IMG/VR virus record: IMGVR_UViG_3300048694_001005
Location: 116,566 to 180,565 of that record
DNA length: 64,000 nucleotides
Reading direction: 5' to 3' (one strand)
From: a virus
In this document: positions 1 through 64,000 of the stretch, one piece after another
How the letters are laid out: each line of letters starts with the position of its first letter
Numbering within the stretch: position 1 is the stretch's first letter
Translations under genes and position numbers: made by a program
The notes under the pieces: model-generated
The model's database searches: none
What the model was told of the DNA's origin: nothing
The model's input: only the letters and a program-made list of their open reading frames with translations

Positions 1-274
1 GTAAGTTGAGACTGACACCAGGATACAAAGCATCTAGAGAATTAATTATTTCTAAATTTTGCCTAGCTCGTCTGGTGCGCCCCTTGGCAGCTATTTTTTC
101 AAAATACTCTTTAAGTTCGTTTTTGGTCATAAGTGATTTACTGGTAATTTGTGATTAAAAGTATTTAAGATAAAATATGTCTAATTATATACGTAGTTTA
201 TACCTGATATAAGTAGACACCAGAAAACCCGTCATCAAATAAATATTAATGTATCCTTTTAAGGAGTAACAAAA

Positions 275-892
275 ATGTCAGTAGCAAGTTTAACTAAATT
301 TACAGTACCACTAGCAAGTGATCAAAGCGCCAGCAGCCAGGGCCTGTTAATGCCCAAACTGCAATATCGTTTTAGAGTGACCTTTGAAAACTTTGGTGTC
401 AGTACTCCACGTACAGAATTAACAAAGCAAGTTAACGATTTTAAACGTCCCACAGTTAGCTTTGGTGATATCGTAATTGATACTTACAACAGCAAAGTAA
501 AGCTAATTGGTAAGCCAGAGTGGCAGGATGTTACAGTAACCTTCCGTGACGACATGCAGGGACAGGTCAGCAAACTGATTGGTGAACAGCTACAGAAACA
601 GTTTGATTTCATGGAACAGGCCAGTGCATCTTCTGGTATTGACTACAAGTTCATCACACGTTGCGAAATGCTGGATGGCGGCAATGGTGCAAGCACTCCC
701 ACTGTATTAGAAACTTGGGAACTGTATGGTTGCTTAGTGAGTCAAGTAGATTACCAAACAGTAGACTACAAAAGCAATGATCCAGTTACAATTCAAATGA
801 CCATTAAGTTTGACAACGCAGTGCAAACGCCAGTTGGCACAGGTGTTGGTGCTACAGTAACTCGTGCATTAGGTACTGTAGTAACTGGTTAA
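275..892 (+). CDS. Tail tube protein (T4 gp19-like)
   Basis: 205 aa; KLQYRFRVTF...RPTVSF...W..VTVTFRDD...WELYGC pattern typical of T4-like tube proteins; late-promoter motif upstream, terminator downstream. Confidence 0.8.
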   Translation: MSVASLTKFTVPLASDQSASSQGLLMPKLQYRFRVTFENFGVSTPRTELTKQVNDFKRPTVSFGDIVIDTYNSKVKLIGKPEWQDVTVTFRDDMQGQVSKLIGEQLQKQFDFMEQASASSGIDYKFITRCEMLDGGNGASTPTVLETWELYGCLVSQVDYQTVDYKSNDPVTIQMTIKFDNAVQTPVGTGVGATVTRALGTVVTG

Positions 893-912
893 TAATAACT
901 ATAAGAAATCTT

Positions 913-941
913 AAGCCCGGCTTCAAAAACCGGGCTTTTTC
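913..941 (+). terminator. Rho-independent terminator
   Basis: AAGCCCGG / CCGGGCTT hairpin followed by T-run. Confidence 0.85.
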
Positions 942-959
942 TTATGCATAAATATCTAT

Positions 960-2003
960 ATGTCCATATTAGATAGCATTCTTAAACCTATAACCGGTCT
1001 CACTGGCAGTGGCTTATTAAAGAGCCTGGGCCAAAGCGAGAATATGCGTGATTACCAACATGCTAGTAAATTGTTTGTATCAAATGGTTACGAGCTGTCG
1101 CCAAAAACACAATTTCTTTATCATGTATACTTCAATATTAATTCATCAGCTAGGTCACTGGTTCAAAATTGGGATAGCTTAAAAAAATTAGAAGTAGGAA
1201 TGTTAGTAAAAAGTGTGGACCTTCCCAAATACAAACTTAACACCAAAGTGTTAAATGCTTATAACCGCAAACAGATTGTGCAGAGTAAACTGGATTACGA
1301 ACCGGTACAGTTAGTAATGCATGACGATTCACAAAACGTAGCTCGTGATTTATGGCAAGCTTATCTTAAATATTATTACAGAGATACAGACTATGGCGTT
1401 GACAAGTATAAAGTTATAAACACATATGATCCTAGAATTACTGATCAGTGGGGATATACAATACGTGGTGATACCGGTGCTGCGCAAAACTTTTTTACAA
1501 GTATAAAGATTTACAGCCTTAGTTTGAAAAAATACAGTTTATATGAATTAATTAATCCCAAGATTGACGGTTTTGAACATGGTAGGCACGATGTAAGTCA
1601 GGGCACAGGCACAATGGAACATACCATGCGTGTAAGTTATGAAACTGTGAAGTATAGTCAGGGATATGTAGGCAGTGGTAATGTAAGCGGATTTGCACAA
1701 CAGCATTATGACACACAGCCAAGTCCATTAAGTCCCTTGGGTGGTGGAACAAAAAGTATATTGGGTCCAGGTGGCCTTATTGATAGTGCCGCAAACATTG
1801 CAGATAATTTGGGAGAAGGTAACTTTGGTGCTGCTGCGTTGGGTGCACTACGTGCTAGTCAAAATCTTAAAAACTTTGATTTTAAAGCCGTGGCCAAACA
1901 GGAATCTATAGACAGCATTCGCAATGTTATACGTAATACTGCTAATGGCCCATTTAAATTTCCCAGCCCTAACAGTGAAAAACCTAATCAAGCTACTCCA
2001 TAA
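960..2003 (+). CDS. Tail-tube-fold baseplate/tube initiator-like protein
   Basis: 347 aa; VKSVDLPKY...YNRK...YEPV.L..HDD tube-like motifs; ATAAATA at 948-954. Confidence 0.55.
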   Translation: MSILDSILKPITGLTGSGLLKSLGQSENMRDYQHASKLFVSNGYELSPKTQFLYHVYFNINSSARSLVQNWDSLKKLEVGMLVKSVDLPKYKLNTKVLNAYNRKQIVQSKLDYEPVQLVMHDDSQNVARDLWQAYLKYYYRDTDYGVDKYKVINTYDPRITDQWGYTIRGDTGAAQNFFTSIKIYSLSLKKYSLYELINPKIDGFEHGRHDVSQGTGTMEHTMRVSYETVKYSQGYVGSGNVSGFAQQHYDTQPSPLSPLGGGTKSILGPGGLIDSAANIADNLGEGNFGAAALGALRASQNLKNFDFKAVAKQESIDSIRNVIRNTANGPFKFPSPNSEKPNQATP

Positions 2004-2006
2004 ACT

Positions 2007-2372
2007 ATGGCCAACTACAGCAATTTACCAGTAATAGACAAACCAGAAACACAGAGATATTTTGAAGAATATTTTGTGAAAGAACGTGGAGTCAGTCAGA
2101 ATTTCTACGACAGTGCTATAGCTTTTTTTGAACAACAAACTAATGGCAACAAGTTGGCCGCAGCTAATATTGTTGCTGCATTAATTGAAGTAGTTAAAAC
2201 ACAAAACTTAGACCCAAACGAACTATTAGATAATTTTAGGACCATGAGCATGCAAGACATTAATATGTTCATGGTTACCGCACTAAATTTCAATAGAAAA
2301 AACACAAGCTTTTTGGGATTTAGAACAGTACGTCGCAGCAATGCATTAGTAGATAGAACACTTTTGCCCTAA
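2007..2372 (+). CDS. Hypothetical virion-module protein
   Basis: 121 aa ORF, tightly packed between structural genes. Confidence 0.6.
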   Translation: MANYSNLPVIDKPETQRYFEEYFVKERGVSQNFYDSAIAFFEQQTNGNKLAAANIVAALIEVVKTQNLDPNELLDNFRTMSMQDINMFMVTALNFNRKNTSFLGFRTVRRSNALVDRTLLP

Positions 2373-2809
2373 TGGCCAATAGATTTTTAAAGGGTGAATA
2401 TAAACTACAGAATCCAGAAAAGTATACTGGTACAAGAGCGCCTCTATATAGAAGTTCTTGGGAATATGGGGTCATGCGATTGTTTGATAATAATCCAGCG
2501 GTAATTGCCTGGGCCAGTGAAAGTGTAGTTATACCCTATATAGATCCACTAACTGGGCACAAGAAAAATTATATACCGGATTTTCTCGTAGTTTATCAGG
2601 ATCGCAAGGGTCAAAATCATGCGGAGATAGTGGAAGTCAAACCCAGCAAAGAAGCATCACTAACCGAAGCTAAGAGCATCAGAGACAAGGCCCTAGTAGC
2701 ACGTAATCAAGCTAAATGGCGTGCTGCCACTGCATTTTGCAAAGGTGCCGGCATGAGCTTTAGAGTAGTAACCGAAAACCAAATTTTTGGCGCTGCTCGC
2801 AAGCGGTAA
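2372..2809 (+). CDS. Head completion nuclease (T4 gp4-like, TnsA-type fold)
   Basis: YRSSWE, WASE, Y.PDFLV, EVKP, KW.AA motifs. Confidence 0.8.
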   Translation: MANRFLKGEYKLQNPEKYTGTRAPLYRSSWEYGVMRLFDNNPAVIAWASESVVIPYIDPLTGHKKNYIPDFLVVYQDRKGQNHAEIVEVKPSKEASLTEAKSIRDKALVARNQAKWRAATAFCKGAGMSFRVVTENQIFGAARKR

Positions 2810-2816
2810 ATACAGC

Positions 2817-3308
2817 ATGACCAAACATTTAGAAGAATTGTTCAACATACCACCAACTCCCACTCAGTTAGAAGAAAATTTACCCATAGAAGTATTGGAG
2901 GAAGTTGATGCAGCTTTGGATAAAATAGATAATGCATTGCCGCAAGTGCGAGCATTAGAGTCCAGTGACAGTGAACTAGACGAACTAGCTAATTTGGCCA
3001 AAGACAAGTTTAACGATCTCATGGATCTAGGAATGAATGTAGAACCGCGCATCAGTGGGCAAATATTTCAAACTGCTGGTGTGCTTTTAGGACATGCCAT
3101 AACTGCCAAACAGGCAAAGATAGACAAAAAACTGCGTATGGTACAGTTACAAATACAAAAAGCTAGGCTGGATAAAACAAATAATTCAGCACCGGCCGGG
3201 GCGCAACCTGCAGAACCAGAGGAAATTGAGGGCAAAGCTACGGTAATAGATCGTAATAGCTTGTTAAAAACTATACTTGCAGAAGCAAAAAAGAATGAAA
3301 ACGAATAA
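2817..3308 (+). CDS. Conserved hypothetical protein (helical)
   Basis: ATG at 2817 just after TAAATA; MTKHLEELFNI start. Confidence 0.6.
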   Translation: MTKHLEELFNIPPTPTQLEENLPIEVLEEVDAALDKIDNALPQVRALESSDSELDELANLAKDKFNDLMDLGMNVEPRISGQIFQTAGVLLGHAITAKQAKIDKKLRMVQLQIQKARLDKTNNSAPAGAQPAEPEEIEGKATVIDRNSLLKTILAEAKKNENE

Positions 3309-3330
3309 ATATTGTGATAGGATAAAGACA

Positions 3331-3924
3331 ATGAAATCACTAACCCATTACCTAACCGAAAGTGCAAGAACCTACAGTTTTAAAATAAAGATTGCTGTAG
3401 ATAGCCTAACTGATGAACAAATTGATGCTATAGAGCAACAACTACAGGCATACAAATTGGTCAACATAAGCAAACCAAAACGACTGCCCATTCAACAAAA
3501 TCCCTTGGGTTTTGAACATTTGGGTGCTGTTACTGTACAAGCTATGGAAGCTGAACTAGCTTACCCAGCAACTGATGTACAGGTAAAAGAAGCTGTAAGA
3601 CTGGGTTGCAAATGTGCTGGCAATCACATTTATGTTGGTAGCGAAGCGCAAGAGCAAGATACTGTTCGTTTAGACCTGGACGAAAAAGATGGCAAGCCCA
3701 TACTAATGCAGGATTATGATAAAAGTGATCCCAAAGTAAAAGAACTTTATGGTGATGAAAACATTAAGATCATACTAAAAGATTTTGACAGCAAGAAACG
3801 CAAGTATGAATTTGAAGTAGTTAACAACACCGAAGCAAAAAGCACGAATGATTTACCGCAGGGTAAGATGAGTCCTGTTGGCAGTACGCAAAACAAGATT
3901 CCAGACCCATATAAGAACCGTTAA
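3331..3924 (+). CDS. Putative virion protein
   Basis: ATG at 3331 after ATAAATA; N-terminus MKSLTHYLTES. Confidence 0.55.
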   Translation: MKSLTHYLTESARTYSFKIKIAVDSLTDEQIDAIEQQLQAYKLVNISKPKRLPIQQNPLGFEHLGAVTVQAMEAELAYPATDVQVKEAVRLGCKCAGNHIYVGSEAQEQDTVRLDLDEKDGKPILMQDYDKSDPKVKELYGDENIKIILKDFDSKKRKYEFEVVNNTEAKSTNDLPQGKMSPVGSTQNKIPDPYKNR

Positions 3925-3935
3925 GGACCTGTACC

Positions 3936-5594
3936 ATGAAAATGATAAACGTATTGAACAAGCTAACTGAACTAAGCAAAGAAAACACCAGTCCCGATGT
4001 CAAACAGGCCCTGGAAAGTACACGTAAGATAAATGGTGATGCTAACCTACAGGTCATTGAAGAACACATCGTGGAAGGTCGCATTGACGATTTGAACGAT
4101 CGTCGCGCAGCTAAAAAACGCAAAAGCAAAAAGCACAAAGACAAAGCTGGCACCAAGGAAAAGCCACGTATGGTCAAGGGTCATCGTTATGGTGGTAGCA
4201 AACAAAAAGATGATGATGACAGAGAAGATTTGGATGAAAGCGATGAGCTAGCACGCCGCGCTGATTTACGCGCCAAGTCTGGTGAAGGTATTTTGACTAA
4301 GAGAAAATATGGTCCTGAATACAAAGCTCACATGCGCAATAAAAAGAATTTAAAGCAGGATCCTTACAAGATTGCTGGACCAAAAGGTGCATTGCCCGAA
4401 TCAGAAGTGCAAGAAGTAATCACTAAGAAAACACCTGCTGGTGAGATCATTAGTGATTTCCAAAAGAGCAAGAACCCAAAGTTTAAGGGTAAGAGCAAAG
4501 CCAAGCGCAAGGACATGGCGCTGGGAGCATACTATGGCATGCATCCCGAAAAAAGCAAAGTTAAAGAAACAGCAATGACACCCAAGCAAAAGAAATTCGC
4601 AGCATTAGCAAAGCCTACGAACAAAATTACCTATGCTGACAAAATTGCTGGCGCACGTAAGAACACTGGAGTAAAAGAAACTAAACTAACACCCAAGCAA
4701 ATGAAGATTGCTAAAGCAGCCAAGCCAACCAATGCAATTACCGGTGCTGATTTTGCAGCATTGCGTAAGGGACGTAAAGTTGAAAGCGCATTAGTTCGTG
4801 AAGGTACTGAGCGCAAAGCTAAAAACCTAACTGAAAGCAAAATGATCACAGAGACCAATGATTTGGTTGACTTGAGAAAACTAGCTGGCTTAAATGAATG
4901 CGGCATGATGGGTACCACAATGGGTGCACATACACCAGCAAACATCAGTATTAATGCAAGTGCAGCCAGCGGCAGTGAAGTAGCCAGCATGATGCGTGAC
5001 TTGATGCGTTTAGCCGGTGGCGAAACTTCGGCACATGTGCCCGAGATTGCAGTAATGGATGGTGCAGCCTGCGGTGGTATGGAAGAAATGGTGGATGAAA
5101 GCGAACAAGACGGACACTTTGCTGATGCTACCACAGAACCAGCAGAGCAAGTATTTGACGAGAATCCAGTTGTTTCAATGACTGGTAAACAAGTGCAAAC
5201 ACCCAATGGTAATGCACGTCAAAACGACAATCCACTAGAAGAAAGTCTTTGGAAAAAATACCAAGCACAGGTAAACGAAGGATTCGATCCTGAAAGTTTT
5301 GAAGGCAGCACAGATGTAACTTGGATTGGTGACGATGGTGAAGAAGTGGAGGGATATGTAAATTATATCGCTACACCTGATCCACAAACCGGACATTTAC
5401 ATGTTAAGTTAACTGGTGGTGCTGTAACTGGTAACAATATTGCTGCTAAAGTTGACGATCACATGATTCAGTATCTAATCACTGATCCAGACTACAGTGC
5501 GGAATATCAACAGGCTGCTGAACAGGATGCACAAGCACAGTGGGACTCACGTGACGCTAAACAGCACGACTTGGGCGATCCAGCAGCTATGTAA
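3936..5594 (+). CDS. Putative internal head protein, modular/repetitive
   Basis: 552 aa, Lys-rich segments separated by hydrophobic-x-E sites; two VKET..TPKQ.K.A..AKPTN.IT.AD repeats. Confidence 0.55.
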   Translation: MKMINVLNKLTELSKENTSPDVKQALESTRKINGDANLQVIEEHIVEGRIDDLNDRRAAKKRKSKKHKDKAGTKEKPRMVKGHRYGGSKQKDDDDREDLDESDELARRADLRAKSGEGILTKRKYGPEYKAHMRNKKNLKQDPYKIAGPKGALPESEVQEVITKKTPAGEIISDFQKSKNPKFKGKSKAKRKDMALGAYYGMHPEKSKVKETAMTPKQKKFAALAKPTNKITYADKIAGARKNTGVKETKLTPKQMKIAKAAKPTNAITGADFAALRKGRKVESALVREGTERKAKNLTESKMITETNDLVDLRKLAGLNECGMMGTTMGAHTPANISINASAASGSEVASMMRDLMRLAGGETSAHVPEIAVMDGAACGGMEEMVDESEQDGHFADATTEPAEQVFDENPVVSMTGKQVQTPNGNARQNDNPLEESLWKKYQAQVNEGFDPESFEGSTDVTWIGDDGEEVEGYVNYIATPDPQTGHLHVKLTGGAVTGNNIAAKVDDHMIQYLITDPDYSAEYQQAAEQDAQAQWDSRDAKQHDLGDPAAM

Positions 5595-5608
5595 TTTCAA
5601 AGCAATGA

Positions 5609-6046
5609 ATGATTGTTTATTCAAATTCTGTGGACACCTACGTTTTAAGTCGGTTGTCTGAACTCAAACGAATCCGCCGTGGCTATCATGCCACGGCAGT
5701 GCCCTGGTACTATCAATGCAATGTGAACAACTGGGATTGCCTTAGTGGGTTTCCAGTTGACATCACTAGTGTTAAACTAGTCAAAGTATCAGCAAAGCTA
5801 TACAAAAAAACGGCAGTTAATTCTCTCACCTTGGCCAAGACTGAAGCCCTGGACTTTGACTGTGTTCGTATTGCGATACCACTTAGCGATCAAGGGCATT
5901 ATGAGCTGCATGCTGGTGCTGACACCGTGTCGCTAAAATATGGGCGTGTTTATGTGTTCACAGCAGTGGATACTATGAAATTATCAGTTAAAAAACTCAG
6001 CAGTAAAGACTATTACCTATTGATGATTGATTGCATATTAGTATAA
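5609..6046 (+). CDS. Hypothetical protein
   Basis: 145 aa ORF filling the gap between late genes. Confidence 0.5.
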   Translation: MIVYSNSVDTYVLSRLSELKRIRRGYHATAVPWYYQCNVNNWDCLSGFPVDITSVKLVKVSAKLYKKTAVNSLTLAKTEALDFDCVRIAIPLSDQGHYELHAGADTVSLKYGRVYVFTAVDTMKLSVKKLSSKDYYLLMIDCILV

Positions 6047-6071
6047 ATACTGATATCCTGAGGACAGAAAC

Positions 6072-8786
6072 ATGCATGTATTAGATTTATTTGGTGAAGA
6101 GTCGCAGCCGTTAAATGAGGGTTCGGTAAAGAATAGAGATATCGAGCGTCAAGACTATGAAAACATGTCAGGACGAGAATTTTTGGCGGCTTATAAAATG
6201 GGCAAAGCAGAATGGGCGCTTAAAAACCCTGACATTGTGCCAAAAAAATCTAAACCCAAAACCACCAACGAAGCTAAACCTGTGGCACATAGTATTGAAC
6301 ATGCTGTTTGGAGTAAAAAGTCCCCTGATGAACAAAAGTTTTTGAAACAGTTGCATCCCGACTTAAAAATCAAAAACGTACCACCAGCACCACGTCCTGA
6401 GCGAGTTAAAAAGACACCAATTGATTACGCCGCTATTGCGCGTAAAGCCGAGAATGTCTGGGGCAATATATTTCCTGATGGCGATCCCGTAGATTGGATG
6501 TATCCGTATTTAAAACGCATGGGTATTCCTGCTGAAAAGCAATACAAGGTATTGGATCGAGCTATTAGATTGCATGTAGACAAAAAAGGTTATGATCATT
6601 GGTTGGAATCAAGCTGGGATCAAGTAGCTGACGACAATATGATGCCAGGTACGGTTACTCGTGAAAATAATCCATGGCGAGTTTCTGAAGGTGTGACAGA
6701 AAATAGCGGAGACACAAGGGCTAAACTGGCCAAAATCATTGCACGTGAAATGAAGACAGCAAAGTCCAGTGAGTTGACAAAGACACAACGCAAACACGCA
6801 TTCGCGGTACTAACACGCGCCAAAGAAGCTAAACGTATGTTGGATGCTGGTGCAGATGAATCCACAGCATGGGCACACTTCCAAGGTACCAAGCAGGAAA
6901 TGGCGGAAGGCAAATGGTTCCGCACCACTTATGGTTGGGCCGGTGGTGAGAAGCCTGGTGGCGGCAAATATGTTCATCCTGAGGTCGCAGCCGAACGTCG
7001 CCGTGAAAAAGCCAAGAAAAAGCGTGAACAGGAACGACAAGCAAAGTCAGGTACAGGTGCCAAACCTACTACCAGTACACATTGCCCGGGCTGTTACAGT
7101 ACCGATATCAAAACCTACAGTGATGGTGAGAAAGAATGCCATCAATGCGGTAAAACTTGGCATGTTTTTGGAAATAGAATTTTTATAGATCATCAGGGCG
7201 AATGGGAGGAGAAAATCAGTAAAGTTTGGCCAAGATCACAGATAGAATACTCCGGCGAAGATATGTATGCCGCTCGTCTAACAAATGGTTATCTCGTAGG
7301 AGCATTCAAAATAGATCAAGGTGGTTGGATAGAAAAGCCAAGGAAAGGTGTGGCGGAAGGCTCCAAAACTCCTTGGAAAGATTTAGATAAACCTTTTGAC
7401 CGAGATGTTAAAAAAATGAAAAACCAAGGCAGCGCCAATCCATTGTACAAAAAGAAGGTTGGTGAGCAAGGTGTGGCGGAAGGCTCGGCGTATCAACATC
7501 ATGTTGTATCAAAATTAGATGGCAATGTATTGGCTTCTTATAAGACGCGAGAAGAAGCTCAGAAAAATGCTCATGGTAATCCAGTTGTTTCTGGTTCTTT
7601 AGAGACCATTGGTGATAGACAATATACCAGAGAGCAAGGTGTGGCGGAAGGCTATTGGCAAGATGCCATACAGGATGTGGAAGCAGCACGTAAAGCACGT
7701 AAAGGCAAACCGTTTGAAAAGAATCCGCTAAGCCATGATGAACAGGGAGTTTACATCGGTGATAAGGATTTAGCTGGCAATCCTGTACCTAAACCCAACG
7801 AAAAGGACGTGGCAGAAGCTAAGCCAGGACTGTATGCCAATGTACAGGCCAAGCGCAGGAGAATCAAACAGGGATCTGGGGAGCGTATGCGCAAGCCTGG
7901 AACTAAGGGCGCACCCACTGCACAAGCTTGGCGCGATGCAGCAAAAACAGCTAAGAAGGAAAGCATGGAGGAAAACATGAAACTTGTTGAATATTTGACA
8001 CGTCCCGGAGAATCATTTGACGCAATTTTAGGTCTTAATGTTTTCGCTGATCTAGTAGGTGATGTTCAAGACATGGATGAAATGTTTGGAGAAAGTAGAG
8101 AATGGCGCAGGATTAGAAAGAAATACACCAAGATAGCCAAATACTATATTGATCTAGTTAACCAAATTTCCGCCACAGGTAGAAAGCTGACAAAGGAAGA
8201 GTCAGACGCTATTGAAATTTGGTGGTATGATGGCAATGATATGTATGATGATGAAGAAATGTCTGGATTGGCGGAAACATACGATGGCCAACTTAAATTA
8301 GTTGAAAGACTAATTGGATCAGGACAATCGGGAGTGACCGAAGATTTGATGAATGAACTGTCCCGAGACACGCTAAAGAGTTATTTTGGTAAACGCATGG
8401 CATCAGCCACGTCCATGGACAAACGCAAAAATTTTAAAAAGGCTACTAAAATCATCAAAACTAATTTACCACTTGCTATGAAAAAACTTAAAGATCCAGC
8501 GTATGGTAAAGCTACGCCCAAATTAGTTGATGAAGCTGCCTTACCAGAAGAACTGTTTAAGACTACATCAGAAATCAATAACCCAACTGATGCCGTAAAA
8601 ATGGATATCCCTCTACTGATTAGAATTATGGAATACGCACGTGAAGATGCCAAAACTGACTTAGAGCTGCATGATGTAGCAGAACGATTAATTAGTTTGG
8701 GCAAGGCAGGTAACACATTAAGCATGCGTGACTATGATAAGATTGTTGGCACTGATGCAAAGGCAATGATCAATAACAAACTATGA
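6072..8786 (+). CDS. Putative internal head polyprotein with GVAEG-type junctions
   Basis: 904 aa after TATAAATA (6042-6049); repeated V[AT]E[GADN] junctions between unrelated short modules. Confidence 0.6.
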   Translation: MHVLDLFGEESQPLNEGSVKNRDIERQDYENMSGREFLAAYKMGKAEWALKNPDIVPKKSKPKTTNEAKPVAHSIEHAVWSKKSPDEQKFLKQLHPDLKIKNVPPAPRPERVKKTPIDYAAIARKAENVWGNIFPDGDPVDWMYPYLKRMGIPAEKQYKVLDRAIRLHVDKKGYDHWLESSWDQVADDNMMPGTVTRENNPWRVSEGVTENSGDTRAKLAKIIAREMKTAKSSELTKTQRKHAFAVLTRAKEAKRMLDAGADESTAWAHFQGTKQEMAEGKWFRTTYGWAGGEKPGGGKYVHPEVAAERRREKAKKKREQERQAKSGTGAKPTTSTHCPGCYSTDIKTYSDGEKECHQCGKTWHVFGNRIFIDHQGEWEEKISKVWPRSQIEYSGEDMYAARLTNGYLVGAFKIDQGGWIEKPRKGVAEGSKTPWKDLDKPFDRDVKKMKNQGSANPLYKKKVGEQGVAEGSAYQHHVVSKLDGNVLASYKTREEAQKNAHGNPVVSGSLETIGDRQYTREQGVAEGYWQDAIQDVEAARKARKGKPFEKNPLSHDEQGVYIGDKDLAGNPVPKPNEKDVAEAKPGLYANVQAKRRRIKQGSGERMRKPGTKGAPTAQAWRDAAKTAKKESMEENMKLVEYLTRPGESFDAILGLNVFADLVGDVQDMDEMFGESREWRRIRKKYTKIAKYYIDLVNQISATGRKLTKEESDAIEIWWYDGNDMYDDEEMSGLAETYDGQLKLVERLIGSGQSGVTEDLMNELSRDTLKSYFGKRMASATSMDKRKNFKKATKIIKTNLPLAMKKLKDPAYGKATPKLVDEAALPEELFKTTSEINNPTDAVKMDIPLLIRIMEYAREDAKTDLELHDVAERLISLGKAGNTLSMRDYDKIVGTDAKAMINNKL
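7346..7653 (+). repeat. Dispersed direct repeats AGGTGTGGCGGAAGGCT (x3) encoding GVAEG
   Basis: Exact 17-mers at 7346, 7469, 7637; 22-mer GAGCAAGGTGTGGCGGAAGGCT at 7464 and 7632; partial copy at 6901-6911. Confidence 0.9.
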
Positions 8787-8944
8787 GCCCAAAAGAGCAG
8801 CGTAACGCTTATATTCAATACCTTTTAATGAAGGTTGAGCAAGCTGACTGGCATGGTGTAAGTGATGCCGCAAATGACCTGCGTGAACTAGAAGCTCGTT
8901 ACACTGCATTGCGCGATGAGGAAATAAACCTGAATAGATCATGA
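8783..8944 (+). CDS. Small hypothetical protein (53 aa, not in ORF track)
   Basis: MSPKEQRNAYIQYLL...; ATGA overlaps with both neighbours. Confidence 0.6.
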   Translation: MSPKEQRNAYIQYLLMKVEQADWHGVSDAANDLRELEARYTALRDEEINLNRS

Positions 8945-9447
8945 GCAACTATCAAATCTATCTACAGACCTGTAGAGAATTGGTAATTGAAGCGGAATCA
9001 TCAGCCCATCTTGATCTTAATGACAGCGTGAACGCATATTTGGTTGCATTGCTAGCCAAAAATTTTGACAAACCCAACTGTATACAATACAATTACGATC
9101 TATTAACTCGCACCACTAGCAAAGAAGACAGCTATCTAGCACGTACCGAATGTGTAGCGGCCGCGGAACAATGTTTAATGATTAGTGGCATTACACCATT
9201 TGTTGCAGAACGACGTGGCATTGAGCCCAAGCATTTCACTCAATGTGGTCGCACTTTTTATCACAGAGCAGCACATTGCACTAGACCACCTGATGATTTT
9301 ATGACTGAACTTGCTGGGCAATTTGCTGTTATGCGTGACATTGTAGGCACTGCATTTGACCGCGGAATTAAAACATTTGCGCAGCGTAGACAGCTTGTGG
9401 CGGCAGGAAGCTGTGCCATCAAACACTACTCTATAAATATCAAGTAA
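8941..9447 (+). CDS. Hypothetical protein
   Basis: 168 aa ORF coupled to upstream gene. Confidence 0.55.
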   Translation: MSNYQIYLQTCRELVIEAESSAHLDLNDSVNAYLVALLAKNFDKPNCIQYNYDLLTRTTSKEDSYLARTECVAAAEQCLMISGITPFVAERRGIEPKHFTQCGRTFYHRAAHCTRPPDDFMTELAGQFAVMRDIVGTAFDRGIKTFAQRRQLVAAGSCAIKHYSINIK

Positions 9448-9518
9448 TTTAGTTTTGCTCAAATTGCTAGATTTAATCATCACATTCATATACAATTTAA
9501 TTTCAAAGGAGACTTATA

Positions 9519-9779
9519 ATGAGTAACAGAGTAATCACTGCTGAACAAAAGGCCAAACTAAATCAGCTTTTCAATGAAGGGATTTCGGTCCTTACAGAAA
9601 TCGAGGATTTGACCGCTGGACTAAACGATACTATCAAAGCAGTGGCAGAAGAAATGGAAATTAAACCTGCCGTGCTAAAGAAGGCAATTAAAATTGCTAA
9701 GAAAAGCGAATTCGGCAAAGAAACCGAAGATCACGAATTGCTGGAAACCATTCTTACTACGGTGGGACGTACTGTTTAA
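9519..9779 (+). CDS. dsDNA-binding protein (T4 DsbA-like)
   Basis: 86 aa; strong SD AAGGAG; IK.VAEE.EIKP.VLKKAIK pattern; directly before polymerase. Confidence 0.6.
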   Translation: MSNRVITAEQKAKLNQLFNEGISVLTEIEDLTAGLNDTIKAVAEEMEIKPAVLKKAIKIAKKSEFGKETEDHELLETILTTVGRTV

Positions 9780-12439
9780 TGAGTTACGTTGATGCTTACC
9801 TAAACAAAGAAGAAGATCGTATATATGTAGTAGAACGCATAGATGGCAAAAGGATATTTACTGAATATCCTGCCGAATATAGGTTCTACTACGATGATCC
9901 ACGTGGAAAATTTCAAACTATCTATGGCACGCCGGTAAGCAGGTTCACAACACGTAACAGCAAAGAGTTCCATAAAGAGCTGCGCATTAACAGCAATAAT
10001 CGTATTTGGGAAGGTGACATCAATCCCGTATTGCGATGCCTAAGTGAGAACTATCTTAACGCAGCAGCACCACAATTACAAACCGCGTTTTTTGATATTG
10101 AAGTCGCGTTTGATCAGGATCGCGGCTTTAGTTCGCCCACAGATCCGTTCAATCCCATCACTGCAATCAGTGTGTATTTGGATTGGTTGGATCAGTTAAT
10201 CACACTGGTCATACCGCCCAATCATATTAGTGATGAATCTGCGGCTGAAATAGCCAACAAGTTTGAAAACTGTTTGGTTTTTAGGTCTGAGGCGGATCTA
10301 CTTAATACGTTCTTGGAAATAATTGATGATGCTGACATACTGAGCGGCTGGAACAGTGAAGGCTATGATATTCCCTACACTGTTAACAGAACTGTGCGCG
10401 TATTAAGCAAAAACGATATACGACGATTCTGTTTATGGGATCAAAATCCACGCAAGCGAACCTTTGAACGATTTGGTAACGAAGAAACTACCTTTGACTT
10501 GATTGGTCGTGTGCATTTGGACTACATGCAGCTATATCGCAACTATACCTATCATGAAATGCATAGTTATAGCTTGGATGCTATTTCGGAATATGAGCTA
10601 GGTGAGAAAAAGGTAGCTTATGAAGGCACACTGGATCAGTTATACAACAAAGACTTTCAAAAGTTCATAGACTATAACCGCCAGGATACCATGTTGCTGG
10701 CTAAACTAGACAAGAAGCTGAGATTTATTGATCTCAGTAATGAACTGGCACATGAAAACACGGTGTTGTTGGCAAAAACCATGAGCGCAGTGGCACTGAC
10801 TGAGCAAGCAATTATCAATGAAGCACATGCTCAGGGTTTAATTATTCCAAACCGCAAAGAATATGCCACAGATGACAATAGACCTGCTGCGGGTGCGTAT
10901 GTTGCATATCCCAAAAAGGGTATGCATGAGTGGATTGGTGCAATAGATATTAACTCACTGTATCCTTCGGCTATTCGCGCATTAAACATGGCTCCAGAAA
11001 CTATTGTGGGACAATTACGACCCATAATGACTGATAACTATATTCAGGAAAAGATCGATGGCGGCGCGCATTTTGCAGCAGCATGGGAAGGCTTGTTTGG
11101 TAGTTTGGAATATTCGGCCGTAATGAACCAGGAGCGCGGTACTGAGATTACTGTAGACTGGGAATCTGGTGACAGCACTACACACAGCGCAGCAGAATTG
11201 TGGCGACTGATCTTTGACAGTCACAATAAATGGACCCTAAGTGCGAATGGTACTATCTTTAGTTATGAACGTGATGGTATTGTACCGGGATTATTGGCGC
11301 GTTGGTATGCAGAACGTAAAGAACTACAGGCCAAAAAGAAAGATGCTACAGATAAAGCTGAAATAGCGTTTTGGGACAAGCGCCAGCTAGTAAAAAAGAT
11401 TAACCTAAACAGTTTGTATGGTGCCATTTTGAATCCAGGCTGTAGGTTCTTTGATGCCCGCATTGGACAAAGCACCACGCTAACAGGTCGTCAAGTAGTT
11501 AAACACATGAACGCCAAAATCAATGAGTTGGTGGCTGGCGAATATAACCACGTGGGTGTAAGTAATATCTACGCTGACACTGATAGTGCGTATTTTAGCA
11601 TTTGGCCTGTTATCAAAGAATCAGTTGAACGCGGTGACATGGTCTGGAATAAAGATGCTTGTGTTGAACTTTATGATGCCATAGCAGAGCAGGTTAACGA
11701 AAGCTTTCCAGCATTTATGGAACAGAACTTCCACTGCCCACGACGTTTAGGTGAGCTGATACGTGGTGGTCGCGAACTAATCGCTAGCAAGGGGCTATAT
11801 ATCACCAAGAAACGTTATGCGGTATTGATATATGACTTAGAAGGCAAGCGACTGGATGTCAATGGTGAGCAAGGTAAAACTAAAGCCATGGGACTGGACC
11901 TTAAACGCAGCGATACGCCAAAAATTGTGCAGGATTTCCTAAGCAAAGTATTGATGGAAGTGTTAACTGGTGCAGATCGCGAACAAGTAATAGACATGAT
12001 CAAGGAGTTTAAGGCTAAGTTTTCCGATCTTCCTGCCTGGCAAATGGGAACACCAAAACGTGTGAACAATTTAACCAAATTTACACGTGAAGAAGAACGA
12101 CTGGGCAAAGCAAATATGCCAGGGCATGTTCGAGCAGCTATGAACTGGAACAATTTGCGAAGAATGCATGGTGATAATCACAGCATGAAGATCACTGATG
12201 GCATGAAGACCATTGTTTGTAAGCTCAAAAATAATCCCTTGGGTTTAACAAGTGTGGGCTATCCTATTGATCAGCTAAACTTGCCAGAGTGGTACAAAGA
12301 GCTGCCTTTTGACAATGCGGAAATGGAAGATACTATCGTGGATCAAAAGATTGACAATCTTTTGGGCATATTGGACTGGAATCTACGTGATGCTACCACA
12401 ACTAAAACAAAAATTAACGATCTATTCAGCTTCGAATGA
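9779..12439 (+). CDS. gp43: Family B DNA polymerase (gp43-like)
   Basis: ExoI FFDIE, ExoII GWNSEGYDIPY, ExoIII YNRQD; motifs DINSLYPS, KINLNSLYG, YADTDS. Confidence 0.97.
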   Translation: MSYVDAYLNKEEDRIYVVERIDGKRIFTEYPAEYRFYYDDPRGKFQTIYGTPVSRFTTRNSKEFHKELRINSNNRIWEGDINPVLRCLSENYLNAAAPQLQTAFFDIEVAFDQDRGFSSPTDPFNPITAISVYLDWLDQLITLVIPPNHISDESAAEIANKFENCLVFRSEADLLNTFLEIIDDADILSGWNSEGYDIPYTVNRTVRVLSKNDIRRFCLWDQNPRKRTFERFGNEETTFDLIGRVHLDYMQLYRNYTYHEMHSYSLDAISEYELGEKKVAYEGTLDQLYNKDFQKFIDYNRQDTMLLAKLDKKLRFIDLSNELAHENTVLLAKTMSAVALTEQAIINEAHAQGLIIPNRKEYATDDNRPAAGAYVAYPKKGMHEWIGAIDINSLYPSAIRALNMAPETIVGQLRPIMTDNYIQEKIDGGAHFAAAWEGLFGSLEYSAVMNQERGTEITVDWESGDSTTHSAAELWRLIFDSHNKWTLSANGTIFSYERDGIVPGLLARWYAERKELQAKKKDATDKAEIAFWDKRQLVKKINLNSLYGAILNPGCRFFDARIGQSTTLTGRQVVKHMNAKINELVAGEYNHVGVSNIYADTDSAYFSIWPVIKESVERGDMVWNKDACVELYDAIAEQVNESFPAFMEQNFHCPRRLGELIRGGRELIASKGLYITKKRYAVLIYDLEGKRLDVNGEQGKTKAMGLDLKRSDTPKIVQDFLSKVLMEVLTGADREQVIDMIKEFKAKFSDLPAWQMGTPKRVNNLTKFTREEERLGKANMPGHVRAAMNWNNLRRMHGDNHSMKITDGMKTIVCKLKNNPLGLTSVGYPIDQLNLPEWYKELPFDNAEMEDTIVDQKIDNLLGILDWNLRDATTTKTKINDLFSFE

Positions 12440-13482
12440 CAATACAAATAAAAGACGCACAATTAAGGCAGCTGATTGAAACCGAGACAGAAATTAGTCG
12501 TATAATGGCCAAATTTCCAGTAATAACCACAAATGCTAGGCACGAATTTAGTGAGATGCTTGGTCAATTACATGATATATCTCCAGTCGCTCTTAAAAAA
12601 GAATTATACCCTATGCAAGGTCGCATAGATGAAATTTTCCATCTATCCGGCCAATTGCATTACGACTATAATGAGTTTTTACAGAAACTAAAAGCGGAAA
12701 TAAAGAGAATTAAATCAGAAAAACAGCTTTTGTTAGCGAAAAATCTCAATATTAAATCGAAATCTTTTACCAACTACCCACTATCTGGCGACCTAGACCC
12801 AAATACAGATAATGAATTGACTTTATTTTTACAAGGCTTATTGGACTACAATGTAAGTTTTAAATTTCCTGGTTTAATATTAGGAGGTGAAGTAGACCAA
12901 TGTCTAAATACTATGGTAGCTAATGATCCTTTGTATACCTGCGTAAATAATTCTAAAATGGAAAAATATCAAACCATGTTAAACAATGACTTTTATTTTT
13001 CCAAACGACTAAGAAAATATAATTATGACAACTTCAGTTTAGAAAGCTTGGACGCTTTACCTAAAGGACAGTTTGGGCTAATTGTTGCAACTGGTCATAT
13101 TGACATGTTGCCACGATATAATATACAAGCGTATATGACACAGATAGGTCAACTGTTGCGTCTGGGTGGTACTTTTATTTTTAGTTTCTTTGATATTGAT
13201 ATTTTAAAAGCTGCCGAGGCTATGGAATTGCATTTAATTAATGAAAATATCAAGCATCAAGCAGCTATCAACAGCGACCCTATTTGGTGGCATAAATTAG
13301 AACCATATCCCAGTTGTTTAACACTACATGACTATCTACCCATTATCAATTCTACTCAAATGAGGTTCATTAGTTACAATCAATTTGCATATCACAGTAT
13401 CGTAGTATGCAAAAGACTGGGCGATATTCAAACTATAAAATTATCACAGAATTTAGGCGAAATAAAATCTACACAAGACTAG
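12436..13482 (+). CDS. Hypothetical protein, possible degenerate SAM-methyltransferase fold
   Basis: C-terminal ...QLLRLGGTFIFSFFD resembles class I MTase post-motif region. Confidence 0.4.
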   Translation: MTIQIKDAQLRQLIETETEISRIMAKFPVITTNARHEFSEMLGQLHDISPVALKKELYPMQGRIDEIFHLSGQLHYDYNEFLQKLKAEIKRIKSEKQLLLAKNLNIKSKSFTNYPLSGDLDPNTDNELTLFLQGLLDYNVSFKFPGLILGGEVDQCLNTMVANDPLYTCVNNSKMEKYQTMLNNDFYFSKRLRKYNYDNFSLESLDALPKGQFGLIVATGHIDMLPRYNIQAYMTQIGQLLRLGGTFIFSFFDIDILKAAEAMELHLINENIKHQAAINSDPIWWHKLEPYPSCLTLHDYLPIINSTQMRFISYNQFAYHSIVVCKRLGDIQTIKLSQNLGEIKSTQD

Positions 13483-13527
13483 ATTTTTCTAAATACATGT
13501 AATACAATAATTCCATTGGAGAAAACT

Positions 13528-14262
13528 ATGAAAGACTATCTATCAGATCTAGTAGCACACACGCAGGGCTTGGGAAGTATTGGCTTTGTAAAAATCACAG
13601 GCAACACGAAAGATACAAAAATCGAAGCAGTGAGCGAAGATAAAGCAATTATTTTGCAGGGTGCTTTCAACGCGCCAATCGCAGAATTTATTGGTGTTTT
13701 TGGTATGCCAGATTTGAACAAGCTTAATATCATATTGAACATTAGTGAATATGAGGAAGATGCAGTAATCAGTGTAACTAAAAAGACAGTGGGCAGTGAT
13801 GAAGTACCCAGCGGTTTGCATTTTCAAAACAAAGCTGGTGACTTTGAGAACATTTATAGGTTCATGACTACAGATGTGGTTAACGAAAAACTTAAATTTA
13901 TCAAATTGAAGAATACGCCAAAGTGGAATATCACTTTTAATCCCAGTGTGGCTAGTATTCAGCGTTTCAAGTTTCAGAGTCAAGCGCACAGCGAGGAACC
14001 CTTGTTTACGGCCAAGACTGAAAAGAAGAACTTAGTGTTCCAGCTGGGTGATGTAAGTAGTCATGCTGGTAACTTTGTGTTTGAAAACAATTTCACTGGC
14101 AGCATTAGTAAACCCTGGAGTTATCCGGTACAGTCAGTGTTAAGCATCATGGGACTATTGGGCGACAAAACTATGATGTTCAGTGACGAAGGTCTATTGC
14201 AAATTACAGTAGATAGCGGCATTGCCAAATATAACTATATGTTGCCTCCACACACCAAATAA
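13528..14262 (+). CDS. Sliding clamp (gp45-like)
   Basis: 245 aa, beta-rich two-domain pattern, C-terminal QITVDSG..KYNY.LP; next to polymerase; ATG 13528 after GGAG. Confidence 0.6.
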   Translation: MKDYLSDLVAHTQGLGSIGFVKITGNTKDTKIEAVSEDKAIILQGAFNAPIAEFIGVFGMPDLNKLNIILNISEYEEDAVISVTKKTVGSDEVPSGLHFQNKAGDFENIYRFMTTDVVNEKLKFIKLKNTPKWNITFNPSVASIQRFKFQSQAHSEEPLFTAKTEKKNLVFQLGDVSSHAGNFVFENNFTGSISKPWSYPVQSVLSIMGLLGDKTMMFSDEGLLQITVDSGIAKYNYMLPPHTK

Positions 14263-16025
14263 TGCAAAATTTAACCAACTATCAAAGCGATTACTCGATT
14301 TTTCTGCCAGCTATGAGTGGTTTCTATACCACTTATATTGGCAGACAGCGCAGTGACCCCAATTATGTTGATGCCAATCGCATGCCCAAGGCATTTCCAC
14401 ATGGCATGGAAAGTCTCAATATTATAAATGACAAGCAAGCCATGTTTTATTATAAGTGGTTTTTGTACAGCGGTGGTCATGCCAACTTAAACATACATGA
14501 GGAAGATCCCTGCGAAGACATGATTCGCAAGCGTGATCGTAACACCAGCTTCATGTTGGCTGACTCTGGTGGCTTTCAGATAGGTAAGGGGGTATGGGCG
14601 GGTGAGTGGAATGATCCCACTGGTCCAGTAGTAGCACAACGCATGGCTGATTGTATGGCGCGAAAAACAGAAAATAGACCTGTCTTGGATAAGAATGGTA
14701 ATCCTGCTCTAGACAAGAATGGTAACCCTAAGGTTAAAGTAGTTGATCTTGTGAAGGAATATCAAGATAAACTGGATACTGTTGAGCGTCAACGTCGTTC
14801 TGTATTGGAGTGGATCGACGAATATGCGGATTACGGTATGATTTTGGACGTGCCTAGTTGGATCAGCAAAGACGCCTACGCAGTAAAGCAAACAGGTATC
14901 ACTAGTTTTGATGAAGCACTGTCAGCGACAGAATATAATAATGAATACTTTATCAAGCATAGAAAAGGCAAAGCCAAATTTCTAAACGTGCTACAGGGCA
15001 TGGACCACGGAACTGCCGATAAATGGTATGACGTGATGAAAAAATACTGTGATCCTAAACAGTATCCTGGGCGTCATTTTAATGGCTGGGCTATGGGTGG
15101 TCAGAATGGTAGTGATATTACACTCATACTTAGGCGTATAATTACTATGATGCATGATGGTTTGCTGGAACCTGGTGTGCATGATTGGATGCACTTCCTG
15201 GGAACTAGCAAGTTAGAAGTAGCATTGGTACTTACTGACATACAACGTGCGGTACGCAAATATCATAATCCAAATTTCACTATTAGTTATGACTGTGCGA
15301 GTCCCTTTTTAGCTACGGCTAATGGGCAGATCTACACAGATATTATCACTGAAAAAGATGGCAACTGGACCTATAGAATGTTACGTGGTCTAGACGATAA
15401 AAAATATGCTACCGATCAAAGAACCTATGCGGATGCGGTTATTCAGGATGACATATTTGAAAGTGGGTTCATGAGTAGCCCTATTACAGACGCGATCAAA
15501 GTGTCTGATGTATGTGTTTACAAGCCTGGTGACCTCAATAAAATTGGCAAGGAAGGTAGAACTAGCTGGGACAGCTTCAGTTATACACTGCAAATGGCAC
15601 ATAATATTTGGATGCATATCGTAGCAGTGCAGTCGGCCAATGCCAAATACGACAATAATGTTATACCAAAAATGTTAATTGACATGGAGGTAGAACGGAA
15701 AACCTTTCGTGATATGATTGAGCATGTTTTTGCTTTACAAGATAAAGATAAAGCTATACAATTTATCAACAGTGAAGAAAACATGACATTTTGGCAAAAA
15801 TTCAAAAGTAGTGTTGGTAATACCGGCAAAAATACGCATAATGCCGGTCCAGAGTACAACAAAAAATTTGAAGCTCAAGGTAACATTAAAATGGAAAAAT
15901 TGATGAAATCTGTAAGTAAAGTAATCAACACTGGACATCTTGATGTTCAAACAAACTATGAGACTAAAAAAACTGCCAAAAAACCACTCACCACAATTAA
16001 CAGCAGTATCGTAGAGGTAATGTAA
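14262..16025 (+). CDS. dpdA: 7-deazaguanine DNA transglycosylase (TGT-like DpdA family)
   Basis: TGT motifs ADSGGFQ, LDVP, LNVLQG, GWAMGG, HFLGTS, SYDCASP; clustered with folE/queD/queE. Confidence 0.8.
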   Translation: MQNLTNYQSDYSIFLPAMSGFYTTYIGRQRSDPNYVDANRMPKAFPHGMESLNIINDKQAMFYYKWFLYSGGHANLNIHEEDPCEDMIRKRDRNTSFMLADSGGFQIGKGVWAGEWNDPTGPVVAQRMADCMARKTENRPVLDKNGNPALDKNGNPKVKVVDLVKEYQDKLDTVERQRRSVLEWIDEYADYGMILDVPSWISKDAYAVKQTGITSFDEALSATEYNNEYFIKHRKGKAKFLNVLQGMDHGTADKWYDVMKKYCDPKQYPGRHFNGWAMGGQNGSDITLILRRIITMMHDGLLEPGVHDWMHFLGTSKLEVALVLTDIQRAVRKYHNPNFTISYDCASPFLATANGQIYTDIITEKDGNWTYRMLRGLDDKKYATDQRTYADAVIQDDIFESGFMSSPITDAIKVSDVCVYKPGDLNKIGKEGRTSWDSFSYTLQMAHNIWMHIVAVQSANAKYDNNVIPKMLIDMEVERKTFRDMIEHVFALQDKDKAIQFINSEENMTFWQKFKSSVGNTGKNTHNAGPEYNKKFEAQGNIKMEKLMKSVSKVINTGHLDVQTNYETKKTAKKPLTTINSSIVEVM

Positions 16026-16492
16026 TGTCGGATAAGATTGTAAGCATACTTGAGCAACGCAGGCAAGCGTTGCTGGAACGTGCGTCTAAAACCAAAGATA
16101 TCGCGGAACGTATGATATGGGTCACCTTCCGAAAGGAGGGTATTCACCAATATCCCGCGGCCTCCACTGATCCCGGCCTAGCAGATGTAAATTTTTTGGG
16201 TTATCCGCATAGACACATATTTCATTTTACTGTTTGGATTACAGTATGGCACAATGATCGTGACCTTGAATTCATACAATTCAAGCGTTGGTTAGAATCA
16301 CTATATGGTGATGGCATACTGGACCTAAATAATCAGAGTTGCGAAATGATGTCTGACGCACTCTATGACAAGATCACAGAACGATATCCAGATCGCAATA
16401 TTTGGATTGAAGTCAGTGAAGATGGTGAAAACGGCTGTTTAATCAAATATAAATTGCCGGAAGCACCTGTTAATCAACCTAAATATCGTTAA
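16025..16492 (+). CDS. QueD-like T-fold protein (paralog; possibly DpdL-type)
   Basis: EGIH..., HRHIFHF, EFIQFKR, SCEM, EVSEDGENG; distinct from the canonical queD at 21326. Confidence 0.65.
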   Translation: MSDKIVSILEQRRQALLERASKTKDIAERMIWVTFRKEGIHQYPAASTDPGLADVNFLGYPHRHIFHFTVWITVWHNDRDLEFIQFKRWLESLYGDGILDLNNQSCEMMSDALYDKITERYPDRNIWIEVSEDGENGCLIKYKLPEAPVNQPKYR

Positions 16493-16512
16493 TCAACTAA
16501 AGGAAACAAAAA

Positions 16513-16695
16513 ATGGCACAACCTGCTTGGCTCAAAAAATACCTCACCATGAAACCCGAGGTCGTTAAACTCTTCGAAACCATCGAAGCCTATCATGATT
16601 ACTGTAGGTTTGAATTGTTGCCGTTCGACCCTGCAGCCGTAAACAATAAACGAAGTAAACAGTGGAAAGAGTACGTTAAAAGTTTGGAAAATTAA
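16513..16695 (+). CDS. Small hypothetical protein
   Basis: 60 aa with SD AAGGA. Confidence 0.6.
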   Translation: MAQPAWLKKYLTMKPEVVKLFETIEAYHDYCRFELLPFDPAAVNNKRSKQWKEYVKSLEN

Positions 16696-17771
16696 TGAAG
16701 ATTTATATAGTTGGCCTAGAAGCTGTAGATACTCGATACACTGGTCAATGGAAAACTCATATCCCTGAACTTTTGTCTAATCATGGATACGATTTCCGTG
16801 TTATATCTGGATCAGAAGATATACCTACTGCTACTACACCCGGTGCTTTTTTAAACTTTGGTGGTACCAATGTTTACAAATCTACACAGGTTGAAGCTAT
16901 TGCTAGGCTCTTCTGTGCTGGACATGTAAAACCTGGTGATCACTTTATCTTTACTGATGCGTGGCACCCCGGTATCATTAATCTCAAATACATGAGTGAG
17001 CTATTGGGTACAAAAGTAGTCATTCATGCCTTGTGGCATGCGGGGTCATACGATCCACAGGACTTTTTGGGTAGACTAATTGGTGATGAACCCTGGGTTA
17101 GACACGCTGAAAAAAGTTTCTTCCATGCTATCGATCATAACTATTTTGCAACACAGTTTCATATTGATATGTTTTTTGAAAACTTACTTGAAGCCAATTT
17201 CAACACAGGATTCAATGTTGCAGACAAAATAGTTCGTACTGGTTGGCCCATGGAATATATGCCCAGCATCTTGCAGCAGTATTCACAGATTAAGAAACGA
17301 GACTTGATCTTATTCCCACATCGTATCGCACCAGAAAAGCAAGTGAATATTTTCCGTGATCTAGCACAGCAATTACCAGAGTATGAGTTTGTGGTATGCC
17401 AGGATCAGCAATTAACCAAGGATCAATACCATAATTTGCTAGGTACTGCCAAGATTGTGTTCAGTGCTAACTTGCAAGAAACTTTGGGTATTAGTTGTTA
17501 TGAAGGCGCATTGGTAAATGCAATTCCCATGGTTCCAGATAGATTGTCCTATTCAGAAATGTATTATGATGGGTTCAAATATCCCAGTCAGTGGACTGAA
17601 CGTTGGGACTCTTATATACAACATAGGCAAGAATTGTGCCATCATATTGTAGTGACAATGACACATTACGAAAAACGTCTGCAGCAACTACAAAATCAAA
17701 CAAATGATCTCACCAATAACTTTTTTAGTGCAAATGGATTATTGGGGCAATTGGCAAAATATAAATCATAA
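16695..17771 (+). CDS. Glycosyltransferase (GT-B-like)
   Basis: ILFPHRIAPEKQ and ETLGIS.YEG..VNAIP.VP motifs of GT4-like enzymes. Confidence 0.7.
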   Translation: MKIYIVGLEAVDTRYTGQWKTHIPELLSNHGYDFRVISGSEDIPTATTPGAFLNFGGTNVYKSTQVEAIARLFCAGHVKPGDHFIFTDAWHPGIINLKYMSELLGTKVVIHALWHAGSYDPQDFLGRLIGDEPWVRHAEKSFFHAIDHNYFATQFHIDMFFENLLEANFNTGFNVADKIVRTGWPMEYMPSILQQYSQIKKRDLILFPHRIAPEKQVNIFRDLAQQLPEYEFVVCQDQQLTKDQYHNLLGTAKIVFSANLQETLGISCYEGALVNAIPMVPDRLSYSEMYYDGFKYPSQWTERWDSYIQHRQELCHHIVVTMTHYEKRLQQLQNQTNDLTNNFFSANGLLGQLAKYKS

Positions 17772-17822
17772 AGCCTTGCGTCCACGATCTAAATAAAGTA
17801 ACATACAGTCTAAGGAGAATAT

Positions 17823-18500
17823 ATGGAAAACAAAAAAATTTCTGATGCAATACGACAAAGAATTAAGGAGGCTGGCGCATCATTTAATTGCAATGACAAT
17901 ATCAGTCGTTACGTCAAACGTGGTGAGCTTGATCGTTTGACTGCAGAAGTTGAGGCTAATTTACAAGCGGTATTGGACAGCTTGGTAATTGATACAGCAA
18001 ACGATCACAATACTCAGGAAACAGCACATAGAGTAGCAAAGATGTTTGTGCATGAGATCTTTGGCGGGCGTTATCAGCCGCAGCCTAAGATTACTGCGTT
18101 CCCAAACGTGACCGCATACGATCAACTTTATGTAACAGGACCAATTACAGTACGTAGCACATGTGCTCATCACATGATGCCTATTGTTGGTAAAGCATAT
18201 ATTGGCGTTTTTCCTGGTAAGAACGTAATTGGTCTAAGTAAGTTTAATCGTATTGCTGATTGGATTGCCAGTAGACCACAGATCCAGGAAGAAATGACCG
18301 TGCAGCTGGCCAATGAGGTTGAACGCGTCACAGAAGCCGAAGGTATCGCAGTGTTGGTACAAGCTGAACATTTTTGCTTAACGCATAGAGGAGTTCGCGA
18401 GCACGATAGCGATATGTCTACCAGTATTGTGCGTGGAATATTGCGCGAAGAACCAGCACTTAAACAGGAATTTTTCAGTATCGTTGGGAGAATGAAATAA
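17823..18500 (+). CDS. folE: GTP cyclohydrolase I
   Basis: STCAHHMMP, GLSKFNR, QIQE, HFC...RG Zn/GTP motifs. Confidence 0.95.
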   Translation: MENKKISDAIRQRIKEAGASFNCNDNISRYVKRGELDRLTAEVEANLQAVLDSLVIDTANDHNTQETAHRVAKMFVHEIFGGRYQPQPKITAFPNVTAYDQLYVTGPITVRSTCAHHMMPIVGKAYIGVFPGKNVIGLSKFNRIADWIASRPQIQEEMTVQLANEVERVTEAEGIAVLVQAEHFCLTHRGVREHDSDMSTSIVRGILREEPALKQEFFSIVGRMK

Positions 18501-18501
18501 C

Positions 18502-19062
18502 ATGACTGCCATGGTTCAAATTGGCTACCAAGAATATGTGGGATTGACTGCTGATCTATGCAGGCAAATCGCTAATACAACTTGGCGACCTGACTATATC
18601 GTAGGTATTGCACGTGGTGGGTTAATTCCTGCTGTTTACATGAGTCAATACTTTGATGTGCCCATGCATAGTCTCAAGGTCAGCTTACGCCACGGCGCTG
18701 AAGATACCGAAAGCAATCTTTGGATGGCCGAAGATGCTTTTGGTTATGTGGACAAGGAAGAACGCGGCGATGAAGTAACGTGGAGCGATATAGAACGTCG
18801 CAAAAATATATTGATCGTAGATGATATAAACGACACTGGTGCAACGTTTAACTGGATACGTGACGACTGGCAATCTGGTTGTTTGGGTGCAAGGGCCCAG
18901 GACATTTGGAATGGTATTTGGGGCGGCAACGTAAGATTTGCAGTGTTGGTTAATAATGAAGCAAGCAGTTTTAAGGACATTAACTTCTCGGCTAGAACTG
19001 TAAATAAAGCTGATGATCCACAATGGCTAGTCTTTCCCTGGGAAGATTGGTGGAAAAATTAA
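18502..19062 (+). CDS. Type I phosphoribosyltransferase (xanthine/guanine PRT-like)
   Basis: IVGIARGGLIPA and ILIVDDINDTGAT PRPP-binding loop. Confidence 0.85.
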   Translation: MTAMVQIGYQEYVGLTADLCRQIANTTWRPDYIVGIARGGLIPAVYMSQYFDVPMHSLKVSLRHGAEDTESNLWMAEDAFGYVDKEERGDEVTWSDIERRKNILIVDDINDTGATFNWIRDDWQSGCLGARAQDIWNGIWGGNVRFAVLVNNEASSFKDINFSARTVNKADDPQWLVFPWEDWWKN

Positions 19063-19074
19063 AAGGACATAAAC

Positions 19075-19491
19075 ATGGCTATTTGGAAAATCACAAACCT
19101 TGAAAAGAAAAATGCAGTAGAAAGACAGTTTTGGACTCGAGAAGGAAAAACTATAACTAGGGAAGATGGTTTTAGATGGGGTATTTGGACCTGCGAAAGC
19201 GAATCTAAACCCGATATCAATTTGGATAATCCTGATGGTTACCAAGTAGGTTTTGGTGAGTGTGATTGGGAAATGGAAGAGATGCAGGATGGGTGTTGGA
19301 GTGACATCACATACCCAGAAGATATGACGGACGAAGAACAAGAAGCATGGCAGACAGCATGGGACGAAGACTTTTTTGAAGGTGTAGAAAAATTGGGATG
19401 GATTAATGATGAAACAGAATATTGGATATATGGTCCCATACAATTGACAAATGAAGATACCGGAGAAACTTATGATGGACAGTCAAATTAA
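19075..19491 (+). CDS. Hypothetical acidic protein
   Basis: 138 aa with SD AAGGA. Confidence 0.6.
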   Translation: MAIWKITNLEKKNAVERQFWTREGKTITREDGFRWGIWTCESESKPDINLDNPDGYQVGFGECDWEMEEMQDGCWSDITYPEDMTDEEQEAWQTAWDEDFFEGVEKLGWINDETEYWIYGPIQLTNEDTGETYDGQSN

Positions 19492-19762
19492 AAAGATTAA
19501 TGAAATCTTAACAATCACACAGGAAGAATGTGCAGAAGTTATTCAAGTCATAAGTAAAATACATCGCTTTGGTATTGGACATGAGCATGTTAGTAGTCAT
19601 CGTGGAATCACTAATACAGAAAAGCTGGAAGAAGAAGTTGGTGATTTACTGGCTATGATTGATCTGTTAATTGAGAATAAGATCCTGGCTACTGACAAAC
19701 TAAACGAAGCCAAACAGAAAAAGATTGAAAAATTGCATGTTTGGTCAGATATTTTTAAATGA
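19472..19762 (+). CDS. MazG-like nucleotide pyrophosphohydrolase
   Basis: EECAEVIQ ... EEEVGDLL motif. Confidence 0.7.
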   Translation: MMDSQIKKINEILTITQEECAEVIQVISKIHRFGIGHEHVSSHRGITNTEKLEEEVGDLLAMIDLLIENKILATDKLNEAKQKKIEKLHVWSDIFK

Positions 19763-20196
19763 TTGTATTTTGGTTTTTCTTATGGACACTATGCCTATAT
19801 TTCGTACATAGATTGGCACATGCTATCCCATTCATACAGACTATACATAACGATCATCATGCCTTTATAGCAAACAATACTCCACCTGTGTGGCAGTGGA
19901 ACAATTTGCTTTTGTTCAATGATACCTGGCTAAGTACATTGGATCTCTGGCTTACCGAAGTGTTACCTACGATTATCTTTGCTTGGTTAACAGGACAGTG
20001 GTGGATTATGGTATTTTATTATTTTTGGGCCGCGCTGTTGCAAGAAAGAATAGAACACAATCCACAATTTGATATCTTTCCAATATTACCTAGTGGATGC
20101 TGGCATTTGTTGCATCATGATAATTGCAGGGTTAACTTTGGTCCTTTCGTTGTAATATGGGATATAATTTTTGGGACTTACAAATGCTCGCAATAG
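19759..20196 (+). CDS. Fatty acid hydroxylase/sterol desaturase family membrane protein
   Basis: His boxes HRLAH, HNDHH, HLLHH; hydrophobic. Confidence 0.7.
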   Translation: MIVFWFFLWTLCLYFVHRLAHAIPFIQTIHNDHHAFIANNTPPVWQWNNLLLFNDTWLSTLDLWLTEVLPTIIFAWLTGQWWIMVFYYFWAALLQERIEHNPQFDIFPILPSGCWHLLHHDNCRVNFGPFVVIWDIIFGTYKCSQ

Positions 20197-21068
20197 GTCA
20201 TAATGACTGGTTTCAAATTAGTTTGTCAAAAGGCGACATTTCTAATATTCAGTCCCCTTTTACAATTTCTTTCAATTTATCATCAAAAGTGCCTGACATG
20301 GATTTTAATTCTGCGGCTGACTATACTGCGCGGATAATTAATCAAAAATATAATAATTTACATCTATGTCTCAGTGGAGGCTTAGATAGTGAGTTTGTAG
20401 CTAAAGTGCTATTAAGAAACCAAATTCCTTTTACACCAGTGGTGGTAAATACGCCACACAATTCTGAAATCTGGTACGCACAAAAATTTTGTTATGAACA
20501 CAATCTTAAGCCTATAGTTTTTGATTTCTCTAGCAAAACGCAAGTGCAAAATAACTTTTATATGGGAGATTTAATTTGTTTAGCTTATGAAAAAGCTATT
20601 TCAATGAATTTACCAGTAGTTGAAGCACTTATATCTAATGTTATATCAAATTTATTACGGGATGACTCGATTAACTTAATAACAGGATTTGGAGACCCTT
20701 TGCCTATATCAAAAACATATGATGAACCCATGGGCGAAGTTGTAGAAATTAGTGATCACGATTATTATTTGGAATTGGAATATCAATCAAAACATCCCGG
20801 AGCTTTTTTCTCTTTTACTCCGGAACTCTTCAAATCAATGTTACAAAATATCGATACAACTCTCAATAGTCAGACAGCTAAGTCAAAGTTATATGACTTG
20901 CCGGTTAGACCTAAGTCTTTCTCATCTTTTGAATTTTGCAAGTACGTACTTGCGTCGCGAAATGCGGTCTATCAAAAAATAAATGAGAAGTTTCGTCGTT
21001 CCGACCAGTTGGCGTTTTTACAATTACCTAGATCAGAAGTTTATCAAATGTTGAGTGTCGATAAATAG
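20184..21068 (+). CDS. PP-loop (adenine nucleotide alpha hydrolase-like) protein
   Basis: LCLSGGLDSE motif. Confidence 0.55.
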   Translation: MLAIGHNDWFQISLSKGDISNIQSPFTISFNLSSKVPDMDFNSAADYTARIINQKYNNLHLCLSGGLDSEFVAKVLLRNQIPFTPVVVNTPHNSEIWYAQKFCYEHNLKPIVFDFSSKTQVQNNFYMGDLICLAYEKAISMNLPVVEALISNVISNLLRDDSINLITGFGDPLPISKTYDEPMGEVVEISDHDYYLELEYQSKHPGAFFSFTPELFKSMLQNIDTTLNSQTAKSKLYDLPVRPKSFSSFEFCKYVLASRNAVYQKINEKFRRSDQLAFLQLPRSEVYQMLSVDK

Positions 21069-21074
21069 ATGTAC

Positions 21075-21140
21075 AGCGGTCTTTTGGCGTCATCCCGCTT
21101 TACGAAATTCTGCCGCCTATGCTATAATCTAACATAGGAG
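21075..21140 (+). promoter_or_regulatory. Candidate pseudoknot / RBS-sequestering leader upstream of the queD unit
   Basis: AGCGG/CCGCT stem, loop GGCG pairs with CGCC (21114-21117), CCTATG/CATAGG hairpin covers SD. Confidence 0.45.
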
Positions 21141-21147
21141 AAATAAC

Positions 21148-21324
21148 ATGGCACAAGAACTAACTTACGAAGAATGGCGTTCTCTAAATACTGTAGTAAT
21201 TGATACAGGTGTGAGCGCAGCATTGAAACAACTGCACAACATCGATGCAGACGCTGAGGTTGAATCAGCAATGCGACGAGAATATGAAGCCTATCTCGCT
21301 CATGAAACATCTAAGGGAGATTAA
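21148..21324 (+). CDS. Small hypothetical protein (58 aa, not in ORF track)
   Basis: SD AGGAG at 21136-21140; MAQELTYEEW... Confidence 0.65.
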   Translation: MAQELTYEEWRSLNTVVIDTGVSAALKQLHNIDADAEVESAMRREYEAYLAHETSKGD

Positions 21325-21325
21325 T

Positions 21326-21802
21326 ATGGCCAAATACATCAGCACAAAAACCTACAGACAAATCGGACCAGTAGCCTACCGTCAGTGGCGCGCCGATAGT
21401 CATTGCAATCTCGTCCATGGATACGCACTGAGTTTCCACTTTGAGTTTGAATGTGATACTCTGGATGCTAGAAACTGGTGCATGGATTTCGGTGGTCTCA
21501 AACCACTCAAAGACAAACTGGAAGAATGGTTTGATCATACCCTGCTAGTGGCAGAAGATGATCCTCAGCGCGAAGAATTAATTCGACTAGGCAAGTTAGG
21601 ACTAGCCAAGATCACTGAAGTGGAAAAGACTGGTTGCGAAGGTCTAGCGGATTTTCTCTATGAGTATGTAAACACCATTTTCCTGCCGCAATACGGCGCA
21701 GCCGAAGCTGAACGTATTTGGTGCTGTAGAGTAGAAGTTCGTGAAACTGACAGCAACATGGCTATGCGGGTGGGTCATAGGTCGGACGCTGAGTTTGAAT
21801 AA
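21326..21802 (+). CDS. queD: 6-carboxytetrahydropterin synthase
   Basis: HC..VHGY, FDHT.L, GCE.LA, VEVRET motifs; ATG at 21326. Confidence 0.85.
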   Translation: MAKYISTKTYRQIGPVAYRQWRADSHCNLVHGYALSFHFEFECDTLDARNWCMDFGGLKPLKDKLEEWFDHTLLVAEDDPQREELIRLGKLGLAKITEVEKTGCEGLADFLYEYVNTIFLPQYGAAEAERIWCCRVEVRETDSNMAMRVGHRSDAEFE

Positions 21803-22007
21803 AGAGTTTGTTCTTAAGTGGCTGTCACATGCCATCATTGTGGCGGCCACAGTAGCCAATGCATTTGACTTTGTACCCTTAAACAAAGTATTATTTTTAC
21901 TTGGCTGCGTTTTATGGACTTGGGTAGGTTTGATTTGGCGGCAACCTAGTTTATGGACACTCAATATATTTTGTGGTTTGATTTACGTTATAGGATTAAT
22001 TAAATGA
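21795..22007 (+). CDS. Small membrane protein
   Basis: TTG start overlapping queD stop; about 3 hydrophobic segments. Confidence 0.55.
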   Translation: MNKEFVLKWLSHAIIVAATVANAFDFVPLNKVLFLLGCVLWTWVGLIWRQPSLWTLNIFCGLIYVIGLIK

Positions 22008-22297
22008 AATTGTTTGATCGATGGTTTATGAAAAAGTTTCGCTGGGCGTGGCAACATAGGCACGATGACGGTATTGAACCAGCAGTGCGTTCAACCGCAT
22101 CAATTGAAGAGGATAATCATAATCTAACTGATGGCGTAACCATTTACCTTAAACAAGTTATAGGTGGTAGATTAGTTTCTTTCCGCACTTACGATCGTAA
22201 GATGGATGAAAACAACACAAGAACCTATGTTATTACAGAAGATCAAAATTTTGAGCTGGAGTTAGGTAAGATTATTACACTGGAGAGCATGAGATAA
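22004..22297 (+). CDS. Hypothetical protein (paralog of next gene)
   Basis: GGRLVSFRTYDRKMDE motif. Confidence 0.6.
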   Translation: MKLFDRWFMKKFRWAWQHRHDDGIEPAVRSTASIEEDNHNLTDGVTIYLKQVIGGRLVSFRTYDRKMDENNTRTYVITEDQNFELELGKIITLESMR

Positions 22298-22617
22298 TGG
22301 GAAACTGGACTTTTACTGGTTGGTTTAGTAAAAACAAAAATAGGAATTTGGTTGGTTCCTCGTCGACAACATCACCTATGGTTTTTATGAATGCTCAAAC
22401 TGCGGGTCCAACGTCTGATAGAGATAAATTTATCAACGCTAATGGAATTACATTTACCGTTTACCCTGCAACTGGTGGTCATATTGTAGAATTTAGATCC
22501 TATGACTCTACAATGGATAGATTAACAACACGGTTGCATGTTATCCCAGAGGGCGAAGAATTCGCTCAACGGATAGCAGAAACTGTTACTTTGGAATGTT
22601 TGAGAGGAAAACAATGA
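22297..22617 (+). CDS. Hypothetical protein (paralog of previous gene)
   Basis: GGHIVEFRSYDSTMDR motif. Confidence 0.6.
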   Translation: MGNWTFTGWFSKNKNRNLVGSSSTTSPMVFMNAQTAGPTSDRDKFINANGITFTVYPATGGHIVEFRSYDSTMDRLTTRLHVIPEGEEFAQRIAETVTLECLRGKQ

Positions 22618-23459
22618 GCAAAATTAAGATTGCAGAGCTGTTCTACAGTATACAGGGAGAGGGCAGATACATGGGTGTGCCCAGTGTTTTCCTTAGAACC
22701 TTTGGTTGTAACTTTACTTGTAGTGGCTTTGGCATGCCGATTGGACAAAAGTCCACAGAGCGTGATGCGATTGCAGAACGTATTGATGAATATAAAAATT
22801 ATAATGAATTACCTTTGGTTTCTACAGGTTGCGACAGTTTCGCCAGTTGGGACGTGAGATTTAAACATCTTAGTCCAGTAATAGATACCAATGACATTGC
22901 AACAAAAATAATTGATATATTGCCCTACAAGGCCTGGCGTGATGAGCATTTGGTTATTACTGGCGGTGAGCCACTACTGGGTTGGCAGCGTAGCTATCCA
23001 GACTTGTTGAATCATCCATTAATGATCAACCTTAAAGAACTTACTTTTGAAACTAATGGAACGCAGCCCTTAAGTGACGAATTCGCACAGTATCTAATTG
23101 ACAAATGGTTGTATCGCAAAGACAGTTTGACTTTTAGTGTCAGTCCAAAATTGTCGGCATCTGGCGAATGTTGGTGTGACGCTATTAAACCTGAGATTGT
23201 AGTGGACTATGAGCGGCATGGTTACACGTATCTTAAGTTTGTAGTATCTACTGAAATGGATGTCAAAGAAGCATTGCAGGCAGTATCAGAATATCGTGCA
23301 GCGGGATTTACGGGTCCGGTATATTTGATGCCAGTGGGCGGAGTTGAAAGTGTTTATTCACTTAACAATAGGCGGGTTGCAGAGCTAGCTATGAAACATG
23401 GGCTACGCTACAGTGACAGATTACAAGTGCCGCTTTTCAAGAATGCATGGGGAACCTAA
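22614..23459 (+). CDS. queE: 7-carboxy-7-deazaguanine synthase (radical SAM)
   Basis: ELFYSIQGEG, LRTFGCNFTC...CDS, ITGGEPL, ETNG, SVSPK. Confidence 0.92.
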   Translation: MSKIKIAELFYSIQGEGRYMGVPSVFLRTFGCNFTCSGFGMPIGQKSTERDAIAERIDEYKNYNELPLVSTGCDSFASWDVRFKHLSPVIDTNDIATKIIDILPYKAWRDEHLVITGGEPLLGWQRSYPDLLNHPLMINLKELTFETNGTQPLSDEFAQYLIDKWLYRKDSLTFSVSPKLSASGECWCDAIKPEIVVDYERHGYTYLKFVVSTEMDVKEALQAVSEYRAAGFTGPVYLMPVGGVESVYSLNNRRVAELAMKHGLRYSDRLQVPLFKNAWGT

Positions 23460-23470
23460 AAGGAAAAATT

Positions 23471-24172
23471 ATGTCTTTAACTATTAAAATGATTACATTA
23501 TTGAAAAATCTTTTAAACACACAACAATCAGTAGCTACGCCGCCTAAAGCTGCGCCGGCTAAAGCTGCACCACCTAAAATTAGGAAAAAATCTAATAAAT
23601 TGACTAAGAAGCAAATAAGAATTATAGAATCATTAGAGGGACACCAATTGCCTATTAATATAGCAACTGGTGCAGATAATGCAGTTGGTCATTATGTTGA
23701 AAATTGGTTAGAAAATCAAGGCATCCCAATTGATAAATTTGCTGTTTGCGATTTGGCTGATGGCAAGGAGATCAAAACAAGGAAAAAAAGCAGCAGTGCC
23801 AAACACACCGTTGGGATTATGACATATGACAAAATTAATTGGTGTTCCTATGATACAAGCGATGTCAAGAAAAAACTTACATACCAAATAAGATTGGAAT
23901 GGAATGAACAGTTTTTTACCATAGACAAGGTTCAGTTCATGGATTTTAGAGATAAAGAAATACAGAAATTGCTTAAAAAAAGATATGATGCTTCTAAAGC
24001 AGCAGTAATTGCTGCTCAAAAGAATGGGTTTATCCGGCACAATTCATATGGTGATTTTGAGTATAAAGACGGTAACTGCTTTGCCTTTAGACTTCCAGAT
24101 GCGATTATGAAGCAAATTATTTCAATGTCAAAATCTTCTGGCTCGAGAAAAAATATATTTGATATCAAGTAA
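23471..24172 (+). CDS. Putative PD-(D/E)XK endonuclease (restriction-enzyme/MutH-like)
   Basis: GHYVE ... CDL.DG.EIKTR catalytic-like pattern. Confidence 0.5.
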   Translation: MSLTIKMITLLKNLLNTQQSVATPPKAAPAKAAPPKIRKKSNKLTKKQIRIIESLEGHQLPINIATGADNAVGHYVENWLENQGIPIDKFAVCDLADGKEIKTRKKSSSAKHTVGIMTYDKINWCSYDTSDVKKKLTYQIRLEWNEQFFTIDKVQFMDFRDKEIQKLLKKRYDASKAAVIAAQKNGFIRHNSYGDFEYKDGNCFAFRLPDAIMKQIISMSKSSGSRKNIFDIK

Positions 24173-24184
24173 AAAAGGATCCAA

Positions 24185-24526
24185 ATGTTTGACTATTTCA
24201 AAAAGCTATTTGGCAAGAAAACAAAAACCACAAAGGAACTGGCCACAGAACGTGGTGAGCCATATGTTAATGTATTAAGTGTGGATATTGATCCTAAAAG
24301 TCCCAAGACTGGTAGTTTTGAATTAGATTGGAATATTCACTTTATAGAACTGTTGCGTAAAAGTGGGTATGTAGGCAAAACGCAAGAACAAGTTATAGAT
24401 CAATGGTTTAACGACGTTTGCAGAAATGTGGTGTTGGAAAGCTATGAGCAAGAGCAAGCGGATCCTGCTAATCGCTCATTCGTTACCCGCAAACCTGTGG
24501 ATAAAAATCGTAGCGAAATTGGTTAG
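24185..24526 (+). CDS. Conserved hypothetical protein
   Basis: 113 aa; FELDWN..F...L...GY pattern. Confidence 0.6.
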   Translation: MFDYFKKLFGKKTKTTKELATERGEPYVNVLSVDIDPKSPKTGSFELDWNIHFIELLRKSGYVGKTQEQVIDQWFNDVCRNVVLESYEQEQADPANRSFVTRKPVDKNRSEIG

Positions 24527-24568
24527 ATTCTACTTGACTGCATAATTATATGCTGCTATTATAGCTGC

Positions 24569-25558
24569 ATGACTAGATACCTTATTGTTGACTTAGCGAA
24601 TACATTTTTCCGTGCCCGGCATGCCGCACATCGCAGTGCTGACATGTGGGATCGGTTAGGCTTTGCGGTACATGTGTCACTGGCTAGTATAGCCAAATGT
24701 TGGCGTGAGCAACGAGCTGATCATTGTGTAATTTGCTTGGAAGGTAGATCCTGGCGCAAGGACTTTTATAAGCCCTACAAAGCTAATCGTGCTGTAGCTC
24801 GCGCAGCCCTTACCGAAACAGAGCAGGAAGAAGATAAACTGTTTTGGGAAGCTTTTGATAATCTCAAAACATTCCTTGCTGAAAAATCTAACTGTACTGT
24901 ATTGCATCATAAAGAGCTTGAAGCTGATGATTTGATTGCAGGTTGGATTCGCAATCATCCCAACGATCATCACACCATTGTTAGCAGTGACAGTGACTTC
25001 CATCAACTACTTGCAGAAAATGTGAACCAATACAATGGTATTGCAGAAGAACTGCATACCCTAACAGGGATCTTTGATGATCGTGGTCGCGCAGTAGTTG
25101 ACAAGAAAACTAAAGAACCCAAGAAGATACCGGATCCCAAGTGGATTCTGTTTGAAAAATGTATGCGTGGTGATCCTACTGATAACGTGTTCAGTGCATT
25201 TCCTGGTGTGCGTGAAAAAGGCAGCAAGAACCGCGTTGGGTTACGCGAAGCATTTGCTGATAAAAACAGCAAGGGATTTGCTTGGAATAATCTCATGCTC
25301 CAACGATGGCTTGATCACAACAAAGAAGAACATCGCGTTTTGGATGATTACAATCGCAATGTGACATTAGTTGATTTGACCGCACAACCTGATGGTATTA
25401 AACTTAAGATTGATGAAACAATTCAAAACGTCCAGCCTAAGAATTCAAAAATGGTAGGTGCAAACTTTTTGAAATTCTGCGGCAAATATGAACTAAAACG
25501 CATCAGTGACCAAGTGGAAAGATATGTTGAATTTCTCCAAGCTGCTTACAAAAAATAA
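24569..25558 (+). CDS. 5'-3' exonuclease / RNase H (T4 Rnh-like, FEN family)
   Basis: IVDLAN, YKANR, EADDLI, SSDSDF.QL, GDPTDN motifs; sigma70-like promoter TTGACT(24534)-17-TATTAT. Confidence 0.9.
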   Translation: MTRYLIVDLANTFFRARHAAHRSADMWDRLGFAVHVSLASIAKCWREQRADHCVICLEGRSWRKDFYKPYKANRAVARAALTETEQEEDKLFWEAFDNLKTFLAEKSNCTVLHHKELEADDLIAGWIRNHPNDHHTIVSSDSDFHQLLAENVNQYNGIAEELHTLTGIFDDRGRAVVDKKTKEPKKIPDPKWILFEKCMRGDPTDNVFSAFPGVREKGSKNRVGLREAFADKNSKGFAWNNLMLQRWLDHNKEEHRVLDDYNRNVTLVDLTAQPDGIKLKIDETIQNVQPKNSKMVGANFLKFCGKYELKRISDQVERYVEFLQAAYKK

Positions 25559-26219
25559 ACGTAAAGACCTAAAATGGTTTGATGGTGAAGTGACGTGCGT
25601 CAATGCTGGTCCAGGCGCCGAAGAAAGTTTTTTTGAAAAGTTATTCAAACGACCTGCACCACTGATCCACAAAGATGATCGCAGGCTAGTGGGTAATTTC
25701 CTTAAACCCAATTTGGAACAAGGTCCCTGGATCGCAGGAGGTGCTCCGCTGCGTTGGTATCAAAACTTGTCTGTGGGTGATCATGATATTGATGTGTTTT
25801 TTGCCAACCAACAGCAGTTTGATGAACTATCAGAAATCGTTACTAAGCGACTGAGCGGATACATACTGTTCAATAGTGAACATGCACTAACGCTCAAGGC
25901 CTACGTAAATAATTTGGATTACAAGGTTCAATTGATCAAAAAATTCCGACCATCACTGGCTGATCTTTTGGATAATTTTGATATTACAGTATGCAAAATT
26001 GCCACAGATGGTGAATACTGGGTCAAGGGCCAAGACTTTGATCGTGATCTAGCTGCACGGGCATTGGTATTACACAATGAATTGAGGCCGGACAGCATTA
26101 AACGAGTGGTAAAATATATGCTGTATGGCTATGAGCCCAGCAATGAATTACTGGACCAAATTTACAACAACGCAGACCTACAGGTGAAATTTAGCGATGA
26201 TGAAGACTATAGAATGTGA
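25524..26219 (+). CDS. Nucleotidyltransferase (PolA/CCA head-domain-like)
   Basis: WIAGGAP ... DHDIDVFF ... FDITVC; start uncertain. Confidence 0.65.
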   Translation: MLNFSKLLTKNKRKDLKWFDGEVTCVNAGPGAEESFFEKLFKRPAPLIHKDDRRLVGNFLKPNLEQGPWIAGGAPLRWYQNLSVGDHDIDVFFANQQQFDELSEIVTKRLSGYILFNSEHALTLKAYVNNLDYKVQLIKKFRPSLADLLDNFDITVCKIATDGEYWVKGQDFDRDLAARALVLHNELRPDSIKRVVKYMLYGYEPSNELLDQIYNNADLQVKFSDDEDYRM

Positions 26220-26556
26220 TGAGCGGTATGGTGGTGTGTTGGCCTGGAGTCGCATCGACCCCAAACCCGTGTTAGTGCATGATACCAAGACTGGACAATA
26301 TATCACGTGTTGGAATGGTGCGGCCTTTCCCAGACGTGTTGGACTGGTATTAGCAGCCAAGTTTCTTTTTGGGTTGTACCCATCGCCGTCAGTGGTTAAG
26401 GAACTAGCCCAGGAATGTGCAGGTCTAAAGATGAAACTTAACCTTAGCAAAGTAGAGAATAGCATCGCCGCTGCCATTTTAATCTTGCGAAATAACACAG
26501 AGGATCGCAAGGATGTTTTGCGATGGTTTGATAAACGTAACGCAATGGAGGTTTAA
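26197..26556 (+). CDS. Hypothetical protein
   Basis: ORF in operon context. Confidence 0.45.
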   Translation: MMKTIECDERYGGVLAWSRIDPKPVLVHDTKTGQYITCWNGAAFPRRVGLVLAAKFLFGLYPSPSVVKELAQECAGLKMKLNLSKVENSIAAAILILRNNTEDRKDVLRWFDKRNAMEV

Positions 26557-26775
26557 ATGAACACACTGGAAGATCTGATAGTAAATTCTGATATTTTCGA
26601 CACCATCATGACGCGACGACTGGCAGAAGATATCAAATCAGTTAGTGATGATATCGCTCGCTTGCGTAAGATTAAACGACTGAAGCCATATCAGCAGGAG
26701 GATCTGGAAGCAAATCTGGAGATATTAGCAGCATTGAATCACGTTTATGACTATTATGGTGGACATCTGGAATGA
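26557..26775 (+). CDS. Hypothetical protein
   Basis: 72 aa with SD GGAGG. Confidence 0.65.
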   Translation: MNTLEDLIVNSDIFDTIMTRRLAEDIKSVSDDIARLRKIKRLKPYQQEDLEANLEILAALNHVYDYYGGHLE

Positions 26776-26942
26776 ATAGCTATGTAGTAGAGTTGGAAGA
26801 AGACGAATACGGTTACCTCATACTGCCATTGCCCGAAGATTTACTACGCAAAATGGGCTGGCGCGAGGGTGATACTATTAAATGGCATGACAATGGTGAT
26901 GGATCTTACAGTTTAACTAAAAAGAAGGCACAAGATGCGTAA
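26772..26942 (+). CDS. AbrB/MazE/SpoVT-like small protein (56 aa, not in ORF track)
   Basis: LILPLPEDLL.KMGW.EGD.I motif. Confidence 0.65.
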   Translation: MNSYVVELEEDEYGYLILPLPEDLLRKMGWREGDTIKWHDNGDGSYSLTKKKAQDA

Positions 26943-27486
26943 AGAATTTGATGAATTACTGTGCAGCAAATATCCCCTAATCTTCAAAGATAGGCATGGA
27001 GATATGACTAAAACAGCTATGGTCTGGGGGTTTGAATGTAGCGATGGATGGTTTACATTAATTGATAACCTTTGCCGCCAGTTGATGAATGATGTGACGC
27101 AATGTCAATATAGGCTTGAGCGCCAGGAACATATGGCCACCGTCACTGATAGGTCAGAATGGAATCAATGGCAGCTGGATAATTTCTCTGATGAGCAGTT
27201 ACAACTGGCGCGCACAGAATTAGCAGAAGCCATGGCCAAAGTACCAGTGGCAGTGCAGGTCAAGGAAAAATTTGGTGGTCTACGTTTTTATGTGCATGGT
27301 GGCACTGATAAACATCATGCCTTGATAAGTTTTGCAGAAGAGCTCAGCTACAAAATCTGTGAAGATTGTGGTGCGATGCAGGATACAAAAACTTATACGC
27401 AGGGCTGGAATAGAACGCTGTGTCCTACGCATGCGCTACAACATTATGGGGCTGATGCATTGGAACCTGAGGTAGGTCCAGTATGA
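26935..27486 (+). CDS. Conserved phage hypothetical protein
   Basis: CSDGWF, QVKEKFGGLRFY, CE.CG motifs. Confidence 0.65.
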   Translation: MRKEFDELLCSKYPLIFKDRHGDMTKTAMVWGFECSDGWFTLIDNLCRQLMNDVTQCQYRLERQEHMATVTDRSEWNQWQLDNFSDEQLQLARTELAEAMAKVPVAVQVKEKFGGLRFYVHGGTDKHHALISFAEELSYKICEDCGAMQDTKTYTQGWNRTLCPTHALQHYGADALEPEVGPV

Positions 27487-27905
27487 GCAACCTAGTTAAG
27501 CATGCAGAAAACGAACTCAAATCGGTGGGTATGTTAGACAGTGGCGAGGAAATGAATGAGTTCATGTGCAAGAATTTGCTGGACTTGATAAAAGTATTCT
27601 CAGAGCAGGGACATAGTGGCATGAGTGCTAGCTATTGCGTGGATATGTTTAGCAAATTGGCTAGATTTGAGCCGCTGGGTCCGTTAACTGGTGAGGACTG
27701 GGAATGGGTTGAAATCGCACAGCAAGATGGACCACTGTATCAAAATATTCGATGCAGCCATGTATTCAAGGATAATAACGGCGCATACGATATAGATGGC
27801 AAAGTTTTTATTGGAACATCTGGTGGGGCCTATACCAATAAGGACAGCAGAGTACCAGTGACCTTTCCCTATACACCCAAGACAGAGTATGTAAACGTAT
27901 TATGA
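27483..27905 (+). CDS. Hypothetical protein
   Basis: QGHSG.S, PLTGED.EW pattern. Confidence 0.6.
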   Translation: MSNLVKHAENELKSVGMLDSGEEMNEFMCKNLLDLIKVFSEQGHSGMSASYCVDMFSKLARFEPLGPLTGEDWEWVEIAQQDGPLYQNIRCSHVFKDNNGAYDIDGKVFIGTSGGAYTNKDSRVPVTFPYTPKTEYVNVL

Positions 27906-28261
27906 TTGATCATATTGTCATTACTGATCCGTTGCTTACCGCGTCACTGACGCCTAAGCCTTATATTTCTCAGCCAGCATATATAAATTCCCAACCCATG
28001 CGTAATGTAGTGGGCGAAGTCCATTACAACACTACCACTCAAATGATGGAAATCTTTGATGGACAGTCTTGGCGCTCAGTATCACAGGCCGTTACGCTTA
28101 ATGCAGGGCCTAGATTACATGCAGTAGTGAGCTGGGCCGAAAACAAGATGCGTGAAGAAGCAGAACTTGAAGCATTAATGGCAAAACATCCAGGGTTAAA
28201 AGAATCCAAGGAACGATTTGATATTATGCTGGCATTAACTAAAGAAACAACAAATGAGTGA
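27902..28261 (+). CDS. Hypothetical protein
   Basis: Overlapping start/stop with neighbours. Confidence 0.6.
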   Translation: MIDHIVITDPLLTASLTPKPYISQPAYINSQPMRNVVGEVHYNTTTQMMEIFDGQSWRSVSQAVTLNAGPRLHAVVSWAENKMREEAELEALMAKHPGLKESKERFDIMLALTKETTNE

Positions 28262-28520
28262 TAACAAAACCTGGAACGATTTGGTTCAAAGTATTTGGCC
28301 CAACGTAACTGCCGAACAAGCGGAGATATTGCTATGGGAAACCACTTGTTTTCCCATGGGCACAGCGGAGGACGTTGAGCGGCAATTACGAGAAAATTAT
28401 CAACGCAGCGGTGGCGATGTTGATCTAATTGTTAAGTTAGTGTATGCTGACATAGATCAACATATACAGGAGAATAGATTTTGGGAAGCACTAACAGATG
28501 ACTATGAAAACCGCAAATAA
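28254..28520 (+). CDS. Hypothetical protein
   Basis: Overlapping start/stop with neighbours. Confidence 0.55.
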   Translation: MSDNKTWNDLVQSIWPNVTAEQAEILLWETTCFPMGTAEDVERQLRENYQRSGGDVDLIVKLVYADIDQHIQENRFWEALTDDYENRK

Positions 28521-28989
28521 AGTAGACCCTATCACTAGTAATTGCAACATCAAATTGAAAGCAAAACCAGTCATAAACGACAGGTTTTGGATAGTGGACA
28601 ACGGTTCACAAAACGTTGGCACTATTGAAAAAACACAGGAAGGTGTAGTTTATTATTCTGGGCGCAAGCGTACCTTTTTTAAGAACATTAAAAGTCTTAC
28701 TAACGATCTAAATATTGTTATCAGCTACAGCGACAGCGCAAAAACTAAGCCAATTACTGATACTGGTAGTTTTCCTACAGCTACTAAACCACATAATGTT
28801 TTGTACGATGTAAAACATAAAACCTACGTGTTTACTAAAACATCTAAAAGCAAAAGTTATTATTGCGCTGGTTATTTTGCTGTACAATTAGCAGGCGTTT
28901 GGCAACAGGTATACTGCCCTAAGTTAATCACGATACAAAGATACCCATATCTTGGTCCATTTATGTCCGCTAAAGATATCAAAGTATAA
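28498..28989 (+). CDS. Hypothetical protein
   Basis: ORF in operon context. Confidence 0.6.
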   Translation: MTMKTANKVDPITSNCNIKLKAKPVINDRFWIVDNGSQNVGTIEKTQEGVVYYSGRKRTFFKNIKSLTNDLNIVISYSDSAKTKPITDTGSFPTATKPHNVLYDVKHKTYVFTKTSKSKSYYCAGYFAVQLAGVWQQVYCPKLITIQRYPYLGPFMSAKDIKV

Positions 28990-29198
28990 TGGGGTTACAT
29001 TTACAAAAGTTCAATCAACGACTACAAAATATGAATCAATCTGGTGGTCGAGAGCTGATATTGGGGGCTAAGGAAGCACGTGATCTACAGCATGAAATCT
29101 TTGCTTTGCTGGATCAAGTGTCAGAAATGGAGAAAAAACTTAAAAACCCTAATAATAACAGTACTGAACTAGCCGCAGATGGCGGTGGGTTCAAATAG
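28989..29198 (+). CDS. Hypothetical protein
   Basis: Coupled start/stop. Confidence 0.55.
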   Translation: MGLHLQKFNQRLQNMNQSGGRELILGAKEARDLQHEIFALLDQVSEMEKKLKNPNNNSTELAADGGGFK

Positions 29199-29226
29199 TT
29201 CATTAACTGATAGTATAAATATTAAT

Positions 29227-29526
29227 ATGTCTAGACCTAAACCAACCATATTAATTGAGCAAGTAAATAAAACCAATTATCGTTGCGATCAAATACTCAG
29301 TAGTGAAGGTATTTGGTCTGTAACTTTTGAAGGCAAGCCTATCAATTTGAAAAGTAGCAATATGCTAGTTAATTATCCTGGTCCAAAATACAAGAAAACC
29401 AGTTTCAGTAATCCAGGACATGCTATTAACCTAGCAAAAAAGTTAAATACGCAATTCAAAACTGACAAGTTTGAAGTAGTTTTATTGACGCACGGTGAAA
29501 AAATCTTTCCTAAAACGCAAGCATGA
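29227..29526 (+). CDS. Conserved hypothetical protein (MSRPKP start)
   Basis: ATG 29227 after TATAAATA (29214-29221). Confidence 0.6.
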   Translation: MSRPKPTILIEQVNKTNYRCDQILSSEGIWSVTFEGKPINLKSSNMLVNYPGPKYKKTSFSNPGHAINLAKKLNTQFKTDKFEVVLLTHGEKIFPKTQA

Positions 29527-29875
29527 TTATACAGATGCCTTTATTCGTGAGGCAGGTATAGATCCCAATTTACACACGGAAGTTTTTAATCGTTGGTGGT
29601 ATGCTCCTAAAGAACCTAATCTTAGATTAAGTGTACATGGATATGATTACCTAACCCAAGTGCTAAAGCTCACCAGTTACAAGATAGAACTGGGTGATGC
29701 GCAAAGCAAGTTGCTGTTACTGTTACAAAAGAAAATGGATAGCCCATACTATTTGCATCAACGGCGCAATTATGCGGTCTATTCGGATGTAAGTATTTTC
29801 GCCAGCAGTGATGCTACAATGATTCTCTTGGCTGACAATAACTTAGAGCGATACCTACGTGATATGAAAGGTTGA
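29495..29875 (+). CDS. Hypothetical protein
   Basis: ORF in operon context; start uncertain. Confidence 0.55.
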   Translation: MKKSFLKRKHDYTDAFIREAGIDPNLHTEVFNRWWYAPKEPNLRLSVHGYDYLTQVLKLTSYKIELGDAQSKLLLLLQKKMDSPYYLHQRRNYAVYSDVSIFASSDATMILLADNNLERYLRDMKG

Positions 29876-29906
29876 CAACATCAACCAAAACTGCTATACT
29901 AGCAGT

Positions 29907-30293
29907 ATGAAAAATATCCATTATAGGTATTTCAAAAACAGGTTTGCAGTTGATCGCAACTGGGGCAATGTCCACGAAGATTGCAGGGAAGCGATCTTTA
30001 ATTACCTTGCCTATGGTTATGACCCTGGTGGTTTTTTAACCGCAGTATTGACCAACGATCTCTACCGAGCTGCAGGAATTTCTGATTTTGAAAATAAAAA
30101 ACGCTTGGCATTTGTGGCTAACTTTGTGGCCATGAACCTGCCACTTGCATGTTACGGCACCGCAAAGAAAATGCGAGCTTGGATGGAATTGAGCAATGAA
30201 GATCGCGAAAAGATTATGACTGAAGCGCGGTTATTCCCAACATTGTTTGACATCATACGTGATCCCAACATGGAATCAGAGCCAAACTTTTAG
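29907..30293 (+). CDS. Hypothetical protein
   Basis: After TTGACA(29873)...TATACT promoter; GYDPGGFL.AVL.NDL motif. Confidence 0.6.
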   Translation: MKNIHYRYFKNRFAVDRNWGNVHEDCREAIFNYLAYGYDPGGFLTAVLTNDLYRAAGISDFENKKRLAFVANFVAMNLPLACYGTAKKMRAWMELSNEDREKIMTEARLFPTLFDIIRDPNMESEPNF

Positions 30294-30371
30294 TAATAAA
30301 TCAAGAATTTAGCGGTTGTTGACACAGCAGTAATTTGGTAGTATAATTGCTTTTTAACTTAGGAGTCTGGC

Positions 30372-30524
30372 ATGGAAAACTTTGTCATTGGTATCGACTA
30401 CGATCAACAAAATTTCAACTATCGTGCTGCACTGGCTGACGGTCAAGTAATTGAGCTTGATGCCGAATCCTATGAGGATGCGGTGTTGGAAGCTGACACG
30501 CTGGACCTTGAGCAGTATGCCTAA
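30372..30524 (+). CDS. Small acidic protein (50 aa, not in ORF track)
   Basis: SD AGGAG; promoter TTGACA(30319)-17-TATAAT. Confidence 0.6.
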   Translation: MENFVIGIDYDQQNFNYRAALADGQVIELDAESYEDAVLEADTLDLEQYA

Positions 30525-31305
30525 GGTAGATCTCGTTTCAGACCTGCATCTTGAATGCAAGGAACTCACGTTGCCCGGCGGTGATATTTTGGTCATCGCC
30601 GGGGACGCTATGGAGTTTAGGAATTATCTGCAGGCCTTTCACTCTACTAGGTCGCTGGGAGAACCTACAGATAGATTCCTACGTTTCTTTGAAGTAGAGT
30701 GCGCCAAGTATCAAACTGTTCTCTACTTGCCGGGCAATCACGAGTTTTATGGATCGGAGATTGAGTCCGTGTCACAGCGTATGCAGTCTGGCGTATTGCC
30801 TGACAACGTGCGAATACTTGATCGTTCAGTCTATGACGCTGGCGACGTTCTGTTTGTGGGTGCTACACTATGGACCAACTGCAACAATGGCGACTGGTAC
30901 ACTCACTATCACCTAAAACGCTGCATGAACGATTTCCATGTGATTAAGTATAAGGAAAAACGTTTTACCACTCATGATATGATTGATTTACACAATCGTG
31001 ACTTTAGCTATATCAAAACCGTAGTTGAGCAAAACGCTGATCGCAAGATCTTTGTGGCCACGCATCACACGCCCAGCTTCATTAACTGTGCAGCCAAATA
31101 CGCCAATGATAAGCTCATGAATGGTGGCTATCACACGGAATTGAGTGAGTTCATTTTGGATCACACCAACATCACACATTGGGCTTTTGGTCATACGCAT
31201 GAACCTTTTGATCATTACATTGGAACCTGCAGATTAGTATGCAATCCGCGTGGTTATTGGCCTCATGAAGGTAGCAAAGGCTACATGCCCAAGACCATAA
31301 TGTAA
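30517..31305 (+). CDS. Metallophosphoesterase (calcineurin-like)
   Basis: SDLH, AGD, GNHE, THH, GHTH motifs. Confidence 0.9.
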   Translation: MPKVDLVSDLHLECKELTLPGGDILVIAGDAMEFRNYLQAFHSTRSLGEPTDRFLRFFEVECAKYQTVLYLPGNHEFYGSEIESVSQRMQSGVLPDNVRILDRSVYDAGDVLFVGATLWTNCNNGDWYTHYHLKRCMNDFHVIKYKEKRFTTHDMIDLHNRDFSYIKTVVEQNADRKIFVATHHTPSFINCAAKYANDKLMNGGYHTELSEFILDHTNITHWAFGHTHEPFDHYIGTCRLVCNPRGYWPHEGSKGYMPKTIM

Positions 31306-31346
31306 TAAATACGTTACCCACTCGGAATGGGAAGGCGGTATTGATT

Positions 31347-31371
31347 AAGCCCTGAGAAATCAGGGCTTTTT
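31347..31371 (+). terminator. Rho-independent terminator
   Basis: AAGCCCTGA/TCAGGGCTT + T-run. Confidence 0.8.
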
Positions 31372-31680
31372 CATTATAGATTCTAGGTAAATACTGTGGA
31401 TCTATAATGAATAACTCTGTCGTAATACAACATAATCTTAACAGCACGTGACATAAAACCACTCTGTTCATAGAAGATCATTTAACTGAAATGATTCATT
31501 GGACTGAGTCGAATTGCAGAAGCAAGGTGCAATGTTTTGGAGTGCCAGGGGATAATAATGTGGTTGAATTTGTTTTTGAAAGCGGAGAAGACGCAGTGTT
31601 ATTTGCGCTCAAATGGAGTGGAAGTAGTTGCAATCAATAAATTTATAGTTTATACTTCGTAAATAACTCTTAAATAATAG

Positions 31681-33258
31681 ATGTGGTTTAATTTCTTAAC
31701 ATTAATCACCGCACTCACAATAAGTGGAGTAGCGGCCTATTACAGTATAATTGGCTTAACCGCCATCTTCGCTGCGGCGTTTTGGCCTATTGTTATTATG
31801 GGCAGCGTGTTGGAAGCTGGAAAAATTGTTACTAGTGTTTGGCTTAAGAAGTTTTGGCACAAAACAAGTTGGCAGTTAAAAACCTATTTGACTTTCGCAG
31901 TATCTATTTTAATGCTCATAACAAGTATGGGTATATTTGGCTTTCTTAGCAAAGCCCACATGGATCAAGGAGTACCTTCTGGGGATATCGCCGCACAGGT
32001 CAGTTTGATTGACGAAAAGATTAAGACACAGCGTGATAATATCGAAGCTAACCGCAAAGCACTGGCACAAATGGATGCAACTGTTGATCAAACTATCAGT
32101 CGCAGTAGCACAGAGCAAGGAGCCACCAACGCAGCTAATCTACGTCGTAGCCAACAGCGAGAACGTGGTGCATTGCAGAATGAGATCGCCACCGCACAAA
32201 AGGCTATAGCTAAGTTGAATGAAGAACGTGCTCCGGTGGCCAGCCAATTGCGCAAAGTTGAAGCAGAAGTTGGTCCCATCAAATACGTAGCTGCATTGAT
32301 CTACGGTGACAATCCTGATCAAAACCTATTAGAAAAGGCAGTGCGTTGGGTTATCATTATATTAGTTTTGGTGTTTGATCCTTTAGCGGTAGCTCTTATA
32401 TTAGCAGCAAACAGTAGTATGCGTTGGCAACAAGAAGCACCACAGCAAAGTAAAGAATCAAACACGGAACCTAAAATAGAAGCGGATGGTAATGATCTAG
32501 AAGATATAAATCAAAAGTTAGGTGCTATTCCGCAGCAGGTTGACGCCGAAGCGGAGGCTATTGCTAGTACTGTACAGGAAACAGCCCATAGCGATCTGCA
32601 GGTGGAGCGAGATAGATTATTTGTGGCACATAGCGCGGAGTTAACTAGAGCGGATCAATTACAAATTGCGTTGGATAATAAGCAGCAAGAGTTAAACAAT
32701 GCGCAAGAGCAGTTACTACAAAAAGAACAGGAACTATCAGAAATAGCTGATAAATTAACAGAATACTTGTCTTCAACACCGCAGACTGCTGAAACAGATG
32801 CTCAAACATTACAAAAAGAGTCGGAAATCTTTTTATTAAAAGAAACAATAAACCAGCAGCAAACAAAGATTGCTGACCTACAAAAACATATAGATGATTT
32901 AGAACAATTACGTGGACTTTACAAGTTAGTTGAGCAGATGCGTGGAGAACCAGAAGGAGTAGACCTTAATCAAAAAAACCAACCTAGCGAAGCAGGTTTT
33001 GGTTCAGATTTCCCCAACAATCCACGCAAGTCAGACATGTTTGTGCGAGTAGATATGTTGCCACATAAAGTATTTAAATTCAATGGTAACAAGTGGATAG
33101 AAGTAGACAAAAATTCAACTGACACATACATTTTTAATGATGAATACGTACGACATTTGGTGGATATGCTAGCACGTGGGGAAATAGAGTTGGACCATAT
33201 CAACGAAACCGAGCAGGCACAAATAAAAGCATTGCTGCGTAGAGAAAGTCGTGGCTAG
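31681..33258 (+). CDS. Membrane-anchored coiled-coil protein
   Basis: Several N-terminal TM segments, long heptad regions, further TM near FDPLAVAL. Confidence 0.7.
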   Translation: MWFNFLTLITALTISGVAAYYSIIGLTAIFAAAFWPIVIMGSVLEAGKIVTSVWLKKFWHKTSWQLKTYLTFAVSILMLITSMGIFGFLSKAHMDQGVPSGDIAAQVSLIDEKIKTQRDNIEANRKALAQMDATVDQTISRSSTEQGATNAANLRRSQQRERGALQNEIATAQKAIAKLNEERAPVASQLRKVEAEVGPIKYVAALIYGDNPDQNLLEKAVRWVIIILVLVFDPLAVALILAANSSMRWQQEAPQQSKESNTEPKIEADGNDLEDINQKLGAIPQQVDAEAEAIASTVQETAHSDLQVERDRLFVAHSAELTRADQLQIALDNKQQELNNAQEQLLQKEQELSEIADKLTEYLSSTPQTAETDAQTLQKESEIFLLKETINQQQTKIADLQKHIDDLEQLRGLYKLVEQMRGEPEGVDLNQKNQPSEAGFGSDFPNNPRKSDMFVRVDMLPHKVFKFNGNKWIEVDKNSTDTYIFNDEYVRHLVDMLARGEIELDHINETEQAQIKALLRRESRG

Positions 33259-33556
33259 CAAAATCAAATTAATAACACCTCCAGATTCTATCAATGATAG
33301 TGGGTGTAATGTATTGCTAATTAACATAACCATGGAAAATTTGACTAAATTAATTAATGATTTATGGGATCATGATCTTGCTTTAAACCTATATTTGTGC
33401 AATAATTTAGATGATGCTTGGCTGGATACAGTCTTACCAAAGATGTCTAAAATATTAGCATATGATGTAGCCGCATACAGTGCAAAATTATGCGATCATA
33501 TTGGATTCGCTAAATATCGAAACTATGAGGAAATACTAAATGAACTTTCAACGTGA
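33251..33556 (+). CDS. Hypothetical protein
   Basis: GTG start overlapping upstream stop. Confidence 0.5.
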   Translation: MASKIKLITPPDSINDSGCNVLLINITMENLTKLINDLWDHDLALNLYLCNNLDDAWLDTVLPKMSKILAYDVAAYSAKLCDHIGFAKYRNYEEILNELST

Positions 33557-33566
33557 AGATAACAGG

Positions 33567-33785
33567 ATGTGTAAGGGTTCCACAGTAGAAGTTAAAAATG
33601 ATAACTTTGAAAAGGCTGTACGTAAATGGAAGAAAAAGGTACAGGAAAGTGGATTAATGAATGATTTACGTGAGCGCGAAGCTTATGAAAAACCCACGGT
33701 GAAACGCAAACGTCTTAAAAATCTGGCACGTCGTCGTTGGCAAAAATGGTTACAAAGCCAACAGCTTCCAGCCAAAAATTATTGA
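33567..33785 (+). CDS. rpsU: Ribosomal protein bS21 homolog
   Basis: V.VKNDNFEKAVRKWKKKV ... REAYEKPTVKRKR signature. Confidence 0.88.
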   Translation: MCKGSTVEVKNDNFEKAVRKWKKKVQESGLMNDLREREAYEKPTVKRKRLKNLARRRWQKWLQSQQLPAKNY

Positions 33786-33881
33786 CAATTACGGGTATAT
33801 CCTGTATAAATACTATTGTAACAAATGCCCATGGTGGGGTTTGTTACAGTAAAATGTTCGCTTAATTTTAAGGAGACAATT

Positions 33882-34313
33882 ATGAACAAACTAACTACTC
33901 TTGATTTATCCCCCTTTTATCGCAATTCCGTTGGACTGGATCGACTGTTTGATACCATGTTGAACCGTGGTGACAACAACGTCAATGCAGGTTACCCTCC
34001 CTATAACTTGATCAAAAATGATGATGATCACTATGAAGTTCAGTTGGCTTTAGCTGGTTTTAAAAGTACCGAGATCGATGTCAGTGTAAAAGATGGTCAG
34101 TTAATCGTCAAGGCAGATCGTGCTGAAACTGAGGAATCTGGCGAATACATACATCGTGGTATTGGGGTACGTAGTTTTATACGCACCTTCCAACTAGGGG
34201 ATTATGTTGAAGTAGTGACCGCGCAGTTAGTTGACGGCATACTGAGCATTAAACTAGAACGTTTAGTGCCAGAAGGCTTGAAACCTCGCAAGATCACTAT
34301 TGAAACAAAATAA
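33882..34313 (+). CDS. Small heat shock protein Hsp20 (IbpA-like)
   Basis: GLDRLFD, YPPYNL, LAGF, YIHRGI..RSF, DGILSI. Confidence 0.95.
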   Translation: MNKLTTLDLSPFYRNSVGLDRLFDTMLNRGDNNVNAGYPPYNLIKNDDDHYEVQLALAGFKSTEIDVSVKDGQLIVKADRAETEESGEYIHRGIGVRSFIRTFQLGDYVEVVTAQLVDGILSIKLERLVPEGLKPRKITIETK

Positions 34314-34369
34314 GCGGTGTAAATACAGTGGGGGAGTAAAATCCCCCACACTAAAATGGCAGAAAGGCT

Positions 34370-34672
34370 ATGAGCGTAGAAATTAAAGAAGTGATTAAAG
34401 TCGATACAACCGTTACCCCTCCTGTAGATTTTAACGTAATTTACGAAAATGACGAAGTAACTACTCAGGATTTTGTTGTAGAAACGTTAGTATTAATTTT
34501 TAACCATGATCAACCTCATGCAGAAGAATTAACTATGCGTGTGCACACTGAAGGTCGTGCGGTTGTTGCAACATTGCCTTATGAGATAGCAGAGCAAAAA
34601 GGTGTAGAAGTTACTATGCTTGCTCGCAACAATGGATTTCCTTTGTCCATCAAATTAGAACCCAATACATGA
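34370..34672 (+). CDS. clpS: ATP-dependent Clp protease adaptor ClpS
   Basis: ENDEVTTQDFVV, VHTEGRAVV, AEQK, FPL motifs. Confidence 0.9.
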   Translation: MSVEIKEVIKVDTTVTPPVDFNVIYENDEVTTQDFVVETLVLIFNHDQPHAEELTMRVHTEGRAVVATLPYEIAEQKGVEVTMLARNNGFPLSIKLEPNT

Positions 34673-35160
34673 TTATTCAAAACGGCAAGGAACAGCGTGT
34701 TGGCTTTACGGCCAGCGCCTTTGATTTGCTTCATGCTGGGCATATAAGCATGTTACATGAAGCCAAACAACAATGCGATTATTTGATCTGTGGCTTACAA
34801 AACGATCCCACTGCGGATAGACCCACAAAGAATCGCCCAGTGCAAAGTGTAGTTGAACGACAAATCCAGCTTAAAGCCTGCAGGTATGTGGATGAAATTT
34901 GGGTTTACAACACGGAAAAAGAACTAGAAGACCTATTACTGACTTTGCCCATAGATATAAGGATCCTGGGTGTAGAGTATCAGGATAAGGACTTTACAGG
35001 TAAAAAGATCTGCGAACATAGAAATATTGATCTTTATTACAACAAAAGAGATCATAGTTTCAGCAGCAGTGATCTTAGGCGCAGAGTATATCAAGCTGAG
35101 TTTTTCAAAAACGCAACTGATCAAATTGATTTTGACGTAGATCCAGAAAACGTCGTATAA
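34669..35160 (+). CDS. Cytidylyltransferase (TagD-like)
   Basis: FDLLHAGH, ER..QL.AC.YVD, FSSS. Confidence 0.85.
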   Translation: MIIQNGKEQRVGFTASAFDLLHAGHISMLHEAKQQCDYLICGLQNDPTADRPTKNRPVQSVVERQIQLKACRYVDEIWVYNTEKELEDLLLTLPIDIRILGVEYQDKDFTGKKICEHRNIDLYYNKRDHSFSSSDLRRRVYQAEFFKNATDQIDFDVDPENVV

Positions 35161-35166
35161 TACACG

Positions 35167-35703
35167 ATGGATGTAACAATCGATTTAGAAACTCTGGACT
35201 TTAGGCCCACGTCAGTTGTATTGACGCTGGGTGCTATCAAGTTTGACCCCTATAGCAGTCGTGAGCCGGGCCCTGGTTATTATGTGAGATTTAATGTAGA
35301 CCAGCAGTTAGCTCTGGGCAGAACTGTGGATGATGCCACACTAAAGTGGTGGCGGCAACAGCCCGACCACATTCGTGATGAGGCTATGCAGGAACAGGAT
35401 CGCACAGACATAAATCAAGCATTGGATGAGTTATGCAAATTCCTAGTAGGTGTTGACAATATATGGGCGCAGGGCCCGGTGTTTGATATAGCTATGCTGG
35501 AGAATCTACTAAGTCAATTGAAGCGGCCCTATCCCTGGCAGTATTATCAAATACGTGACAGTAGAACACTGTTTGGCCTTGGCTGGGATCCGCGACGAGA
35601 GATGCGAACTGAAGCGCACAATGCACTGGCTGACTGTTATTATCAAAGCATCGCAGTGCAAAAGGTCTACGCAAAATTTGGTATCAAAAAGGATAGCAAG
35701 TGA
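35167..35703 (+). CDS. DEDDh 3'-5' exonuclease
   Basis: IDLETL, WAQGP.FDI, RD.RT, HNALADC. Confidence 0.8.
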   Translation: MDVTIDLETLDFRPTSVVLTLGAIKFDPYSSREPGPGYYVRFNVDQQLALGRTVDDATLKWWRQQPDHIRDEAMQEQDRTDINQALDELCKFLVGVDNIWAQGPVFDIAMLENLLSQLKRPYPWQYYQIRDSRTLFGLGWDPRREMRTEAHNALADCYYQSIAVQKVYAKFGIKKDSK

Positions 35704-36584
35704 GAAGTATTTTTGGTTTAATTTTATTTATTGGTTTTATCGCGCCGTTGCATGCACAAAATAACCTACAAATTGTGGTACCATTCGCTGCTGGTGGTCT
35801 CAACGACAGGTTGGCAAGACTGCTAGCATTGCAAATACCCAATGTTATCGTGGAAAATATCACAGGTGCTGGTGGGCTTGTGGGGGCAAATGCAGTAGCT
35901 AAAACAAATAAATTAGAAAATATGGTAGTGTTACACAGTGACGCTATTATGATTGCACCAATGCTTGCTACCGAAAAATTCTACACATTTCCGCAAGACT
36001 TTTCGTGCATTGCTGAAATAGGTGAAACTTACTTAGTTCTTTATAAATCTAAAAAAGCAAATTTCCCACCAAAAAACAACGAAATTTTGACCATTGCTGA
36101 TGGTGGCTTTGGTTCTACTGCTAATCTTGCAAGCACTTTATTAAAACAATATGTAAACGTCACACACATAAATTATAGAGGTGCTGCCCCCGCATTGGTT
36201 GGATTCTTGGCCGGAGATACTAATTTTTTAATGGAATTTGCTCCAATTGGAAAGGAACATGTTAATCGAGGAACAATAGATGTTGTTGCAGTGACTTCTC
36301 TTAAACGTCAAAGTGACTTTCCAACTGCGCCAACATTTCATGAACTAGGATATAAAAATGTCGTGGTAACTCCCACGATATTTGTTTTCGGCAATACGAA
36401 AATGTCGGTCCAAAGAAAACTAGAGTTAAATCAGAAATTAAATCAAATAATGGCATCTAATACAATGACTGCGCAGTTAGAACAAATTTCTGTTAAACAC
36501 ACAAGTTATGACTTAGAACAATGTCAAAATGCAGTAAGTCGAATTCACAGTAGATGGCAAAATGTCCTCAATGCCGTTAAATAA
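35700..36584 (+). CDS. Bug/TctC tripartite tricarboxylate transporter substrate-binding protein
   Basis: Signal peptide; VVPFAAGG..D..AR, VENITGAGG..G, YRGAAPA, PTF.ELGY. Confidence 0.85.
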   Translation: MRSIFGLILFIGFIAPLHAQNNLQIVVPFAAGGLNDRLARLLALQIPNVIVENITGAGGLVGANAVAKTNKLENMVVLHSDAIMIAPMLATEKFYTFPQDFSCIAEIGETYLVLYKSKKANFPPKNNEILTIADGGFGSTANLASTLLKQYVNVTHINYRGAAPALVGFLAGDTNFLMEFAPIGKEHVNRGTIDVVAVTSLKRQSDFPTAPTFHELGYKNVVVTPTIFVFGNTKMSVQRKLELNQKLNQIMASNTMTAQLEQISVKHTSYDLEQCQNAVSRIHSRWQNVLNAVK

Positions 36585-37710
36585 CCCTGATATCTTTGGA
36601 TATTATACGGTAGGTGGTTACAAAACCTATAGCAAATTAGAAGCCATTGAGTTACACACCAAAACTGGAATACACCCGTCTTGGCATTTTAACGATGAAG
36701 TTTTTAGGTCATACGATTGGACTAAAGAGCCCGATCTATCGCTACCCGAGTTGTACAAAATTAGAGCACAGCAAATCCGTGAAAAATACGACTACATAGT
36801 TTTGTTTTACAGTAGCGGTGCAGACAGTCAAAACGTACTGAATACCTTTATACAAAATGATATTCATTTGGATGAAATTTTAAGTTTATGGGCTAAGGAT
36901 GGTGATGGTAGTTATGACACCTTTTTTAATCGAGAGATTTATCATGATGCAATCCCCCAAGTACAGTCAATTTTAAAAAAAGATCCTACAGTTAAGCATC
37001 GATTAGTTGATTTGACATATATTATAGATAAACTTTATAATGACAAGAATATAAAATTTGATTTTTTATATGACATGAACGGAATGTTTAGCCCTAATAA
37101 CTATGCCAGAAGCTTTATTAGGGAATTAACACCTGAATTTAAAGATATTATTGATAGTGGCAAAAAGATGTGTTTTTTATATGGCAGCGAAAAACCCAGG
37201 ATTTATAAACAATCAGGCAAATATTGTCTTAAATTTTTAGATTTAATCGATAGTGTGGTTAGTCCAAGAACACAAAGACTAAATAGATCCTGGGAAAATA
37301 ACGAACTTTTTTATTGGTCACCAGACCTGCCGCAACTAATTATTAAACAAGCACATCTAGTTATCAACTTTCTAAAGTCAGCGAAAGTTGATCCTATTTA
37401 TTTTAGTGACACCCCGGTGTATGGTAACTTTGGCACAACCGAAATAGACGGTAAAATATATTATCTCACAGCTCATGGTGTTCATCAAATCTTATATGGT
37501 TTTATGAATCGCAATATTTACAAATCTCCCAGCGTAGTTTTCAGTAAGAGAGATTTTTGGTTTTTAAAAAACCCGCATCATTTAATTAGTGCCACAAATT
37601 ATATGAATGGTATCAAAAAACTATCCGATATTTTACCAAAATATTGGTTAAATGGCACTATTGATAAAGGAATAAAGGGTTGCATTAGTCAGCCCTATTG
37701 GTTAGAATGA
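36571..37710 (+). CDS. PP-loop protein (paralog of 58546-59661)
   Basis: LFYSSGADS; shares FG.Y.VG.YKTYSK.EAIE, ELFYWSPD.P with paralog. Confidence 0.6.
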   Translation: MPLNNPDIFGYYTVGGYKTYSKLEAIELHTKTGIHPSWHFNDEVFRSYDWTKEPDLSLPELYKIRAQQIREKYDYIVLFYSSGADSQNVLNTFIQNDIHLDEILSLWAKDGDGSYDTFFNREIYHDAIPQVQSILKKDPTVKHRLVDLTYIIDKLYNDKNIKFDFLYDMNGMFSPNNYARSFIRELTPEFKDIIDSGKKMCFLYGSEKPRIYKQSGKYCLKFLDLIDSVVSPRTQRLNRSWENNELFYWSPDLPQLIIKQAHLVINFLKSAKVDPIYFSDTPVYGNFGTTEIDGKIYYLTAHGVHQILYGFMNRNIYKSPSVVFSKRDFWFLKNPHHLISATNYMNGIKKLSDILPKYWLNGTIDKGIKGCISQPYWLE

Positions 37711-37976
37711 GCAAATACGAACCAAGAGTAAAAGAAATACGCGAGTTAGCTGACGCCATGAATTGGAAGATCAGTTGGCGCCGACGCGGTTCACGTGTCT
37801 ATGTAACTGTGATTACAAAGGATGGTAATCCGCTGTTGGGTGGGTATGATAATGTTCGAGAGTTTTTACAACGGTATTATAAAAATGTAGAAATAACCGC
37901 AGGTGGATATGGACGTTGGCATTTTTTGGTATATGACCTAATAGAATTACTAAAAGGAGAATGCAGTGCAGATTGA
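37707..37976 (+). CDS. Hypothetical protein
   Basis: Coupled ATGA overlap. Confidence 0.5.
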   Translation: MSKYEPRVKEIRELADAMNWKISWRRRGSRVYVTVITKDGNPLLGGYDNVREFLQRYYKNVEITAGGYGRWHFLVYDLIELLKGECSAD

Positions 37977-38394
37977 TCTAGAAAAATACAAAGAGTTTGT
38001 GGAGGCAGTAACTAGCGAGCCCAGTAATAACCTAACAGCTTTTATGAATCGCTGTGACGAACTGGATGCTAACTATGACAATGGTCAGCATGGACCGAAT
38101 ATCAATGTTCCATTATTGCTTACCGCATGCCTGGGTCTTGCAGCAGAATCCGGCGAGTTCATTGAAATTCCCAAAAAGATCTTCTTTCAGGGTAAACCAC
38201 TCAACGAAGAAAACGTATTCCATATGAAACGTGAATTGGGCGACCTTCTTTGGTATTGGGTCAATGCTTGCCGTGCATTAAATCTTGACCCCAATGATGT
38301 CATTGCAGAAAATGTGCGCAAACTGGAAGCGCGTTATCCCGGTGGTTCCTTTAACGTATATAACAGTGAGAATCGTAAAGATGGAGACATATAA
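37966..38394 (+). CDS. MazG-like nucleotide pyrophosphohydrolase
   Basis: GLAAESGEF..I.KK, KRELGDLLWY, N..KL..RYP. Confidence 0.85.
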   Translation: MQIDLEKYKEFVEAVTSEPSNNLTAFMNRCDELDANYDNGQHGPNINVPLLLTACLGLAAESGEFIEIPKKIFFQGKPLNEENVFHMKRELGDLLWYWVNACRALNLDPNDVIAENVRKLEARYPGGSFNVYNSENRKDGDI

Positions 38395-38737
38395 TTTAGG
38401 TGATGATCTGGCAAAATGCCAGTGGTTGGTTAACAAAGTGAAGACCAGCGAAACCTATGCGCAGAATCTTTATGCATCTCTTTGTAATATGCGGTGGCAA
38501 CGAGCCGAAGCTTGGCCCATATTAAAGGGCGAATTATGTGGCTATACTTGGCGCAGTGCCGGTGGTTTGATAGCTGATTTGCGCGAAGAAGGTGATTACC
38601 TCACGTGGTATTGCAGTGGTATTGGCGATGATAAACTTACACAGGGATATGTAGGCGAGGGAGTAGTTACTGATGAAATACGTGATGATCTAAAACGCTT
38701 GGGATGGTTCCCTGTTCCCTACGACGATGATCTGTAA
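38360..38737 (+). CDS. Hypothetical protein
   Basis: YAQNLYA.LCN, WR.AGG.IA motif; start approximate. Confidence 0.55.
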   Translation: MTVRIVKMETYNLGDDLAKCQWLVNKVKTSETYAQNLYASLCNMRWQRAEAWPILKGELCGYTWRSAGGLIADLREEGDYLTWYCSGIGDDKLTQGYVGEGVVTDEIRDDLKRLGWFPVPYDDDL

Positions 38738-38770
38738 AATCAAGCGGTTAGAAAATATTTCATCAAAATA

Positions 38771-38810
38771 ATAAAAAATGCTTGACCGCAGGTATAAATA
38801 AAGTTATATT
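38771..38810 (+). promoter_or_regulatory. Composite promoter of tRNA operon 1
   Basis: TTGACC(38782)-17-TATATT with embedded TATAAATA; 32 bp identical to 45857-45888. Confidence 0.8.
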
Positions 38811-38832
38811 AGATGCACAGTTAAACAAAGAG

Positions 38833-38934
38833 ATGAACATGAAAACCTATTTCAACAACCAAAGCAATCAGCAAAATCAGAGTGATAATAACTCTGATAG
38901 CGCACGGCTTTTGGGTGAAGGATGGGATGAATAA
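38833..38934 (+). CDS. Leader peptide rich in Asn/Gln/Ser/Asp (attenuator 1)
   Basis: MNMKTYFNNQSNQQNQSDNNSDSARLLGEGWDE*; codons 8-23 all N/Q/S/D. Confidence 0.7.
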   Translation: MNMKTYFNNQSNQQNQSDNNSDSARLLGEGWDE

Positions 38935-38957
38935 GTAACAACAGATTCCAACAAAGA

Positions 38958-38987
38958 CCCCAGAAGCCCAAAGCGACTGGGGTTTTT
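38958..38987 (+). terminator. Attenuator terminator 1
   Basis: CCCCAG/CTGGGG + TTTTT; left arm also pairs with 38906-38915. Confidence 0.8.
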
Positions 38988-38996
38988 CATTGCTGT

Positions 38997-39099
38997 ATGT
39001 GTGGCGCAACGCGGGCGCGGCAGGCACATTAAACATCTGTAAAAAGGGCGGCCTGGTGGATGAACTCCCTCTTGTGGGACGAAAAATACCAGCGTAATA
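38997..39099 (+). ncRNA. Unknown structured RNA, copy 1
   Basis: Aligns with 46120-46226 with compensatory changes in four helices. Confidence 0.7.
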
Positions 39100-39105
39100 T
39101 TTTGT

Positions 39106-39182
39106 AGGGGTGAGATGCGACGGGAAGCATACCAGCCTTTGAAGTTGGGTCTTAGTGGGTTCGAATCCCTCCACCCCCGCCA
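39106..39182 (+). tRNA. tRNA-Gln(TTG)
   Basis: Anticodon arm CCAGC-CTTTGAA-GTTGG; TTCGAAT; CCA. Confidence 0.85.
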
Positions 39183-39202
39183 AAATGTTAAGTGTTATTT
39201 GT

Positions 39203-39289
39203 TCCGGAGTACCCGAGTTGGTAGCAGGGGGCAGACTGTTAATCTGTTGCGCGGAAGCGCCATCGCTGGTTCGAGCCCAGCCTCCGGAG
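39203..39289 (+). tRNA. tRNA-Asn(GTT) with long variable arm, no encoded CCA
   Basis: GCAGA-CTGTTAA-TCTGT; acceptor TCCGGAG/CTCCGGA. Confidence 0.85.
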
Positions 39290-39303
39290 CAAATAACATT
39301 TAT

Positions 39304-39379
39304 ACCGTAGAGTCCACCGGGTGGTGATACCTGACTGTCTATCAGGTCGCGGCGGGTTCGAGTCCCGTCTACGGTGCCA
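39304..39379 (+). tRNA. tRNA-Asp(GTC)
   Basis: CCTGA-CTGTCTA-TCAGG; CCA. Confidence 0.88.
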
Positions 39380-39385
39380 AAATTT

Positions 39386-39472
39386 GGAGACGTGGCTGAA
39401 TTGGTAAAAGCGTCGGATTGCTACTCCGAAGACCGAAAGGTTGCGCAGGTTCGAACCCTGTCGTCTCCGCCA
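39386..39472 (+). tRNA. tRNA-Ser(GCT)
   Basis: TCGGA-TTGCTAC-TCCGA; long V arm; G73-CCA. Confidence 0.92.
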
Positions 39473-39509
39473 ATATCGCAATAAATACAGCATTAACAAG
39501 GAACATTCA

Positions 39510-40214
39510 ATGAAGCAAGTTTATGGCTGGTGGTTTCCTGACTGGGAACAACATTTTCAAGATTATTTCAAAAGCTTTTCTAAACAATGTAAAGAAATTC
39601 CCTGCCCCTATCAAAAGGCACAAAGAGATTTTGCATTACAATTTGTAAAGAAACATCGAAAAATAATAGATGTAGGCGGCAATGTAGGTACGTGGAGTCA
39701 TCCACTTAGTAAGATATTTGCAGAAGTTCATGCATTTGAGCCGCATCCAGAGAATCGTGAATGTTTTCAGCGCAACATGGAAGCAGTTAAAAACTACACT
39801 CTATATCCCTATGCGCTAAGTGAACGCGCTGGTCGTTTTCCACTCTATATACATGATACTAGCTGCGGTAATATAAGTTTAAACCTAACAGGAGTATTGC
39901 AGGGCCCTACTCCAGATATCAGCAAGCCTTCAATGGAACATATCAAAACTATTGAAGTTGAAGTACGAACCTTAGATAGTTTTAACTTTAGCGAAGTTGA
40001 TTTTATCAAGATTGATGTGCAAGGGCACGAGTTTGGTGTGTTGAAAGGTGCCACGGAATTATTGAGGATGCAAAGTCCAGCTTTAGTTATGGAATTAGCC
40101 ACACGAACACCTGAGGAGATTGCAGAAAAGAATTCTATCACCCAATGGTTACAGCAGTTTGGTTATGTGTTACGTGGCAATAGAAATAAAGAAACAGTTT
40201 ACACTAAACAATGA
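39510..40214 (+). CDS. FkbM-family methyltransferase
   Basis: IIDVGGNVG, AFEP, FIKIDVQGHE..VL.GA. Confidence 0.85.
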   Translation: MKQVYGWWFPDWEQHFQDYFKSFSKQCKEIPCPYQKAQRDFALQFVKKHRKIIDVGGNVGTWSHPLSKIFAEVHAFEPHPENRECFQRNMEAVKNYTLYPYALSERAGRFPLYIHDTSCGNISLNLTGVLQGPTPDISKPSMEHIKTIEVEVRTLDSFNFSEVDFIKIDVQGHEFGVLKGATELLRMQSPALVMELATRTPEEIAEKNSITQWLQQFGYVLRGNRNKETVYTKQ

Positions 40215-41029
40215 CAGTTAGCTGTTATTTGCAGGGCACAAGTAAGGGTGACAATATTGTTAGACTCTTTGCTGGTGGGTGTGCTGGCACTTTAGCTCGC
40301 ACCACAGACTACATACAGACGCGACTGCTACCAAGTACTCCGGTTTTTCTCTGGGGATGTTTGCGTGGCAGTGATTTAATACTCAAACAATGCCTAGCAA
40401 CAGGGCATGAATTTTACTATGCGGATAATTGTTATTACGGTAACACGGATTTTTTACGTATAACACGAAACGGACTGCAAAACACTAAGTTTATCCAACG
40501 CCACGGTGATAGGCTCAGTAATAACCCAGTCAAAATTAAAAGTTGGCGTCGCAGTGGTTCACATATTGTGATTTTGCCGCCAACAGAAAGCTTTGCTCAA
40601 TTGTTTGGCAAGCAAACCTGGGTGCAGGATACAGTAAATGAATTAAAGCAATACACCGATAGGCAGATCATTGTACGTTACAAGCCCAACGAAACGAAAA
40701 TAGGCTGGGAAAATGGTTACATGGTAAATGCTGGCGCTATAACAAGACAGGATGCTACGACACGTAGTTTACAGCAGGATTTAGCTGATGCTTGGGCAGT
40801 GGTGGCATTTCAAAGCAGTGCGGTCTGGGAAGCAATTGCGCAGGGTGTGCCGGCATTTGTTGATCCCATGAATGCTGCTAGTGTGTTAGGCAATACAGAT
40901 TTAAGCAAAATTGAAACGCCCGTGTATCCGGATCAGGAACCGTATTTTAGGCATATCAATTATTGTCAGTTTACAAGAGCGGAGATAGCAAGTGGCTTCG
41001 CTTGGCAGATTTTGAGCACAGCGGTATGA
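40211..41029 (+). CDS. Capsule-biosynthesis/GT-B-like protein
   Basis: YADNCY, IIVRYKP, VVAFQSSAVWEAI..GVPAF. Confidence 0.55.
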   Translation: MTVSCYLQGTSKGDNIVRLFAGGCAGTLARTTDYIQTRLLPSTPVFLWGCLRGSDLILKQCLATGHEFYYADNCYYGNTDFLRITRNGLQNTKFIQRHGDRLSNNPVKIKSWRRSGSHIVILPPTESFAQLFGKQTWVQDTVNELKQYTDRQIIVRYKPNETKIGWENGYMVNAGAITRQDATTRSLQQDLADAWAVVAFQSSAVWEAIAQGVPAFVDPMNAASVLGNTDLSKIETPVYPDQEPYFRHINYCQFTRAEIASGFAWQILSTAV

Positions 41030-41175
41030 ACGCTCACTCCTGTGGAGGTCGGATGGGAGTGTCTGGTGCGTGTGGGCGAGCCGACGTCAATCTACATTGC
41101 TTCTTTTGATGATAGGCCAGAAAGTGGGTGCAGGGGGTTCGAATCCCTCAATCCCACCTCAAATATAAATACGTG

Positions 41176-41625
41176 ATGCACATTACAGAAATAGAAGATC
41201 AGGAAGATAAAGTTGGTGAGGCCATGGAGAGTTGGTTTGAGATGTGGCAACCCAGTAAACAGATACCCATAATCTTATCTGCTCCTGAAGCAAAGGATTT
41301 TAAAACAGCTAATGCCGACACCATTTATCGCTGTTATGTTTTGACACGGGATGGTAAGATACGTGGTCAAAAGAAGAATTCAAAGGTGGCAGTTTATACC
41401 ATGGATCAGCGCATGGCTCATGAGTTTTATCATTCACTGGACATTGCAAACAAATATATTGTTGTGGCCAAGCAATTCCATCCCAAAGATTTGATACTGA
41501 ATTTCAGTGCATTTGCTAACAGCAAAGGTCGCAGTGGTGGCTGGGACGAAAAAGAGTTATGGATGAAACCAACTCCATACTATACTTCAGTGCAGCCCAG
41601 CGAAATCGTATTCAGAAGTAAATAA
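41176..41625 (+). CDS. Putative late virion protein
   Basis: ATG 41176 after TATAAATA (41164-41171); MHITEIED start. Confidence 0.55.
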   Translation: MHITEIEDQEDKVGEAMESWFEMWQPSKQIPIILSAPEAKDFKTANADTIYRCYVLTRDGKIRGQKKNSKVAVYTMDQRMAHEFYHSLDIANKYIVVAKQFHPKDLILNFSAFANSKGRSGGWDEKELWMKPTPYYTSVQPSEIVFRSK

Positions 41626-41627
41626 TT

Positions 41628-41719
41628 GGAGAGTTGGCAGAGCCCGGCTTATTGTACCGCATTGGAAGTGCGGAGGTGCGTTTACGTGCCCGCGAGTTCG
41701 AATCTCGCACTCTCCGCCA
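41628..41719 (+). tRNA. tRNA-Ser(GGA)
   Basis: CCGCA-TTGGAAG-TGCGG; long V arm; CCA. Confidence 0.92.
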
Positions 41720-41721
41720 AA

Positions 41722-42000
41722 TTATTTGTAACCAATACGATTAAGGATATTAATAGCTCTATTGCGCAGTTTAGTTTCAAACTGGCTTTCAGTTAATACA
41801 CCTTTTTCCGTGTTACATTTTCTGCAGGTAACTTGCAGATTAGCATATGATGTGGCACCACCCTGTGATTCAGGAACAACGTGGTCCAAGTGTACTTCAG
41901 ATTTATCCAAGTCCACACCACAATAAACGCAACGTAACCCATCGCGTTCAATTACCATGCGACGCAGGTTAACGGGGATTCGTTCTTTTGTTTTGGACAT
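41722..42000 (-). mobile_element. Free-standing HNH endonuclease
   Basis: RDGLRCVYCG...HLDHVVP...GG....NL...CRKCN; antisense, right after tRNA. Confidence 0.88.
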
Positions 42001-42171
42001 ATCGTTATTTACTTTGGTTGATGTACCAAATTAAGAATCTCCGCCTACAGGACGCTGTAGGTATGATAGCTGCGACTCCGATGGCACTGCGGGGTCTGGA
42101 AATACCGGATTTTAGTCTCCGGTGCAACCGTCAAGCCGGGAAAGAAACCATAACAGGTGTCAGCGAACAAT

Positions 42172-42243
42172 TGGGGTGAGACTGGGAGTCACACCTGCCT
42201 CTGAAGCAGGATGGAGTTGGTTCGAGCCCAACCGCCCCCGCCC
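42172..42243 (+). tRNA. tRNA-Gln(CTG)
   Basis: CCTGC-CTCTGAA-GCAGG; T arm GTTGG-TTCGAGC-CCAAC; ends CCC. Confidence 0.8.
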
Positions 42244-42266
42244 AGTGATTCAAGCTAAATACTGAC

Positions 42267-43442
42267 ATGAGATCCTACGAATTTTTAAACGAAAACATCA
42301 GTGATGATATGTACCTGCTGCATCTGGCCCGGGACCTAAAACAGGCGGTCTTCAAATGGTGGGTGATACACGGCAAGATAGATTCAAAAAAAAAGGTATT
42401 GGTTGGCAAAGTAAAAGATTTGGTCACGACCCCTTATCAGGGCGATAATCCCAATATACCAGAACTATTTAATACCAGAATTTATATTGGTGACCCCTAC
42501 TATGACTGGGAGGGGCGGCGAGCCGGCGCCTATGCCAGCTCTAGTGAAATAGTTTTACGTGATAAAGACAGAATAAGAGAAAAAACATTTGCACATGAAT
42601 TAAGGCATGTGTTAGATAGCATATCTTTGTACATCTATAAAGGAAATAGACAGAGAAAACGAGACCCAGAAAACACTTGGTCCAGTGATCTCGAGCTTGA
42701 TGCGATATTCACAGAAGTTTTGCATAGTATCTATGAACAGTTAATCTTCGATCAAGCGTACGGAAACCCAAGGAAAGAAACTCGTTCTAGTAATTTGATT
42801 CGAACCGTTGACAAGGCATTCAATTGGTTCGGTGATCGGATAACATCTTTGCAAAGTGGTGATGCTCGAGATCAAGCGCTCTATAAAAACTATCGGCGCA
42901 AGGCCATGACCTACGCAGTACATGTCTATGACAACGCACAATCTTATCTGGAGAAAAACCCAGTACAAATAAATTGGAATGAACGACAAAGACCCGCCTC
43001 AGGTTGGACACAAGGCTATGTACCAATAAACCTAAATGTGCGTTCGCTGGTGAGATTTTATCTCTGGGATCAGGCCCGGAAAAATCCCAGCCTATACAAT
43101 ATGTCGCTGGGTCAACTCAAGCAGTACATAATCAACTCTCCGGATGTGGGGGATTACGCGAAATACGGCGATGGTAAAACGCCAAAAGAAGACATCATCA
43201 AACTCATGAACTACAACCACAAAAATGCAACGTTGTTGAATCGATATGCAGGGGAATACTATGTTGATGATGAAAATGACAGTGAAGAGGACCAAGAATT
43301 CTATTCCGATATGGACCCTTATGAAATACAATTGGCCGATGGTACTAGGATGATAGTCCCCAGCACCATAATATCGTACACAAATCCCAACTATAACTAC
43401 GAATATGATGAACGAGGACGGAGACGTTATGAAAATACATGA
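42267..43442 (+). CDS. Putative virion protein with HExxH motif
   Basis: MRSYEFLNE start after TAAATA; FAHELRH. Confidence 0.55.
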   Translation: MRSYEFLNENISDDMYLLHLARDLKQAVFKWWVIHGKIDSKKKVLVGKVKDLVTTPYQGDNPNIPELFNTRIYIGDPYYDWEGRRAGAYASSSEIVLRDKDRIREKTFAHELRHVLDSISLYIYKGNRQRKRDPENTWSSDLELDAIFTEVLHSIYEQLIFDQAYGNPRKETRSSNLIRTVDKAFNWFGDRITSLQSGDARDQALYKNYRRKAMTYAVHVYDNAQSYLEKNPVQINWNERQRPASGWTQGYVPINLNVRSLVRFYLWDQARKNPSLYNMSLGQLKQYIINSPDVGDYAKYGDGKTPKEDIIKLMNYNHKNATLLNRYAGEYYVDDENDSEEDQEFYSDMDPYEIQLADGTRMIVPSTIISYTNPNYNYEYDERGRRRYENT

Positions 43443-44367
43443 AATCATAACTGAGCTACGACGCCACGCTGATAGATTCGAGCGTAAACCCGAATTGCAG
43501 GAACTTTTTGATTATTTGAGAAGTTTTGATCAAAGCCAATTACAAAACATGTTTGTTCACGCATCGGAGATTCCCAAAATTGGATTGAAACCAACTAAGC
43601 CAATAACTTATGCTGGTACCATAGAACCACAGGGAATCTATACTTATAGAGCAATCGATTATCTTTCGTGGATGAAAAAACATGGTCTGACAGGGTTTGG
43701 CGGCTCTTTTCCCTTTGTTACCGTGCTAACTGTAAAATCTGACACAAAGTTTCTCGACGCGGAACATTACGAACAAATAATCGAAAAGTTGAAATCTCAA
43801 AGTGCAGATCCTCCTGGCTCAAAAAATTGGAAGATCACCGCGGCGCAGGTAAACCACTATCTTCAAAGATTGGGATATGGGTTTGTACAAAGAAGATTGC
43901 CCGGAAACCGAGTATCAAGCGCCAAAGAATATGTTATATTAAGCCCAAAATATATTGACACTATGAAACAATTTGAGGTGCATAAATCACCAGCTAACGG
44001 TTCTTATCCTATTCGTGATTTTGATGCTACCGCTTGGATCGCGTCCAAGGAGTATAGAAAAAAACTAAAGCCATACCAAGATTTCGCAAAAACACACCCC
44101 GAATTAAGGGGTTTTGATTTTAATGAGATGTCGCCACGCAATATTTCAGCACTAAAGTTATTGATTTATGCACTCAAGAATAAAAAAGTATTGGATCGAC
44201 GTCAGGAAGAAGCATTGGTTGCTTATAGAACAGCTGACACCCCTTCGGACCCAGAATATACTCACGAACTCTTTGACATCTACAAAAAAGAAGTATTAGA
44301 TCCGCAGGGTCTCAAGCCTAAACTGACGCCGACGGAGTTGGCTAATGTGGCTAGGGTAGTAAATTAA
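43429..44367 (+). CDS. Putative virion protein
   Basis: MKIHEIITE start. Confidence 0.55.
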   Translation: MKIHEIITELRRHADRFERKPELQELFDYLRSFDQSQLQNMFVHASEIPKIGLKPTKPITYAGTIEPQGIYTYRAIDYLSWMKKHGLTGFGGSFPFVTVLTVKSDTKFLDAEHYEQIIEKLKSQSADPPGSKNWKITAAQVNHYLQRLGYGFVQRRLPGNRVSSAKEYVILSPKYIDTMKQFEVHKSPANGSYPIRDFDATAWIASKEYRKKLKPYQDFAKTHPELRGFDFNEMSPRNISALKLLIYALKNKKVLDRRQEEALVAYRTADTPSDPEYTHELFDIYKKEVLDPQGLKPKLTPTELANVARVVN

Positions 44368-44378
44368 CTAATCCATTT

Positions 44379-44468
44379 GGAGAGTTGGCAGAGCCCGGTT
44401 TATTGCACCTGATTCGAAATCAGACATACCGCAAGGTATCATAGGTTCAAATCCTATACTCTCCGCCA
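44379..44468 (+). tRNA. tRNA-Ser(CGA)
   Basis: CCTGA-TTCGAAA-TCAGA; long V arm; CCA. Confidence 0.9.
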
Positions 44469-44472
44469 TAAT

Positions 44473-45171
44473 TTACTCCTTGTTTCTTTTGCATCGATCA
44501 AAGTGCCAACGATTCATAATGGTATTTCCGCCCAAAAAACCACAATGCGGGCATTGAATCTTTGGTACTGTTCTCTTTCTATGAGTAATGGAAAGACATT
44601 TGTCACCATGCCACCGACTATAATTTCCAGCATCAACAATTTTGCTGCAATGTGGGCATTGTTTTTTGATTTTATTTTGAAAGTGATGTTTATTTCTTGA
44701 AACAAGTTCGTTCTGCACAGCCCTTGAAAGTGTGCCATCTAAAAAATTATGAGTTCCCTCCTCTACACGCCTTCTACTGGTTTCTCCTTGGATGCGTCCA
44801 CCCAAAAAATGGTGTGTTCCGGCTTTAACCGCATCACTTGCATGGCTAGTGCCGTCGGCTCTTCTGAGTAAATGATGAGATCCTTCGTTTACCAATCGCC
44901 TTGCCAAATCCTTGGCATCATTGCTAATTTCTTCGTGAGTCTTACTCATCCTATTATTAATCCGAAAACATGCTCCCCAATCTCCCTGGGAGAAATGTAT
45001 GTCATAATGTTTTTGAATTGTGACGCATTTCAAATTATTTGGGTCATTGTTATCATGATTGCCATCTAAATGATGGATCTCATAACTTCTACCGGTGTGA
45101 TCTTTCGGGATTTTACCAAAGTGATTTTGGTAAATTTTACGATATTTTTTGGTTCCGCAATAAATACACAT
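44473..45171 (-). mobile_element. HNH homing endonuclease with C-terminal Zn-finger repeats
   Basis: YEIHHLDGNHDNNDPNNL; CPHC...RWH..RC repeats; SD AAGGAG. Confidence 0.85.
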
Positions 45172-45235
45172 GCTGGTGCTCCTTTCAAGCATTAGAGTGG
45201 TCGAGAATTGATACTTCTGTGGACCACACTTATTT

Positions 45236-45685
45236 ATGCTGATAATGATTAATTCAATTTCCGACCCCCTATTGAGATACATTAAGGACGATCCCGTCAG
45301 ACCAAATTTATCTACTGAGTTTCGAGTAACTGATAATAGAATTGTGTTAGCTTTGGTGGATCAAGATGATTTAGATATTAAGGTACGAGCAATGTGCTGT
45401 GTAAGTTTTCATGATTCGGTCCCACAGAGATTGGATGACTTGCTACAAACATCTGATTCCCCATCTATTTGTCTTTTCTATACAATCTGGAGTTACGTTG
45501 CTGGTGCAGGTAGAACGCTGATATTTGAAGCAGTGCGGCATATACAGGAAACACGACCCAATATACATAGATTTGTCACGCTCAGTCCCAAAACAGATAT
45601 GGCACGACGTTTTCACATACGTAATGGTGCAGTAGTGTTTAGGGAAAATCCCGAAACAGTCAATTACGAATACGTTAACAGTTGA
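45236..45685 (+). CDS. Hypothetical protein (possible GNAT-like)
   Basis: FYTIWSY..GAGR.LI, VTLSPKT.MA..FH..NGA. Confidence 0.5.
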   Translation: MLIMINSISDPLLRYIKDDPVRPNLSTEFRVTDNRIVLALVDQDDLDIKVRAMCCVSFHDSVPQRLDDLLQTSDSPSICLFYTIWSYVAGAGRTLIFEAVRHIQETRPNIHRFVTLSPKTDMARRFHIRNGAVVFRENPETVNYEYVNS

Positions 45686-45718
45686 CATTTATTTTAGATA
45701 TATGTATTATAGGAACAT

Positions 45719-45812
45719 GGAGAGTTGGCCGAGTGGTCGAAGGCACCTTCCTGCTAAGAAGGCATACGGGCATAAACCTGTATCGAGAGTTCGAATCTCT
45801 CACTCTCCGCCA
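45719..45812 (+). tRNA. tRNA-Ser(GCT), second copy
   Basis: CCTTC-CTGCTAA-GAAGG; own promoter TTGACA(45682)-17-TATTAT. Confidence 0.92.
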
Positions 45813-45856
45813 TAAAGTTTTGATTTGGTTGACATAAATAAATTTAACCAAAAGAA

Positions 45857-45896
45857 ATAAAAAATGCTTGACCGCAGGTATAAATAAAAGTATAGT
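45857..45896 (+). promoter_or_regulatory. Composite promoter of tRNA operon 2
   Basis: TTGACC(45868)-17-TATAGT with embedded TATAAATA; duplicate of 38771-38802. Confidence 0.8.
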
Positions 45897-45933
45897 AGCA
45901 ACATAGGAATTTAACTTTTAAACGGAAACAAAG

Positions 45934-46053
45934 ATGCAACACTTAAGAACACATATAGAGTTTACATTGAAACCAGCGATGACCGCACCGGCCTCATATT
46001 GGCTCGTGATTGGACGCGGTGAATGTGGATTCAGGGAGTTTTTGCAGATGTAG
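45934..46053 (+). CDS. Leader peptide of attenuator 2
   Basis: MQHLRTHIEFTLKPAMTAPASYWLVIGRGECGFREFLQM*; all amino acids except Asn and Asp. Confidence 0.65.
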   Translation: MQHLRTHIEFTLKPAMTAPASYWLVIGRGECGFREFLQM

Positions 46054-46079
46054 CATCAAACAGATTTAATATGCAAAGA

Positions 46080-46110
46080 CCCCGAAGATCCCAAAGACTT
46101 CGGGGTTTTT
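46080..46110 (+). terminator. Attenuator terminator 2
   Basis: CCCCGAAG/CTTCGGGG + TTTTT; left arm also pairs with 46027-46046. Confidence 0.82.
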
Positions 46111-46119
46111 CATTGTAGT

Positions 46120-46226
46120 TAGTGTGGCGCAACGAGGGCGCAGTGGGCACTATAAACATCCACTAAACGGGCGGCCTTGGTGATCAACGTGCGGCGATAA
46201 CGCATTAGTAAAACCCAAGCGTAATA
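46120..46226 (+). ncRNA. Unknown structured RNA, copy 2
   Basis: Paralog of 38997-39099 with covariation. Confidence 0.7.
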
Positions 46227-46351
46227 AAGTAGATTCTTTAAGGTCTGGCCGTTACCAGCCTGGCAAAAACGGCGACAGAATCTACTTTATTACACACATT
46301 CTGGAACCAAATGGGAGTGAAATGTCCGTGGCGGAGTGTGTTAAACAATAT

Positions 46352-46426
46352 GTATCGGTGGCTGAAAAGTTAGGCATCCGCCTGCAAAGCGGATTTATGG
46401 GATGGCAGAATTCCTCCGATACTCCA
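46352..46426 (+). tRNA. tRNA-Cys(GCA), atypical T loop
   Basis: TCCGC-CTGCAAA-GCGGA; acceptor GTATCGG/CCGATAC, T73-CCA. Confidence 0.8.
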
Positions 46427-46432
46427 AACAAT

Positions 46433-46522
46433 GGCGGGTTCGCATAGCGGCGATTGCAGTGGTCTCCAAAACCACCGATGAATATACCATCCACGGGAGT
46501 TCGAGTCTCTCACCCGTCGCCA
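46433..46522 (+). tRNA. tRNA-Trp(CCA) with long variable arm
   Basis: GTGGT-CTCCAAA-ACCAC; extra arm GATG/CATC; G73-CCA. Confidence 0.82.
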
Positions 46523-47184
46523 TACATTGAGTCAAATAACTTTATTCGTTGATGTAGGTCACTTAACGTGATTGACGATTTGGCTCGCTTTTTTTGATTT
46601 TCTTTATGTCGAACTAATTTACAGTTCGCGGGATGTGCGAGTAGTTTTGGATCAATTTTATTTTTGAACCCATCGCTTACCGAATAAAGATGATCACGTG
46701 AGATACCGTTAGTATTTTTAATTCCGGATCTAGATCCAGGAGTGGAATACCAACCAAACTCTTTAATCATTTCGGATGCCCCAATAAACCAATTTGGATA
46801 TTGGGATATTGAAAAATTAAATCGGCATTGATATCCGTATTGATTTTTTGTTTCCTGCACAGAAGGATGAATAGTTTTTACAGTTGGTGAATACCACTGC
46901 TTACCTGAAATCTTGCAGGTACAAAGGTAAATTTTTGTAAATGGTTCAACAAAGGCAATTTTGGATTTAACTCGTTCTTGCGGATTGCGTCGTTGGTGCT
47001 CTCCAAATTGGTTTTTGATAGTAGTTTTTTTACCGATGGTATATTTGAGTTTTGCTAGGTGGTCGTCGGTAATAACACGACTGTTGGCACAGCGACGAGA
47101 ACAGAATTTTTTGTTACCCCATTTACTGTAACTATTGAATACGATATTGCATTTGGGGCAGATGGCTTGAATATATTTGTTCAT
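46510..47184 (-). mobile_element. Putative homing endonuclease (Zn-finger + HNH-like SRDH domain)
   Basis: CPKC...FCSRRCANSR; GISRDHLYSVSDGF...HPANC; stop overlaps tRNA-Trp 3' end. Confidence 0.7.
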
Positions 47185-47294
47185 GTTTGTTTCCCTTAAA
47201 TAGTGCTGTAGGGACAGTTCAGAGTTTCCCCTGAATTGATTTGTTGTTCTAGCAACAAATCTTACCTACTCAAGTATTTATACCAGTTAAATAT

Positions 47295-47770
47295 CGGCTC
47301 AGTGATCGTGCGCAAGCACACAGACGGAGGGACTGCTGGAGAAAGTGTCCTGGGCGTGATGCGCCCGTCGACCATTCGGGTCTAACTCCAAAGAGCGACC
47401 ATTGTCGCAATACCCTGTTGCCAGTAATGGCTAACAAATGAAAAGCGTCCTAAAACGATCGGCGGGGCAAAACTTGCGACATAAAAATTAAGCCAAATGG
47501 CTACGGAATAGCGGTCAGCGCCAAGAGAGAACGTGAGCCACCCAGTGGGATGGGAGTTGAAGGCTCTTGGGACTCAGCCCCGCCCCCAACAGGGCTAGAC
47601 GCCAGAGTTGAGTACGCGACGTGTGTCCGAGGTAAAGAATTATGGTTGCACACTGAGTGAAGATGCCTCCTCTGCGCGAGACAATCCAGTGAGTCCCCTT
47701 AGCGAGGGATAGCTGGGCGCCCAACTTTCAATGCCGGCGGTTTCGCGTGTAACTCCACGTGCCGGCTCCA
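47295..47770 (+). ncRNA. Candidate large structured ncRNA
   Basis: About 480 nt GC-rich, no credible + strand ORF, many helices including long-range CTCAGTG/CACTGAG. Confidence 0.5.
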
Positions 47771-47778
47771 ATTATAAT

Positions 47779-47858
47779 GCCTCTTTAGCTCAGTCTGGTT
47801 CTAGAGCGTCGTGTTGATAACGCGGGGGTCCTTGGTTCAAATCCAAGAAGAGGCACCA
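47779..47858 (+). tRNA. tRNA-Ile(GAT)
   Basis: Loop TTGATAA; canonical cloverleaf; CCA. Confidence 0.92.
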
Positions 47859-47866
47859 ATTTAAAT

Positions 47867-47944
47867 GCTGCGATGGCAGAGGCGGTCCTATTGCGCCGGT
47901 CTGAAGAACCGGATATGTCTGTTCAACTCAGACTCGCAGCACCA
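47867..47944 (+). tRNA. tRNA-Phe(GAA)
   Basis: CCGGT-CTGAAGA-ACCGG; CCA. Confidence 0.9.
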
Positions 47945-47954
47945 TTACATTTTT

Positions 47955-48031
47955 GTCCCTATAGATTACGTTGGTTAGATCGCTGGCCCTTCAAGCCGGA
48001 AGACACGGATCGTCGCCGTGTAGGGACGCCA
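47955..48031 (+). tRNA. tRNA-Glu(TTC)
   Basis: CTGGC-CCTTCAA-GCCGG; atypical T loop; CCA. Confidence 0.82.
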
Positions 48032-48038
48032 ATATTAA

Positions 48039-48128
48039 GGGCGATACTGCCTGCGGGCGCGGGCGAGTATCCTGGAGTAAGGATATTTACAGCAAACCAA
48101 CTAATTGGTTCAACTCCAATATCGCCCG
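48039..48128 (+). ncRNA. tRNA-like RNA with anticodon arm replaced by ATCCTG/AGGAT-TACAGCAA domain
   Basis: Acceptor GGGCGAT/ATCGCCC, T arm ATTGG-TTCAACT-CCAAT. Confidence 0.65.
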
Positions 48129-48141
48129 CCTTATACAATAC

Positions 48142-48216
48142 GGGGACAGCGAAAGGTCGCGGATCTGCCTTGCAAGCAGATTGTCTACAAGGGAGCGTTA
48201 CCCTTGGTCTCCACCA
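48142..48216 (+). tRNA. tRNA-Ala(TGC)
   Basis: TCTGC-CTTGCAA-GCAGA; G3:T70; A73-CCA. Confidence 0.82.
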
Positions 48217-48242
48217 AATTAAATAGTGCGATACGATTCAGT

Positions 48243-48329
48243 GAAGGGTCGGCGAAGATGGTGAGTGTCGCGGCGGTCTGTAAAACCGTTACTTAAGAAC
48301 CGTAGTTTGTTCGAATCAAACACCCTTCA
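48243..48329 (+). tRNA. tRNA-Tyr(GTA), no encoded CCA
   Basis: GCGGT-CTGTAAA-ACCGT; long V arm; acceptor GAAGGGT/ACCCTTC. Confidence 0.82.
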
Positions 48330-49260
48330 CTGAGTCGTATTGATTTACCATAGAGATTAAATCTTCATATTTAATTGATGATTTAGATTTTTTTACTCCG
48401 TTGAGCCTGTGGGGCATTAATTCACAATTGCATGGATGTGAGATATAATAAGGATCATAATTATATTTGATGGCGTCTGATATAGATACTTTGTGATCCC
48501 TTGATAATCCATCAAGATTCCATCTGCCAGTTTTGCCCCCTGGAGCATAAAATCCTACCCTTTTTAAGAGCTCTATGTCGAATAAATCTGGATAATCATA
48601 AACGTTAAAGCAAAATCTATATTGCGATCGTTTATTTGAATGGAATTTCCGGCATGGGTTACAAAATTGCAACTGCGTTCTGGCTATGAATAATCCCTTG
48701 CAGTTTTTACAAGAGCAATAACAAATTTTGGAAAATGGACCAGATGGATTTACATTGATTCTTTTGATTCTACTTCTTCTATGTTTGTCGGCGCAACAAA
48801 GTTTCGCATCTTTTCTATTTAGATGTAATGATTTACATTTCCTGCATTTGAACGTTTTAGTTTTCTTATTGGATTTAGATTTTAAGGTTTGAGAAATCTT
48901 ACTTTTGGTTGTTTGGGTTACATTATACCCGTTCTCTATACGTTTTTTATTGGATATTTTGGCAGCACACTTATGTGAGCAAAATCGATTTTTTCTTTTT
49001 GAGTAGATTAAAACCTCACAACAATTTTCGCATTTTTTTGGAGATCTGCTATAATCGTTAATCCTTTGTGTTTGAGATTTTTCTAATTGGTTCTTACGAT
49101 TTAATATGGATTTTTGAGATCCTAATGAACGTTTAACCCTATTAAAGCCATCTTTTGTATGTGACGCTAGATAATGTGAGTGAATTCCTTTTGCAGATCT
49201 TACATCTTTACAAATTACGCAAGAGCAAAGTGCTGAAAAATAAATATGGTTGCTGGACAT
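48316..49260 (-). mobile_element. Putative homing endonuclease (Zn-fingers + SRDH domain)
   Basis: Multiple CxxC; LSRDHKVSISDA...HPCNC, paralog of 46510-47184; overlaps tRNA-Tyr 3' end. Confidence 0.7.
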
Positions 49261-49337
49261 GATTCGTTCCTTTCGAATTGTGTTGATGTCTAGGGCCAGT
49301 AGATGTTGACGCATCGTGACTGGCACTAAATTATTTA

Positions 49338-49366
49338 GTCAGGTTCGAATCCTACCTGATCCACCA
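49338..49366 (+). pseudogene. Orphan tRNA 3' fragment (T arm + acceptor strand + CCA)
   Basis: AGG-TTCGAAT-CCT-AC-CTGATCC-A-CCA with no matching 5' half upstream. Confidence 0.6.
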
Positions 49367-49398
49367 ATTAAAATGTTGCAGCGCACATAAATATCAGT

Positions 49399-49575
49399 AT
49401 GGATCGCGAAGACTTATTAAACGAAATCACAGCAGGTTTGCCCAGTGACAATGCTCACATAGCACGTTGTCTTGAACTAGCGGCTAATGAACCTGATGAT
49501 CTCATACGTGCATTTGCTCGATTGTGGCTGGAACATAACTGTGTAGCGATTGCTCGCAGACTGTTAGAACAGTAA
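49399..49575 (+). CDS. Small hypothetical protein (58 aa, not in ORF track)
   Basis: After CATAAATA; MDREDLLNEI... Confidence 0.55.
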   Translation: MDREDLLNEITAGLPSDNAHIARCLELAANEPDDLIRAFARLWLEHNCVAIARRLLEQ

Positions 49576-49581
49576 TCTCTT

Positions 49582-49659
49582 CGGTATATAGCGCAGCCCG
49601 GTAAGCGCACAGGTCTGGGGGGCCTGGGGTCGAAAGTTCAAATCTTTCTATACCGACCA
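49582..49659 (+). tRNA. tRNA-Pro(GGG)
   Basis: CAGGT-CTGGGGG-GCCTG; CCA. Confidence 0.9.
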
Positions 49660-49670
49660 ATTTAATCAAT

Positions 49671-49746
49671 GGTGACTATAGTGTAGTGGTCTGCACCGAA
49701 CGCTGTGAACGTTCTAGTGAGAGTTCAATCCTCTCTAGCCACCCCA
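49671..49746 (+). tRNA. tRNA-His(GTG)
   Basis: GAACG-CTGTGAA-CGTTC; G-1:C73; CCA. Confidence 0.9.
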
Positions 49747-49901
49747 AGAATTTCCTAGGCAGGCTGAACACCTGCGACAAAGTACTTCGCTCAGGTTAAT
49801 GGCCCAAACTCTACCGGCAAACACTCAATAGCTGAGCAGCATGGGGCAGGTCCAAATCCGTGTAATGCGGAGCTCAGTGGCGAAGGAAAGGAAACAGTTT
49901 T

Positions 49902-50024
49902 AGGATGCCTACAGCAATCAAATTGCCTTCTAAGCCGTGGACGGGGGTTCGATTCCCTCCGCTCTCCCCAATAATCTCTATGGAGAGTGTAGCTTAATGG
50001 TAAAGCACCGTAACGTGCATCCTG
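49902..50024 (+). ncRNA. Circularly permuted tRNA-like RNA (Arg TCT loop) inside AGGATGC/GCATCCT stem
   Basis: 3' half (CTTCTAA loop, T arm, CGCTCTC-C-CCA) precedes 5' half (GAGAGTG, D arm). Confidence 0.65.
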
Positions 50025-50055
50025 TGTTTATATTAAAATGGATACTAAATACTGC

Positions 50056-50772
50056 ATGCGCCTTTATGAAATAGACGAAGCAGGACTAAAAAAGCAAATA
50101 CTTGCACGGATTAATCAATCTGGACTACAGATGGTGCCTTTTAGGCTGCGTGATAATAGTGTATCACCTATAGTTTATTGGTCACAAAGATTCTTTGCTC
50201 TTGTAAAGCTGGGCACTGTAAACATGCCTTTTTATTTGAGTTCTGGAGAAGGCGGTAAGAAAAATGTTCCTGCTGGTAAATGGTATCCATTTTTTGGAAT
50301 AGGAGCAGATGGCTGGCTCAACAAATCTTCTGAGCAAGATATTGTCGCGTATTATAACAGCCCAATGTTAAAAAAGGTATCGCAGCAGTTGGATCAAATT
50401 ACTGGAGATTTGAGACCATACACCAACGTATTTCCACTAATAAACTCTACAACATTATTGGATATGGTAAACAAAGATTTAAACCCCTTGACTTACGATT
50501 CTCCAGAAGATGTGTCAAAAAATATTACGGATACAATTGCTAAAATACAGGGCCAAAACACACAGCAAAATACACAAAATACGGTGCAACCTCAATTGGT
50601 AAAACCTATCATAGATAAACTTATACAGGATTATGCCGGTAGGAAAATTGCTTGGAATGACATGATTAAGCAAATTGAAGACTTAATCAAAAAACGCCCG
50701 GACATAAAAGATAAAATCGTGAGTTATTTTAATTCACATCCCAGTATTAAGTCTTATATTAAAAATAGTTAG
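50056..50772 (+). CDS. Putative virion protein
   Basis: ATG 50056 after TAAATA; MRLYEIDE start. Confidence 0.55.
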   Translation: MRLYEIDEAGLKKQILARINQSGLQMVPFRLRDNSVSPIVYWSQRFFALVKLGTVNMPFYLSSGEGGKKNVPAGKWYPFFGIGADGWLNKSSEQDIVAYYNSPMLKKVSQQLDQITGDLRPYTNVFPLINSTTLLDMVNKDLNPLTYDSPEDVSKNITDTIAKIQGQNTQQNTQNTVQPQLVKPIIDKLIQDYAGRKIAWNDMIKQIEDLIKKRPDIKDKIVSYFNSHPSIKSYIKNS

Positions 50773-50784
50773 TCAAAAATTTAT

Positions 50785-50861
50785 GCCCCTGTACGTCAGT
50801 GGACTAGACTACCTCGCTTCGAACGAGGGAGACGGAGGTTCGAATCCTTCCAGGGGTGCCA
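50785..50861 (+). tRNA. tRNA-Arg(TCG)
   Basis: CCTCG-CTTCGAA-CGAGG; CCA. Confidence 0.9.
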
Positions 50862-50869
50862 AAGTTTTT

Positions 50870-50979
50870 AGGATCCTTCCAGCAACTAAAATCCAAACCG
50901 CGATACGTTGGTTCGAATCCAACCTGCTGGCAACAGCAGTAGCCAAGTGGTTAGGCAGCGGTCTCAAAACAGGATCCTG
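50870..50979 (+). ncRNA. Circularly permuted tRNA-like RNA with tetraloop-closed acceptor stem
   Basis: ACCGC, T arm, CTGCTG-GCAA-CAGCAG, D arm, GCGGT; flanked by AGGATCCT x2. Confidence 0.72.
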
Positions 50980-50987
50980 TATTATAT

Positions 50988-51065
50988 GTTCCCATCGTCT
51001 AGTCTGGCTTAGGACACCCGCCTTTCACGCGGACAACACCGGTTCAAATCCGGTTGGGAACGCCA
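50988..51065 (+). tRNA. tRNA-Glu(TTC), second copy
   Basis: Loop CTTTCAC; CCA. Confidence 0.9.
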
Positions 51066-51129
51066 AAATTGAATGACGCTTGACTTTGTATGTCAAATGT
51101 ATACAATAGAATGCAAAGGTAAATTTATC

Positions 51130-51531
51130 ATGGAAATGATTAAAACATATAACGCCTTGCGCGGACCAGTGAACAAATTTGAAGATCTACTGGGACGCAC
51201 GTTATATCGTGTTTGGGAAAATGGACAAGAACTACACTTGTATCTAACTGATACTCATTATGTGCGATTTTATCACGCGCAGGATTGTTGTGAAACTGTT
51301 GAGATTGAAGATATCTGCGGTGATTTGACAGATTTAGTGGGAGAACCTTTGACCGAAGCTGAGGAAGTTTACGGTTATACAGGCCCAGAAACTCATGATG
51401 AATCCTATACCTGGACTTTTTACAGATTCGCAACGCGTCGTGGTGCTGTTACAGTTCGTTGGTACGGCAGCAGCAATGGCTATTACGGCGAAGGTGTAAA
51501 TGTAGACATCGTAGGAAATTATGAAGGTTAA
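51130..51531 (+). CDS. Conserved phage hypothetical protein
   Basis: H.QDCCE.V.IEDI.GDL.DLVG.P, YTWTFY, SNGYYGE. Confidence 0.65.
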   Translation: MEMIKTYNALRGPVNKFEDLLGRTLYRVWENGQELHLYLTDTHYVRFYHAQDCCETVEIEDICGDLTDLVGEPLTEAEEVYGYTGPETHDESYTWTFYRFATRRGAVTVRWYGSSNGYYGEGVNVDIVGNYEG

Positions 51532-51535
51532 AAAT

Positions 51536-51621
51536 GCCCCAGTGGTGGAATTGGAAGACACGCAAGTTTCAGAAGCTTGTGCCCACAAGGCCTAGGAGTT
51601 CGAGTCTCCTCTGGGGCACCA
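51536..51621 (+). tRNA. tRNA-Leu(CAG)
   Basis: CAAGT-TTCAGAA-GCTTG; long V arm; CCA. Confidence 0.9.
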
Positions 51622-51643
51622 TTTATTCAACGAGGAGTTTGAT

Positions 51644-52135
51644 ATGGCGCGACGCAAGGCAGATAAGCCTCAGGTAAAGCAATATGGCTACAAGATAGCT
51701 GTGGAAAGACACTGCGAAGATTCATATCACAGTGGCAAACAATACGGCGAGTGGCGCGAAAGCTACAGCAACCACTTGAGCTCCATTGCCACACACGATG
51801 ACGAATATCCTGATGTGGTTTCCATTCACAAAATTGAACCTGGACAAGCGGCATTGGTGGTATGGGTTGAATGGAGCACGGGTGATAGTTTTGGTCACTC
51901 TGATCGTGGTTGCACTGAGATCATTGGGCTGTTCCGTGATATGAAGTCTGCAGAATCTTTGCGTCAGCAGATTGAATCCTGGCGTCGTAACGATAAGGCT
52001 AAAAAGTGGGATGAGCAGCATTCGTATCACTTTAAAACTCCGGATGGTCAGGAATTTACTTCAGGCTTCGCACCCTGGTCCGGATACTTTGACAGTTTGG
52101 ATTCAGTAAACATTGACTCAGTAGGTGTATTTTGA
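51644..52135 (+). CDS. Hypothetical protein
   Basis: SD GAGGAG; 163 aa. Confidence 0.65.
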   Translation: MARRKADKPQVKQYGYKIAVERHCEDSYHSGKQYGEWRESYSNHLSSIATHDDEYPDVVSIHKIEPGQAALVVWVEWSTGDSFGHSDRGCTEIIGLFRDMKSAESLRQQIESWRRNDKAKKWDEQHSYHFKTPDGQEFTSGFAPWSGYFDSLDSVNIDSVGVF

Positions 52136-52249
52136 AATCAGCAGTGACAATGGCGGCGTGGACTCAACGGCAGCGTAGGATTCGTAAAACTGCGCGTCGT
52201 TGGGCCCGCAAAATGAAACATAGAAATTTAATTTATCAGGAGTAACACA

Positions 52250-52375
52250 ATGAAGGCAACGTATCGCAAGATCAACGATCGCACTCAAAACTCCAGCAAG
52301 TATCACAAGAAGGATGGCACCGCTGTTCGTGCCCAGCTTAAGGAACAGCTTCGCAAAGAAACTAACAAGGAGTAA
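52250..52375 (+). CDS. Small basic protein (41 aa, not in ORF track)
   Basis: SD AGGAG; MKATYRKINDRTQNSSKYHKKDGT... Confidence 0.55.
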   Translation: MKATYRKINDRTQNSSKYHKKDGTAVRAQLKEQLRKETNKE

Positions 52376-52466
52376 CATTATGAAAGCGAGTAAACCATAG
52401 TGTCACTTTAAGTCCCGTCGTTGGGTTTAAAGTTGGCACGGTAAATCAATTTTAAACGACAACGAT

Positions 52467-52544
52467 GGGGGTGTAGCAAATGTTGACTTTGCATCGGACC
52501 TTTAATCCGAATAGACGTGGGTTTGATTCCCACCGCCCTCACCA
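52467..52544 (+). tRNA. tRNA-Lys(TTT)
   Basis: TCGGA-CCTTTAA-TCCGA; CCA. Confidence 0.85.
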
Positions 52545-52549
52545 TTAAC

Positions 52550-52624
52550 TGGTCGCAAGCTTTAATGGTGAAGCAGTAGGCTCTTACCCTACAGAACACG
52601 GATCGTTACCGTGGCGACCAACCA
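52550..52624 (+). tRNA. tRNA-Lys(CTT)
   Basis: GTAGG-CTCTTAC-CCTAC; CCA. Confidence 0.88.
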
Positions 52625-52633
52625 TAATAGAGC

Positions 52634-52708
52634 CCGTTGTGTATGCTAAACGGTACAGCCCACGCAGTGGTGCGTTAGATGCTGGGTTCGAGTCCCAGCC
52701 ACAGCGGC
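52634..52708 (+). ncRNA. tRNA-like RNA lacking an anticodon loop
   Basis: CCGTTGTG/CACAGCGG stem, T arm CTGGG-TTCGAGT-CCCAG, ACGCA-GTGG-TGCGT tetraloop arm. Confidence 0.5.
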
Positions 52709-52731
52709 CTCTACTATGGTTTTTAAACAAT

Positions 52732-52808
52732 ACGCCTGTAGCTCAACTGGAAAGAGCGTTGGTCTACGAAGCCGAAGGTTGGGGGTTCGAATCCCTCCAG
52801 GCGTGCCA
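52732..52808 (+). tRNA. tRNA-Arg(ACG)
   Basis: TTGGT-CTACGAA-GCCGA; CCA. Confidence 0.92.
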
Positions 52809-52846
52809 ATTACATTTGACTAATATAAATATTAGTCATACAATGC

Positions 52847-53707
52847 ATGTTTATGACAGAACGAATTTTAATCATGGGCCTGCCCGGTGCTGGTAAAACC
52901 ACACTGGCTGCGGCACTAAAAGAATATATTGAAACTAATAGCAATCCTAACCACATGCGGTTAGAACAACTGATGTTTGCCGACGGTATACCCAGTGTTT
53001 GGCATGCTAAGGTGGACTGGTTTAACGCTGATGATGTCAGACGTAAATTCAACGACTGGGATTTCAGTAGTGAAGGAAGAATACGGCAAAGTCTACGCAT
53101 GTTTCAGTTTGCAGTGGCCTGTACCGGAGATTTTGTTATTTGCGATTTCGTTTGCCCGTTGCAGGAAATGCGTAACAATTTTAAAGCTGACTGGACAGTA
53201 TGGGTAGATACCATAGAGGCCAGCAGATATAGTGATACTAACAAAGCATTTGTTAATCCCACAGTCTATGACTTCAGGGTAACAGAAAAGAACGCAGATC
53301 ACTGGGCCGCATTTATTGGTGACCACATTTTACGCAACCAACGTAGACCAACCTTTGACTGGCGCAAGCCTACCGTGCAAATGCTAGGCCGTTGGCAACC
53401 CTGGCATCAGGGTCATAAAGCGTTGTTTGAACGACTGTTGAAGCGTACTGGACAAGTAGTAATTCAAATACGTGATTGCCAGGGCTGGAATGGCAGTAAT
53501 CCATTTGCCCTGGAACAGGTAAAGAGCTTTATACGTCGTGATCTTGATCCAAAATATCAAGGTCAGTATGAAATACAAGTAGTACCCAATATTGTTCATA
53601 TAGGTTGGGGGCGCGGTGTTGGATATACTTCAGGCGAGGAACAGTTTGACGAGTCTATTACTAGTATCAGTGCTACAGAGATACGCAAAGATCTGGGATT
53701 AACTTAA
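52847..53707 (+). CDS. Adenylylsulfate kinase-like P-loop domain fused to cytidyltransferase-like domain
   Basis: MGLPGAGKTT, NADDVR, DFVCP; C-terminal LGRWQPWHQGH, YGRG-like WGRGVGY. Confidence 0.75.
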   Translation: MFMTERILIMGLPGAGKTTLAAALKEYIETNSNPNHMRLEQLMFADGIPSVWHAKVDWFNADDVRRKFNDWDFSSEGRIRQSLRMFQFAVACTGDFVICDFVCPLQEMRNNFKADWTVWVDTIEASRYSDTNKAFVNPTVYDFRVTEKNADHWAAFIGDHILRNQRRPTFDWRKPTVQMLGRWQPWHQGHKALFERLLKRTGQVVIQIRDCQGWNGSNPFALEQVKSFIRRDLDPKYQGQYEIQVVPNIVHIGWGRGVGYTSGEEQFDESITSISATEIRKDLGLT

Positions 53708-54406
53708 GTGTTGACAGAATCACTGATTGTTTTCACCACACCAAGATCAGGATCAACTTTATTATGTGATTGGTTACGGGCATTTTTACCTGGACATTAT
53801 CATGGTTTGGAACCCGACAGAAATGATAAACTTAAACTTCTCACCACTTCAACTGGAAAATTTTGGACTAAAGAAAATTATGAAAAACTTTCAACGTACG
53901 AAAAGTTGCTTATTATCGAAAAGTACAGACCATTCGTAGTAAAAGTTTTCCCATATGATGCAGCCTTATGTAATTTGATGACTACTAGAAAAGTAATTTT
54001 ATTAAATAGAAAAGACATCAAAAAACAAACATTATCACATGCTATTGCAGCCAAAACTAATAAGTTTAACGGAGCCAGCACGAATACAATTAGTGATTTG
54101 ATGTTGAGCAAGGAAGAATTTTTTCAAGTAATTTTTAAGCAATTGGCATCCGTACGGGATTTTGATAACATGAAATCTCGTATATCATCACAAGTAATAC
54201 TAGAACTAAATTACGAAGATTTTGAAAATGATCTTAACAATTTATTTGTAGCATTGCAGCCAGTATTGGGTTTGACCGAAGAACATCGCAAACTTATACC
54301 TAATAACTACGTTAAACAAAATATTAATCACGAAAGCAAAATTGCTAATATTGAATTGTTCAATGATTTGTGGGAAAAACATAAACATATAAGTGGTAGA
54401 TATTAA
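53708..54406 (+). CDS. Sulfotransferase (Stf0-like)
   Basis: TTPRSGSTLL 5'-PSB loop; L.RKD..KQ.LS; YEDF. Confidence 0.75.
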   Translation: MLTESLIVFTTPRSGSTLLCDWLRAFLPGHYHGLEPDRNDKLKLLTTSTGKFWTKENYEKLSTYEKLLIIEKYRPFVVKVFPYDAALCNLMTTRKVILLNRKDIKKQTLSHAIAAKTNKFNGASTNTISDLMLSKEEFFQVIFKQLASVRDFDNMKSRISSQVILELNYEDFENDLNNLFVALQPVLGLTEEHRKLIPNNYVKQNINHESKIANIELFNDLWEKHKHISGRY

Positions 54407-54413
54407 ATATTCA

Positions 54414-55148
54414 ATGCACAATATACCAAGACAAGTACATGTTTGCTGGCATGACAAAAATATAGTAAACAATACATCACCACTTGTTCTGAACGGGATA
54501 CGTAATTTGATAGATCTTAATCCTACTTGGACTATAACTATCCATAACGATAATGATATAGACCTATATCTTAAACAGGAATTAGAAAACAGTGACTATG
54601 ATTTGGTCAAAGACAGTCACATAGTAGCACGTTCAGATGTTTGGAGATTGCTTAAACTATATCGCGAAGGCGGTTTGTATGTAGATATAGATCGTTTCTG
54701 TAATAAAAATTTAGATGTGGTAATTGGCGAGAAAAAATGTATTTTACCCATAATGAATGATTACGACTTTAGTCAGGATTTTATGGCCAGCGAACCACAG
54801 AATCCCATATATCTAACTGCATTGATTATGAACCTTGAACGTAGACGTCAGGGTCATACTAATACATATTTTTTGGGTGCGCAAACCTATATGCATGCAG
54901 TAACTAAAGAAGTATGTGGTGAAATTATCAACACAGATCCTGGGTCAGAAGTATTTGCTGAAATTCGACAACAATTGGCAATGATGAACTTTATAGGTAC
55001 TAGCACCGAATTACCGCCCTGGCATACTGTTATATATGAACATGTACAGGAAACTTGGCGTGGCTCCAGTGATTGTATGGACTGGGAACAGTTAAAACGC
55101 AATTTATATGCAGACTACAATGTTAAACACTGGACTGGAGAATGGTAA
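54414..55148 (+). CDS. DxD glycosyltransferase (OCH1/capsule-synthesis-like)
   Basis: IPRQVH, SDVWRL..LY.EGGLYVDID. Confidence 0.8.
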   Translation: MHNIPRQVHVCWHDKNIVNNTSPLVLNGIRNLIDLNPTWTITIHNDNDIDLYLKQELENSDYDLVKDSHIVARSDVWRLLKLYREGGLYVDIDRFCNKNLDVVIGEKKCILPIMNDYDFSQDFMASEPQNPIYLTALIMNLERRRQGHTNTYFLGAQTYMHAVTKEVCGEIINTDPGSEVFAEIRQQLAMMNFIGTSTELPPWHTVIYEHVQETWRGSSDCMDWEQLKRNLYADYNVKHWTGEW

Positions 55149-55813
55149 TGCACACTGCTAAAGTACCCCGAATCTTTCAACCATTCTATTGTCCCGATCT
55201 TATTAGATTGGGCAAAGATTATGATGGCGGTTATCTAGCCAACAAACAGGATATAACTGCCGCATTACTATTAGTGAGTTTAGGAGTTGGTACTGATATC
55301 AGTTTTGAACGTGATTTCACAGACCTTAACAATTGTGATGTAAAAGCCTGTGATAAAGAATTACACAATATTGATGCAGCTACACTGGAATATTTTACAG
55401 GCGGTCGTCAACTGTGTCAGCAGGAGATAACTGCTGGCACACTGTATAGTATGTTAGCTACCGACCACATATTTTTAAAATGCGACATAGAAGGCGCAGA
55501 ATACAGTATCTTGGATGAACTTATCCAACATGCACATAAATTTACTGGCATGGTCATAGAGTTTCATGATTGCAATAGACCGGAAAATTACAATTCATTA
55601 TTGAACTTTATTGCAAAGATACCACTGCGGTTGGTACATACACATGTGAACAATTATTTTTACTACAAAACCGATACTGGACCTATTCCGGATATTTTTG
55701 AACTTAGTTTCAGCGCAGGATTGAACGTATTATATAAAACACAATTACGATTACCACATGAATTAGATATGCCAAATAATCCACAAGACGGTGAATTTGA
55801 ATTGAAGTTTTGA
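55148..55813 (+). CDS. FkbM-like methyltransferase
   Basis: RLGK.YDGGY, SLGVG.DISFE, LKCDIEGAEY. Confidence 0.7.
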   Translation: MHTAKVPRIFQPFYCPDLIRLGKDYDGGYLANKQDITAALLLVSLGVGTDISFERDFTDLNNCDVKACDKELHNIDAATLEYFTGGRQLCQQEITAGTLYSMLATDHIFLKCDIEGAEYSILDELIQHAHKFTGMVIEFHDCNRPENYNSLLNFIAKIPLRLVHTHVNNYFYYKTDTGPIPDIFELSFSAGLNVLYKTQLRLPHELDMPNNPQDGEFELKF

Positions 55814-55905
55814 ACTACTTAGATTTGACATAAACGTCATAGCATGTTAGACTGTGTAAATAGTATGTAAGAAATAGGCAGTAGATAGTTACATAAAGAA
55901 TAAAT

Positions 55906-55980
55906 GGGGCCAAAGTGTTGTTGGGGGCACACAAGATTTGCATTCTTGAAGGCGGGATTCGAGCTCCCGTGGCTCCACCA
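55906..55980 (+). tRNA. tRNA-Ala(TGC), second copy
   Basis: CAAGA-TTTGCAT-TCTTG; G3:T70; A73-CCA. Confidence 0.85.
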
Positions 55981-56003
55981 GAATTCAGTAACAAAGGAAC
56001 AAT

Positions 56004-56075
56004 TGCGGGGTAGTGTACAGAGCACGTCAGGCTCATAACCTGGAGGACCGTGAGCATTTCCGGCGACCGCAACCA
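56004..56075 (+). tRNA. tRNA-Met(CAT), initiator-like, degenerate T arm
   Basis: TCAGG-CTCATAA-CCTGG; TGCGG/CCGCA; CCA. Confidence 0.6.
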
Positions 56076-56080
56076 AATTT

Positions 56081-56136
56081 AGGATGGCTACAGCAAATTA
56101 AAAACACACCTTGTAAATGTGAAAAAACCCATCCTG
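56081..56136 (+). ncRNA. AGGAT-TACAGCAA element enclosing an anticodon stem-loop (TGT)
   Basis: AGGATGG/CCATCCT stem; inner CACAC-CTTGTAA-ATGTG. Confidence 0.6.
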
Positions 56137-56161
56137 TAGATTTAAATGTAAATAGTATTAT

Positions 56162-56235
56162 GCGGGTATGATGTAATGGTAGCCTATAACCTTGCCAAGG
56201 TTGATGCGAGAGTTCGATTCTCTCTACCCGCTCCA
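56162..56235 (+). tRNA. tRNA-Gly(GCC)
   Basis: TAACC-TTGCCAA-GGTTG; T73-CCA. Confidence 0.92.
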
Positions 56236-56241
56236 AGATTT

Positions 56242-56318
56242 GCCCTGGTGACGGAACTGGCATACGTGCATGACTTAGGATCATGATTTTGTGGGTTCGA
56301 CTCCCACCTAGGGCACCA
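56242..56318 (+). tRNA. tRNA-Leu(TAG), short variable region
   Basis: CATGA-CTTAGGA-TCATG; 5-nt V loop; CCA. Confidence 0.88.
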
Positions 56319-56339
56319 AATTTAATAAAGGAGGCAGTT

Positions 56340-57008
56340 ATGTTGCGCATGCTGGAAATACGTGCCGCCGAAGGCGGTGAAGATAGTAAATTGTTTGTCA
56401 ACGATTTGGCGCAGGCTTATCTGCGTCTAGCACAGCGAGCTGGCTGAACTGCCCGCCTGCTGGACCAACGTTCGGGAATTTGCACAATGCAGATCTCTGG
56501 CGCTGATTTAGCAGGCTTAGATAATGAACCCGGTGGTCACAGAATACAACGAATACCACCAACAGAACGACGCGGACGAGTGCATACCAGCACCGTTACC
56601 GTAGCCATATTAGATCCCGACAGGCCACAGACCACGATACTGGATCGTGATCTACGTATTGAATGGTACAGTGGTACTGGTGCGGGCGGGCAACATCGAA
56701 ACAAGCACCAAAACAGTTGCAGGATTACTCACTTACCCACAGGTATCATGGCCACCGCGCAATGTCGCAGTCGTGAAAATAGTTTAACTGAAGCACGAAG
56801 CTCTATTGTGCAGCGTGTAACTGCGGCGGCGCAGAATCGTGTCAACACTGAGCAAGCCGAGGATAGACGTCAGCAAGTGGGATCTGGTATGCGTGGCGAC
56901 AAGATTAGGACGTATATGGTTAGATATAATTCTGTAAAGGATCATGCAACAAATAAAGAAATGAGATTTGATGATTTTATGAAAGGTAACATCAATAAAT
57001 TATGGTAA
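56340..57008 (+). CDS. Class I peptide release factor (RF1-like, lacking N-terminal domain) with in-frame TGA at codon 36
   Basis: SD GGAGG; EIRAAEGGEDS..F, TGA at 56445-56447, EPGGHRIQRIPPTERRGRVHTS, GAGGQHRNK. Confidence 0.85.
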
Positions 57009-57010
57009 GA

Positions 57011-57889
57011 TTACCATTTTATTTCTTTATTCTCTAATACCAAGAATACATTATATCCTAAATTTTTCAATGAATTTAACTTACAGGTATTTCTTTTTTC
57101 GATGTCTGATCCAGGCTTGTTATTATTCCAGGTCCAGTTAGATTTAATTTCAAAAATATTTATATCATCTATGATAAAATCAGGGAAACACATTCTATCT
57201 TGTTGCCGAGTTACATCAAAATACCAGAATCCTTTGCCGCGACGAACATGATTTTCAATTTCGCTGTTGAAAATATCGTATTGTTTATGCAAGAAGCTTA
57301 ATTCAAGAGACCCTTGATAATACAATGATGTATTTTTGTATTTGCACATTTTATATCCGCGAAACATACCTTTTCGCAATGCAGTCTCAAATTTTGTCAA
57401 CCCGTTTCTATCTATTTTATTCATAGTTTCTAATCGTCGGCGAATTGATGTTTCGTGGATTGTTAAACCGGTTTCTGCATTCATTGTATTTTTCTTTGTC
57501 TGACCTCCACGTTTTGCGGCGTCGCTTGAAAGTGAATCATTTCGTTTTGTTTTTGATATTTTATTAGCAGTATTTTCGGCGATAGTTCTACCATTTGGTG
57601 TTAAAGTATTTTTCTTGGTATCGTGTGCTTTATATGCTCTGGCTACATCTAATGGTAATCCGGTTTGTGCATCAATTTTGGTTGTCCTAGTTAATCTAAT
57701 TTTTTCGAGTCTGAGTTCATTTGATGTTTTGCCAGTAATCGGGTCTATTTTTTTAAAAGCATTTTTAATTGATAAACCGGTTTTCTTTGACTTTTCTGGG
57801 CAATTGTTGGCGTGCTTAGAACACCTCCATTTTTTGGTATTTTTAGAATAGAATTTTGCTTCTTTGCCGCATCCATGCTCGCATAACAT
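57011..57889 (-). mobile_element. Free-standing endonuclease (Zn ribbon, repeats, TnsA-like PD-(D/E)XK C-terminus)
   Basis: CEHGCG...CSK..N.CP; D..TG repeats; YQGSLE...PDF....FEIKS; own SD and ATAAATA on - strand. Confidence 0.75.
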
Positions 57890-57923
57890 AATGCTCTCCT
57901 TTGCATTATTTATGCCATAAATG

Positions 57924-58028
57924 ATTCGCACATATCGTTTTCAGGATGATGTGGTACAGGATCATAGAACGGGGCGTCGTGCGCAGGTCAGTGCTGTGAT
58001 GCGTGGTCAATTTGACAAGTTATGGTAA
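57924..58028 (+). pseudogene. Displaced original 3' end of the release factor gene
   Basis: IRTYRFQDDVVQDHRTGRRAQVSAVMRGQFDKLW*, homologous to the RF C-terminus at 56904-57008. Confidence 0.8.
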
Positions 58029-58073
58029 GATAATATTTGACCGTGCGGCGCCAAAATGCTTAAATAGATATAA

Positions 58074-58153
58074 CTCGGTGTCGGATAGCCAGGCTCATTC
58101 CACCTGCTTTGGGAGCAGGCACTACGTAGGTTCGAATCCTACCACCGAGACCA
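58074..58153 (+). tRNA. tRNA-Pro(TGG)
   Basis: CCTGC-TTTGGGA-GCAGG; CCA. Confidence 0.9.
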
Positions 58154-58157
58154 ATTT

Positions 58158-58416
58158 TCAACACTTGACTCCACGCGGGTTGCTGCAAGCAATCTGAGGA
58201 AGTTCAGGACAAGCGCCAGGAGCGTATGGGAGATTGGGGTGGGCAGCACAGCCGATAGGCATGCTAGCCGATAACAGACAACGCGGCCCTGATCATTAAC
58301 ACCAGCGTGATATAGCTTGCAAGCCAAACAGAATGTGATAACTCTTGGATTATACATTCGGGTAGGTGCATAGATGAATGTGGAGATAAAACAGAATCCT
58401 GGCTATGGAGTGTTGA
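58158..58416 (+). ncRNA. rnpB: RNase P RNA (compact bacterial-type)
   Basis: GAGGAAGTTCAGG, GCAAGCCAAA, CGGGTAGG, TAGATGAATG, ACAGAATCCTGGCT match bacterial RNase P conserved regions; P1 and P4 pair. Confidence 0.88.
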
Positions 58417-58424
58417 AATCTTTT

Positions 58425-58508
58425 GCCCCGGTGGTGGAATGGTATACACGACAGTTTGAGGGACTGTTGCCGCAAGGCTTGGGAGTTCGAGTCTCCCCCA
58501 GGGCACCA
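58425..58508 (+). tRNA. tRNA-Leu(GAG)
   Basis: ACAGT-TTGAGGG-ACTGT; long V arm; CCA. Confidence 0.92.
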
Positions 58509-58545
58509 ATAATTTTTGTCTGCAACGCGGTGCCGTAAATACAGT

Positions 58546-59661
58546 ATGATTCAGCACCCAGACAAGTTTGGATTCTATCGTGTTGGCGATTTCAAAACAT
58601 ATAGTAAAATCGAGGCTATAGAGCTATCCAGAAGATTAAAAAAAGAATCTACTTGGCATTTTAATGACGAAGTATTTGGCAGTTATGACTGGACCGTTGA
58701 GCCCAATATTGATTTGTGGGAATTATATAAACAACGTGCTAGGCAAATACGTGAGGCCTATGACTATGTAGTTTTGTGGTATAGTGGTGGCAGTGACAGT
58801 CACAATATTTTGCATTCCTGGTTAGCAGCTGATTGCAAGATAGATGAGATAGCAGTTACTTGGAATTATAAAGGTTCAAAAACAAGACAAAGTCATTACA
58901 ATGCTGAAGTTGATAGGGTCGTTTTACCTGATATTGAGGAATTAAAAAAACAGGGATATGATTTCAAATTTAGGCTAATAGATATTAGCCAACTAAGTTT
59001 GGATACTGTAAATGAATTTGGATATAATTTTGTCTATTATGTAAACAGGTCCATGTCTGTAAATAGTGCGGCCAAAAGTTTGTTGCGAGATAAAATAGAC
59101 GATTATAAGAGAATAATTGACAGCGGAAAGAAAATGTGTTTTGTTTGGGGTATAGAAAAGCCTTGTGTGTCTTTATTATCAAATCGTTATGTATTTAATT
59201 TCTCTGATGCAATAGATGGCGGTTCTATAAATCCTTATGTGCAAAATAGATTTTTTAATGGTTGGTATGATGAATTATTTTACTGGTCTCCAGATTTCCC
59301 GTTATTGCCAATTAAAGCTGCTCATGTGTTAAAAAATTTTTTACGTACATGTCATGATCCCAATTGTTATCAAGATAATCCTAGTTATTATGGGTTTAAT
59401 CAAATTTTACAGCAATATATTAAAGTAGAAACAGTTAAGACATTGATTTATCCTTACTGGAACAATAATATTTTTTGTGATGGCAAAAGTGAAAGTGTGA
59501 TGATGAGTAAACGCGATTCTTGGTTCTTTAATAGCAATTTAATAGAATCTCAAAAGTTCAAACAATCAATTTATACAACAATACGATCAATAGGATCTGA
59601 TTGGTTGTCTAATAAAAATTTACGAATTCAAACATCTCAAACATATTATTTGGAAAAATAA
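58546..59661 (+). CDS. PP-loop protein (paralog of 36571-37710)
   Basis: LWYSGGSDS; after TAAATA. Confidence 0.6.
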   Translation: MIQHPDKFGFYRVGDFKTYSKIEAIELSRRLKKESTWHFNDEVFGSYDWTVEPNIDLWELYKQRARQIREAYDYVVLWYSGGSDSHNILHSWLAADCKIDEIAVTWNYKGSKTRQSHYNAEVDRVVLPDIEELKKQGYDFKFRLIDISQLSLDTVNEFGYNFVYYVNRSMSVNSAAKSLLRDKIDDYKRIIDSGKKMCFVWGIEKPCVSLLSNRYVFNFSDAIDGGSINPYVQNRFFNGWYDELFYWSPDFPLLPIKAAHVLKNFLRTCHDPNCYQDNPSYYGFNQILQQYIKVETVKTLIYPYWNNNIFCDGKSESVMMSKRDSWFFNSNLIESQKFKQSIYTTIRSIGSDWLSNKNLRIQTSQTYYLEK

Positions 59662-59701
59662 ATTACAAGAATCAATGAGTTACTGTTTCTAAAAATAACT
59701 G

Positions 59702-59729
59702 TTGACAGCCTGATAAATTAGTGTATAAT
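59702..59729 (+). promoter_or_regulatory. Sigma70-type promoter of tRNA operon 3
   Basis: TTGACA-16-TATAAT. Confidence 0.8.
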
Positions 59730-59962
59730 ATTGAACATGTAGTTAATGCAGCTAGGTGGTGGTGAAGTAAAGCCTAGTCAGGACACAGAACGAGATAACT
59801 TCAAAGTTCGCACTGGTTTCGAATCCAGTCAGCTGCTGAGCTCTTTAAAAATTTGCGCCGATACCCATCGCGTTGTATTTGGGATCGCCCGGTGTCTTCC
59901 GGGAAGCAGGTAATAAGAAAACTAGGGATTGCGATTTCTAGTAGAAATAACTGTGGTGCAAA

Positions 59963-59976
59963 TGCTCTTTAACAAT
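59963..59976 (+). promoter_or_regulatory. rrn-type boxA antitermination site
   Basis: TGCTCTTTAACAAT matches the E. coli rrn boxA; second near copy GCTCTTTAAAAAT at 59840-59852. Confidence 0.75.
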
Positions 59977-60453
59977 ACGGCGTTATTCACATGCACACAA
60001 ATGCGTAGGCCACGCAGATAGAGGTGGGATCTAGCTTTGCCCCGTGATTGGAGCAAGGTTGGCAGGTTCAAGTCCTGTGAGTGTGCAGTTGAATAATGCT
60101 GTGACTATATTGAAACACATTAATGACAATTTAACGGGCAAGCAGTAATCATTCAATTGATTATTCCGTGTCATACCGAAGACTTGGTATAACGGTTAGT
60201 GTGTTTCAATATGGCGATGGCAACAGCATGAGCGTGGTTCGATTCTCGAGATAAGAGCCCGGACATGCGTTGGCTCAAAAGAGGAAGTCATGAGCCTCTT
60301 GAGCCAAAGATATTGGTTCGATTCCAATTTGCTGTCACCATATTAAATCACATTGAGGTGAGTTACCGCAGAGACGGCCGTCTTTGTAGTTGGCGCGATC
60401 CAACTTGGTTCCCTGGGTTCGATCCCCAGCAGTGTGATTTAATATGGTGACAG
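59977..60453 (+). repeat. Tandem long-stem units enclosing tRNA-like loops
   Basis: Inverted repeats 59977-59998/60080-60102, 60105-60123/60196-60214, 60332-60355/60430-60453. Confidence 0.75.
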
Positions 60454-60459
60454 AATTAT

Positions 60460-60537
60460 GCGGGTGGACAGGACAAGGGGCGTCCAGCGGATTTCCAATC
60501 CGCAGATCGCGGAGTTCAACTCTCCCCACCCGCTCCA
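60460..60537 (+). tRNA. tRNA-Gly(TCC)
   Basis: GCGGA-TTTCCAA-TCCGC; CCA. Confidence 0.88.
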
Positions 60538-60621
60538 GAACATGAGTCGAGGGTAGTGGCCTCAACACGTTGCCTAGGGTAGTTCACTGCTACCCAAAAC
60601 AGCGTGGACTCCCGATTATTT

Positions 60622-60707
60622 GCCTGGGTGGTGGAACGGTATACACAACGGACTTAAAATCCGTCGCCTTTACGGGCTTGAGGGTTCGAATCCCTCCCCA
60701 GGCACCA
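60622..60707 (+). tRNA. tRNA-Leu(TAA)
   Basis: ACGGA-CTTAAAA-TCCGT; long V arm; CCA. Confidence 0.93.
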
Positions 60708-60808
60708 TATTGAAACGTATTCAAAGACTGTGGCCACAGTCCAGCTGGCAGCAGGGTTCAGATATCTGACACGTTGGGTTCGATTCCCAGAGTATGTTTC
60801 AATATGGT
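60704..60808 (+). repeat. Long-stem unit enclosing tRNA-like loop
   Basis: ACCATATTGAAACGTATTC/GAGTATGTTTCAATATGGT 19 bp; inner T arm TGGG-TTCGATT-CCCA. Confidence 0.75.
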
Positions 60809-60821
60809 AACAAATGAATTT

Positions 60822-60917
60822 GCTCCTGTAGCATAATGGTCAATGCTCCAAGCTTATACCTTGGCGATGCCTCTAGATGAGGGGATGATGTAGGTTCGAA
60901 TCCTACCGGGAGTACCA
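60822..60917 (+). tRNA. tRNA-Ile(TAT) with long extra arm
   Basis: CCAAG-CTTATAC-CTTGG; extra arm CCTC/GAGG; A73-CCA. Confidence 0.82.
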
Positions 60918-60925
60918 GAATTAAT

Positions 60926-61002
60926 CTGCCTGTAGCTCAGTTGGACAGAGCACGAGCCTTCTAAGCTTGGGGTCGGGGGTTCGAATCCCTCCAGGCAGGC
61001 CA
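60926..61002 (+). tRNA. tRNA-Arg(TCT)
   Basis: CGAGC-CTTCTAA-GCTTG; CCA. Confidence 0.93.
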
Positions 61003-61019
61003 CAGTTAAATAGATATAT

Positions 61020-61095
61020 GCGTCCTTAGCGCAGCGGTAGTAGCATCGCCCTTACAAGGCGGAGGTCGTTGGTTCAATCCCAACAGGACGCACCA
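61020..61095 (+). tRNA. tRNA-Val(TAC)
   Basis: TCGCC-CTTACAA-GGCGG; CCA. Confidence 0.93.
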
Positions 61096-61101
61096 AATTA
61101 T

Positions 61102-61176
61102 GCCCCGATAGCTCAGTGGTAGAGCAACCGCCTTGTAAGCGGTAGGTCGTCTGTTCAATCCAGACTCGGGGCACCA
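61102..61176 (+). tRNA. tRNA-Thr(TGT)
   Basis: ACCGC-CTTGTAA-GCGGT; CCA. Confidence 0.93.
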
Positions 61177-61217
61177 ACTTAAACACAGGCATAAATAAAA
61201 TAAAAGGTGCTTGTGGT

Positions 61218-61649
61218 ATGAAAAAAGTAAATTACAGAAAATGGCAATGTTTAGAGTGTGGGACTACGCATGAAACACTACCATGGAAAACTGGAATGTT
61301 TTGCGATAATGCATGCCAAAGAAAATTCCAAAGAAAAGAAAGAATAGCACAGTGGTTAAATGAAGGAATCGATTGGAAAAATAACAGACGGGTTCCCGAT
61401 TGGGCGAGGCAGCATATAACTGAGCGAGATGGACATAAATGTTCCGTTTGCGGAATTAATACCTGGAATAGTAAAAGTATTGTTTTTGAAATTGAACATA
61501 AAGATGGCAACAGTGAAAATAATTTAGAAAACAATCTTTGTTTAATCTGCCCTAACTGCCATAGTCAAACGGATACCTATAAAAATAAAAACAAAGGCAA
61601 AGGGAGACACTTTAGGCGCGTTCGTTACGCAGAAGGTAAAAGTTTTTGA
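61218..61649 (+). mobile_element. HNH endonuclease
   Basis: CSVCG...EIEHKDGNSENN..NNL.LICPNCH; CATAAATA upstream. Confidence 0.88.
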
Positions 61650-61663
61650 AGCACCAAGTTTTG

Positions 61664-61738
61664 GGTGATATGGCCTAGATGGATGGGCACGGGTCTCATA
61701 AGCCTGCCAGGTTGGATCGTTACCAACTATCACCACCA
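61664..61738 (+). tRNA. tRNA-Met or Ile2 (CAT)
   Basis: CGGGT-CTCATAA-GCCTG; acceptor GGTGATA/TATCACC; CCA. Confidence 0.82.
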
Positions 61739-61912
61739 AGTTTCACTGCACAGTAAAAACAACGGAGAGGGTGTGCGGGTTCGAGTCCCGGCTGAGGCGG
61801 CTGGAAGGCCGGACTTGGCTGTCTCCCGGTGATTTAGGAGTACTCCTGGCGCCAGACTTCCCGATGCTGGCACAGGGAAGGGCAGTCGGGAAGCTGCCCG
61901 AGAGTTTTAGCA

Positions 61913-61986
61913 GCCCCCATAGTATAAAAGCATTACACGGCTTTGGTAAAGCTGAGACAGAGGAGCGTTACCTCTTGGGGGCACCA
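61913..61986 (+). tRNA. tRNA-Thr(GGT)
   Basis: CGGCT-TTGGTAA-AGCTG; CCA. Confidence 0.88.
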
Positions 61987-61993
61987 CAAATAT

Positions 61994-62081
61994 GGAGAGT
62001 TGGTAGAGCGGCCGATTACACCGGTCTTGAAAACCGGAGAACCGCAAGGTTCCGTGAGTTCGAATCTCACACTCTCCGCCA
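61994..62081 (+). tRNA. tRNA-Ser(TGA)
   Basis: CCGGT-CTTGAAA-ACCGG; long V arm; CCA. Confidence 0.93.
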
Positions 62082-62099
62082 AATTAAAGGAAATAAAAA

Positions 62100-62312
62100 T
62101 TGTTTAAAGTTTATTGGACCACGAACACCGGCGCGGTGCACGGTCAAGAGATAGCGGAATTAACCGCAGCATTACAAAGAACACAAGAATTGCGAAACAG
62201 TGGCTTAGCACGATTTGTCACTGTGATAGCAGAAGATCCCAACTGCACCAGTTTACCGGGTGCAGTAGTAATGGATCAAGCGGATTATCACTGGCGGAAA
62301 CGTCGTCGATAG
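62100..62312 (+). CDS. Small hypothetical protein
   Basis: SD AAGGA; TTG start. Confidence 0.5.
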   Translation: MFKVYWTTNTGAVHGQEIAELTAALQRTQELRNSGLARFVTVIAEDPNCTSLPGAVVMDQADYHWRKRRR

Positions 62313-62321
62313 TTAAGCAAT

Positions 62322-62398
62322 GCCCTGGTGACGGAATTGGCATACGTGTCAGACTCAAAATCTGAATTCTGTGGGTTCGAGTCCCACCTGGGGCACCA
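62322..62398 (+). tRNA. tRNA-Leu(CAA), short variable region
   Basis: TCAGA-CTCAAAA-TCTGA; 5-nt V loop; CCA. Confidence 0.88.
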
Positions 62399-62419
62399 AA
62401 TTATATCAAAGGAGAAGCA

Positions 62420-62614
62420 ATGCGCAAACCAAGTCGTGGTACGGATTTAGATCGTCAAAAATGTGTAGCTGAAGCTGGTGGCAATCAATTTGATCTAGTA
62501 TTATTAGCAGCAGCACGAGCACGGCAATTAATGACAGAACGCAGTGACGCCGACAATTGTAACTCACCCATGACTGCGTTGTTAGAAATTCAGTCGGGCG
62601 AGTTGAAGAAATAG
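62420..62614 (+). CDS. rpoZ: RNA polymerase omega subunit-like protein
   Basis: GNQFDLVLLAAARARQL ... ALLEIQSG matches the omega signature; SD AAGGAG. Confidence 0.7.
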   Translation: MRKPSRGTDLDRQKCVAEAGGNQFDLVLLAAARARQLMTERSDADNCNSPMTALLEIQSGELKK

Positions 62615-62689
62615 CGCGGGTAGCTCAGAGGCAGCAGCATCTGCACGACATGCAGAAGGTCGAGATTTCGAAATTCTCTCCGCGTACCA
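62614..62689 (+). tRNA. tRNA-Val(GAC)
   Basis: TCTGC-ACGACAT-GCAGA; CCA. Confidence 0.82.
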
Positions 62690-62695
62690 AAATAT

Positions 62696-62769
62696 GCCCC
62701 TGTAGTTCAATGGTAGAACAACTGTTTCGTAAACAGTAGACGCCCGCTCGATTCGGGTCGGGGGCTCCA
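62696..62769 (+). tRNA. tRNA-Thr(CGT)
   Basis: ACTGT-TTCGTAA-ACAGT; CCA. Confidence 0.85.
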
Positions 62770-62777
62770 CTCATTAT

Positions 62778-62855
62778 GCGATTGTATGCCGCCACGGTCC
62801 TAACGTGGAGAAAGCTAATGGACACATGGAGGTTCGAATCCTCTCAATCGCGCCA
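62778..62855 (+). ncRNA. Atypical tRNA-like RNA (Arg CCT loop) without D arm in the normal place
   Basis: Acceptor GCGATTG/CAATCGC, G73-CCA, T arm, CCACG-GTCCTAA-CGTGG. Confidence 0.55.
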
Positions 62856-62919
62856 ATATCACCAAATAACTCAGACATTTATGTTGTCTTATGTTATACT
62901 AGGATATAACAAAGGAGAC

Positions 62920-63462
62920 ATGAATATGCCGTATTATGCACCAAACGTAACATTCGCATTTCGCGAGGGAGATGAAGAACCATCACAAGGTGGTTGCCCA
63001 ATTGGTGGCGTTTTTGTAAACAAAACTAGCCATGAACTATTTGCTGGAAAACGTGTAATTATTTTCAGCTTGCCGGGCGCATTTACTCCCACTTGCTCAA
63101 CTTATCAATTGCCAGGCTTTGAAGAAAAATATGATGAATTTAAATCTCTGGGCATTGACGAGATCTATTGTGTCAGTGTAAACGACGCATTCGTAATGAA
63201 TGAATGGGCACGACAGTTGGGTATCACCAAGGTCAAGATGTTACCTGATGGCAATGGTGACTTTACACGCCTAATGGGTATGTTGGTCAGCAAGAGTCAA
63301 CTGGGCTTTGGTATGCGCAGTCATCGTTATGCTGCAATTTTGACTGATTGTGTACGTGACAAGTTATTCGTTGAAGAAGGTCGTGAGGATAATTATGCCA
63401 GCGATCCCTATGGCGAATCCAGTCCGGAAAAGGTCCTTGAATATTTAAAGCAAGCACAGTAA
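62920..63462 (+). CDS. Peroxiredoxin (Prx5-like)
   Basis: FSLPGAFTPTCS, VSVNDAFVM.EW, LPDGNG.F, RYA; SD AAGGAG. Confidence 0.92.
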   Translation: MNMPYYAPNVTFAFREGDEEPSQGGCPIGGVFVNKTSHELFAGKRVIIFSLPGAFTPTCSTYQLPGFEEKYDEFKSLGIDEIYCVSVNDAFVMNEWARQLGITKVKMLPDGNGDFTRLMGMLVSKSQLGFGMRSHRYAAILTDCVRDKLFVEEGREDNYASDPYGESSPEKVLEYLKQAQ

Positions 63463-63570
63463 AATTATATGGGCGGGAAACTGCCCATATAAATAAAATT
63501 GCAGGGTGGTCCTGCAACCAATGGTCTTTAATTTAGGCACTTAGACCATGTGCCGTAAAAGGAGAAAGTA

Positions 63571-64000
63571 ATGATGTACAGCGAAAAATTATGCGCCGCC
63601 ATAAAATCAAACGGCAAAATCCTCAGAGAGTTCAAAGATACAGTAATGATCCCATTTGGATCTGAATACACGGTCTACCTCAAAAACCTTAATACAGTAC
63701 GTGCATTAGTGAATATTACAATTGACGGCACCGATGTTGCACCAGGTGGTTTGGTATTGAATGGTAATCAAACACTGGATCTTGAGCGATTTATCAAGAA
63801 CGGTAATCTCAGCGAAGGCAATAGATTCAAGTTCATTGAACGTACCGCCAATATAGAGCAGCATCGTGGCATTGGTGTGGAAGATGGCTTGATTCGTGTG
63901 GAATACGAATTTGAGCGTATAGTGCCGCTAACTAATTGGTATGACAATACTTGGCATCCACATAAAATATACGGCGGCGGAACGCTGCGTGGCGTCAGTG
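63571..64000 (+). CDS. Conserved hypothetical protein (runs off window end)
   Basis: SD AAGGAG; open frame MMYSEKLCAAIKSNGKILRE... Confidence 0.6.
   Translation, partial: MMYSEKLCAAIKSNGKILREFKDTVMIPFGSEYTVYLKNLNTVRALVNITIDGTDVAPGGLVLNGNQTLDLERFIKNGNLSEGNRFKFIERTANIEQHRGIGVEDGLIRVEYEFERIVPLTNWYDNTWHPHKIYGGGTLRGVS

Follow-up and report, generated by a model that had tools for sequence, protein, structure and literature searches.

The genome of a giant phage whose DNA was found in freshwater metagenomes contains what is very likely a ribosome-mediated attenuator, which would sense how fast Asn, Gln, Asp and Ser codons are decoded and thereby control transcription of the cognate tRNA genes. This function is inferred from conservation and modelling; expression data are not available, and a search of sequencing runs listed no RNA run that contains this sequence. 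The element is located in a window of 64,000 nt (the whole stretch of DNA that was analyzed, to which all positions refer) of the virus contig IMGVR_UViG_3300048694_001005 (180,565 nt). In this cassette, termed cassette A, a sigma70-like promoter (38782-38810) is followed by an ORF (38833-38934), a hairpin with a U tract (38953-38991) and four tRNA genes (39106-39472), all on the plus strand. The virus record is linear and contains a T4-type major capsid gene. A search of the contig, whose completeness is only about 51%, did not reveal a gene for an RNA polymerase beta subunit. A phage-encoded ribosomal protein bS21 is located at 33540-33785, and its neighboring ORFs look, by eye, like Hsp20 and ClpS.

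Promoter, leader and terminator of cassette A

Promoter A (38757-38810) comprises an A-rich upstream stretch, a -35 element TTGACC (38782-38787), a spacer of 17 nt and a -10 element TATATT (38805-38810). The spacer contains a T4-late-type TATAAATA (38793-38800). Codons 8-23 of the leader ORF (38854-38901), the putative control codons, form a run of 16 that all encode Asn, Gln, Ser or Asp. Nowhere in the six frames of the 180,565-nt contig is there a longer run of this kind, the next having a length of 10, and 10 is also the longest run in 20,000 dinucleotide shuffles of the ORF. With the proteome frequency of these four amino acids (0.228) as p, p^16 amounts to 5e-11. The run draws on varied synonymous codons, and some of the choices (TCT, CAG AGT) double as sequence of an inner hairpin.

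Within the predicted protector structure (1:2; 38846-38926), positions 38859-38865 pair with 38907-38914 and 38846-38852 with 38920-38926. It encloses the predicted inner hairpin of 8 bp (38876-38898), which is possibly a pause hairpin. The minimum free energy of 38817-38991 is -47.5 kcal/mol (z = -4.8). The antiterminator strand (2; 38906-38915) pairs with 38959-38968, and the strength of this duplex (-18.3) is reached by 0.4% of genomic 48-mers and 4% of synonymous recodings. The intrinsic terminator (3:4; 38953-38991) is predicted and not mapped. Its stem (38958-38963/38977-38982; -19.0 kcal/mol) is followed by a short U tract of five U (38983-38987) and then CAUU. It was missed by a pattern scan, probably owing to its 13-nt loop. 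No promoter-like site was detected between this terminator and tRNA-Gln in the promoter pattern scan.

A first-pass annotation had claimed a promoter, a 33-codon ORF with the run, an antiterminator pairing 10/10 with the left arm of a terminator, and four tRNA genes, with AGY at three of the four Ser codons of the leader. The run, the terminator, the tRNAs and the Ser codons held, the fourth Ser codon being TCT. The 33 codons held as an ORF; the ATG at 38839 is the likelier start, because AAAGAG lies 6 nt upstream and is also the usual motif of the leader family, and it gives 31 codons. The claimed pairing held only partly, as the duplex has nine Watson-Crick pairs and one G-U, and the terminator stem accounts only for 38959-38963 of the paired arm, the remaining positions being in the loop of the terminator. 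Taken by itself, the promoter match (10/12) does not stand out from chance in the pattern scan, with 34 sites found versus 32.7 expected. It is backed by a nearly identical copy in a paralogous cassette B (45842-45898) and by sigma70-like promoters before 66 of 70 family leaders.

tRNA genes behind leader A

The terminator is followed by genes for tRNA-Gln(TTG) (39106-39182), tRNA-Asn(GTT) (39203-39290), tRNA-Asp(GTC) (39304-39379) and tRNA-Ser(GCT) (39386-39472), and further ones on the same strand extend towards cassette B. A tRNA-Ser(GGA) (41628-41719) reads the TCT of leader A, and an atypical tRNA-Gln(CTG) (42171-42244; relaxed ARAGORN setting, Rfam tRNA E=0.1, cloverleaf fold) reads its CAG; the co-transcription of both with the first four is inferred. 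Between the two cassettes there are eight tRNAs, the atypical one included, and all are specific for Gln, Asn, Asp or Ser. The two most distal ones, tRNA-Ser(CGA) (44379-44468) and a second tRNA-Ser(GCT) (45719-45812), might have their own promoters (a possible one at 44234-44262 and a promoter-like site at 45682-45710, respectively), so their regulation by cassette A is uncertain. All 16 control codons of leader A are read by unit-A tRNAs and none by the array behind cassette B.

A GNAT/MCD-like protein (PF05292 in homologues) is encoded at 45236-45685; its family has more than 4,000 members, and tRNA genes occur at about half of the fetched loci. Two non-coding stretches of the tRNA region (41030-41165 and 47290-47780) are without Rfam match, and the first ends in a T-arm-like hairpin.

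A paralogous cassette with the complementary tRNA set

A BLAST search against the own contig revealed a second promoter-leader-terminator-RNA cassette at 45842-46230, also on the plus strand, and no third one. Promoter B (45868-45896) is a paralog of promoter A. Leader ORF B (45934-46053; 39 codons) is entirely different in sequence from leader A and encodes 18 amino acids, without Asn and Asp. Its 29 control positions are filled by 28 distinct codons, against a null mean of 20.6. Terminator B (46072-46112), with an antiterminator at about 46027-46047, precedes array B (46352-62769), which harbors about 33 tRNAs for 17 amino acids and none for Gln, Asn or Asp.

Array B reads 26 of 28 leader B window codons, and the single Ser codon (TCA) is read by tRNA-Ser(TGA), the sole Ser tRNA of this array. 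One Gln codon (codon 2) within the leader B window runs counter to a clean partition. Leader codons and tRNAs are partitioned between cassettes A and B (Fisher p = 2.4e-6). The leader-terminator pairings are likewise specific to each cassette, with -18.3 (A) and -17.1 (B) for the own pairs versus -10.1 and -11.6 crosswise.

Several further elements were observed in or near array B. Two tRNA-like elements with Cys(GCA) anticodon loops (46352-46420, the first tRNA of the array, and 48143-48217) were missed by default ARAGORN. At a relaxed threshold, tRNA-like calls with a CUA (amber) anticodon were obtained at 59998-60086 and in two other contigs (L438:7690 and L441). An RNase P RNA-like match (58158-58416; Rfam RF00373, E=3.6e-8) and weak Y RNA-like (YrlA) matches (49935-50012, 52655-52785 and 60867-60979) are below the gathering score. 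A release-factor-like gene (56340-57008) was called as two pieces in the strain contigs L456/L457 (PCRF and RF-1 domains).

Strain variation

Leader A is identical or synonymous in four strain contigs. Near-identical contigs showed a synonymous change that leaves the protector pairing intact and an Ala-to-Val substitution located outside the run. The tRNAs behind this leader, on the other hand, differ in three of seven near-identical contigs (L311, L313 and L315), so that the alleles of tRNA-Gln, tRNA-Asn and tRNA-Asp, and for tRNA-Asp also the copy number, vary among strains. L311 has the order Gln, Asn, Asp, Asn, Asp, Ser, and its first five tRNAs are only 51-62% identical to the window alleles; L313 and L315 contain added alleles. 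All replaced or added tRNAs have Gln, Asn, Asp or Ser anticodons. Array-B tRNAs are 99-100% identical in strain contigs, except for one value of 0.67 near a contig end. Two of these contigs share samples with variant unit-A contigs. Some array-B strain contigs were picked for identical proteins, which biases this comparison towards identity.

The exchange of tRNA bodies while their anticodons stay constant suggests pressure from a tRNA-targeting defence, by analogy with published phage tRNAs (PMC11555353); the agent has not been identified. The choice of the Gln/Asn/Asp/Ser set may also be historical, because other lineages split their tRNAs differently. Nitrogen limitation would fit Gln, Asn and Asp but not Ser. 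The four tRNAs for Gln, Asn, Asp and Ser all have a guanine discriminator (G73), the determinant of CdiA-CT NC101 (PMC5737660). G73 was rejected as the basis of the split, as Glu, Trp and Arg tRNAs with G73 occur in array B.

A family of leaders in related phages

Search patterns derived from the RNA that follows the terminator yielded 120 metagenome and 117 viral loci. The approximately 230 motif hits gave 137 distinct leaders, 70 of which were tested for antiterminator geometry. The family members are related, and counts are thus not independent. Other routes to relatives failed: searches of GenBank phages returned only tRNA matches and short chance matches, none of 80 loci of MazG homologues, inspected for neighbor synteny, contained a tRNA within 3 kb, and no cassette came up at the loci of homologues of the upstream protein of 111 aa. 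The leader A peptide was absent from the protein collection searched. In viral contigs, neither a degenerate codon pattern for leader A nor a window-specific pattern had a match, and a third pattern gave chance matches only. The nine matches of the motif pattern in GTDB genomes were not backed by the motif HMM.

The usual layout is a promoter, a leader of 35-55 codons, a terminator, an optional small ORF, the RNA motif and a tRNA array. The small ORF (about 55-60 codons, e.g. L170:1758) is present in most members and absent here. The antiterminator is inside the leader ORF at a median of -25 to -16 from the stop codon in the 70 leaders (-26 to -17 in cassette A), and the terminator starts 21-35 nt past the stop codon (23 nt in cassette A, with a different sequence). 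Mean duplex strength is -16.6 for own pairs, -14.7 for cross pairs and -8.6 for shuffled sequences, while the best of 10,000 permutations reached -15.5. The position of the antiterminator is therefore conserved across the family, and its sequence co-varies with that of the terminator.

The leaders are also unusually complete. All 20 amino acids are present before the antiterminator, within about 40 codons, in 98 of 137 (chance about 1% each), and a leader contains on average 19.2 amino acids versus a null of 15.4. Among 28 representatives with less than 50% identity, 13 contain all 20 (null probability 0.003-0.02 each) and 25 exceed the null. The arrays behind such complete leaders are mixed and serve many amino acids. 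Of the 137, leader B alone lacks both Asn and Asp, and no second lineage with a leader of the Gln/Asn/Asp/Ser type was found among the approximately 230 motif hits. Typical leaders contain a Trp and an Asp-Arg-Thr-Pro-Glu motif, which is absent from both window leaders. Six leaders start 0-7 nt past a -10 box (L437:3295 and 13465, L438:6047 and 8497, L441:10070 and L442:7393) and are likely translated from leaderless mRNAs, as inferred from sequence alone.

Several contigs contain complementary splits of their own. In L437 a 21-codon leader precedes Gly, Glu, Leu, Asp, Ala, Val, Thr, Pro, Met and Asn tRNAs and a 40-codon leader precedes the rest (Fisher p=5e-8). A related split occurs in L441/L440 (Fisher p=1.6e-5), and in L438 Glu and Asp are separated together with a few others (Fisher p=0.021). 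The short leaders of L437 and L438 carry their own terminators and antiterminators. Since the short leaders of L437 and L441/L440 are homologous, splits are present in about three independent lineages, the window included. In L442 both the leader and its array lack Ala, Gly, Pro, Thr and Val; the corresponding tRNAs form a separate cluster, for which no leader was found. Several incomplete leaders predicted tRNAs missing from their own arrays, although predictions from single missing residues often failed. Thus leader content tracks the identity of downstream tRNAs in the window genome and three other contigs. The comparison of leader content with downstream tRNAs in related phages, proposed in the first-pass annotation as a check, was therefore passed, and the homologues keep the leader ORF.

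Folding model of the proposed switch

The switch was modelled by removing the nucleotides under a stalled ribosome before folding, with equilibrium and the footprint being assumed. As naked RNA, cassette A forms the protector helix and the terminator (terminator probability 1.0). Stalls at codons 3-6, which do not match the tRNAs, leave this probability at 0.96-1.0, stalls at codons 11-15 lower it to 0.02-0.5, those at codons 16-20 are mixed (0.5-0.9), and from codons 21-22, the end of the run, it is again 1.0. The model thus predicts that a stall inside the run favors readthrough. Cassette B also terminates as naked RNA and has a broad readthrough window (codons 2-29). In the family, stalls at least 14 codons before the stop codon give a median terminator probability below 0.1, and stalls 10 or fewer codons before it give 1.0. 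Naked RNA favors the antiterminator in 74% of family leaders, so most do not favor the terminator.

A conserved RNA after the terminator

The terminator is followed by a conserved, phage-specific pseudoknotted RNA (38997-39095), with a second copy behind terminator B (46120-46228). Over 122 instances, the core positions of its three helices pair in 98-100%, each helix draws on several pair types, and the pseudoknot is retained. There is no Rfam match. The topology of the pseudoknot is like that of HK022 putL (PMC9378689), with which the RNA also shares an AAAC(C)AU strand followed by GGCGG and GAU, but it differs in an extra hairpin in the 5' part and in the second stem. A single descriptor recognizes HK022 putL, the two copies in the window and 145 of 220 family hits, and neither 481 kb of phage DNA nor shuffled sequences gave a match. 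However, this descriptor is a post-hoc one, made with knowledge of HK022 putL, and the family profile HMM does not reach HK022 putL. The function of the RNA is inferred; the balance tips slightly in favor of a put-like antiterminator that would aid polymerase across a long block, by analogy with put RNAs, which bind the zinc-binding domain of the RNA polymerase beta-prime subunit and suppress pausing and termination. It cannot be the switch itself because it is located 3' of the terminator. Long hairpins that end before an ACACATT motif occur after the RNA motif (46222-46297, L311:2155-2195 and L170) and are possibly processing sites.

Proposed mechanism and alternative explanations

The attenuator reading of the first-pass annotation is supported by the conserved leader ORF, the position and covariation of the antiterminator, the tracking of tRNA identity and the folding model. 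Its picture was incomplete, as cassette A is one of a complementary pair and a specialized member of a large family. The anatomy, conservation, covariation and codon/tRNA partition are shown, whereas leader translation, readthrough and feedback are inferred without transcript, ribosome or reporter evidence. In the proposed mechanism RNA polymerase, probably that of the host, would start near 38817 and a ribosome would translate leader A. A ribosome running through the control codons would cover the antiterminator strand, the terminator would fold and a transcript of about 170 nt would be released. A stall at about codons 11-19 would block the protector strand and leave the antiterminator free to pair with the left arm of the terminator, so that polymerase would read into the tRNA genes. 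The tRNAs made would restore decoding and close the switch in a direct negative feedback. Cassette B would do likewise for the remaining tRNAs. The trigger would most likely be the loss of host tRNAs during infection; that anticodon nucleases or starvation make these tRNAs limiting, as the annotation proposed, is still inference only.

The cassette could also be a real attenuator that senses a general slowing or uncoupling of ribosomes (host shut-off, ribosome damage or nascent-peptide arrest), with codon identity being secondary. The Trp and Asp-Arg-Thr-Pro-Glu motif of typical leaders could be an arrest signal, and in the family leaders that favor the antiterminator as naked RNA a lack of translation would give readthrough. 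However, both window leaders lack the motif and terminate as naked RNA, and complementary partitions in several lineages would be unexpected if codon identity were irrelevant. This explanation is therefore considered unlikely. Less plausible still is a leaky constitutive terminator that sets the tRNA level, with the ORF producing a functional or junk low-complexity peptide and the match being due to chance or history. The short U tract is in its favor, the strong structure of the leader region could constrain the sequence, and few strain variants are on hand for testing selection on the ORF. Against it speak the fixed position and the covariation of the antiterminator, as seen in 70 leaders, the completeness of leaders for all 20 amino acids and the partition tests. 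It is also improbable that, instead of a ribosome, an antitermination protein of the phage or a T-box-like RNA that binds tRNA opens the terminator. A conserved structured RNA does adjoin the terminator, but it is 3' of it and cannot act before it, and the switchable strand is part of a conserved ORF, where the length of a ribosome footprint separates it from the control codons. No T-box specifier loop or antiterminator bulge was matched in Rfam at E up to 1 in 36000-64000.

The attenuator that senses codon-specific decoding thus remains the preferred reading. In a bolder version, large phages would run a modular feedback of tRNA supply, in which the codons of every tRNA block are spelled out in the leader that gates it. 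In this lineage the Gln/Asn/Asp/Ser set would have been split off as a high-gain switch since a host defence or a shortage hits it, which would drive the allele turnover, and the put-like RNA on the readthrough transcript would give processivity across a multi-kb block. This extension could as easily prove wrong as right. Why and when phages use their own tRNAs is a long-standing question, and a codon-matched attenuator implies supply on demand when decoding fails. The leader text would name the tRNAs that a phage monitors, and it becomes testable whether phage tRNAs stand in for host tRNAs that are lost. Likely host defences that target tRNAs may become readable from the sequence (here Gln, Asn and Asp, with alleles turning over between strains). 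The leaders also offer compact sensors for any chosen tRNA set.

Comparison with known systems

Phage tRNAs are known to replace tRNAs lost during infection, as in T5 against retron-Eco7 and in T1 and T7 against PrrC, and their expression level matters (PMC11555353). That study credits a strong promoter for tRNA expression and does not mention attenuation, whereas expression from cassette A looks conditional. The first-pass annotation knew of no described attenuator of tRNA genes, and no published account was found in the literature searched, the coverage of which is incomplete. The pheST attenuator and T-boxes sense the supply of aminoacyl-tRNA and control parts of the translation machinery by termination and antitermination. 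Their targets are synthetase or biosynthesis genes, unlike the phage tRNA genes here, and T-boxes bind tRNA directly without a ribosome. In Pseudomonas, translation of the PA5471.1/armZ leader gates translation-rescue genes, in a manner similar to that proposed for cassette A; attenuators of this type, however, respond to a general disturbance of ribosomes, without a codon match to tRNA products.

Closest are the attenuators of amino acid operons such as trpL, hisL and pheL and the multivalent thrL and ilvGMEDA. Cassette A resembles them in that regulatory codons fill a short leader ORF, in an intrinsic terminator (3:4) that excludes a 2:3 antiterminator, and in a modelled scheme by which stalling favors readthrough (PMC1183508); a 1:2 hairpin, also part of that scheme, is predicted only. 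A control region that consists wholly of regulatory codons is a high-sensitivity design (PMC1183508). Cassette A meets the criteria of a short ORF, cognate codons, a terminator just past the ORF and an exclusive antiterminator within reach of the ribosome; that of an amino acid biosynthesis or synthetase target is not met, as the downstream genes are tRNAs, followed by FkbM, HNH and unknown proteins. Very likely, and pending expression data, attenuation has here been carried over from biosynthetic operons to the direct control of tRNA genes. In contrast to the amino acid operons, the system is phage-encoded, its products are the sensed tRNAs instead of biosynthetic enzymes, and its leaders sense from 4 to 20 amino acids, partitioned between blocks of tRNA genes.

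Follow-up and report, generated by a model that had tools for sequence, protein, structure and literature searches.

A virus-specific family of pseudoknotted RNAs heading tRNA arrays in uncultured phages

Introduction

Two similar segments of about 105 nucleotides, copy A and copy B, are found in the window (the whole 64,000-nucleotide stretch of viral DNA analysed here), each in front of a run of tRNA genes. The question is what kind of RNA they encode and why it is found there. A preliminary description made from the sequence had regarded them as a conserved cis element produced only on readthrough of a terminator, and had suggested a put-like processive antiterminator, a processing ribozyme or a riboswitch as its function. 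Here we describe the fold of the two copies, the family to which they belong and their genomic setting, and then weigh the functions that these would allow.

Structure of the two copies

Both copies were observed to fold into the same pseudoknotted structure. The blocks that had been reported as common to the two paralogs (GTGGCGCAACGNGGGCGC, GGCAC, AAACATC, GGGCGGCC and GCGTAATA) are found in A and B, which are only about 76% alike. An 18-mer common to the copies occurs exactly twice in the 64 kb where 0.07 occurrences would be expected, and a covariance model run on the whole 180.5-kb contig matched only these two segments. Their features are as follows.

38997-39099, + strand: pseudoknot leader RNA copy A, covariance-model match of 87 bits (E 2e-24), with covariation
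Copy A, pseudoknot: P1 38997-39002 with 39024-39029; P2 39004-39007 with 39015-39018, loop AACGCGG; P3 39020-39023 with 39037-39040
Copy A, 3' part: GGGCGG 39046-39051; P4 39053-39057 with 39088-39092; GGATGAA 39058-39064; P5 39066-39069 with 39076-39079; tail CGTAATA
46120-46226, + strand: pseudoknot leader RNA copy B, covariance-model match of 71.7 bits, with covariation
Copy B, pseudoknot: P1 46120-46125 with 46147-46152; P2 46127-46130 with 46138-46141, loop AACGAGG; P3 46142-46146 with 46160-46164
Copy B, 3' part: GGGCGG 46169-46174; P4 46176-46180 with 46215-46219; P5 46189-46193 with 46201-46205, loop GCGATAA
46221-46341, + strand: optional 3' modules of copy B, assigned by folding; long hairpin P6 46221-46293 and hairpin P7 46294-46341

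The strands are arranged in the order P1-P2-P2'-P3-P1'-P3'-P4-P5-P5'-P4', where P3 and P1 together form an H-type pseudoknot. Compensatory changes between the copies had been claimed for four helices, and these proved to be real, with covariation in 96 homologues: P1 (ATGTGT/GCACAT in copy A, TAGTGT/GCACTA in copy B), P3 (GCAG/CTGT and AGTGG/CCACT), P4 (CTGGT/ACCAG and CTTGG/CCAAG) and P5 (TCCC/GGGA and GTGCG/CGCAT). A fifth helix, P2, had been missed; it is a GCGC/GCGC hairpin that is unchanged between the copies, and its 7-nt loop, AACGNGG, is invariant in the family. The pseudoknot is followed by an invariant junction, AAACGGGCGG, and then by the P4-P5 arm, whose internal loop is also invariant, with GGAUGAA placed opposite GAAAAAU or AGUAAAAU. 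A role for these segments as a CsrA or Shine-Dalgarno mimic (GGAUGA, GAGG) was rejected, as only one site is present and the base in the middle of the loop is not constant. A kink-turn or loop-E assignment was likewise considered for the internal loop between P4 and P5 and set aside.

The P6 and P7 modules beyond the core of copy B are also absent from the preliminary description. They have no counterpart in copy A and are common to many family members, and at other loci they are located between the core and the first tRNA and show compensatory changes. A switch between P7 and P1 was discarded since P7 does not covary with the P1 variants.

Covariation, family size and distribution

Among the 96 homologues, all from viral contigs, 90.0% of the cells in helices P2-P5 were found to be paired, compared with 32-39% in slid controls. 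The covariation score of these helices is 0.90 against about 0.1 in the controls, and double changes were observed in 19 of the 19 pairs. For P1, a complement of at least 5 bp was found upstream for 21 of the 25 distinct 3'-strand variants, where 1000 permutations averaged 8.0 and never exceeded 15. Further covariation among homologues is present in all five helices. Counts of 80 G-U and 62 A-C cells discriminate little between the strands, and the strand of the element is taken from its co-orientation with the tRNAs and from the direction of promoter and terminator.

A search of Rfam 15 with cmscan, proposed as a check in the preliminary description, where membership of a known family had been named as grounds for refutation, places the element in no family even at E<=10. 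At gathering thresholds the window yielded only tRNAs, and at E<=10 no match in the 6 kb around both copies overlapped the elements. Neither ARAGORN nor the Rfam tRNA model called the copies as tRNA or tRNA-like.

The element was found on more than 120 IMG/VR contigs, whereas 185,579 prokaryote species genomes yielded it on only 3 short MAG contigs, and the family is essentially confined to viral contigs. Copies A and B belong to a large, virus-specific family of structured RNAs of about 100 nt, which is uncatalogued and widespread in uncultured phages, and of which they are real copies. When six different members or regions were compared by blastn with 50,697 phage records, only a tRNA-Asn match or noise was returned and no tractable cultured carrier emerged. 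Model R1, which recovers its own contig and three other contigs, gave no match at E<=1 in T4, T5, KVP40, T7 or the whole HK022 genome. A full-text literature search found no description of a pseudoknot leader of tRNA arrays. A catalogue drawn from IMG/VR (PMC10690425) lists 10,006 candidate structured RNAs and describes no tRNA-array leader; it may hold the pseudoknot element unnamed.

Position relative to tRNA arrays

The family is closely tied to tRNA genes. A tRNA on the same strand was observed within 600 nt downstream in 94 of the 109 loci with room for one, and a tRNA on the opposite strand in none of the 109. Upstream of the element tRNAs almost never occur unless a new promoter unit intervenes. 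Locus L009 is the sole apparent exception, and there too the element is followed by 10 tRNAs, which lie beyond an inserted HNH gene. The name "conserved cis element" is therefore apt for a large covarying family which is co-oriented at the head of tRNA arrays with one copy per operon; L060 is another member with two copies. The gap between element and first tRNA ranges from 12 to more than 1000 nt, and HNH or radical-SAM ORFs are inserted into it at some loci; in several members, including copy A, the first tRNA begins 7-21 nt past the element. Clustering of the ORFs within 3 kb upstream of family members revealed no universal neighbour protein. The first genes behind the two copies are the following.

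39106-39472, + strand: first tRNAs of operon A (Gln, Asn, Asp, Ser), tRNA-Gln starting 7 nt past the conserved tail
46352-46423, + strand: first tRNA-like gene of operon B (Rfam tRNA, 32.7 bits)
46433-46522, + strand: tRNA-Trp of operon B (ARAGORN)

Promoter, leader ORF and terminator

Each copy is preceded by a sigma70-like promoter, a leader ORF of 30-60 codons and an intrinsic terminator, and is followed by tRNAs. About 23 of 93 members, belonging to diverse lineages, have this unit, and both window copies are among them.

38771-38812, + strand: promoter A, from a consensus scan; -35 TTGACC 38782-38787, -10 TATATT 38805-38810
38793-38800, + strand: T4-late-type TATAAATA within the spacer of promoter A
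38833-38934, + strand: leader ORF A, 33 codons, rich in Asn, Gln, Ser and Asp
38953-38989, + strand: intrinsic-terminator-like hairpin A, stem GACCCCAG/CTGGGGTT followed by U5, -16.3 kcal/mol
45857-45898, + strand: promoter B, with the same conserved block as promoter A; -35 TTGACC 45868-45873, -10 TATAGT ending at 45896
45934-46053, + strand: leader ORF B, 39 codons, with the YW motif of the leader family
46076-46111, + strand: intrinsic-terminator-like hairpin B, stem GACCCCGAAG/CTTCGGGGTT followed by U5, -17.1 kcal/mol

A promoter 29-mer is identical at units A and B and occurs nowhere else in the window. Leader ORF A belongs to a loose family of leader peptides seen upstream of the terminator in other members. 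An ORF of about 60 aa with an FSVN end lies directly 5' of the RNA at 10 loci only. The element was also considered as a recoding stimulator for the upstream ORF, and this was dropped as there is no downstream frame.

The placement of the element right after both terminators was borne out, as the copies start 8-10 nt past the terminator-like hairpin and its U-run. No promoter-like site was found in these 8-10 nt between terminator and P1. Since the same promoter, leader ORF and terminator precede each copy, only polymerases that read through the terminator should transcribe the element, and the proposal that it would be made only on readthrough fits the anatomy of the unit.

Comparison with a boxA-headed tRNA cluster

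The third tRNA cluster of the window (60460-62769) is headed by a consensus promoter and an exact rrn-type boxA.

59702-59975, + strand: comparison unit; consensus promoter TTGACA-16-TATAAT 59702-59729, boxA TGCTCTTTAACAA 59963-59975

A perfect boxA 13-mer is expected about 0.002 times by chance, and this is the sole exact match in the window. When up to 3 mismatches were allowed, 31 matches were found, none of them inside copy A or copy B. Three promoters of the window lead into untranslated tRNA genes, two with the pseudoknot and one with an exact boxA. Neither signal is found at 51080 and 52816, where the promoter is followed directly by ORFs. At L010, L052 and L075 a second sigma70-like promoter lies downstream of the pseudoknot and is followed, about 30 nt further on, by a boxA 12-mer (4 occurrences against 0.14 expected), which amounts to one signal per promoter. 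The alternation of pseudoknot and boxA rests on few cases. Their positional equivalence favours an antitermination-like role in cis.

Possible functions

The explanation that we place first, and hold tentatively, is that the element acts in cis as a leader which aids its own polymerase through a long and largely untranslated array. A polymerase that reads past the leader-peptide terminator would transcribe the pseudoknot RNA, which would then let that same polymerase continue through the tRNA genes and their interspersed ORFs, by making it resist pausing or termination, whether Rho-dependent or intrinsic. The pseudoknot would serve the same function as the boxA in front of the third tRNA cluster of this phage, and its invariant purine-rich unpaired segments may be what RNA polymerase or an elongation factor contacts. 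Of the three functions suggested at the outset, a put-like antiterminator appears to be the best fit by position. Several observations speak against antitermination. The first tRNA is 7-21 nt away in several members, where RNase P cleavage would soon cut the tether between RNA and polymerase, and the fold does not resemble the HK022 put RNAs or EAR. At L009 a U-run and then a promoter come after the P4 stem, and at L052 the element has a hairpin behind it and, further on, a promoter with boxA; the RNA may end there as a separate molecule. A consensus scan found 18 terminators inside the arrays compared with 16.4 by chance, which neither supports nor opposes a need for antitermination.

The arrangement at L009 and L052, which indicates that the element can be a separate transcription product, would also suit a stand-alone stable small RNA, freed by RNase P, RNase III or its own terminator and acting in trans on a host or phage protein or RNA, with its synthesis gated by the leader-peptide attenuator; it would then be comparable to the stable RNAs C and D of the T4 tRNA cluster. 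The long perfect hairpins P6 and P7 resemble RNase III-type processing sites and the invariant unpaired purine-rich segments resemble a binding surface. We consider this reading somewhat unlikely, as action in trans needs neither a strict position at the head of an array nor two diverged copies, one per operon, and the ORFs within 3 kb upstream include no conserved protein gene as a possible partner. The retention of both diverged copies fits a requirement in cis better. An element found exclusively with tRNA arrays, with the first tRNA 12-21 nt downstream in five lineages, could instead be a module for folding or processing of the tRNA precursor, one that shields the first tRNA from leader and terminator sequence or that brings in RNase P, RNase E or RNase III so that maturation can begin. 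This is unlikely, for the distance to the tRNA is highly variable, ORFs and even promoters lie in between, and just the first of 10-40 tRNAs could benefit. The variable distance and the inserted ORFs argue against a fixed processing guide and fit an effect on polymerase that is independent of distance.

A riboswitch-like sensor, where the core would bind a small molecule or a tRNA and control the array, is quite improbable. The conserved core is aptamer-like, since a pseudoknot with invariant junction nucleotides is seen in many aptamers, and a translation-sensing leader is already present in this context. However, the core is followed variously by a tRNA, unrelated hairpin modules, an ORF or a promoter, and this want of a conserved expression platform weakens the sensor reading; the sole adjacent terminator lies upstream, beyond the control of the core, and Rfam offers no match. 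Very unlikely, too, is a new self-cleaving ribozyme that would split the leader-terminator RNA from the tRNA precursor. The element is compact, pseudoknotted and phage-borne with invariant unpaired purines, and other small ribozymes (theta/HDV-like, hammerhead) are said to occur beside phage tRNAs, but no known ribozyme family was matched even at E<=10, the strand order P1-P2-P3-P1'-P3' is unlike the HDV nested double pseudoknot, and the element lies 5' of arrays and not 3' of tRNAs.

Comparison with known RNAs

The element is similar to HK022 putL and putR in being a promoter-proximal structured leader RNA, co-oriented and with one copy per operon, which could act in cis on its own polymerase. 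The put RNAs consist of two stem-loops with no pseudoknot, head protein-coding early operons and are known from a few lambdoid phages, whereas the element has a covariation-supported H-type pseudoknot and three hairpins and, as noted, its model R1 has no match in HK022. With the rrn boxA and the nut-type sites of lambda and T7 it shares a position shortly after a promoter from which transcription enters long RNA genes that are untranslated and highly structured; boxA, however, is a linear sequence of 12-13 nt bound by NusB/NusE, and the element is a 100-nt fold with no boxA.

Other phage RNAs are associated with tRNA genes. GOLLD (RF01998) and ROOL (RF03087) are non-coding RNAs that also lie beside them; they are ornate RNAs of 500-800 nt that form multimeric complexes and are not known to have a fixed position at the head of an array, and neither was matched in the window by cmscan or around the copies at E<=10. 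HDV-like ribozymes have a nested double pseudoknot (P1-P2-P3-P3'-P1'-P1.1-P4-P2') and little sequence conservation. The theta and minimal HDV-like ribozymes resemble the element as small pseudoknotted phage RNAs associated with tRNA genes, and Kienbeck and colleagues are said to have placed them, in 2024, next to phage tRNAs with the cleavage site at tRNA 3' ends. The element differs in lying 5' of whole arrays, in its strand order and in its long invariant segments, and cmscan gave no HDV-family match at either copy (E<=10). The stable RNAs C and D of T4 (species 1 and 2) are likewise small non-tRNA RNAs co-transcribed with the tRNA genes of T4-type phages. They are located at the distal end of the tRNA cluster instead of heading it, and R1 matches nothing in the whole of T4.

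It is possible, though doubtful, that the family represents, next to HK022 put and structurally unrelated to it, a second class of processive antiterminator that is RNA-only (or Nus-independent) and that would drive polymerase through tRNA arrays of 5-25 kb in many uncultured freshwater phages and in this phage would be wired behind a leader-peptide attenuator so that tRNA supply feeds back on phage tRNA synthesis.

Significance

Arrays of tRNA genes are common in phages and are now discussed as counter-measures to host tRNA depletion. A strongly conserved fold that is found only in viruses and heads more than 100 such arrays gives a concrete handle on the transcription and regulation of long untranslated tRNA operons. 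A conserved leader peptide and terminator often accompany the pseudoknot RNA, which takes turns with a boxA of the rRNA type. The size of the family and its covariation are sufficient for structure determination. Should the element prove to be a ribozyme, a sensor or a protein decoy, its RNA class would still be new; should it modify RNA polymerase, antiterminator RNAs would gain a new class and synthetic operons a compact tool.

The two leader RNAs and their upstream unit

The window forms the final 64 kb of a 180,565-bp IMG/VR viral contig with an estimated completeness of 51% (CheckV), and the DNA runs containing its sequence are freshwater metagenomes. A total of 36 tRNAs (ARAGORN) and more tRNA-like genes were found on the + strand from position 39106 on, with ORFs interspersed among them.

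Features of the window referred to in the text
35700-36584, TctC-like gene
37966-38394, MazG-type nucleotide pyrophosphohydrolase gene, directly upstream of tRNA operon A
38833-38934, leader ORF of copy A
38997-39099 (+), pseudoknot leader RNA, copy A
39203-39290, Asn-GUU tRNA of 88 nt; long variable arm, unusual for this anticodon
39441-40214, FkbM-type methyltransferase gene, within tRNA operon A
45934-46053, leader ORF of copy B
46120-46226 (+), pseudoknot leader RNA, copy B
46221-46293, hairpin P6
46294-46341, hairpin P7
46352-46423, tRNA-like gene; anticodon loop GCA (Cys-type); 32.7 bits with the Rfam tRNA model, no ARAGORN call
46433-46522, Trp-CCA tRNA of 90 nt; long variable arm, unusual for this anticodon
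51080 and 52816, strong promoter-like sites
59702-59729, consensus sigma70 promoter, TTGACA-16-TATAAT
59839, weaker boxA-like sequence AGCTCTTTAAAAA
59963-59975 (+), perfect boxA 13-mer TGCTCTTTAACAA
60460-62769, third tRNA cluster
60822-60917, Ile-UAU tRNA of 96 nt; long variable arm, unusual for this anticodon

Two elements of about 105 nt are present as the preliminary description had it. They have in common the 18-mer GTGGCGCAACGNGGGCGC, which has these two occurrences and no others in the window (0.07 expected). The same promoter block precedes both copies, with an identical 29-mer found nowhere else in the window; its -35 box (TTGACC) and -10 box (TATATT or TATAGT) are 17 nt apart and TATAAATA lies within the spacer. 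Downstream of the promoter is a short ORF, of 33 codons in the copy A unit and 39 in the copy B unit, followed by a G+C-rich hairpin and a U5 run (-16.3 and -17.1 kcal/mol, respectively). The terminator-like hairpins reported before both copies were borne out, where 8-10 nt separate the U-run from the element.

Architecture and covariation of the family

No match to either element was found in Rfam 15, whether at gathering thresholds or at E<=10, and the identification of the RNA as GOLLD, ROOL, EAR, an HDV-like ribozyme or a theta ribozyme was rejected for want of an Rfam match. Neither ARAGORN nor Rfam calls the element, so it was also rejected as a tRNA-like gene. Scanning IMG/VR for patterns made from the conserved blocks yielded 5, then about 32, then at least 120 contigs with the element. 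A covariance model (R1) trained on 65 members matches only copies A and B in their own contig, with 87 and 71.7 bits, and an R1 alignment of 96 distinct members was used for the analysis of the fold.

Parts of the pseudoknot RNA, 5' to 3'
1. P1 5' strand, commonly AGUGU
2. Linker between the P1 5' strand and P2, 1-9 nt or more
3. P2 hairpin, invariant 7-nt loop AACGNGG
4. P3 5' strand, directly after the P2 hairpin
5. P1 3' strand, commonly GCACU
6. A-rich loop, UAUAAACAU
7. P3 3' strand, between the A-rich loop and the invariant segment
8. Invariant segment, AAACGGGCGG
9. P4 5' strand, between the invariant segment and GGAUGAA
10. GGAUGAA, invariant, before the P5 hairpin
11. P5 hairpin; 38 members have the loop GCGAUAA, 57 a U-rich one
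12. Segment after P5, AGUAAAAU or GAAAAAU
13. P4 3' strand, last part of the core

Nearly all of the invariant nucleotides are formally unpaired purines. Copy A belongs to the GAAAAAU type, copy B to the AGUAAAA type. In the four nested helices P2, P3, P4 and P5, standard pairs form 90.0% of the pairs in the 96-member alignment compared with 32-39% in slid controls, where the 3' partner was shifted by 1-3 columns; the alignment was fitted to R1 and is biased toward the structure, and the margin over the controls is nonetheless very large. The covariation score of these helices was 0.90, against 0.08-0.12 in the slid controls and 0.20 in shuffles, and double compensatory changes were observed in all 19 of their 19 pairs. 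As P1 closes the pseudoknot and its linker varies, it was tested separately. Its 3' strand is found in 25 distinct versions (among them CACU, CACGU, CAAGU, GCCGGU, CCACCU, CCUGUUU, GCGUA and GCGCGC), 21 of which find a complementary stretch of 5 bp or more immediately before P2, while permuting the 3' strands among sequences gave a mean of 8.0 and a maximum of 15 in 1000 trials. These tests support all four helices proposed from the two copies, which are therefore correct; P2, invariant between the two copies, had been overlooked.

The core of many members, including copy B, is followed by the long perfect hairpin P6, then P7 and then the first tRNA. In copy A and four other lineages the first tRNA begins 12-21 nt after the core, and other subfamilies have different hairpin modules in this position. 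Since they are present, absent or different among members, the 3' modules are considered optional. Ten viral loci (L094, L097, L101, L108, L120, L121, L130, L132, L157 and L165) also share an RNA of about 95 nt between P7 and the first ARAGORN tRNA, with CCACCA at its end. Its acceptor-like stem, T arm and CUGUAAC (Tyr-type) anticodon-like loop go with a D region that is aberrant and a long extra arm, and ARAGORN makes no call for it.

Distribution and upstream context

When one prokaryotic genome for each of 185,579 species (596 Gb) was scanned, the pattern matched 77 times. The P2 stem and tail motif were present in only three of these matches, all on short MAG contigs (2-6.7 kb) resembling binned phage DNA, and the family was therefore essentially confined to viral contigs. 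No cultured phage carrier was found by BLAST with several family members, and R1 had zero matches in T4, T5, KVP40, HK022 and T7. A full-text literature search found no published description of the family; it may be among the 10,006 unnamed candidate viral RNAs catalogued in PMC10690425.

An intrinsic-terminator-like hairpin ending 5-10 nt before P1 was observed in 23 of 93 members, which come from the more divergent lineages and include both window copies. In most of these, about 200 nt farther upstream, stands a sigma70-like promoter (TTGACA-17-TAcAAT) whose spacer frequently contains TATAAATA and which is followed by an ORF of 30-60 codons. The arrangement first seen twice in the window is thus a conserved unit of promoter, leader ORF, terminator, pseudoknot RNA and tRNAs, as the same layout recurs across divergent lineages. 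The leader peptides, encoded between promoter and terminator in both window units and in L003, L033, L034, L052, L075, L083, L133, L134, L144 and L169, are loosely homologous, sharing a conserved aromatic (Y)W some 20 residues ahead of the stop and, in many cases, IE.NSDRAP-like residues. The copy A peptide is an outlier, rich in Asn, Gln, Ser and Asp, where F replaces W. That the peptides themselves are conserved is a hint of arrest-type control by the nascent peptide, as opposed to attenuation through codon supply alone.

Members of the most populous subclass are closely related; in them the element has no terminator, and immediately before it is a conserved ORF of about 60 aa that stops 3-20 nt upstream of P1 (L017, L072, L089, L097, L113, L120, L131, L140, L150 and L151). 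This ORF carries the motif IDYxKLNERIVEQAYE...QKLIQDKFERAR, often ends in FSVN and has no Pfam match. Among the loci examined, no protein gene was a universal neighbour of the element.

Position relative to tRNA arrays and boxA

All loci were oriented on the element before tRNA positions were taken (ARAGORN). A same-strand tRNA lies within 600 nt downstream in 94 of the 109 loci with room, 85 of them having one within 300 nt, and no tRNA was found on the opposite strand at any locus. Upstream tRNAs are rare and are separated from the element by a new promoter unit. The arrays downstream contain up to 41 tRNAs. Where the first tRNA is more distant, the gap is filled by an HNH homing endonuclease gene (L009, L084, L103 and L115) or a radical-SAM gene (L022, L070, L090, L028 and L033). 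L009, the sole locus without a nearby tRNA, carries a promoter, the HNH gene and then 10 tRNAs. A second, highly divergent copy (34.5 bits) occurs at L060:7375-7482, 5.7 kb downstream of the first on the same contig, and is also preceded by a terminator-like hairpin.

The rRNA-operon boxA 13-mer is the single perfect one in the window (about 0.002 expected by chance). It lies about 235 nt downstream of the consensus sigma70 promoter, within an ORF-free stretch of T-arm-containing tRNA-like modules leading to the third tRNA cluster; the weaker boxA-like sequence is in the same stretch. Three window promoters lead into untranslated tRNA genes, followed twice by the pseudoknot and once by boxA. 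The promoter-like sites at 51080 and 52816 in the array lead directly into ORFs and have neither. In L010, L052 and L075 the boxA 12-mer occurs four times on the array strand in 1.15 Mb (0.14 expected); each occurrence is downstream of the pseudoknot element and has a sigma70-like promoter of its own about 30 nt before it. Read most simply, each promoter has a single leader signal, and the pseudoknot corresponds in position to boxA.

Possible function

Rho naturally attacks transcripts that are not translated, and for this reason bacteria shield their rRNA operons with boxA. From position only, we tentatively infer that the pseudoknot RNA may act in cis against termination or pausing. A polymerase reading past the leader terminator would transcribe the element, which would then keep that same polymerase elongating through the long, mostly untranslated operon. 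This is favoured by the strict head-of-operon position, by the presence of one copy in each operon, both copies being kept although they have diverged, by the independence of the element from distance and downstream insertions, and by its alternation with boxA. It is disfavoured because RNase P, cutting at a tRNA that begins only 7-21 nt after the element, would soon sever the tether between RNA and polymerase, because L009, where P4 is followed by a U-run and a promoter, and L052, where a promoter and boxA come after the element, may make the RNA as a product of its own, and because a consensus scan found no excess of terminators within the arrays. The RNA may work like HK022 put RNAs and boxA/nut leaders but belongs to neither, as it contains no boxA, its fold differs from that of put and R1 finds nothing in HK022.

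The layouts of L009 and L052 would also suit a stand-alone stable RNA acting in trans, as would the invariant loops, which resemble a binding surface; the positional strictness and the duplicate copies make us rather doubtful of this. A module for folding or processing the tRNA precursor is unlikely given the variable distance to the first tRNA. We regard as improbable a riboswitch-like sensor, since members have no conserved expression platform and the sole adjacent terminator is upstream of the element, and give equally little credence to a new self-cleaving ribozyme, where no known family matches and the topology is non-HDV. Antitermination in cis is proposed for what is a real, strongly covarying and uncatalogued class of RNA, the genomic role of which is sharply defined: it stands at the head of phage tRNA operons.

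Follow-up and report, generated by a model that had tools for sequence, protein, structure and literature searches.

A short leader open reading frame (ORF) lying ahead of a large phage tRNA array very probably forms part of a transcription attenuator through which ribosomes report tRNA availability over nearly the whole genetic code and switch on the array. On this reading, drawn from sequence and its conservation, the phage would probably make more tRNA when ribosomes stall for almost any tRNA. The attenuator, here termed unit 2, lies in a 64,000-nucleotide window, by which we mean the whole stretch of DNA analysed: the last 64 kb of the 180.6-kb virus record IMGVR_UViG_3300048694_001005 (positions 116,566 to 180,565), the end of the window being the end of the contig. 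The record has an estimated completeness of 51%, and its DNA polymerase is nearest to those of T4-like jumbo phages (Sinorhizobium phage Phosso, 49%; Atu_ph07, 46%). All tRNA genes of the contig are on the plus strand, from 39106 to about 62800, as are the features described below unless otherwise stated.

Unit 2 begins with a putative sigma70-like promoter at 45856-45896, recognized by its match to consensus (TTGACC-17-TATAGT, 45868-45896; -35 at 45868-45873 and -10 at 45891-45896), which contains a T4-late-like TATAAATA at 45879-45886. The leader ORF follows at 45934-46053, behind a weak Shine-Dalgarno signal. As the original prediction described, its 39 codons specify 18 amino acids, leaving out Asn and Asp, and we count 32 distinct codons among them. 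An intrinsic terminator (3:4; 46075-46114), identified by folding and sequence, begins 23 nt past the leader stop and consists of an 8-bp stem (46080-46087 with 46098-46105) and a U-run (46106-46110). The leader RNA has a folding z score of -4.2, and two further pairings are predicted within it. In the antiterminator (2:3; 46027-46091), supported by folding and by a comparison of own with swapped pairings, 46027-46046 pairs with 46072-46091 at -22.7 kcal/mol versus -21.5 kcal/mol for the terminator, which bears out the long alternative helix proposed earlier. In the anti-antiterminator hairpin (1:2; 45933-46057), predicted by folding of the untranslated leader (probability paired, 0.74), the two ends of the ORF pair with each other, which ties up region 2. 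Beyond the terminator come a pseudoknotted RNA element (46119-46228), defined by conservation and covariation, and a 17-bp perfect inverted repeat (46221-46237 with 46277-46293; 46221-46293 overall) that precedes the first tRNA and is a possible processing stem; many relatives have a comparable stem after the RNA element.

Sequence comparison places a paralogous unit 1 at 38770-39101, with a 33-codon leader (38833-38934), a terminator (38953-38991) and its own copy of the RNA element (38996-39101). The two units have a promoter in common, 33 bp being identical (38770-38802 and 45856-45888), one base beyond the 32 reported originally, and they share a terminator frame. An independent assembly that stops just short of unit 2 also contains unit 1, with 99.99% identity over 35236-45826. 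Codons 8-23 of leader 1 are 16 consecutive Asn, Gln, Ser or Asp codons. By tRNA searches, the tRNAs between units 1 and 2 (39106-45812) are solely for those amino acids: Gln-UUG, Asn-GUU, Asp-GUC, Ser-GCU, Ser-GGA, Gln-CUG (42171, a weak call), Ser-CGA and Ser-GCU, the last of which has its own promoter-like site at 45682. The array after unit 2 (46352-62769) holds tRNAs for Cys, Trp, Ile, Phe, Glu, Tyr, Pro, His, Arg, Leu, Lys and Ala, along with Gly, Val, Thr, Met and Ser-UGA, and may continue past the contig end. Searching to that end, we found no Asn, Asp or Gln tRNA after unit 2, in line with the original prediction, and neither Ser-GCU nor Ser-GGA; the sole Ser tRNA there has the UGA anticodon. 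Promoter-like sites inside this array (48421, 49027, 52816 and 55825), which are no more frequent than in shuffled sequence, may drive the distal tRNAs, in which case strict control by unit 2 may extend no further than the first six or seven genes.

We collected relatives through the downstream RNA element rather than the leader, which makes the set independent of the leader. About 210 related freshwater phage loci were recovered from viral and metagenome contigs, the larger of them in 330-365-kb genomes. GTDB genomes held no element, yielding one pattern match without the rest of it, and in cultured phages nothing truly matched the unit or the RNA element. A leader not conserved as an ORF had been named beforehand as one outcome that would count against the reading, and the leader proved to be conserved. 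Among the 181 loci with enough upstream DNA, 180 have an ORF that starts with ATG, runs for at least 25 codons and ends 3-50 nt before a terminator of the same type, versus 12% in shuffles; the median gap from stop to terminator is 25 nt, and the remaining two frames contain 3-4 stops. These ORFs give 136 distinct peptides, falling into 22 clusters at 40% identity and 45 at 50%, with a partly conserved motif in the largest clusters. In many relatives (for example L006, L054, L118 and L016), the leader ATG sits ~7 nt past the -10 or TATAAATA box, which suggests leaderless translation there. Two elements in one genome occur here alone among 215 hits and eight whole records: the eight other records, four of them near complete, carry one element apiece, and scans by terminator, promoter or neighbouring proteins returned no close relative with both units. 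An indel-size test on the leaders was discarded as circular.

Is the broad composition of the leader selected? For leader 2 by itself the caution attached to the original prediction was right, since at least 18 amino acids are expected in 39 codons with P = 0.24. The same leader is less ordinary in its codons (P = 0.006 for at least 32 distinct ones) and in lacking both Asn and Asp (P = 0.012). Across the family, all 20 amino acids appear within ~44 codons in 24 of 45 clusters at 50% identity, against 1.1 (maximum 6 in 2,000 draws) for windows drawn from phage proteins, 1.1 for nucleotide shuffles and 1.4 for draws from the family's own amino-acid frequencies. The clusters are not fully independent of one another, and the excess persists at the lowest identity cut (13 of 22 clusters at 40%). 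Of 44 leaders, 31 contain a single Cys, whose position relative to the stop is scattered, and a residue lost at one leader site is usually still present elsewhere in both sequences. Given the peptides, synonymous codons cover 26.9 decoding classes versus 25.2 ± 0.2 expected. The comparison of dN/dS across homologous leaders, suggested at the outset, gave 0.47. These patterns point to selection on one codon per class and not on protein structure. Complete arrays pair a leader of 20 amino acids with tRNAs for all 20, and we read the leader family as a whole-code stall sensor.

To follow the switch, we folded leader RNAs with a ribosome placed at each codon; the resulting structures are equilibrium predictions, not kinetics. 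For leader 2, the antiterminator is predicted with the A site at codons 1-30 and the terminator from codon 31 onwards. The flip falls at codon 28-31 depending on the assumed ribosome footprint, giving a sensing window of about codons 2-30; Cys31 is inside it only under a 6-nt footprint, although tRNA-Cys is the first downstream gene. Across 46 representatives the flip is predicted 13 to 6 codons ahead of the stop, and in unit 1 at codon 22-25, directly after the run of 16 control codons. Antiterminator and terminator covary within each locus: own pairings average -18.6 kcal/mol in the family versus -14.1 kcal/mol for swapped ones (p = 7e-11). With the terminator arm of unit 2, leader 2 pairs better than all 45 other leaders. 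Without a ribosome, the terminator of unit 2 wins at full length in the folding predictions, with region 2 paired at 0.74, so that the 1:2 fold would favour termination; the effect is weaker in the family, where region 2 is paired at a mean of 0.64 and the terminator has a probability of 0.58.

The two units of this phage divide the code between them. Ranked by their share of Asn, Gln, Asp and Ser among the 136 leaders, leader 1 is highest (54.5%) and leader 2 lowest (7.7%, the next being 16.7%). Among 135 leaders, only leader 2 lacks all of AAY, GAY, AGY and UCY, which are decoded by Asn-GUU, Asp-GUC, Ser-GCU and Ser-GGA of the block after unit 1; 110 of 134 other leaders have all four, and none of the 134 lacks more than two. 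Of the 30 anticodon types downstream, codons 2-31 of leader 2 match 22-23, against 14-15 under the null (P at most 0.0007), and seven have no codon in the leader window. Codons 2-31 also include one codon read only by the first block (null 6.4, P = 0.008). For codons 8-23 of leader 1, the count of such codons is 16 of 16. Almost all Gln codons lie with unit 1; the exception in the leader 2 window is codon 2, present although both Gln tRNAs are in the first block, and many family leaders begin Met-Gln. The sole Ser codon of leader 2 is UCA, matching the sole downstream Ser tRNA.

The original prediction had proposed a broad tRNA-charging sensor that splits the code with unit 1. Breadth and division are supported by the comparative data on composition and by the codon/anticodon partition. 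Sensing of charging as set by amino-acid supply fits less well: the partition is drawn by anticodon, with Ser AGY/UCY on one side and UCA on the other, and because serine is divided in this way, the availability of particular tRNA species is a likelier signal than amino-acid supply. Extra tRNA would presumably not cure amino-acid starvation either, and the leader alone cannot distinguish an uncharged from a missing tRNA. Since an all-20 leader is the norm in the family, the best description of leader 2 is a whole-code leader from which four codon classes have been lost.

Relatives offer a partial parallel. Amino acids absent from a leader are also absent from the nearby tRNA block in 21 of 29 cases versus 11.2 expected (p = 0.0002), a result softened by truncated contigs and related rows, with four of 17 rows coming from one leader cluster; a complete genome turned out to have its 'missing' Cys and Leu tRNAs further along. 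A separate lineage (L043, with the same cassette in record G003) has a second specialized leader and terminator on the reverse strand ~2.1 kb upstream of the element. This second cassette is leaderless and has Ser-AGU, Tyr, Asp, Glu and Met codons followed by Ser-GCU, Glu, Tyr, Asp and Met tRNAs, and the main leader of the lineage keeps Asp and Glu only near its stop. The terminator of the second cassette is followed by a boxA-like motif and by a promoter-like site, the latter complicating a codon-split reading.

Together, these observations are compatible with the following sequence of events. Host RNA polymerase would initiate near 45903 with a ribosome following on the leader. Where decoding is fast, the ribosome would reach codon 31 to the stop and cover 46027-46046, the terminator would form and transcription would end near 46110. 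A stall at codon ~2 to 30, caused by scarcity of an aminoacyl-tRNA that has been cleaved, degraded or left uncharged, would instead mask the 1:2 hairpin; region 2 could then pair with the 5' arm of the terminator, and the polymerase would continue into the tRNA genes. In trpL or hisL the control codons are tandem; here they stand singly, so each stall may give a weak signal. The usual form of the family would be a single all-20-amino-acid leader ahead of a complete array. We surmise that the cassette was duplicated in this phage, with unit 1 taking the Asn, Asp, Gln and Ser (AGY/UCY) tRNAs and their codons and unit 2 losing those codons. More tentatively, the system could be a jumbo-phage monitor of the whole code in which loss of any tRNA, for instance to a host anticodon nuclease, triggers a full replacement set; such a monitor would be splittable, and its RNA element would represent a new class that sustains or processes transcription of a 10-17-kb array.

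The same anatomy could serve other purposes. That a stall at any of codons 1-30 yields the same fold, that single codons are weak sensors and that untranslated family leaders are only partly locked (terminator 0.58, region 2 paired 0.64) would all suit a ribosome-coupling switch sensing the general speed or shut-off of translation, through an initiation block or an attack on elongation factors or ribosomes, with codon content incidental. We consider this unlikely, as it leaves unexplained the excess of all-20 leaders, the synonymous diversification and the codon partition between paralogs, but it may operate alongside codon sensing. The RNA switch would also serve a nascent-peptide arrest sensor of the TnaC/ErmCL type, one that detects an antibiotic or small molecule within the exit tunnel, and a Trp ~20-25 codons ahead of the stop is widespread in the family. 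The clusters share no invariant arrest motif, though, and unit 1 joins a plain run of cognate codons to the same switch; with the anticodon-level matching also left unexplained, we regard peptide arrest as the least probable of these accounts.

Very little probability also attaches to the idea that the peptide or the ~210-nt terminated RNA is itself the functional product, with a constitutive terminator that either late-sigma transcription or a phage factor acting together with the downstream RNA would overcome. Selection on the peptide might be read from a dN/dS below 1 and from the motif of the largest clusters, which on inspection could be explained by an RNA hairpin; the peptides themselves diverge into 22 clusters at 40% identity but keep their composition, with Cys at shifting positions, and they have no PHROG match. 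As for bypass, a conserved basic ~53-aa protein is encoded beside the RNA element in roughly four in ten relatives and could be a factor of the kind needed, but it was not found in this partial genome, the RNA element lies past the terminator and cannot help to bypass it, and the antiterminator covaries with the terminator. Attenuation by tRNA availability remains our preferred reading.

The RNA element found after both units is 105-110 nt long, with strongly covarying helices and a pseudoknot. Its long-range pair is G-C in 39 of 52 sequences and A-U in 11 of 52, and helix 5 joins alignment columns 70-72 with 116-118; the invariant letters of helix 1 are partly forced by the search pattern. 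The element belongs to a previously undescribed family of ~210 loci confined to uncultured phage contigs, and Rfam contains no family for it or for the leader. Identities as glmS, c-di-GMP-I, HDV, hatchet or boxA were dropped for want of a model match or matching topology. In a comparison with nut/boxA and put-type antitermination signals, a canonical boxA at a fixed position near the element was not found, one loop bearing a loose resemblance. Because the element is made only on read-through, ahead of kilobases of mostly untranslated RNA, processive antitermination or processing is our candidate guess for its role. The ~53-aa ORFs lie between terminator and element (L146:8724-8879, L057:11832-11996 and 53 other distinct ORFs); their basic product has no PHROG family and is a candidate RNA-binding antiterminator.

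Leader-peptide attenuators are established regulators of amino-acid operons, as in trpL, hisL and leuL and the multivalent thrL and ilvGMEDA, and in E. coli pheM-pheST one lets aminoacyl-tRNA supply control part of the translation apparatus. Unit 2 is predicted to share with the trpL/hisL class a promoter, short ORF, 2:3 and 3:4 hairpins and intrinsic terminator, as well as control codons matched to the product (with Gln2 an exception and Cys31 borderline) and a switch set by ribosome position; the 1:2 hairpin, predicted for this copy and weaker in the family, is a candidate further resemblance. It differs in its output, which is tRNA genes and not biosynthesis, transport or synthetase genes. 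Its control codons are mostly single, with 17-18 amino acids covered in unit 2, and extend in the family over 17-20 amino acids and ~27 of 32 decoding classes, whereas trpL and hisL use runs for 1-3 amino acids, and unit 1, unlike unit 2, does have such a run. The unit is also encoded by a phage, has a duplicate with a complementary codon set and precedes a pseudoknotted RNA. Compared with pheM-pheST, where one amino acid controls synthetase output, nearly all codons are covered here and tRNAs are the output. The Rfam His_leader model reached only E = 4.2 here. The mechanism of attenuation at pheL has been described (PMC3082878), as has a two-tRNA T-box in Clostridium acetobutylicum (PMC11404447). 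As in T-box riboswitches, tRNA status would select between terminator and antiterminator, but T-boxes bind uncharged tRNA directly, for one or two codons and without the translated leader predicted for unit 2. Identity as a T-box was rejected, there being no Rfam T-box match at gathering or E-value threshold. We likewise rejected an arrest leader of TnaC, ErmCL or SecM type, given the 22 clusters at 40% identity and the shifting positions of Cys and other residues.

For decades it has been an open question why phages have such large tRNA sets, the choice being between codon compensation and replacement of depleted host tRNAs. An array conditional on stalling at almost any codon would fit on-demand replacement, and a 250-bp reporter makes this testable. 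Attenuation would be extended from one-to-three amino acids to the whole code with tRNA genes as output, in a regulatory sequence that apparently divided its job after duplication, and the switch offers a compact biosensor for tRNA loss. Host tRNA pools can be depleted or cut by anticodon nucleases during infection and replaced by phage tRNAs (PMC10264068); that paper covers tRNA sequence resistance, and the parts of its text available to us describe neither a sensor nor regulated expression of a phage tRNA array. Our literature searches, which reached few subscription papers, returned no paper on attenuators of phage tRNA arrays and nothing relevant on tRNA operons in general.

Several other features of the window deserve mention. 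Antisense ORFs (minus strand) inserted among the tRNA genes at 44473-45282, 46510-47184 and 48316-49326 comprise one HNH endonuclease and two members of phrog_23051. A QueE-like radical SAM gene lies at 22596-23459. Queuosine modifies the tRNAs of Asn and Asp and also those of His and Tyr, so this gene fails to explain the Asn/Asp/Gln/Ser block. tRNA-like elements below default thresholds were seen at 48039-48222, 49293-49366, 49876-50024, 50870-50979, 52635-52709, 59998-60436 and 60714-60800; some are T-arms only, there are weak Y-RNA-like or tmRNA-end-like matches, and one has a CUA anticodon. Within the array, an RNase P RNA-like gene at 58158-58416 (plus strand) matches Rfam RNaseP_arch with E = 3.6e-08, under the gathering score, and has both of two conserved core motifs in recognizable form. 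Finally, a tRNA-Ile with a UAU anticodon (60822-60917) would decode AUA without lysidine; AUA is codon 8 of leader 2 and also occurs in 64% of family leaders.

What the first reader, a model, noticed from the sequence alone, without database searches (positions are those of the whole stretch)
48039..56136. Four-copy RNA family: AGGAT-N3-(T)ACAGCAA...ATCCTG domain joined to tRNA parts in circularly permuted orders
Seen: (i) 50870-50979: outer stem AGGATCCT/AGGATCCT, then tRNA 3' half (ACCGC, T arm), acceptor stem closed by a GCAA tetraloop, then 5' half (D arm, GCGGT); a tRNA opened at the anticodon. (ii) 49902-50024: same outer stem (AGGATGC/GCATCCT), 3' half with CTTCTAA loop and CCA preceding the 5' half. 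(iii) 48039-48128: normal tRNA order, with the anticodon arm replaced by the permuted domain (ATCCTG before AGGATATTTACAGCAA). (iv) 56081-56136: the domain alone enclosing an anticodon stem-loop (TGT). Stem bases co-vary while the ACAGCAA core is near-invariant (CCAGCAA in copy i). Established: permuted tRNA genes are known in red algae and some archaea. Inference: a tRNA-mimic, decoy (for anticodon nucleases or T-box-like sensors) or splicing/circularising RNA module; I cannot assign it to a known family.
Basis: partly seen in the sequence, partly recalled or inferred. Interest (0 to 1): 0.87.

Follow-up and report, generated by a model that had tools for sequence, protein, structure and literature searches.

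The report
Phage Y-like RNAs displaying tRNA parts
The four elements are real members of a very large, uncatalogued family of virus small RNAs that share one conserved "handle" and hold out tRNA pieces; across other phages this handle travels with a ring protein that folds like the RNA-surveillance protein Ro60, so they are most likely a new kind of Y RNA, though this half-genome record does not show the protein gene.

Summary
Observation confirmed. All four copies sit where stated, on the tRNA strand. They share a 7-bp closing stem (AGGAUNN/NNAUCCU), the unpaired motif N-U-N-CAGCAA, an A-rich return strand and a 3' G.

It is not a four-copy oddity. The same handle occurs at least 119 times in IMG/VR, in two cultured phages (Ralstonia RSP15, Stenotrophomonas DLP6) and in giant-virus MAG contigs. 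It nearly always lies in tRNA arrays, about 5 nt from flanking tRNAs. The stem covaries strongly (99.9% paired over 149 sequences).

The body varies: an anticodon-stem-loop look-alike (copy iv) or tRNA-like domains in several permutations (copies i-iii).

The handle co-occurs with a DUF2828/DUF7788 protein: 34 of 46 positive records, 6 of 6 near-complete ones, and none of the handle-free relatives of this phage. The RNA often lies within 300 nt of that gene. The protein models as Ro60 (top 13 PDB hits).

Best reading: Y-RNA-like partner RNAs of a Ro60-like ring protein. They are not working permuted tRNA genes. The protein gene is absent from this 51%-complete record.

The handle also recurrently matches Rfam's Dictyostelium Class I RNA model below threshold.

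This scan met the same family before in many other genomes. I found no paper or Rfam family describing it.

The parts
56081..56136 (+). Copy iv, the canonical minimal handle RNA (56 nt). P1a 56081-56087; motif CTACAGCAA 56088-56096; anticodon-stem-loop look-alike 56105-56121 (loop CTTGTAA); A-rich strand 56122-56128; P1b 56129-56135; G 56136.
   Evidence: Family model R1 scores 57.4 bits, E 2e-11. The loop is identical to that of the phage's own tRNA-Thr(UGU). It lies 5 nt after a CCA end.
50870..50979 (+). Copy i: handle enclosing a tRNA-like domain with a sealed acceptor. P1a 50870-50876; TTCCAGCAA 50877-50885; ACCGC 50897-50901; T arm 50907-50923; acceptor CTGCTG-GCAA-CAGCAG 50924-50939; D arm 50942-50956; GCGGT 50958-50962; P1b 50972-50978; G 50979.
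   Evidence: R1 scores 31.8 bits. Rfam YrlA scores 25.7 bits on the tRNA-like core only, model positions 23-85. The fold has z -3.2. It sits 8 nt from tRNA-Arg and 8 nt from tRNA-Glu.
49902..50024 (+). Copy ii: handle enclosing a tRNA permuted at position 26/27. P1a 49902-49908; CTACAGCAA 49909-49917; anticodon arm 49922-49938 (loop CTTCTAA); T arm 49943-49959; acceptor 3' strand 49960-49966; C73 and CCA 49967-49970; linker 49971-49981; G-1 and acceptor 5' strand 49982-49989; D arm 49992-50006; P1b 50017-50023; G 50024.
   Evidence: R1 scores 34.0 bits, E 1e-4. YrlA scores 30.9 bits on the core. The same layout occurs in the cultured phage DLP6 and in many loci. The loop equals that of the phage's own tRNA-Arg(UCU).
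48039..48128 (+). Copy iii: tRNA-like RNA in normal order, with the handle as a capped hairpin in place of the anticodon arm. Acceptor 5' strand 48039-48045; D arm 48048-48065; P1b 48067-48073; G 48074; loop 48075-48079; P1a 48080-48086; TTACAGCAA 48087-48095; T arm 48104-48120; acceptor 3' strand 48121-48127; G73 48128.
   Evidence: Exact motif hit. The fold has z -4.3. It is not called as a tRNA by ARAGORN or Rfam. The same layout occurs in L088, L454 and L463.

Best explanation
The four elements are small non-coding RNAs of one virus-borne family built on a constant handle. The handle has four parts:
- a 7-bp stem that closes the RNA (consensus AGGAUNN/NNAUCCU);
- the single-stranded motif N-U-N-CAGCAA just after its 5' strand;
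- an A-rich strand just before its 3' strand;
- a 3' G, usually followed by U.

The handle holds a variable body. The body is an anticodon-stem-loop look-alike (iv) or a tRNA-like domain joined in different permutations (i-iii).

Shown: they lie in tRNA slots of the phage's tRNA array on the tRNA strand.

Inferred: they are therefore co-transcribed with the tRNAs and cut out by the enzymes that process the neighbouring tRNAs.

Inferred from gene linkage and predicted fold: the handle is the docking site for a Ro60-like ring protein (DUF2828 plus DUF7788: a helical ring plus a vWA domain). It would play the role that the terminal stem with the GNCGAA motif plays in YrlA-type Y RNAs.

Inferred by analogy with Ro60, Y RNA and PNPase: the tRNA-like body tethers or gates the ring protein towards enzymes or RNAs of the tRNA world. 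These could be damaged tRNAs, exonucleases, repair enzymes or anticodon nucleases during infection.

In this record the protein gene is not seen. The record is about half of the genome.
For: Family and structure:
- At least 119 IMG/VR stretches match the 19-base pattern. Of 101 unique matches, 91 also pair at the two stem positions the pattern leaves free, against 14% expected by chance.
- A looser descriptor gives 307 hits against 21 in shuffled sequence, over 1.12 Mb.
- In 149 distinct sequences 99.9% of stem cells pair, 6 of 7 pairs show compensatory change, and slid controls pair at 34-48%.

Context:
- 96 of 110 perfect-stem elements lie in loci with tRNAs.
- 1257 of 1258 of those tRNAs are on the same strand.
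- The commonest gap is 5 nt to the upstream tRNA; most gaps to the downstream tRNA are 5-10 nt.

Bodies:
- 42 of 144 short elements carry a strict YU-NNN-AA 7-nt-loop hairpin. Shuffles give a mean of 0.8 and a maximum of 5.
- tRNA-like bodies occur in four or more join orders.

Partner protein:
- DUF2828 is present in 34 of 46 handle-positive records, although most are fragments, and in 0 of 3 false-pattern controls.
- All 6 handle-positive records that are at least 90% complete have it: G010, G030, G048, G064, G065, G066.
- Among 15 gp23 relatives of this phage, only G048 has handle RNAs and only G048 has DUF2828. The complete relatives G049 and G050 have neither.
- An RNA lies within about 300 nt of the DUF2828 ORF on the same strand in at least 14 records, and in MAG contigs L275 and L293.
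- DUF2828 also lies next to the RNA arrays in giant-virus contigs L393 and L440.

Fold:
- The AlphaFold2 model has pLDDT 89. Its top 13 PDB matches are all Ro60/TROVE structures, with E from 4e-8 to 7e-5 and TM about 0.6 over the full length.

Precedent:
- YrlA Y RNAs have a terminal stem plus a GNCGAA motif and a tRNA-like domain. The M. smegmatis one is cut by RNase P and receives CCA (PMC4201824).
- Thermus phage phiLo Ro60 binds upstream-encoded Yrl RNAs through a CGAA bulge (PMC12135203).
Against: - No DUF2828 and no TROVE is found in the 180 kb held for this genome.
- At the spot syntenic to the G048 gene, downstream of the shared release-factor-like gene, this genome has none.
- 12 handle-positive records lack the gene, but most of them are fragments. 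The most complete are G016 (71%) and G024 (64%).
- Binding has not been shown for any member of the family.
- The handle lacks the GNCGAA motif of known Y RNAs, and Rfam YrlA matches only the tRNA-like cores, far below threshold.
- What the particle does is pure analogy.
Confidence: 0.7

Rival explanations
1. Stand-alone decoys or sponges. The displayed anticodon loops and tRNA-like domains soak up host anticodon nucleases or other tRNA-binding defence or modification enzymes. The handle serves only as a stabilising and processing scaffold, with no dedicated protein partner.
For: Loop mimicry is strong. The loops of copies ii and iv are identical to those of the phage's own tRNA-Arg(UCU) and tRNA-Thr(UGU). 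The commonest displayed triplets are UUU, UGU, UCU, GUU and GUA; from my own knowledge, several of these are known anticodon-nuclease targets. This record has four RNAs and no DUF2828.
Against: This does not explain why the handle sequence, rather than the body, is the conserved part. It does not explain the tight linkage and presence/absence match with DUF2828. Many bodies are not anticodon-like at all. The reading is compatible with the main explanation as a downstream role.
Confidence: 0.15
2. Working permuted or split tRNA genes. The halves are processed and rejoined, or held together by the outer stem, to give functional tRNAs, as in red algae or Nanoarchaeum.
For: In copies i and ii the 3' half precedes the 5' half. 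Copy ii and DLP6 encode CCA followed by a linker and a 7-bp acceptor strand.
Against: The acceptor of copy i is sealed by a GCAA tetraloop. Copies iii and i have no anticodon loop. Copy iv has no acceptor, D arm or T arm. The outer stem is an uninterrupted helix with no bulge-helix-bulge. The handle joins tRNA bodies at the acceptor, at position 26/27 or in place of the anticodon arm, so no common mature tRNA results. No RtcB is present in the record. The phage already encodes ordinary tRNA-Arg(UCU) and tRNA-Thr(UGU).
Confidence: 0.04
3. A small self-cleaving or self-circularising ribozyme, or a mere punctuation element, that helps to cut up the long tRNA-array transcript.
For: The element occupies tRNA slots with tRNA-like spacing. 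The terminal nucleotides are conserved: A at the start and G-U at the end. Permuted forms exist.
Against: No ribozyme family matches, even at E up to 10. Only one helix and unpaired strands are conserved, with no pseudoknot or multi-helix core. Punctuation would not need linkage to a Ro60-like gene, nor tandem arrays outside tRNA clusters.
Confidence: 0.05

Closest known systems
YrlA/YrlB bacterial and phage Y RNAs bound by Ro60 (Rsr); Rfam RF02553; Chen et al. 2014 (PMC4201824); Thermus phage phiLo Ro60 with Yrl1/Yrl2 (PMC12135203)
   Same: Modular plan: a stem made by the 5' and 3' ends, with a short conserved unpaired purine-rich motif on the 5' strand, plus a tRNA-like domain (T arm, D arm, acceptor-like stem). 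Copy i mirrors the Salmonella type with a closed acceptor. Copy ii mirrors the M. smegmatis type, which is cut by RNase P and receives CCA. Both are encoded next to a ring protein with the Ro60 fold, and several RNAs occur per genome.
   Different: The motif is N-U-N-CAGCAA rather than GNCGAA(N)G, and the stem sequence is different. The RF02553 score is 26-31 bits against a threshold of 69, and only on the tRNA-like core. The partner is DUF2828/DUF7788, not Pfam TROVE: 0 of 16 records have TROVE. Many members carry only an anticodon-loop mimic. The RNAs are embedded in tRNA arrays. No binding data exist.
Class I RNAs of dictyostelid social amoebae; Rfam RF01414; Kjellin et al. 2021 (PMC7919456)
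   Same: Length about 60 nt and low GC. A short terminal stem conserved in structure but not in sequence. A conserved unpaired motif next to the 5' strand (CCUUACAGCAA, against YUACAGCAA here). A variable middle. A-G at the start and C-U-G-U at the end. RF01414 is the only non-tRNA Rfam model that keeps hitting these RNAs: 13 full-length hits of 21.6-29.2 bits in 35 kb.
   Different: Every hit is below the 41.5-bit threshold; copy iv scores 15.3 bits. The phage stem is 7 bp, against 6. The phage RNAs are expressed from tRNA operons, not from DUSE promoters. Class I RNAs are not known to carry tRNA parts or to bind a Ro60-like protein. The paper reports them as unique to Dictyostelia. Homology or convergence is undecided.
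Circularly permuted tRNA genes of Cyanidioschyzon merolae and some archaea (from my own knowledge: Soma et al. 2007)
   Same: The 3' half is encoded before the 5' half, with a short linker between CCA and the 5' end (copy ii).
   Different: There is no bulge-helix-bulge at the termini and no way to restore an anticodon arm. The acceptor is sealed in copy i. The constant handle is foreign to tRNA.
Two-piece (permuted) tmRNA (from my own knowledge: Keiler et al. 2000; Rfam RF04321)
   Same: A permuted tRNA-like domain whose acceptor piece carrying CCA lies upstream of the 5' piece.
   Different: There is no tag reading frame and no G3-U70. Only T-arm-level matches are found, at 13.6 bits.

Membership tests
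Y RNA, YrlA type (RF02553) | Encoded beside or with a Ro60 (TROVE) ortholog | tested here: inconclusive
   At family level the handle is linked to a protein with the Ro60 fold, but that protein is DUF2828, not Pfam TROVE. In this genome neither is found in the 51% held.
Y RNA, YrlA type (RF02553) | GNCGAAN0-1G motif on the 5' strand of the Ro-binding stem | tested here: not met
   The YrlA consensus is acggCgaAUGC... (PMC4201824). Here the stem is followed by N-U-N-CAGCAA.
Y RNA, YrlA type (RF02553) | tRNA-like domain with T arm, D arm and acceptor-like stem | tested here: met
   Copies i, ii and iii have all three. Copy iv has only an anticodon-arm mimic.
Y RNA, YrlA type (RF02553) | Reaches the Rfam gathering score (69 bits) | tested here: not met
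   25.7 bits (i) and 30.9 bits (ii), over model positions 23-87 only.
Y RNA, YrlA type (RF02553) | Physically bound by the Ro60-type protein | not testable with these tools
   Needs EMSA or immunoprecipitation.
Dictyostelium Class I RNA (RF01414) | 42-65 nt RNA closed by a short covarying terminal stem | tested here: met
   Copy iv is 56 nt. The stem covaries. Copies i-iii are longer (90-123 nt).
Dictyostelium Class I RNA (RF01414) | 11-nt motif CCUUACAGCAA next to the 5' stem strand; ends AAG... and ...CUGU | tested here: inconclusive
   8-9 of the 11 motif letters are shared (CUACAGCAA, UUACAGCAA). The start is A-G-G and the end is C-C-U-G-U.
Dictyostelium Class I RNA (RF01414) | Reaches the Rfam gathering score (41.5 bits) | tested here: not met
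   15.3-16.1 bits for the window copies. The best phage copies reach 29.2 bits.
Dictyostelium Class I RNA (RF01414) | Own DUSE promoter about 60 nt upstream | tested here: not met
   The copies sit 5-8 nt from flanking tRNAs inside a bacterial-type tRNA operon.
Permuted tRNA gene (red-alga or archaeal type) | Bulge-helix-bulge at the joined termini for the splicing endonuclease | tested here: not met
   The terminal stem is a continuous 7-8-bp helix without bulges.
Permuted tRNA gene (red-alga or archaeal type) | Processing yields a complete cloverleaf with a free CCA end and an anticodon loop | tested here: not met
   The acceptor of copy i is sealed by GCAA. Copies i and iii have no anticodon loop.

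The most novel reading that the evidence does not exclude
The handle RNAs and the DUF2828 ring protein form an ancient Ro60-like particle shared by phages, giant viruses of eukaryotes and cells. The orphan Class I RNAs of Dictyostelium would then be its eukaryotic members: Y-like RNAs whose unknown partner is a DUF2828-type protein, rather than an invention unique to social amoebae.
Probability: 0.3. Interest if true: 0.9.

Novelty: new variant of a known kind. Interest (0 to 1): 0.75.

Why it matters
Ro60 and its Y RNAs are a classic but poorly understood RNA-surveillance particle. Here a second, much larger branch appears, with thousands of DUF2828 proteins and hundreds of RNAs. It is concentrated in the tRNA arrays of large phages and in giant viruses, and its RNAs literally display anticodon loops and tRNA bodies.

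That points to a role in the fight over tRNAs during infection. It can be tested in cultured phages (RSP15, DLP6), where both parts are currently unannotated or labelled 'hypothetical'.

It also explains a class of 'scrambled tRNA' sequences that gene finders miss or could miscall.

Finally, it offers a concrete, testable lead for the function of Dictyostelium Class I RNAs, which have had no known relatives.

Tried and rejected
- Rfam at gathering and permissive thresholds found only tRNAs, plus sub-threshold YrlA and Class I hits.
- TROVE, RtcB and DUF2828 searches of this record were all empty.
- Megablast of the region against GenBank phages gave no match. BLAST with a two-element stretch was swamped by tRNAs. 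A single-element query did find RSP15 and DLP6.
- ORF 50038-50772, which starts 13 nt after copy ii, was tested as an alternative partner. It has no Pfam or PHROG family, and its 46 relatives elsewhere lie away from tRNAs and handle RNAs. Rejected.
- Other ORFs of about 460-480 aa in the record are capsid, tail or other proteins, not Ro-like.
- The scan of prokaryote genomes with the pattern gave mostly chance hits (94 of 120 lack the stem). The few true ones sit in phage-like MAG contigs.
- The profile of the DUF2828 alignment against PDB sequences found nothing; only the fold comparison shows Ro60.
- I tried to learn whether Dictyostelium encodes DUF2828 through protein names, cluster members and the ESM Atlas. 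None of these gives organisms, so this is unresolved.
- Papers that mention DUF2828 are plant or tardigrade gene lists without function.

Full report
**What is in the window**

The window is the last 64 kb of a 180,565-base IMG/VR virus record estimated to be 51% complete. The virus is a T4-like myovirus with gp23 and gp15 homologs. It carries an array of at least 36 tRNA genes, all on the + strand.

The four elements lie in that array at the coordinates given. AGGATNNNNNCAGCAA matches exactly four times in the window and in the whole record. With one mismatch allowed there are 7 matches against 1.6 expected, and none of 100 shuffles reached 7.

Each copy has:
- a 7-bp stem whose first five pairs are AGGAU/AUCCU and whose inner two pairs differ between copies but stay complementary (AU/GU, GC/GC, CC/GG, GG/CC);
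- then Y-U-M-CAGCAA, unpaired;
- and a G directly after the 3' strand.

Copy ii is a tRNA opened between the D arm and a complete anticodon arm (loop CUUCUAA), not in the anticodon loop. Its acceptor ends in C73-CCA, followed by an 11-nt linker and G-1.

**It is a large family, not a four-copy oddity**

- Of 101 unique matches, 91 also pair at the two stem positions the pattern leaves free. Chance would give 14%.
- A looser descriptor (any 7-bp stem, then N-T-N-CAGCAA) gave 307 hits against 21 in shuffled sequence over 1.12 Mb. It revealed stem variants AGGUU, AGAAU, GGGAU and AGAUU with matching 3' strands.
- A covariance model (R1) finds 161 copies in 892 kb.
- On 149 distinct sequences 99.9% of stem cells pair, 6 of 7 pairs show compensatory change, and slid controls pair at 34-48%.
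- The 3' G, which the descriptor did not impose, is present in 84% of copies and is followed by U in 73%. An A-rich run precedes the 3' strand.
- R1 scores the window's copy iv at 57.4 bits, ii at 34.0 and i at 31.8.
- Copy iii is circularly permuted relative to the model. The same 'capped handle inside a normal-order tRNA' layout recurs in L088, L454 and L463.
- Two cultured phages carry the family unannotated: Ralstonia phage RSP15 (four copies) and Stenotrophomonas phage DLP6 (four copies, one of the copy-ii type).
- Contigs named as giant-virus MAGs carry tandem arrays of 61-64-nt copies, up to nine in a row.

**Context and bodies**

- 96 of 110 perfect-stem elements lie in loci with tRNAs.
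- 1257 of 1258 of those tRNAs are on the same strand.
- The commonest gap is 5 nt after the upstream tRNA; most gaps to the next tRNA are 5-10 nt.

The element therefore occupies a tRNA slot. Presumably it is released from the array transcript by the processing of its neighbours; this step is inferred.

The body between the handle strands varies:
- a weak A/U-rich hairpin alone;
- D arm, anticodon arm and T arm in normal order, with the handle stem where the acceptor would be;
- a tRNA permuted at position 26/27;
- T arm, acceptor and D arm without an anticodon arm;
- or larger structures.

Among 144 unique short elements, 42 have a hairpin with a strict YU-NNN-AA 7-nt loop. Shuffles give a mean of 0.8 and a maximum of 5. 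The commonest 'anticodons' are UUU, UGU, UCU, GUU and GUA.

In this window the loops of copies ii and iv are identical to those of the phage's own tRNA-Arg(UCU) and tRNA-Thr(UGU), while the stems differ.

So the constant part is the handle. The tRNA parts are interchangeable cargo joined at different points. This argues against any common mature tRNA.

**The partner**

My first guess was a Y-RNA-like RNA, because Rfam's YrlA model matched the tRNA-like cores of copies i and ii. But this record has no TROVE protein.

Earlier notes of this scan named DUF2828 as a candidate partner. I tested that claim on my own sample.

- Pfam DUF2828 is present in 34 of 46 handle-positive records, although most are 7-30% fragments. 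It is present in both cultured phages and in none of three false-pattern controls.
- Four further handle-positive records all have it.
- All six handle-positive records that are at least 90% complete have it.
- Among 15 relatives of this phage chosen by capsid protein (79-91% identity), only G048 has handle RNAs and only G048 has DUF2828. The complete relatives G049 and G050 have neither.
- Comparing coordinates, an RNA lies within about 300 nt of the DUF2828 ORF on the same strand in at least 14 records. In G010, for example, the RNA ends 19 nt before the ORF.
- The same holds in two MAG contigs. In two giant-virus contigs the gene lies next to the RNAs.
- Canonical TROVE is absent from all 16 records tested.

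The protein is about 470-485 aa and carries DUF2828 plus DUF7788. It has thousands of homologs, nearly all labelled 'hypothetical'. PHROGs calls its family an RNA-binding protein. An AlphaFold2 model from a 33-sequence alignment has pLDDT 89. Its top 13 PDB matches are all Ro60 structures: Xenopus and human Ro60, Deinococcus Rsr and Thermus phage phiLo Ro60. E-values run from 4e-8 to 7e-5 over the full length. Sequence profiles do not see this relationship.

**Mechanism**

Shown:
- the family and its stem;
- its tRNA-array context;
- tRNA and anticodon-loop mimicry;
- linkage to a protein with the Ro60 fold.

Inferred:
- The handle is that protein's binding site. It would correspond to the terminal stem plus GNCGAA motif of YrlA RNAs (PMC4201824) and the CGAA bulge that phiLo Ro60 needs (PMC12135203).
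- The body acts as the effector module. In known systems the Y RNA tethers Ro60 to PNPase and gates its cavity. The M. smegmatis YrlA is cut by RNase P and receives CCA, a close parallel to copy ii.
- By analogy, these RNAs would direct a phage ring protein towards tRNA-handling enzymes or damaged tRNAs, or shield tRNAs from them, during infection.

I put 0.7 on 'partner RNAs of the Ro60-like protein'. I put much less, about 0.3, on any specific downstream role.

**The gap for this genome**

- No DUF2828 or TROVE gene is found in the 180 kb held.
- The spot syntenic to the G048 gene has none.
- The ORF just downstream of copy ii is unrelated to the system.
- Since 6 of 6 near-complete handle-positive genomes encode the protein, it is probably in the missing half. 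This cannot be shown here.

**Comparison with known families**

These RNAs work like YrlA-type Y RNAs but fail membership. The motif is different, the score is 26-31 bits against 69, and the partner belongs to a different Pfam family.

They are not permuted tRNA genes of the red-alga or archaeal kind: there is no bulge-helix-bulge, the acceptor can be sealed, and the anticodon loop is missing.

They are not tmRNA: there is no tag frame.

The handle resembles the Class I RNAs of Dictyostelium. Those are about 60 nt, have a short covarying terminal stem, carry CCUUACAGCAA next to its 5' strand, start AAG and end CUGU (PMC7919456). Rfam RF01414 hit 13 handle RNAs full-length at 21.6-29.2 bits in 35 kb. 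About 0.002 hits would be expected for one family at that E cut-off. Every hit is nevertheless below the 41.5-bit threshold, and the window's own copies score only 15-16 bits. Homology or convergence is open. I could not find out whether dictyostelids encode DUF2828.

**Novelty**

I found no Rfam family. No paper among those searchable describes the RNA or DUF2828's function.

The same family was noted by this scan in many other genomes. This window adds:
- four different architectures in one array;
- a rare capped form;
- a clean presence/absence test among close relatives.

Noticed in passing
window 48142-48216: A cloverleaf tRNA-Cys(GCA)-like gene with a 7-bp anticodon stem and a 6-bp T stem, ending in CCA. 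Neither ARAGORN nor Rfam calls it.
   Followed up: partly
window 55997-56075: A tRNA-like sequence with a CAU loop, ending ...CAACCA just before copy iv. No tool calls it and it folds poorly.
   Followed up: partly
window 49747-49901: A 155-nt ORF-free spacer between tRNA-His and copy ii. It folds no better than shuffled sequence (z +0.3). Its purpose is unknown.
   Followed up: partly
window 49960-49989: The acceptor of copy ii has an extra G-1 opposite C73 plus an encoded CCA, the hallmark of a bacterial tRNA-His end. Yet its anticodon loop is that of tRNA-Arg(UCU).
   Followed up: no
window 58158-58416: A sub-threshold RNase P RNA match (archaeal model, 39.6 bits, E 3e-8) between tRNA-Pro and tRNA-Leu. 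Another follow-up of this scan has already reported it.
   Followed up: no
window 62614-62686 and 42172-42240: tRNA matches found by Rfam only (37.5 and 26.8 bits); ARAGORN misses both.
   Followed up: no
L031 4845-5279: A phage-encoded tmRNA (111 bits) is followed 3 nt later by a canonical handle RNA.
   Followed up: no
L415 10099-10553; also L393, L399, L447: Contigs named as giant-virus MAGs hold tandem arrays of near-identical 61-64-nt handle RNAs, up to nine copies, outside any tRNA slot. A DUF2828 ORF lies next to them in L393 and L440.
   Followed up: partly
L501 (RSP15, LC121084.1 87646-89001): In the cultured Ralstonia phage RSP15 the DUF2828 protein is ORF108, labelled 'hypothetical protein', inside the tRNA region. 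Its four handle RNAs are unannotated.
   Followed up: partly
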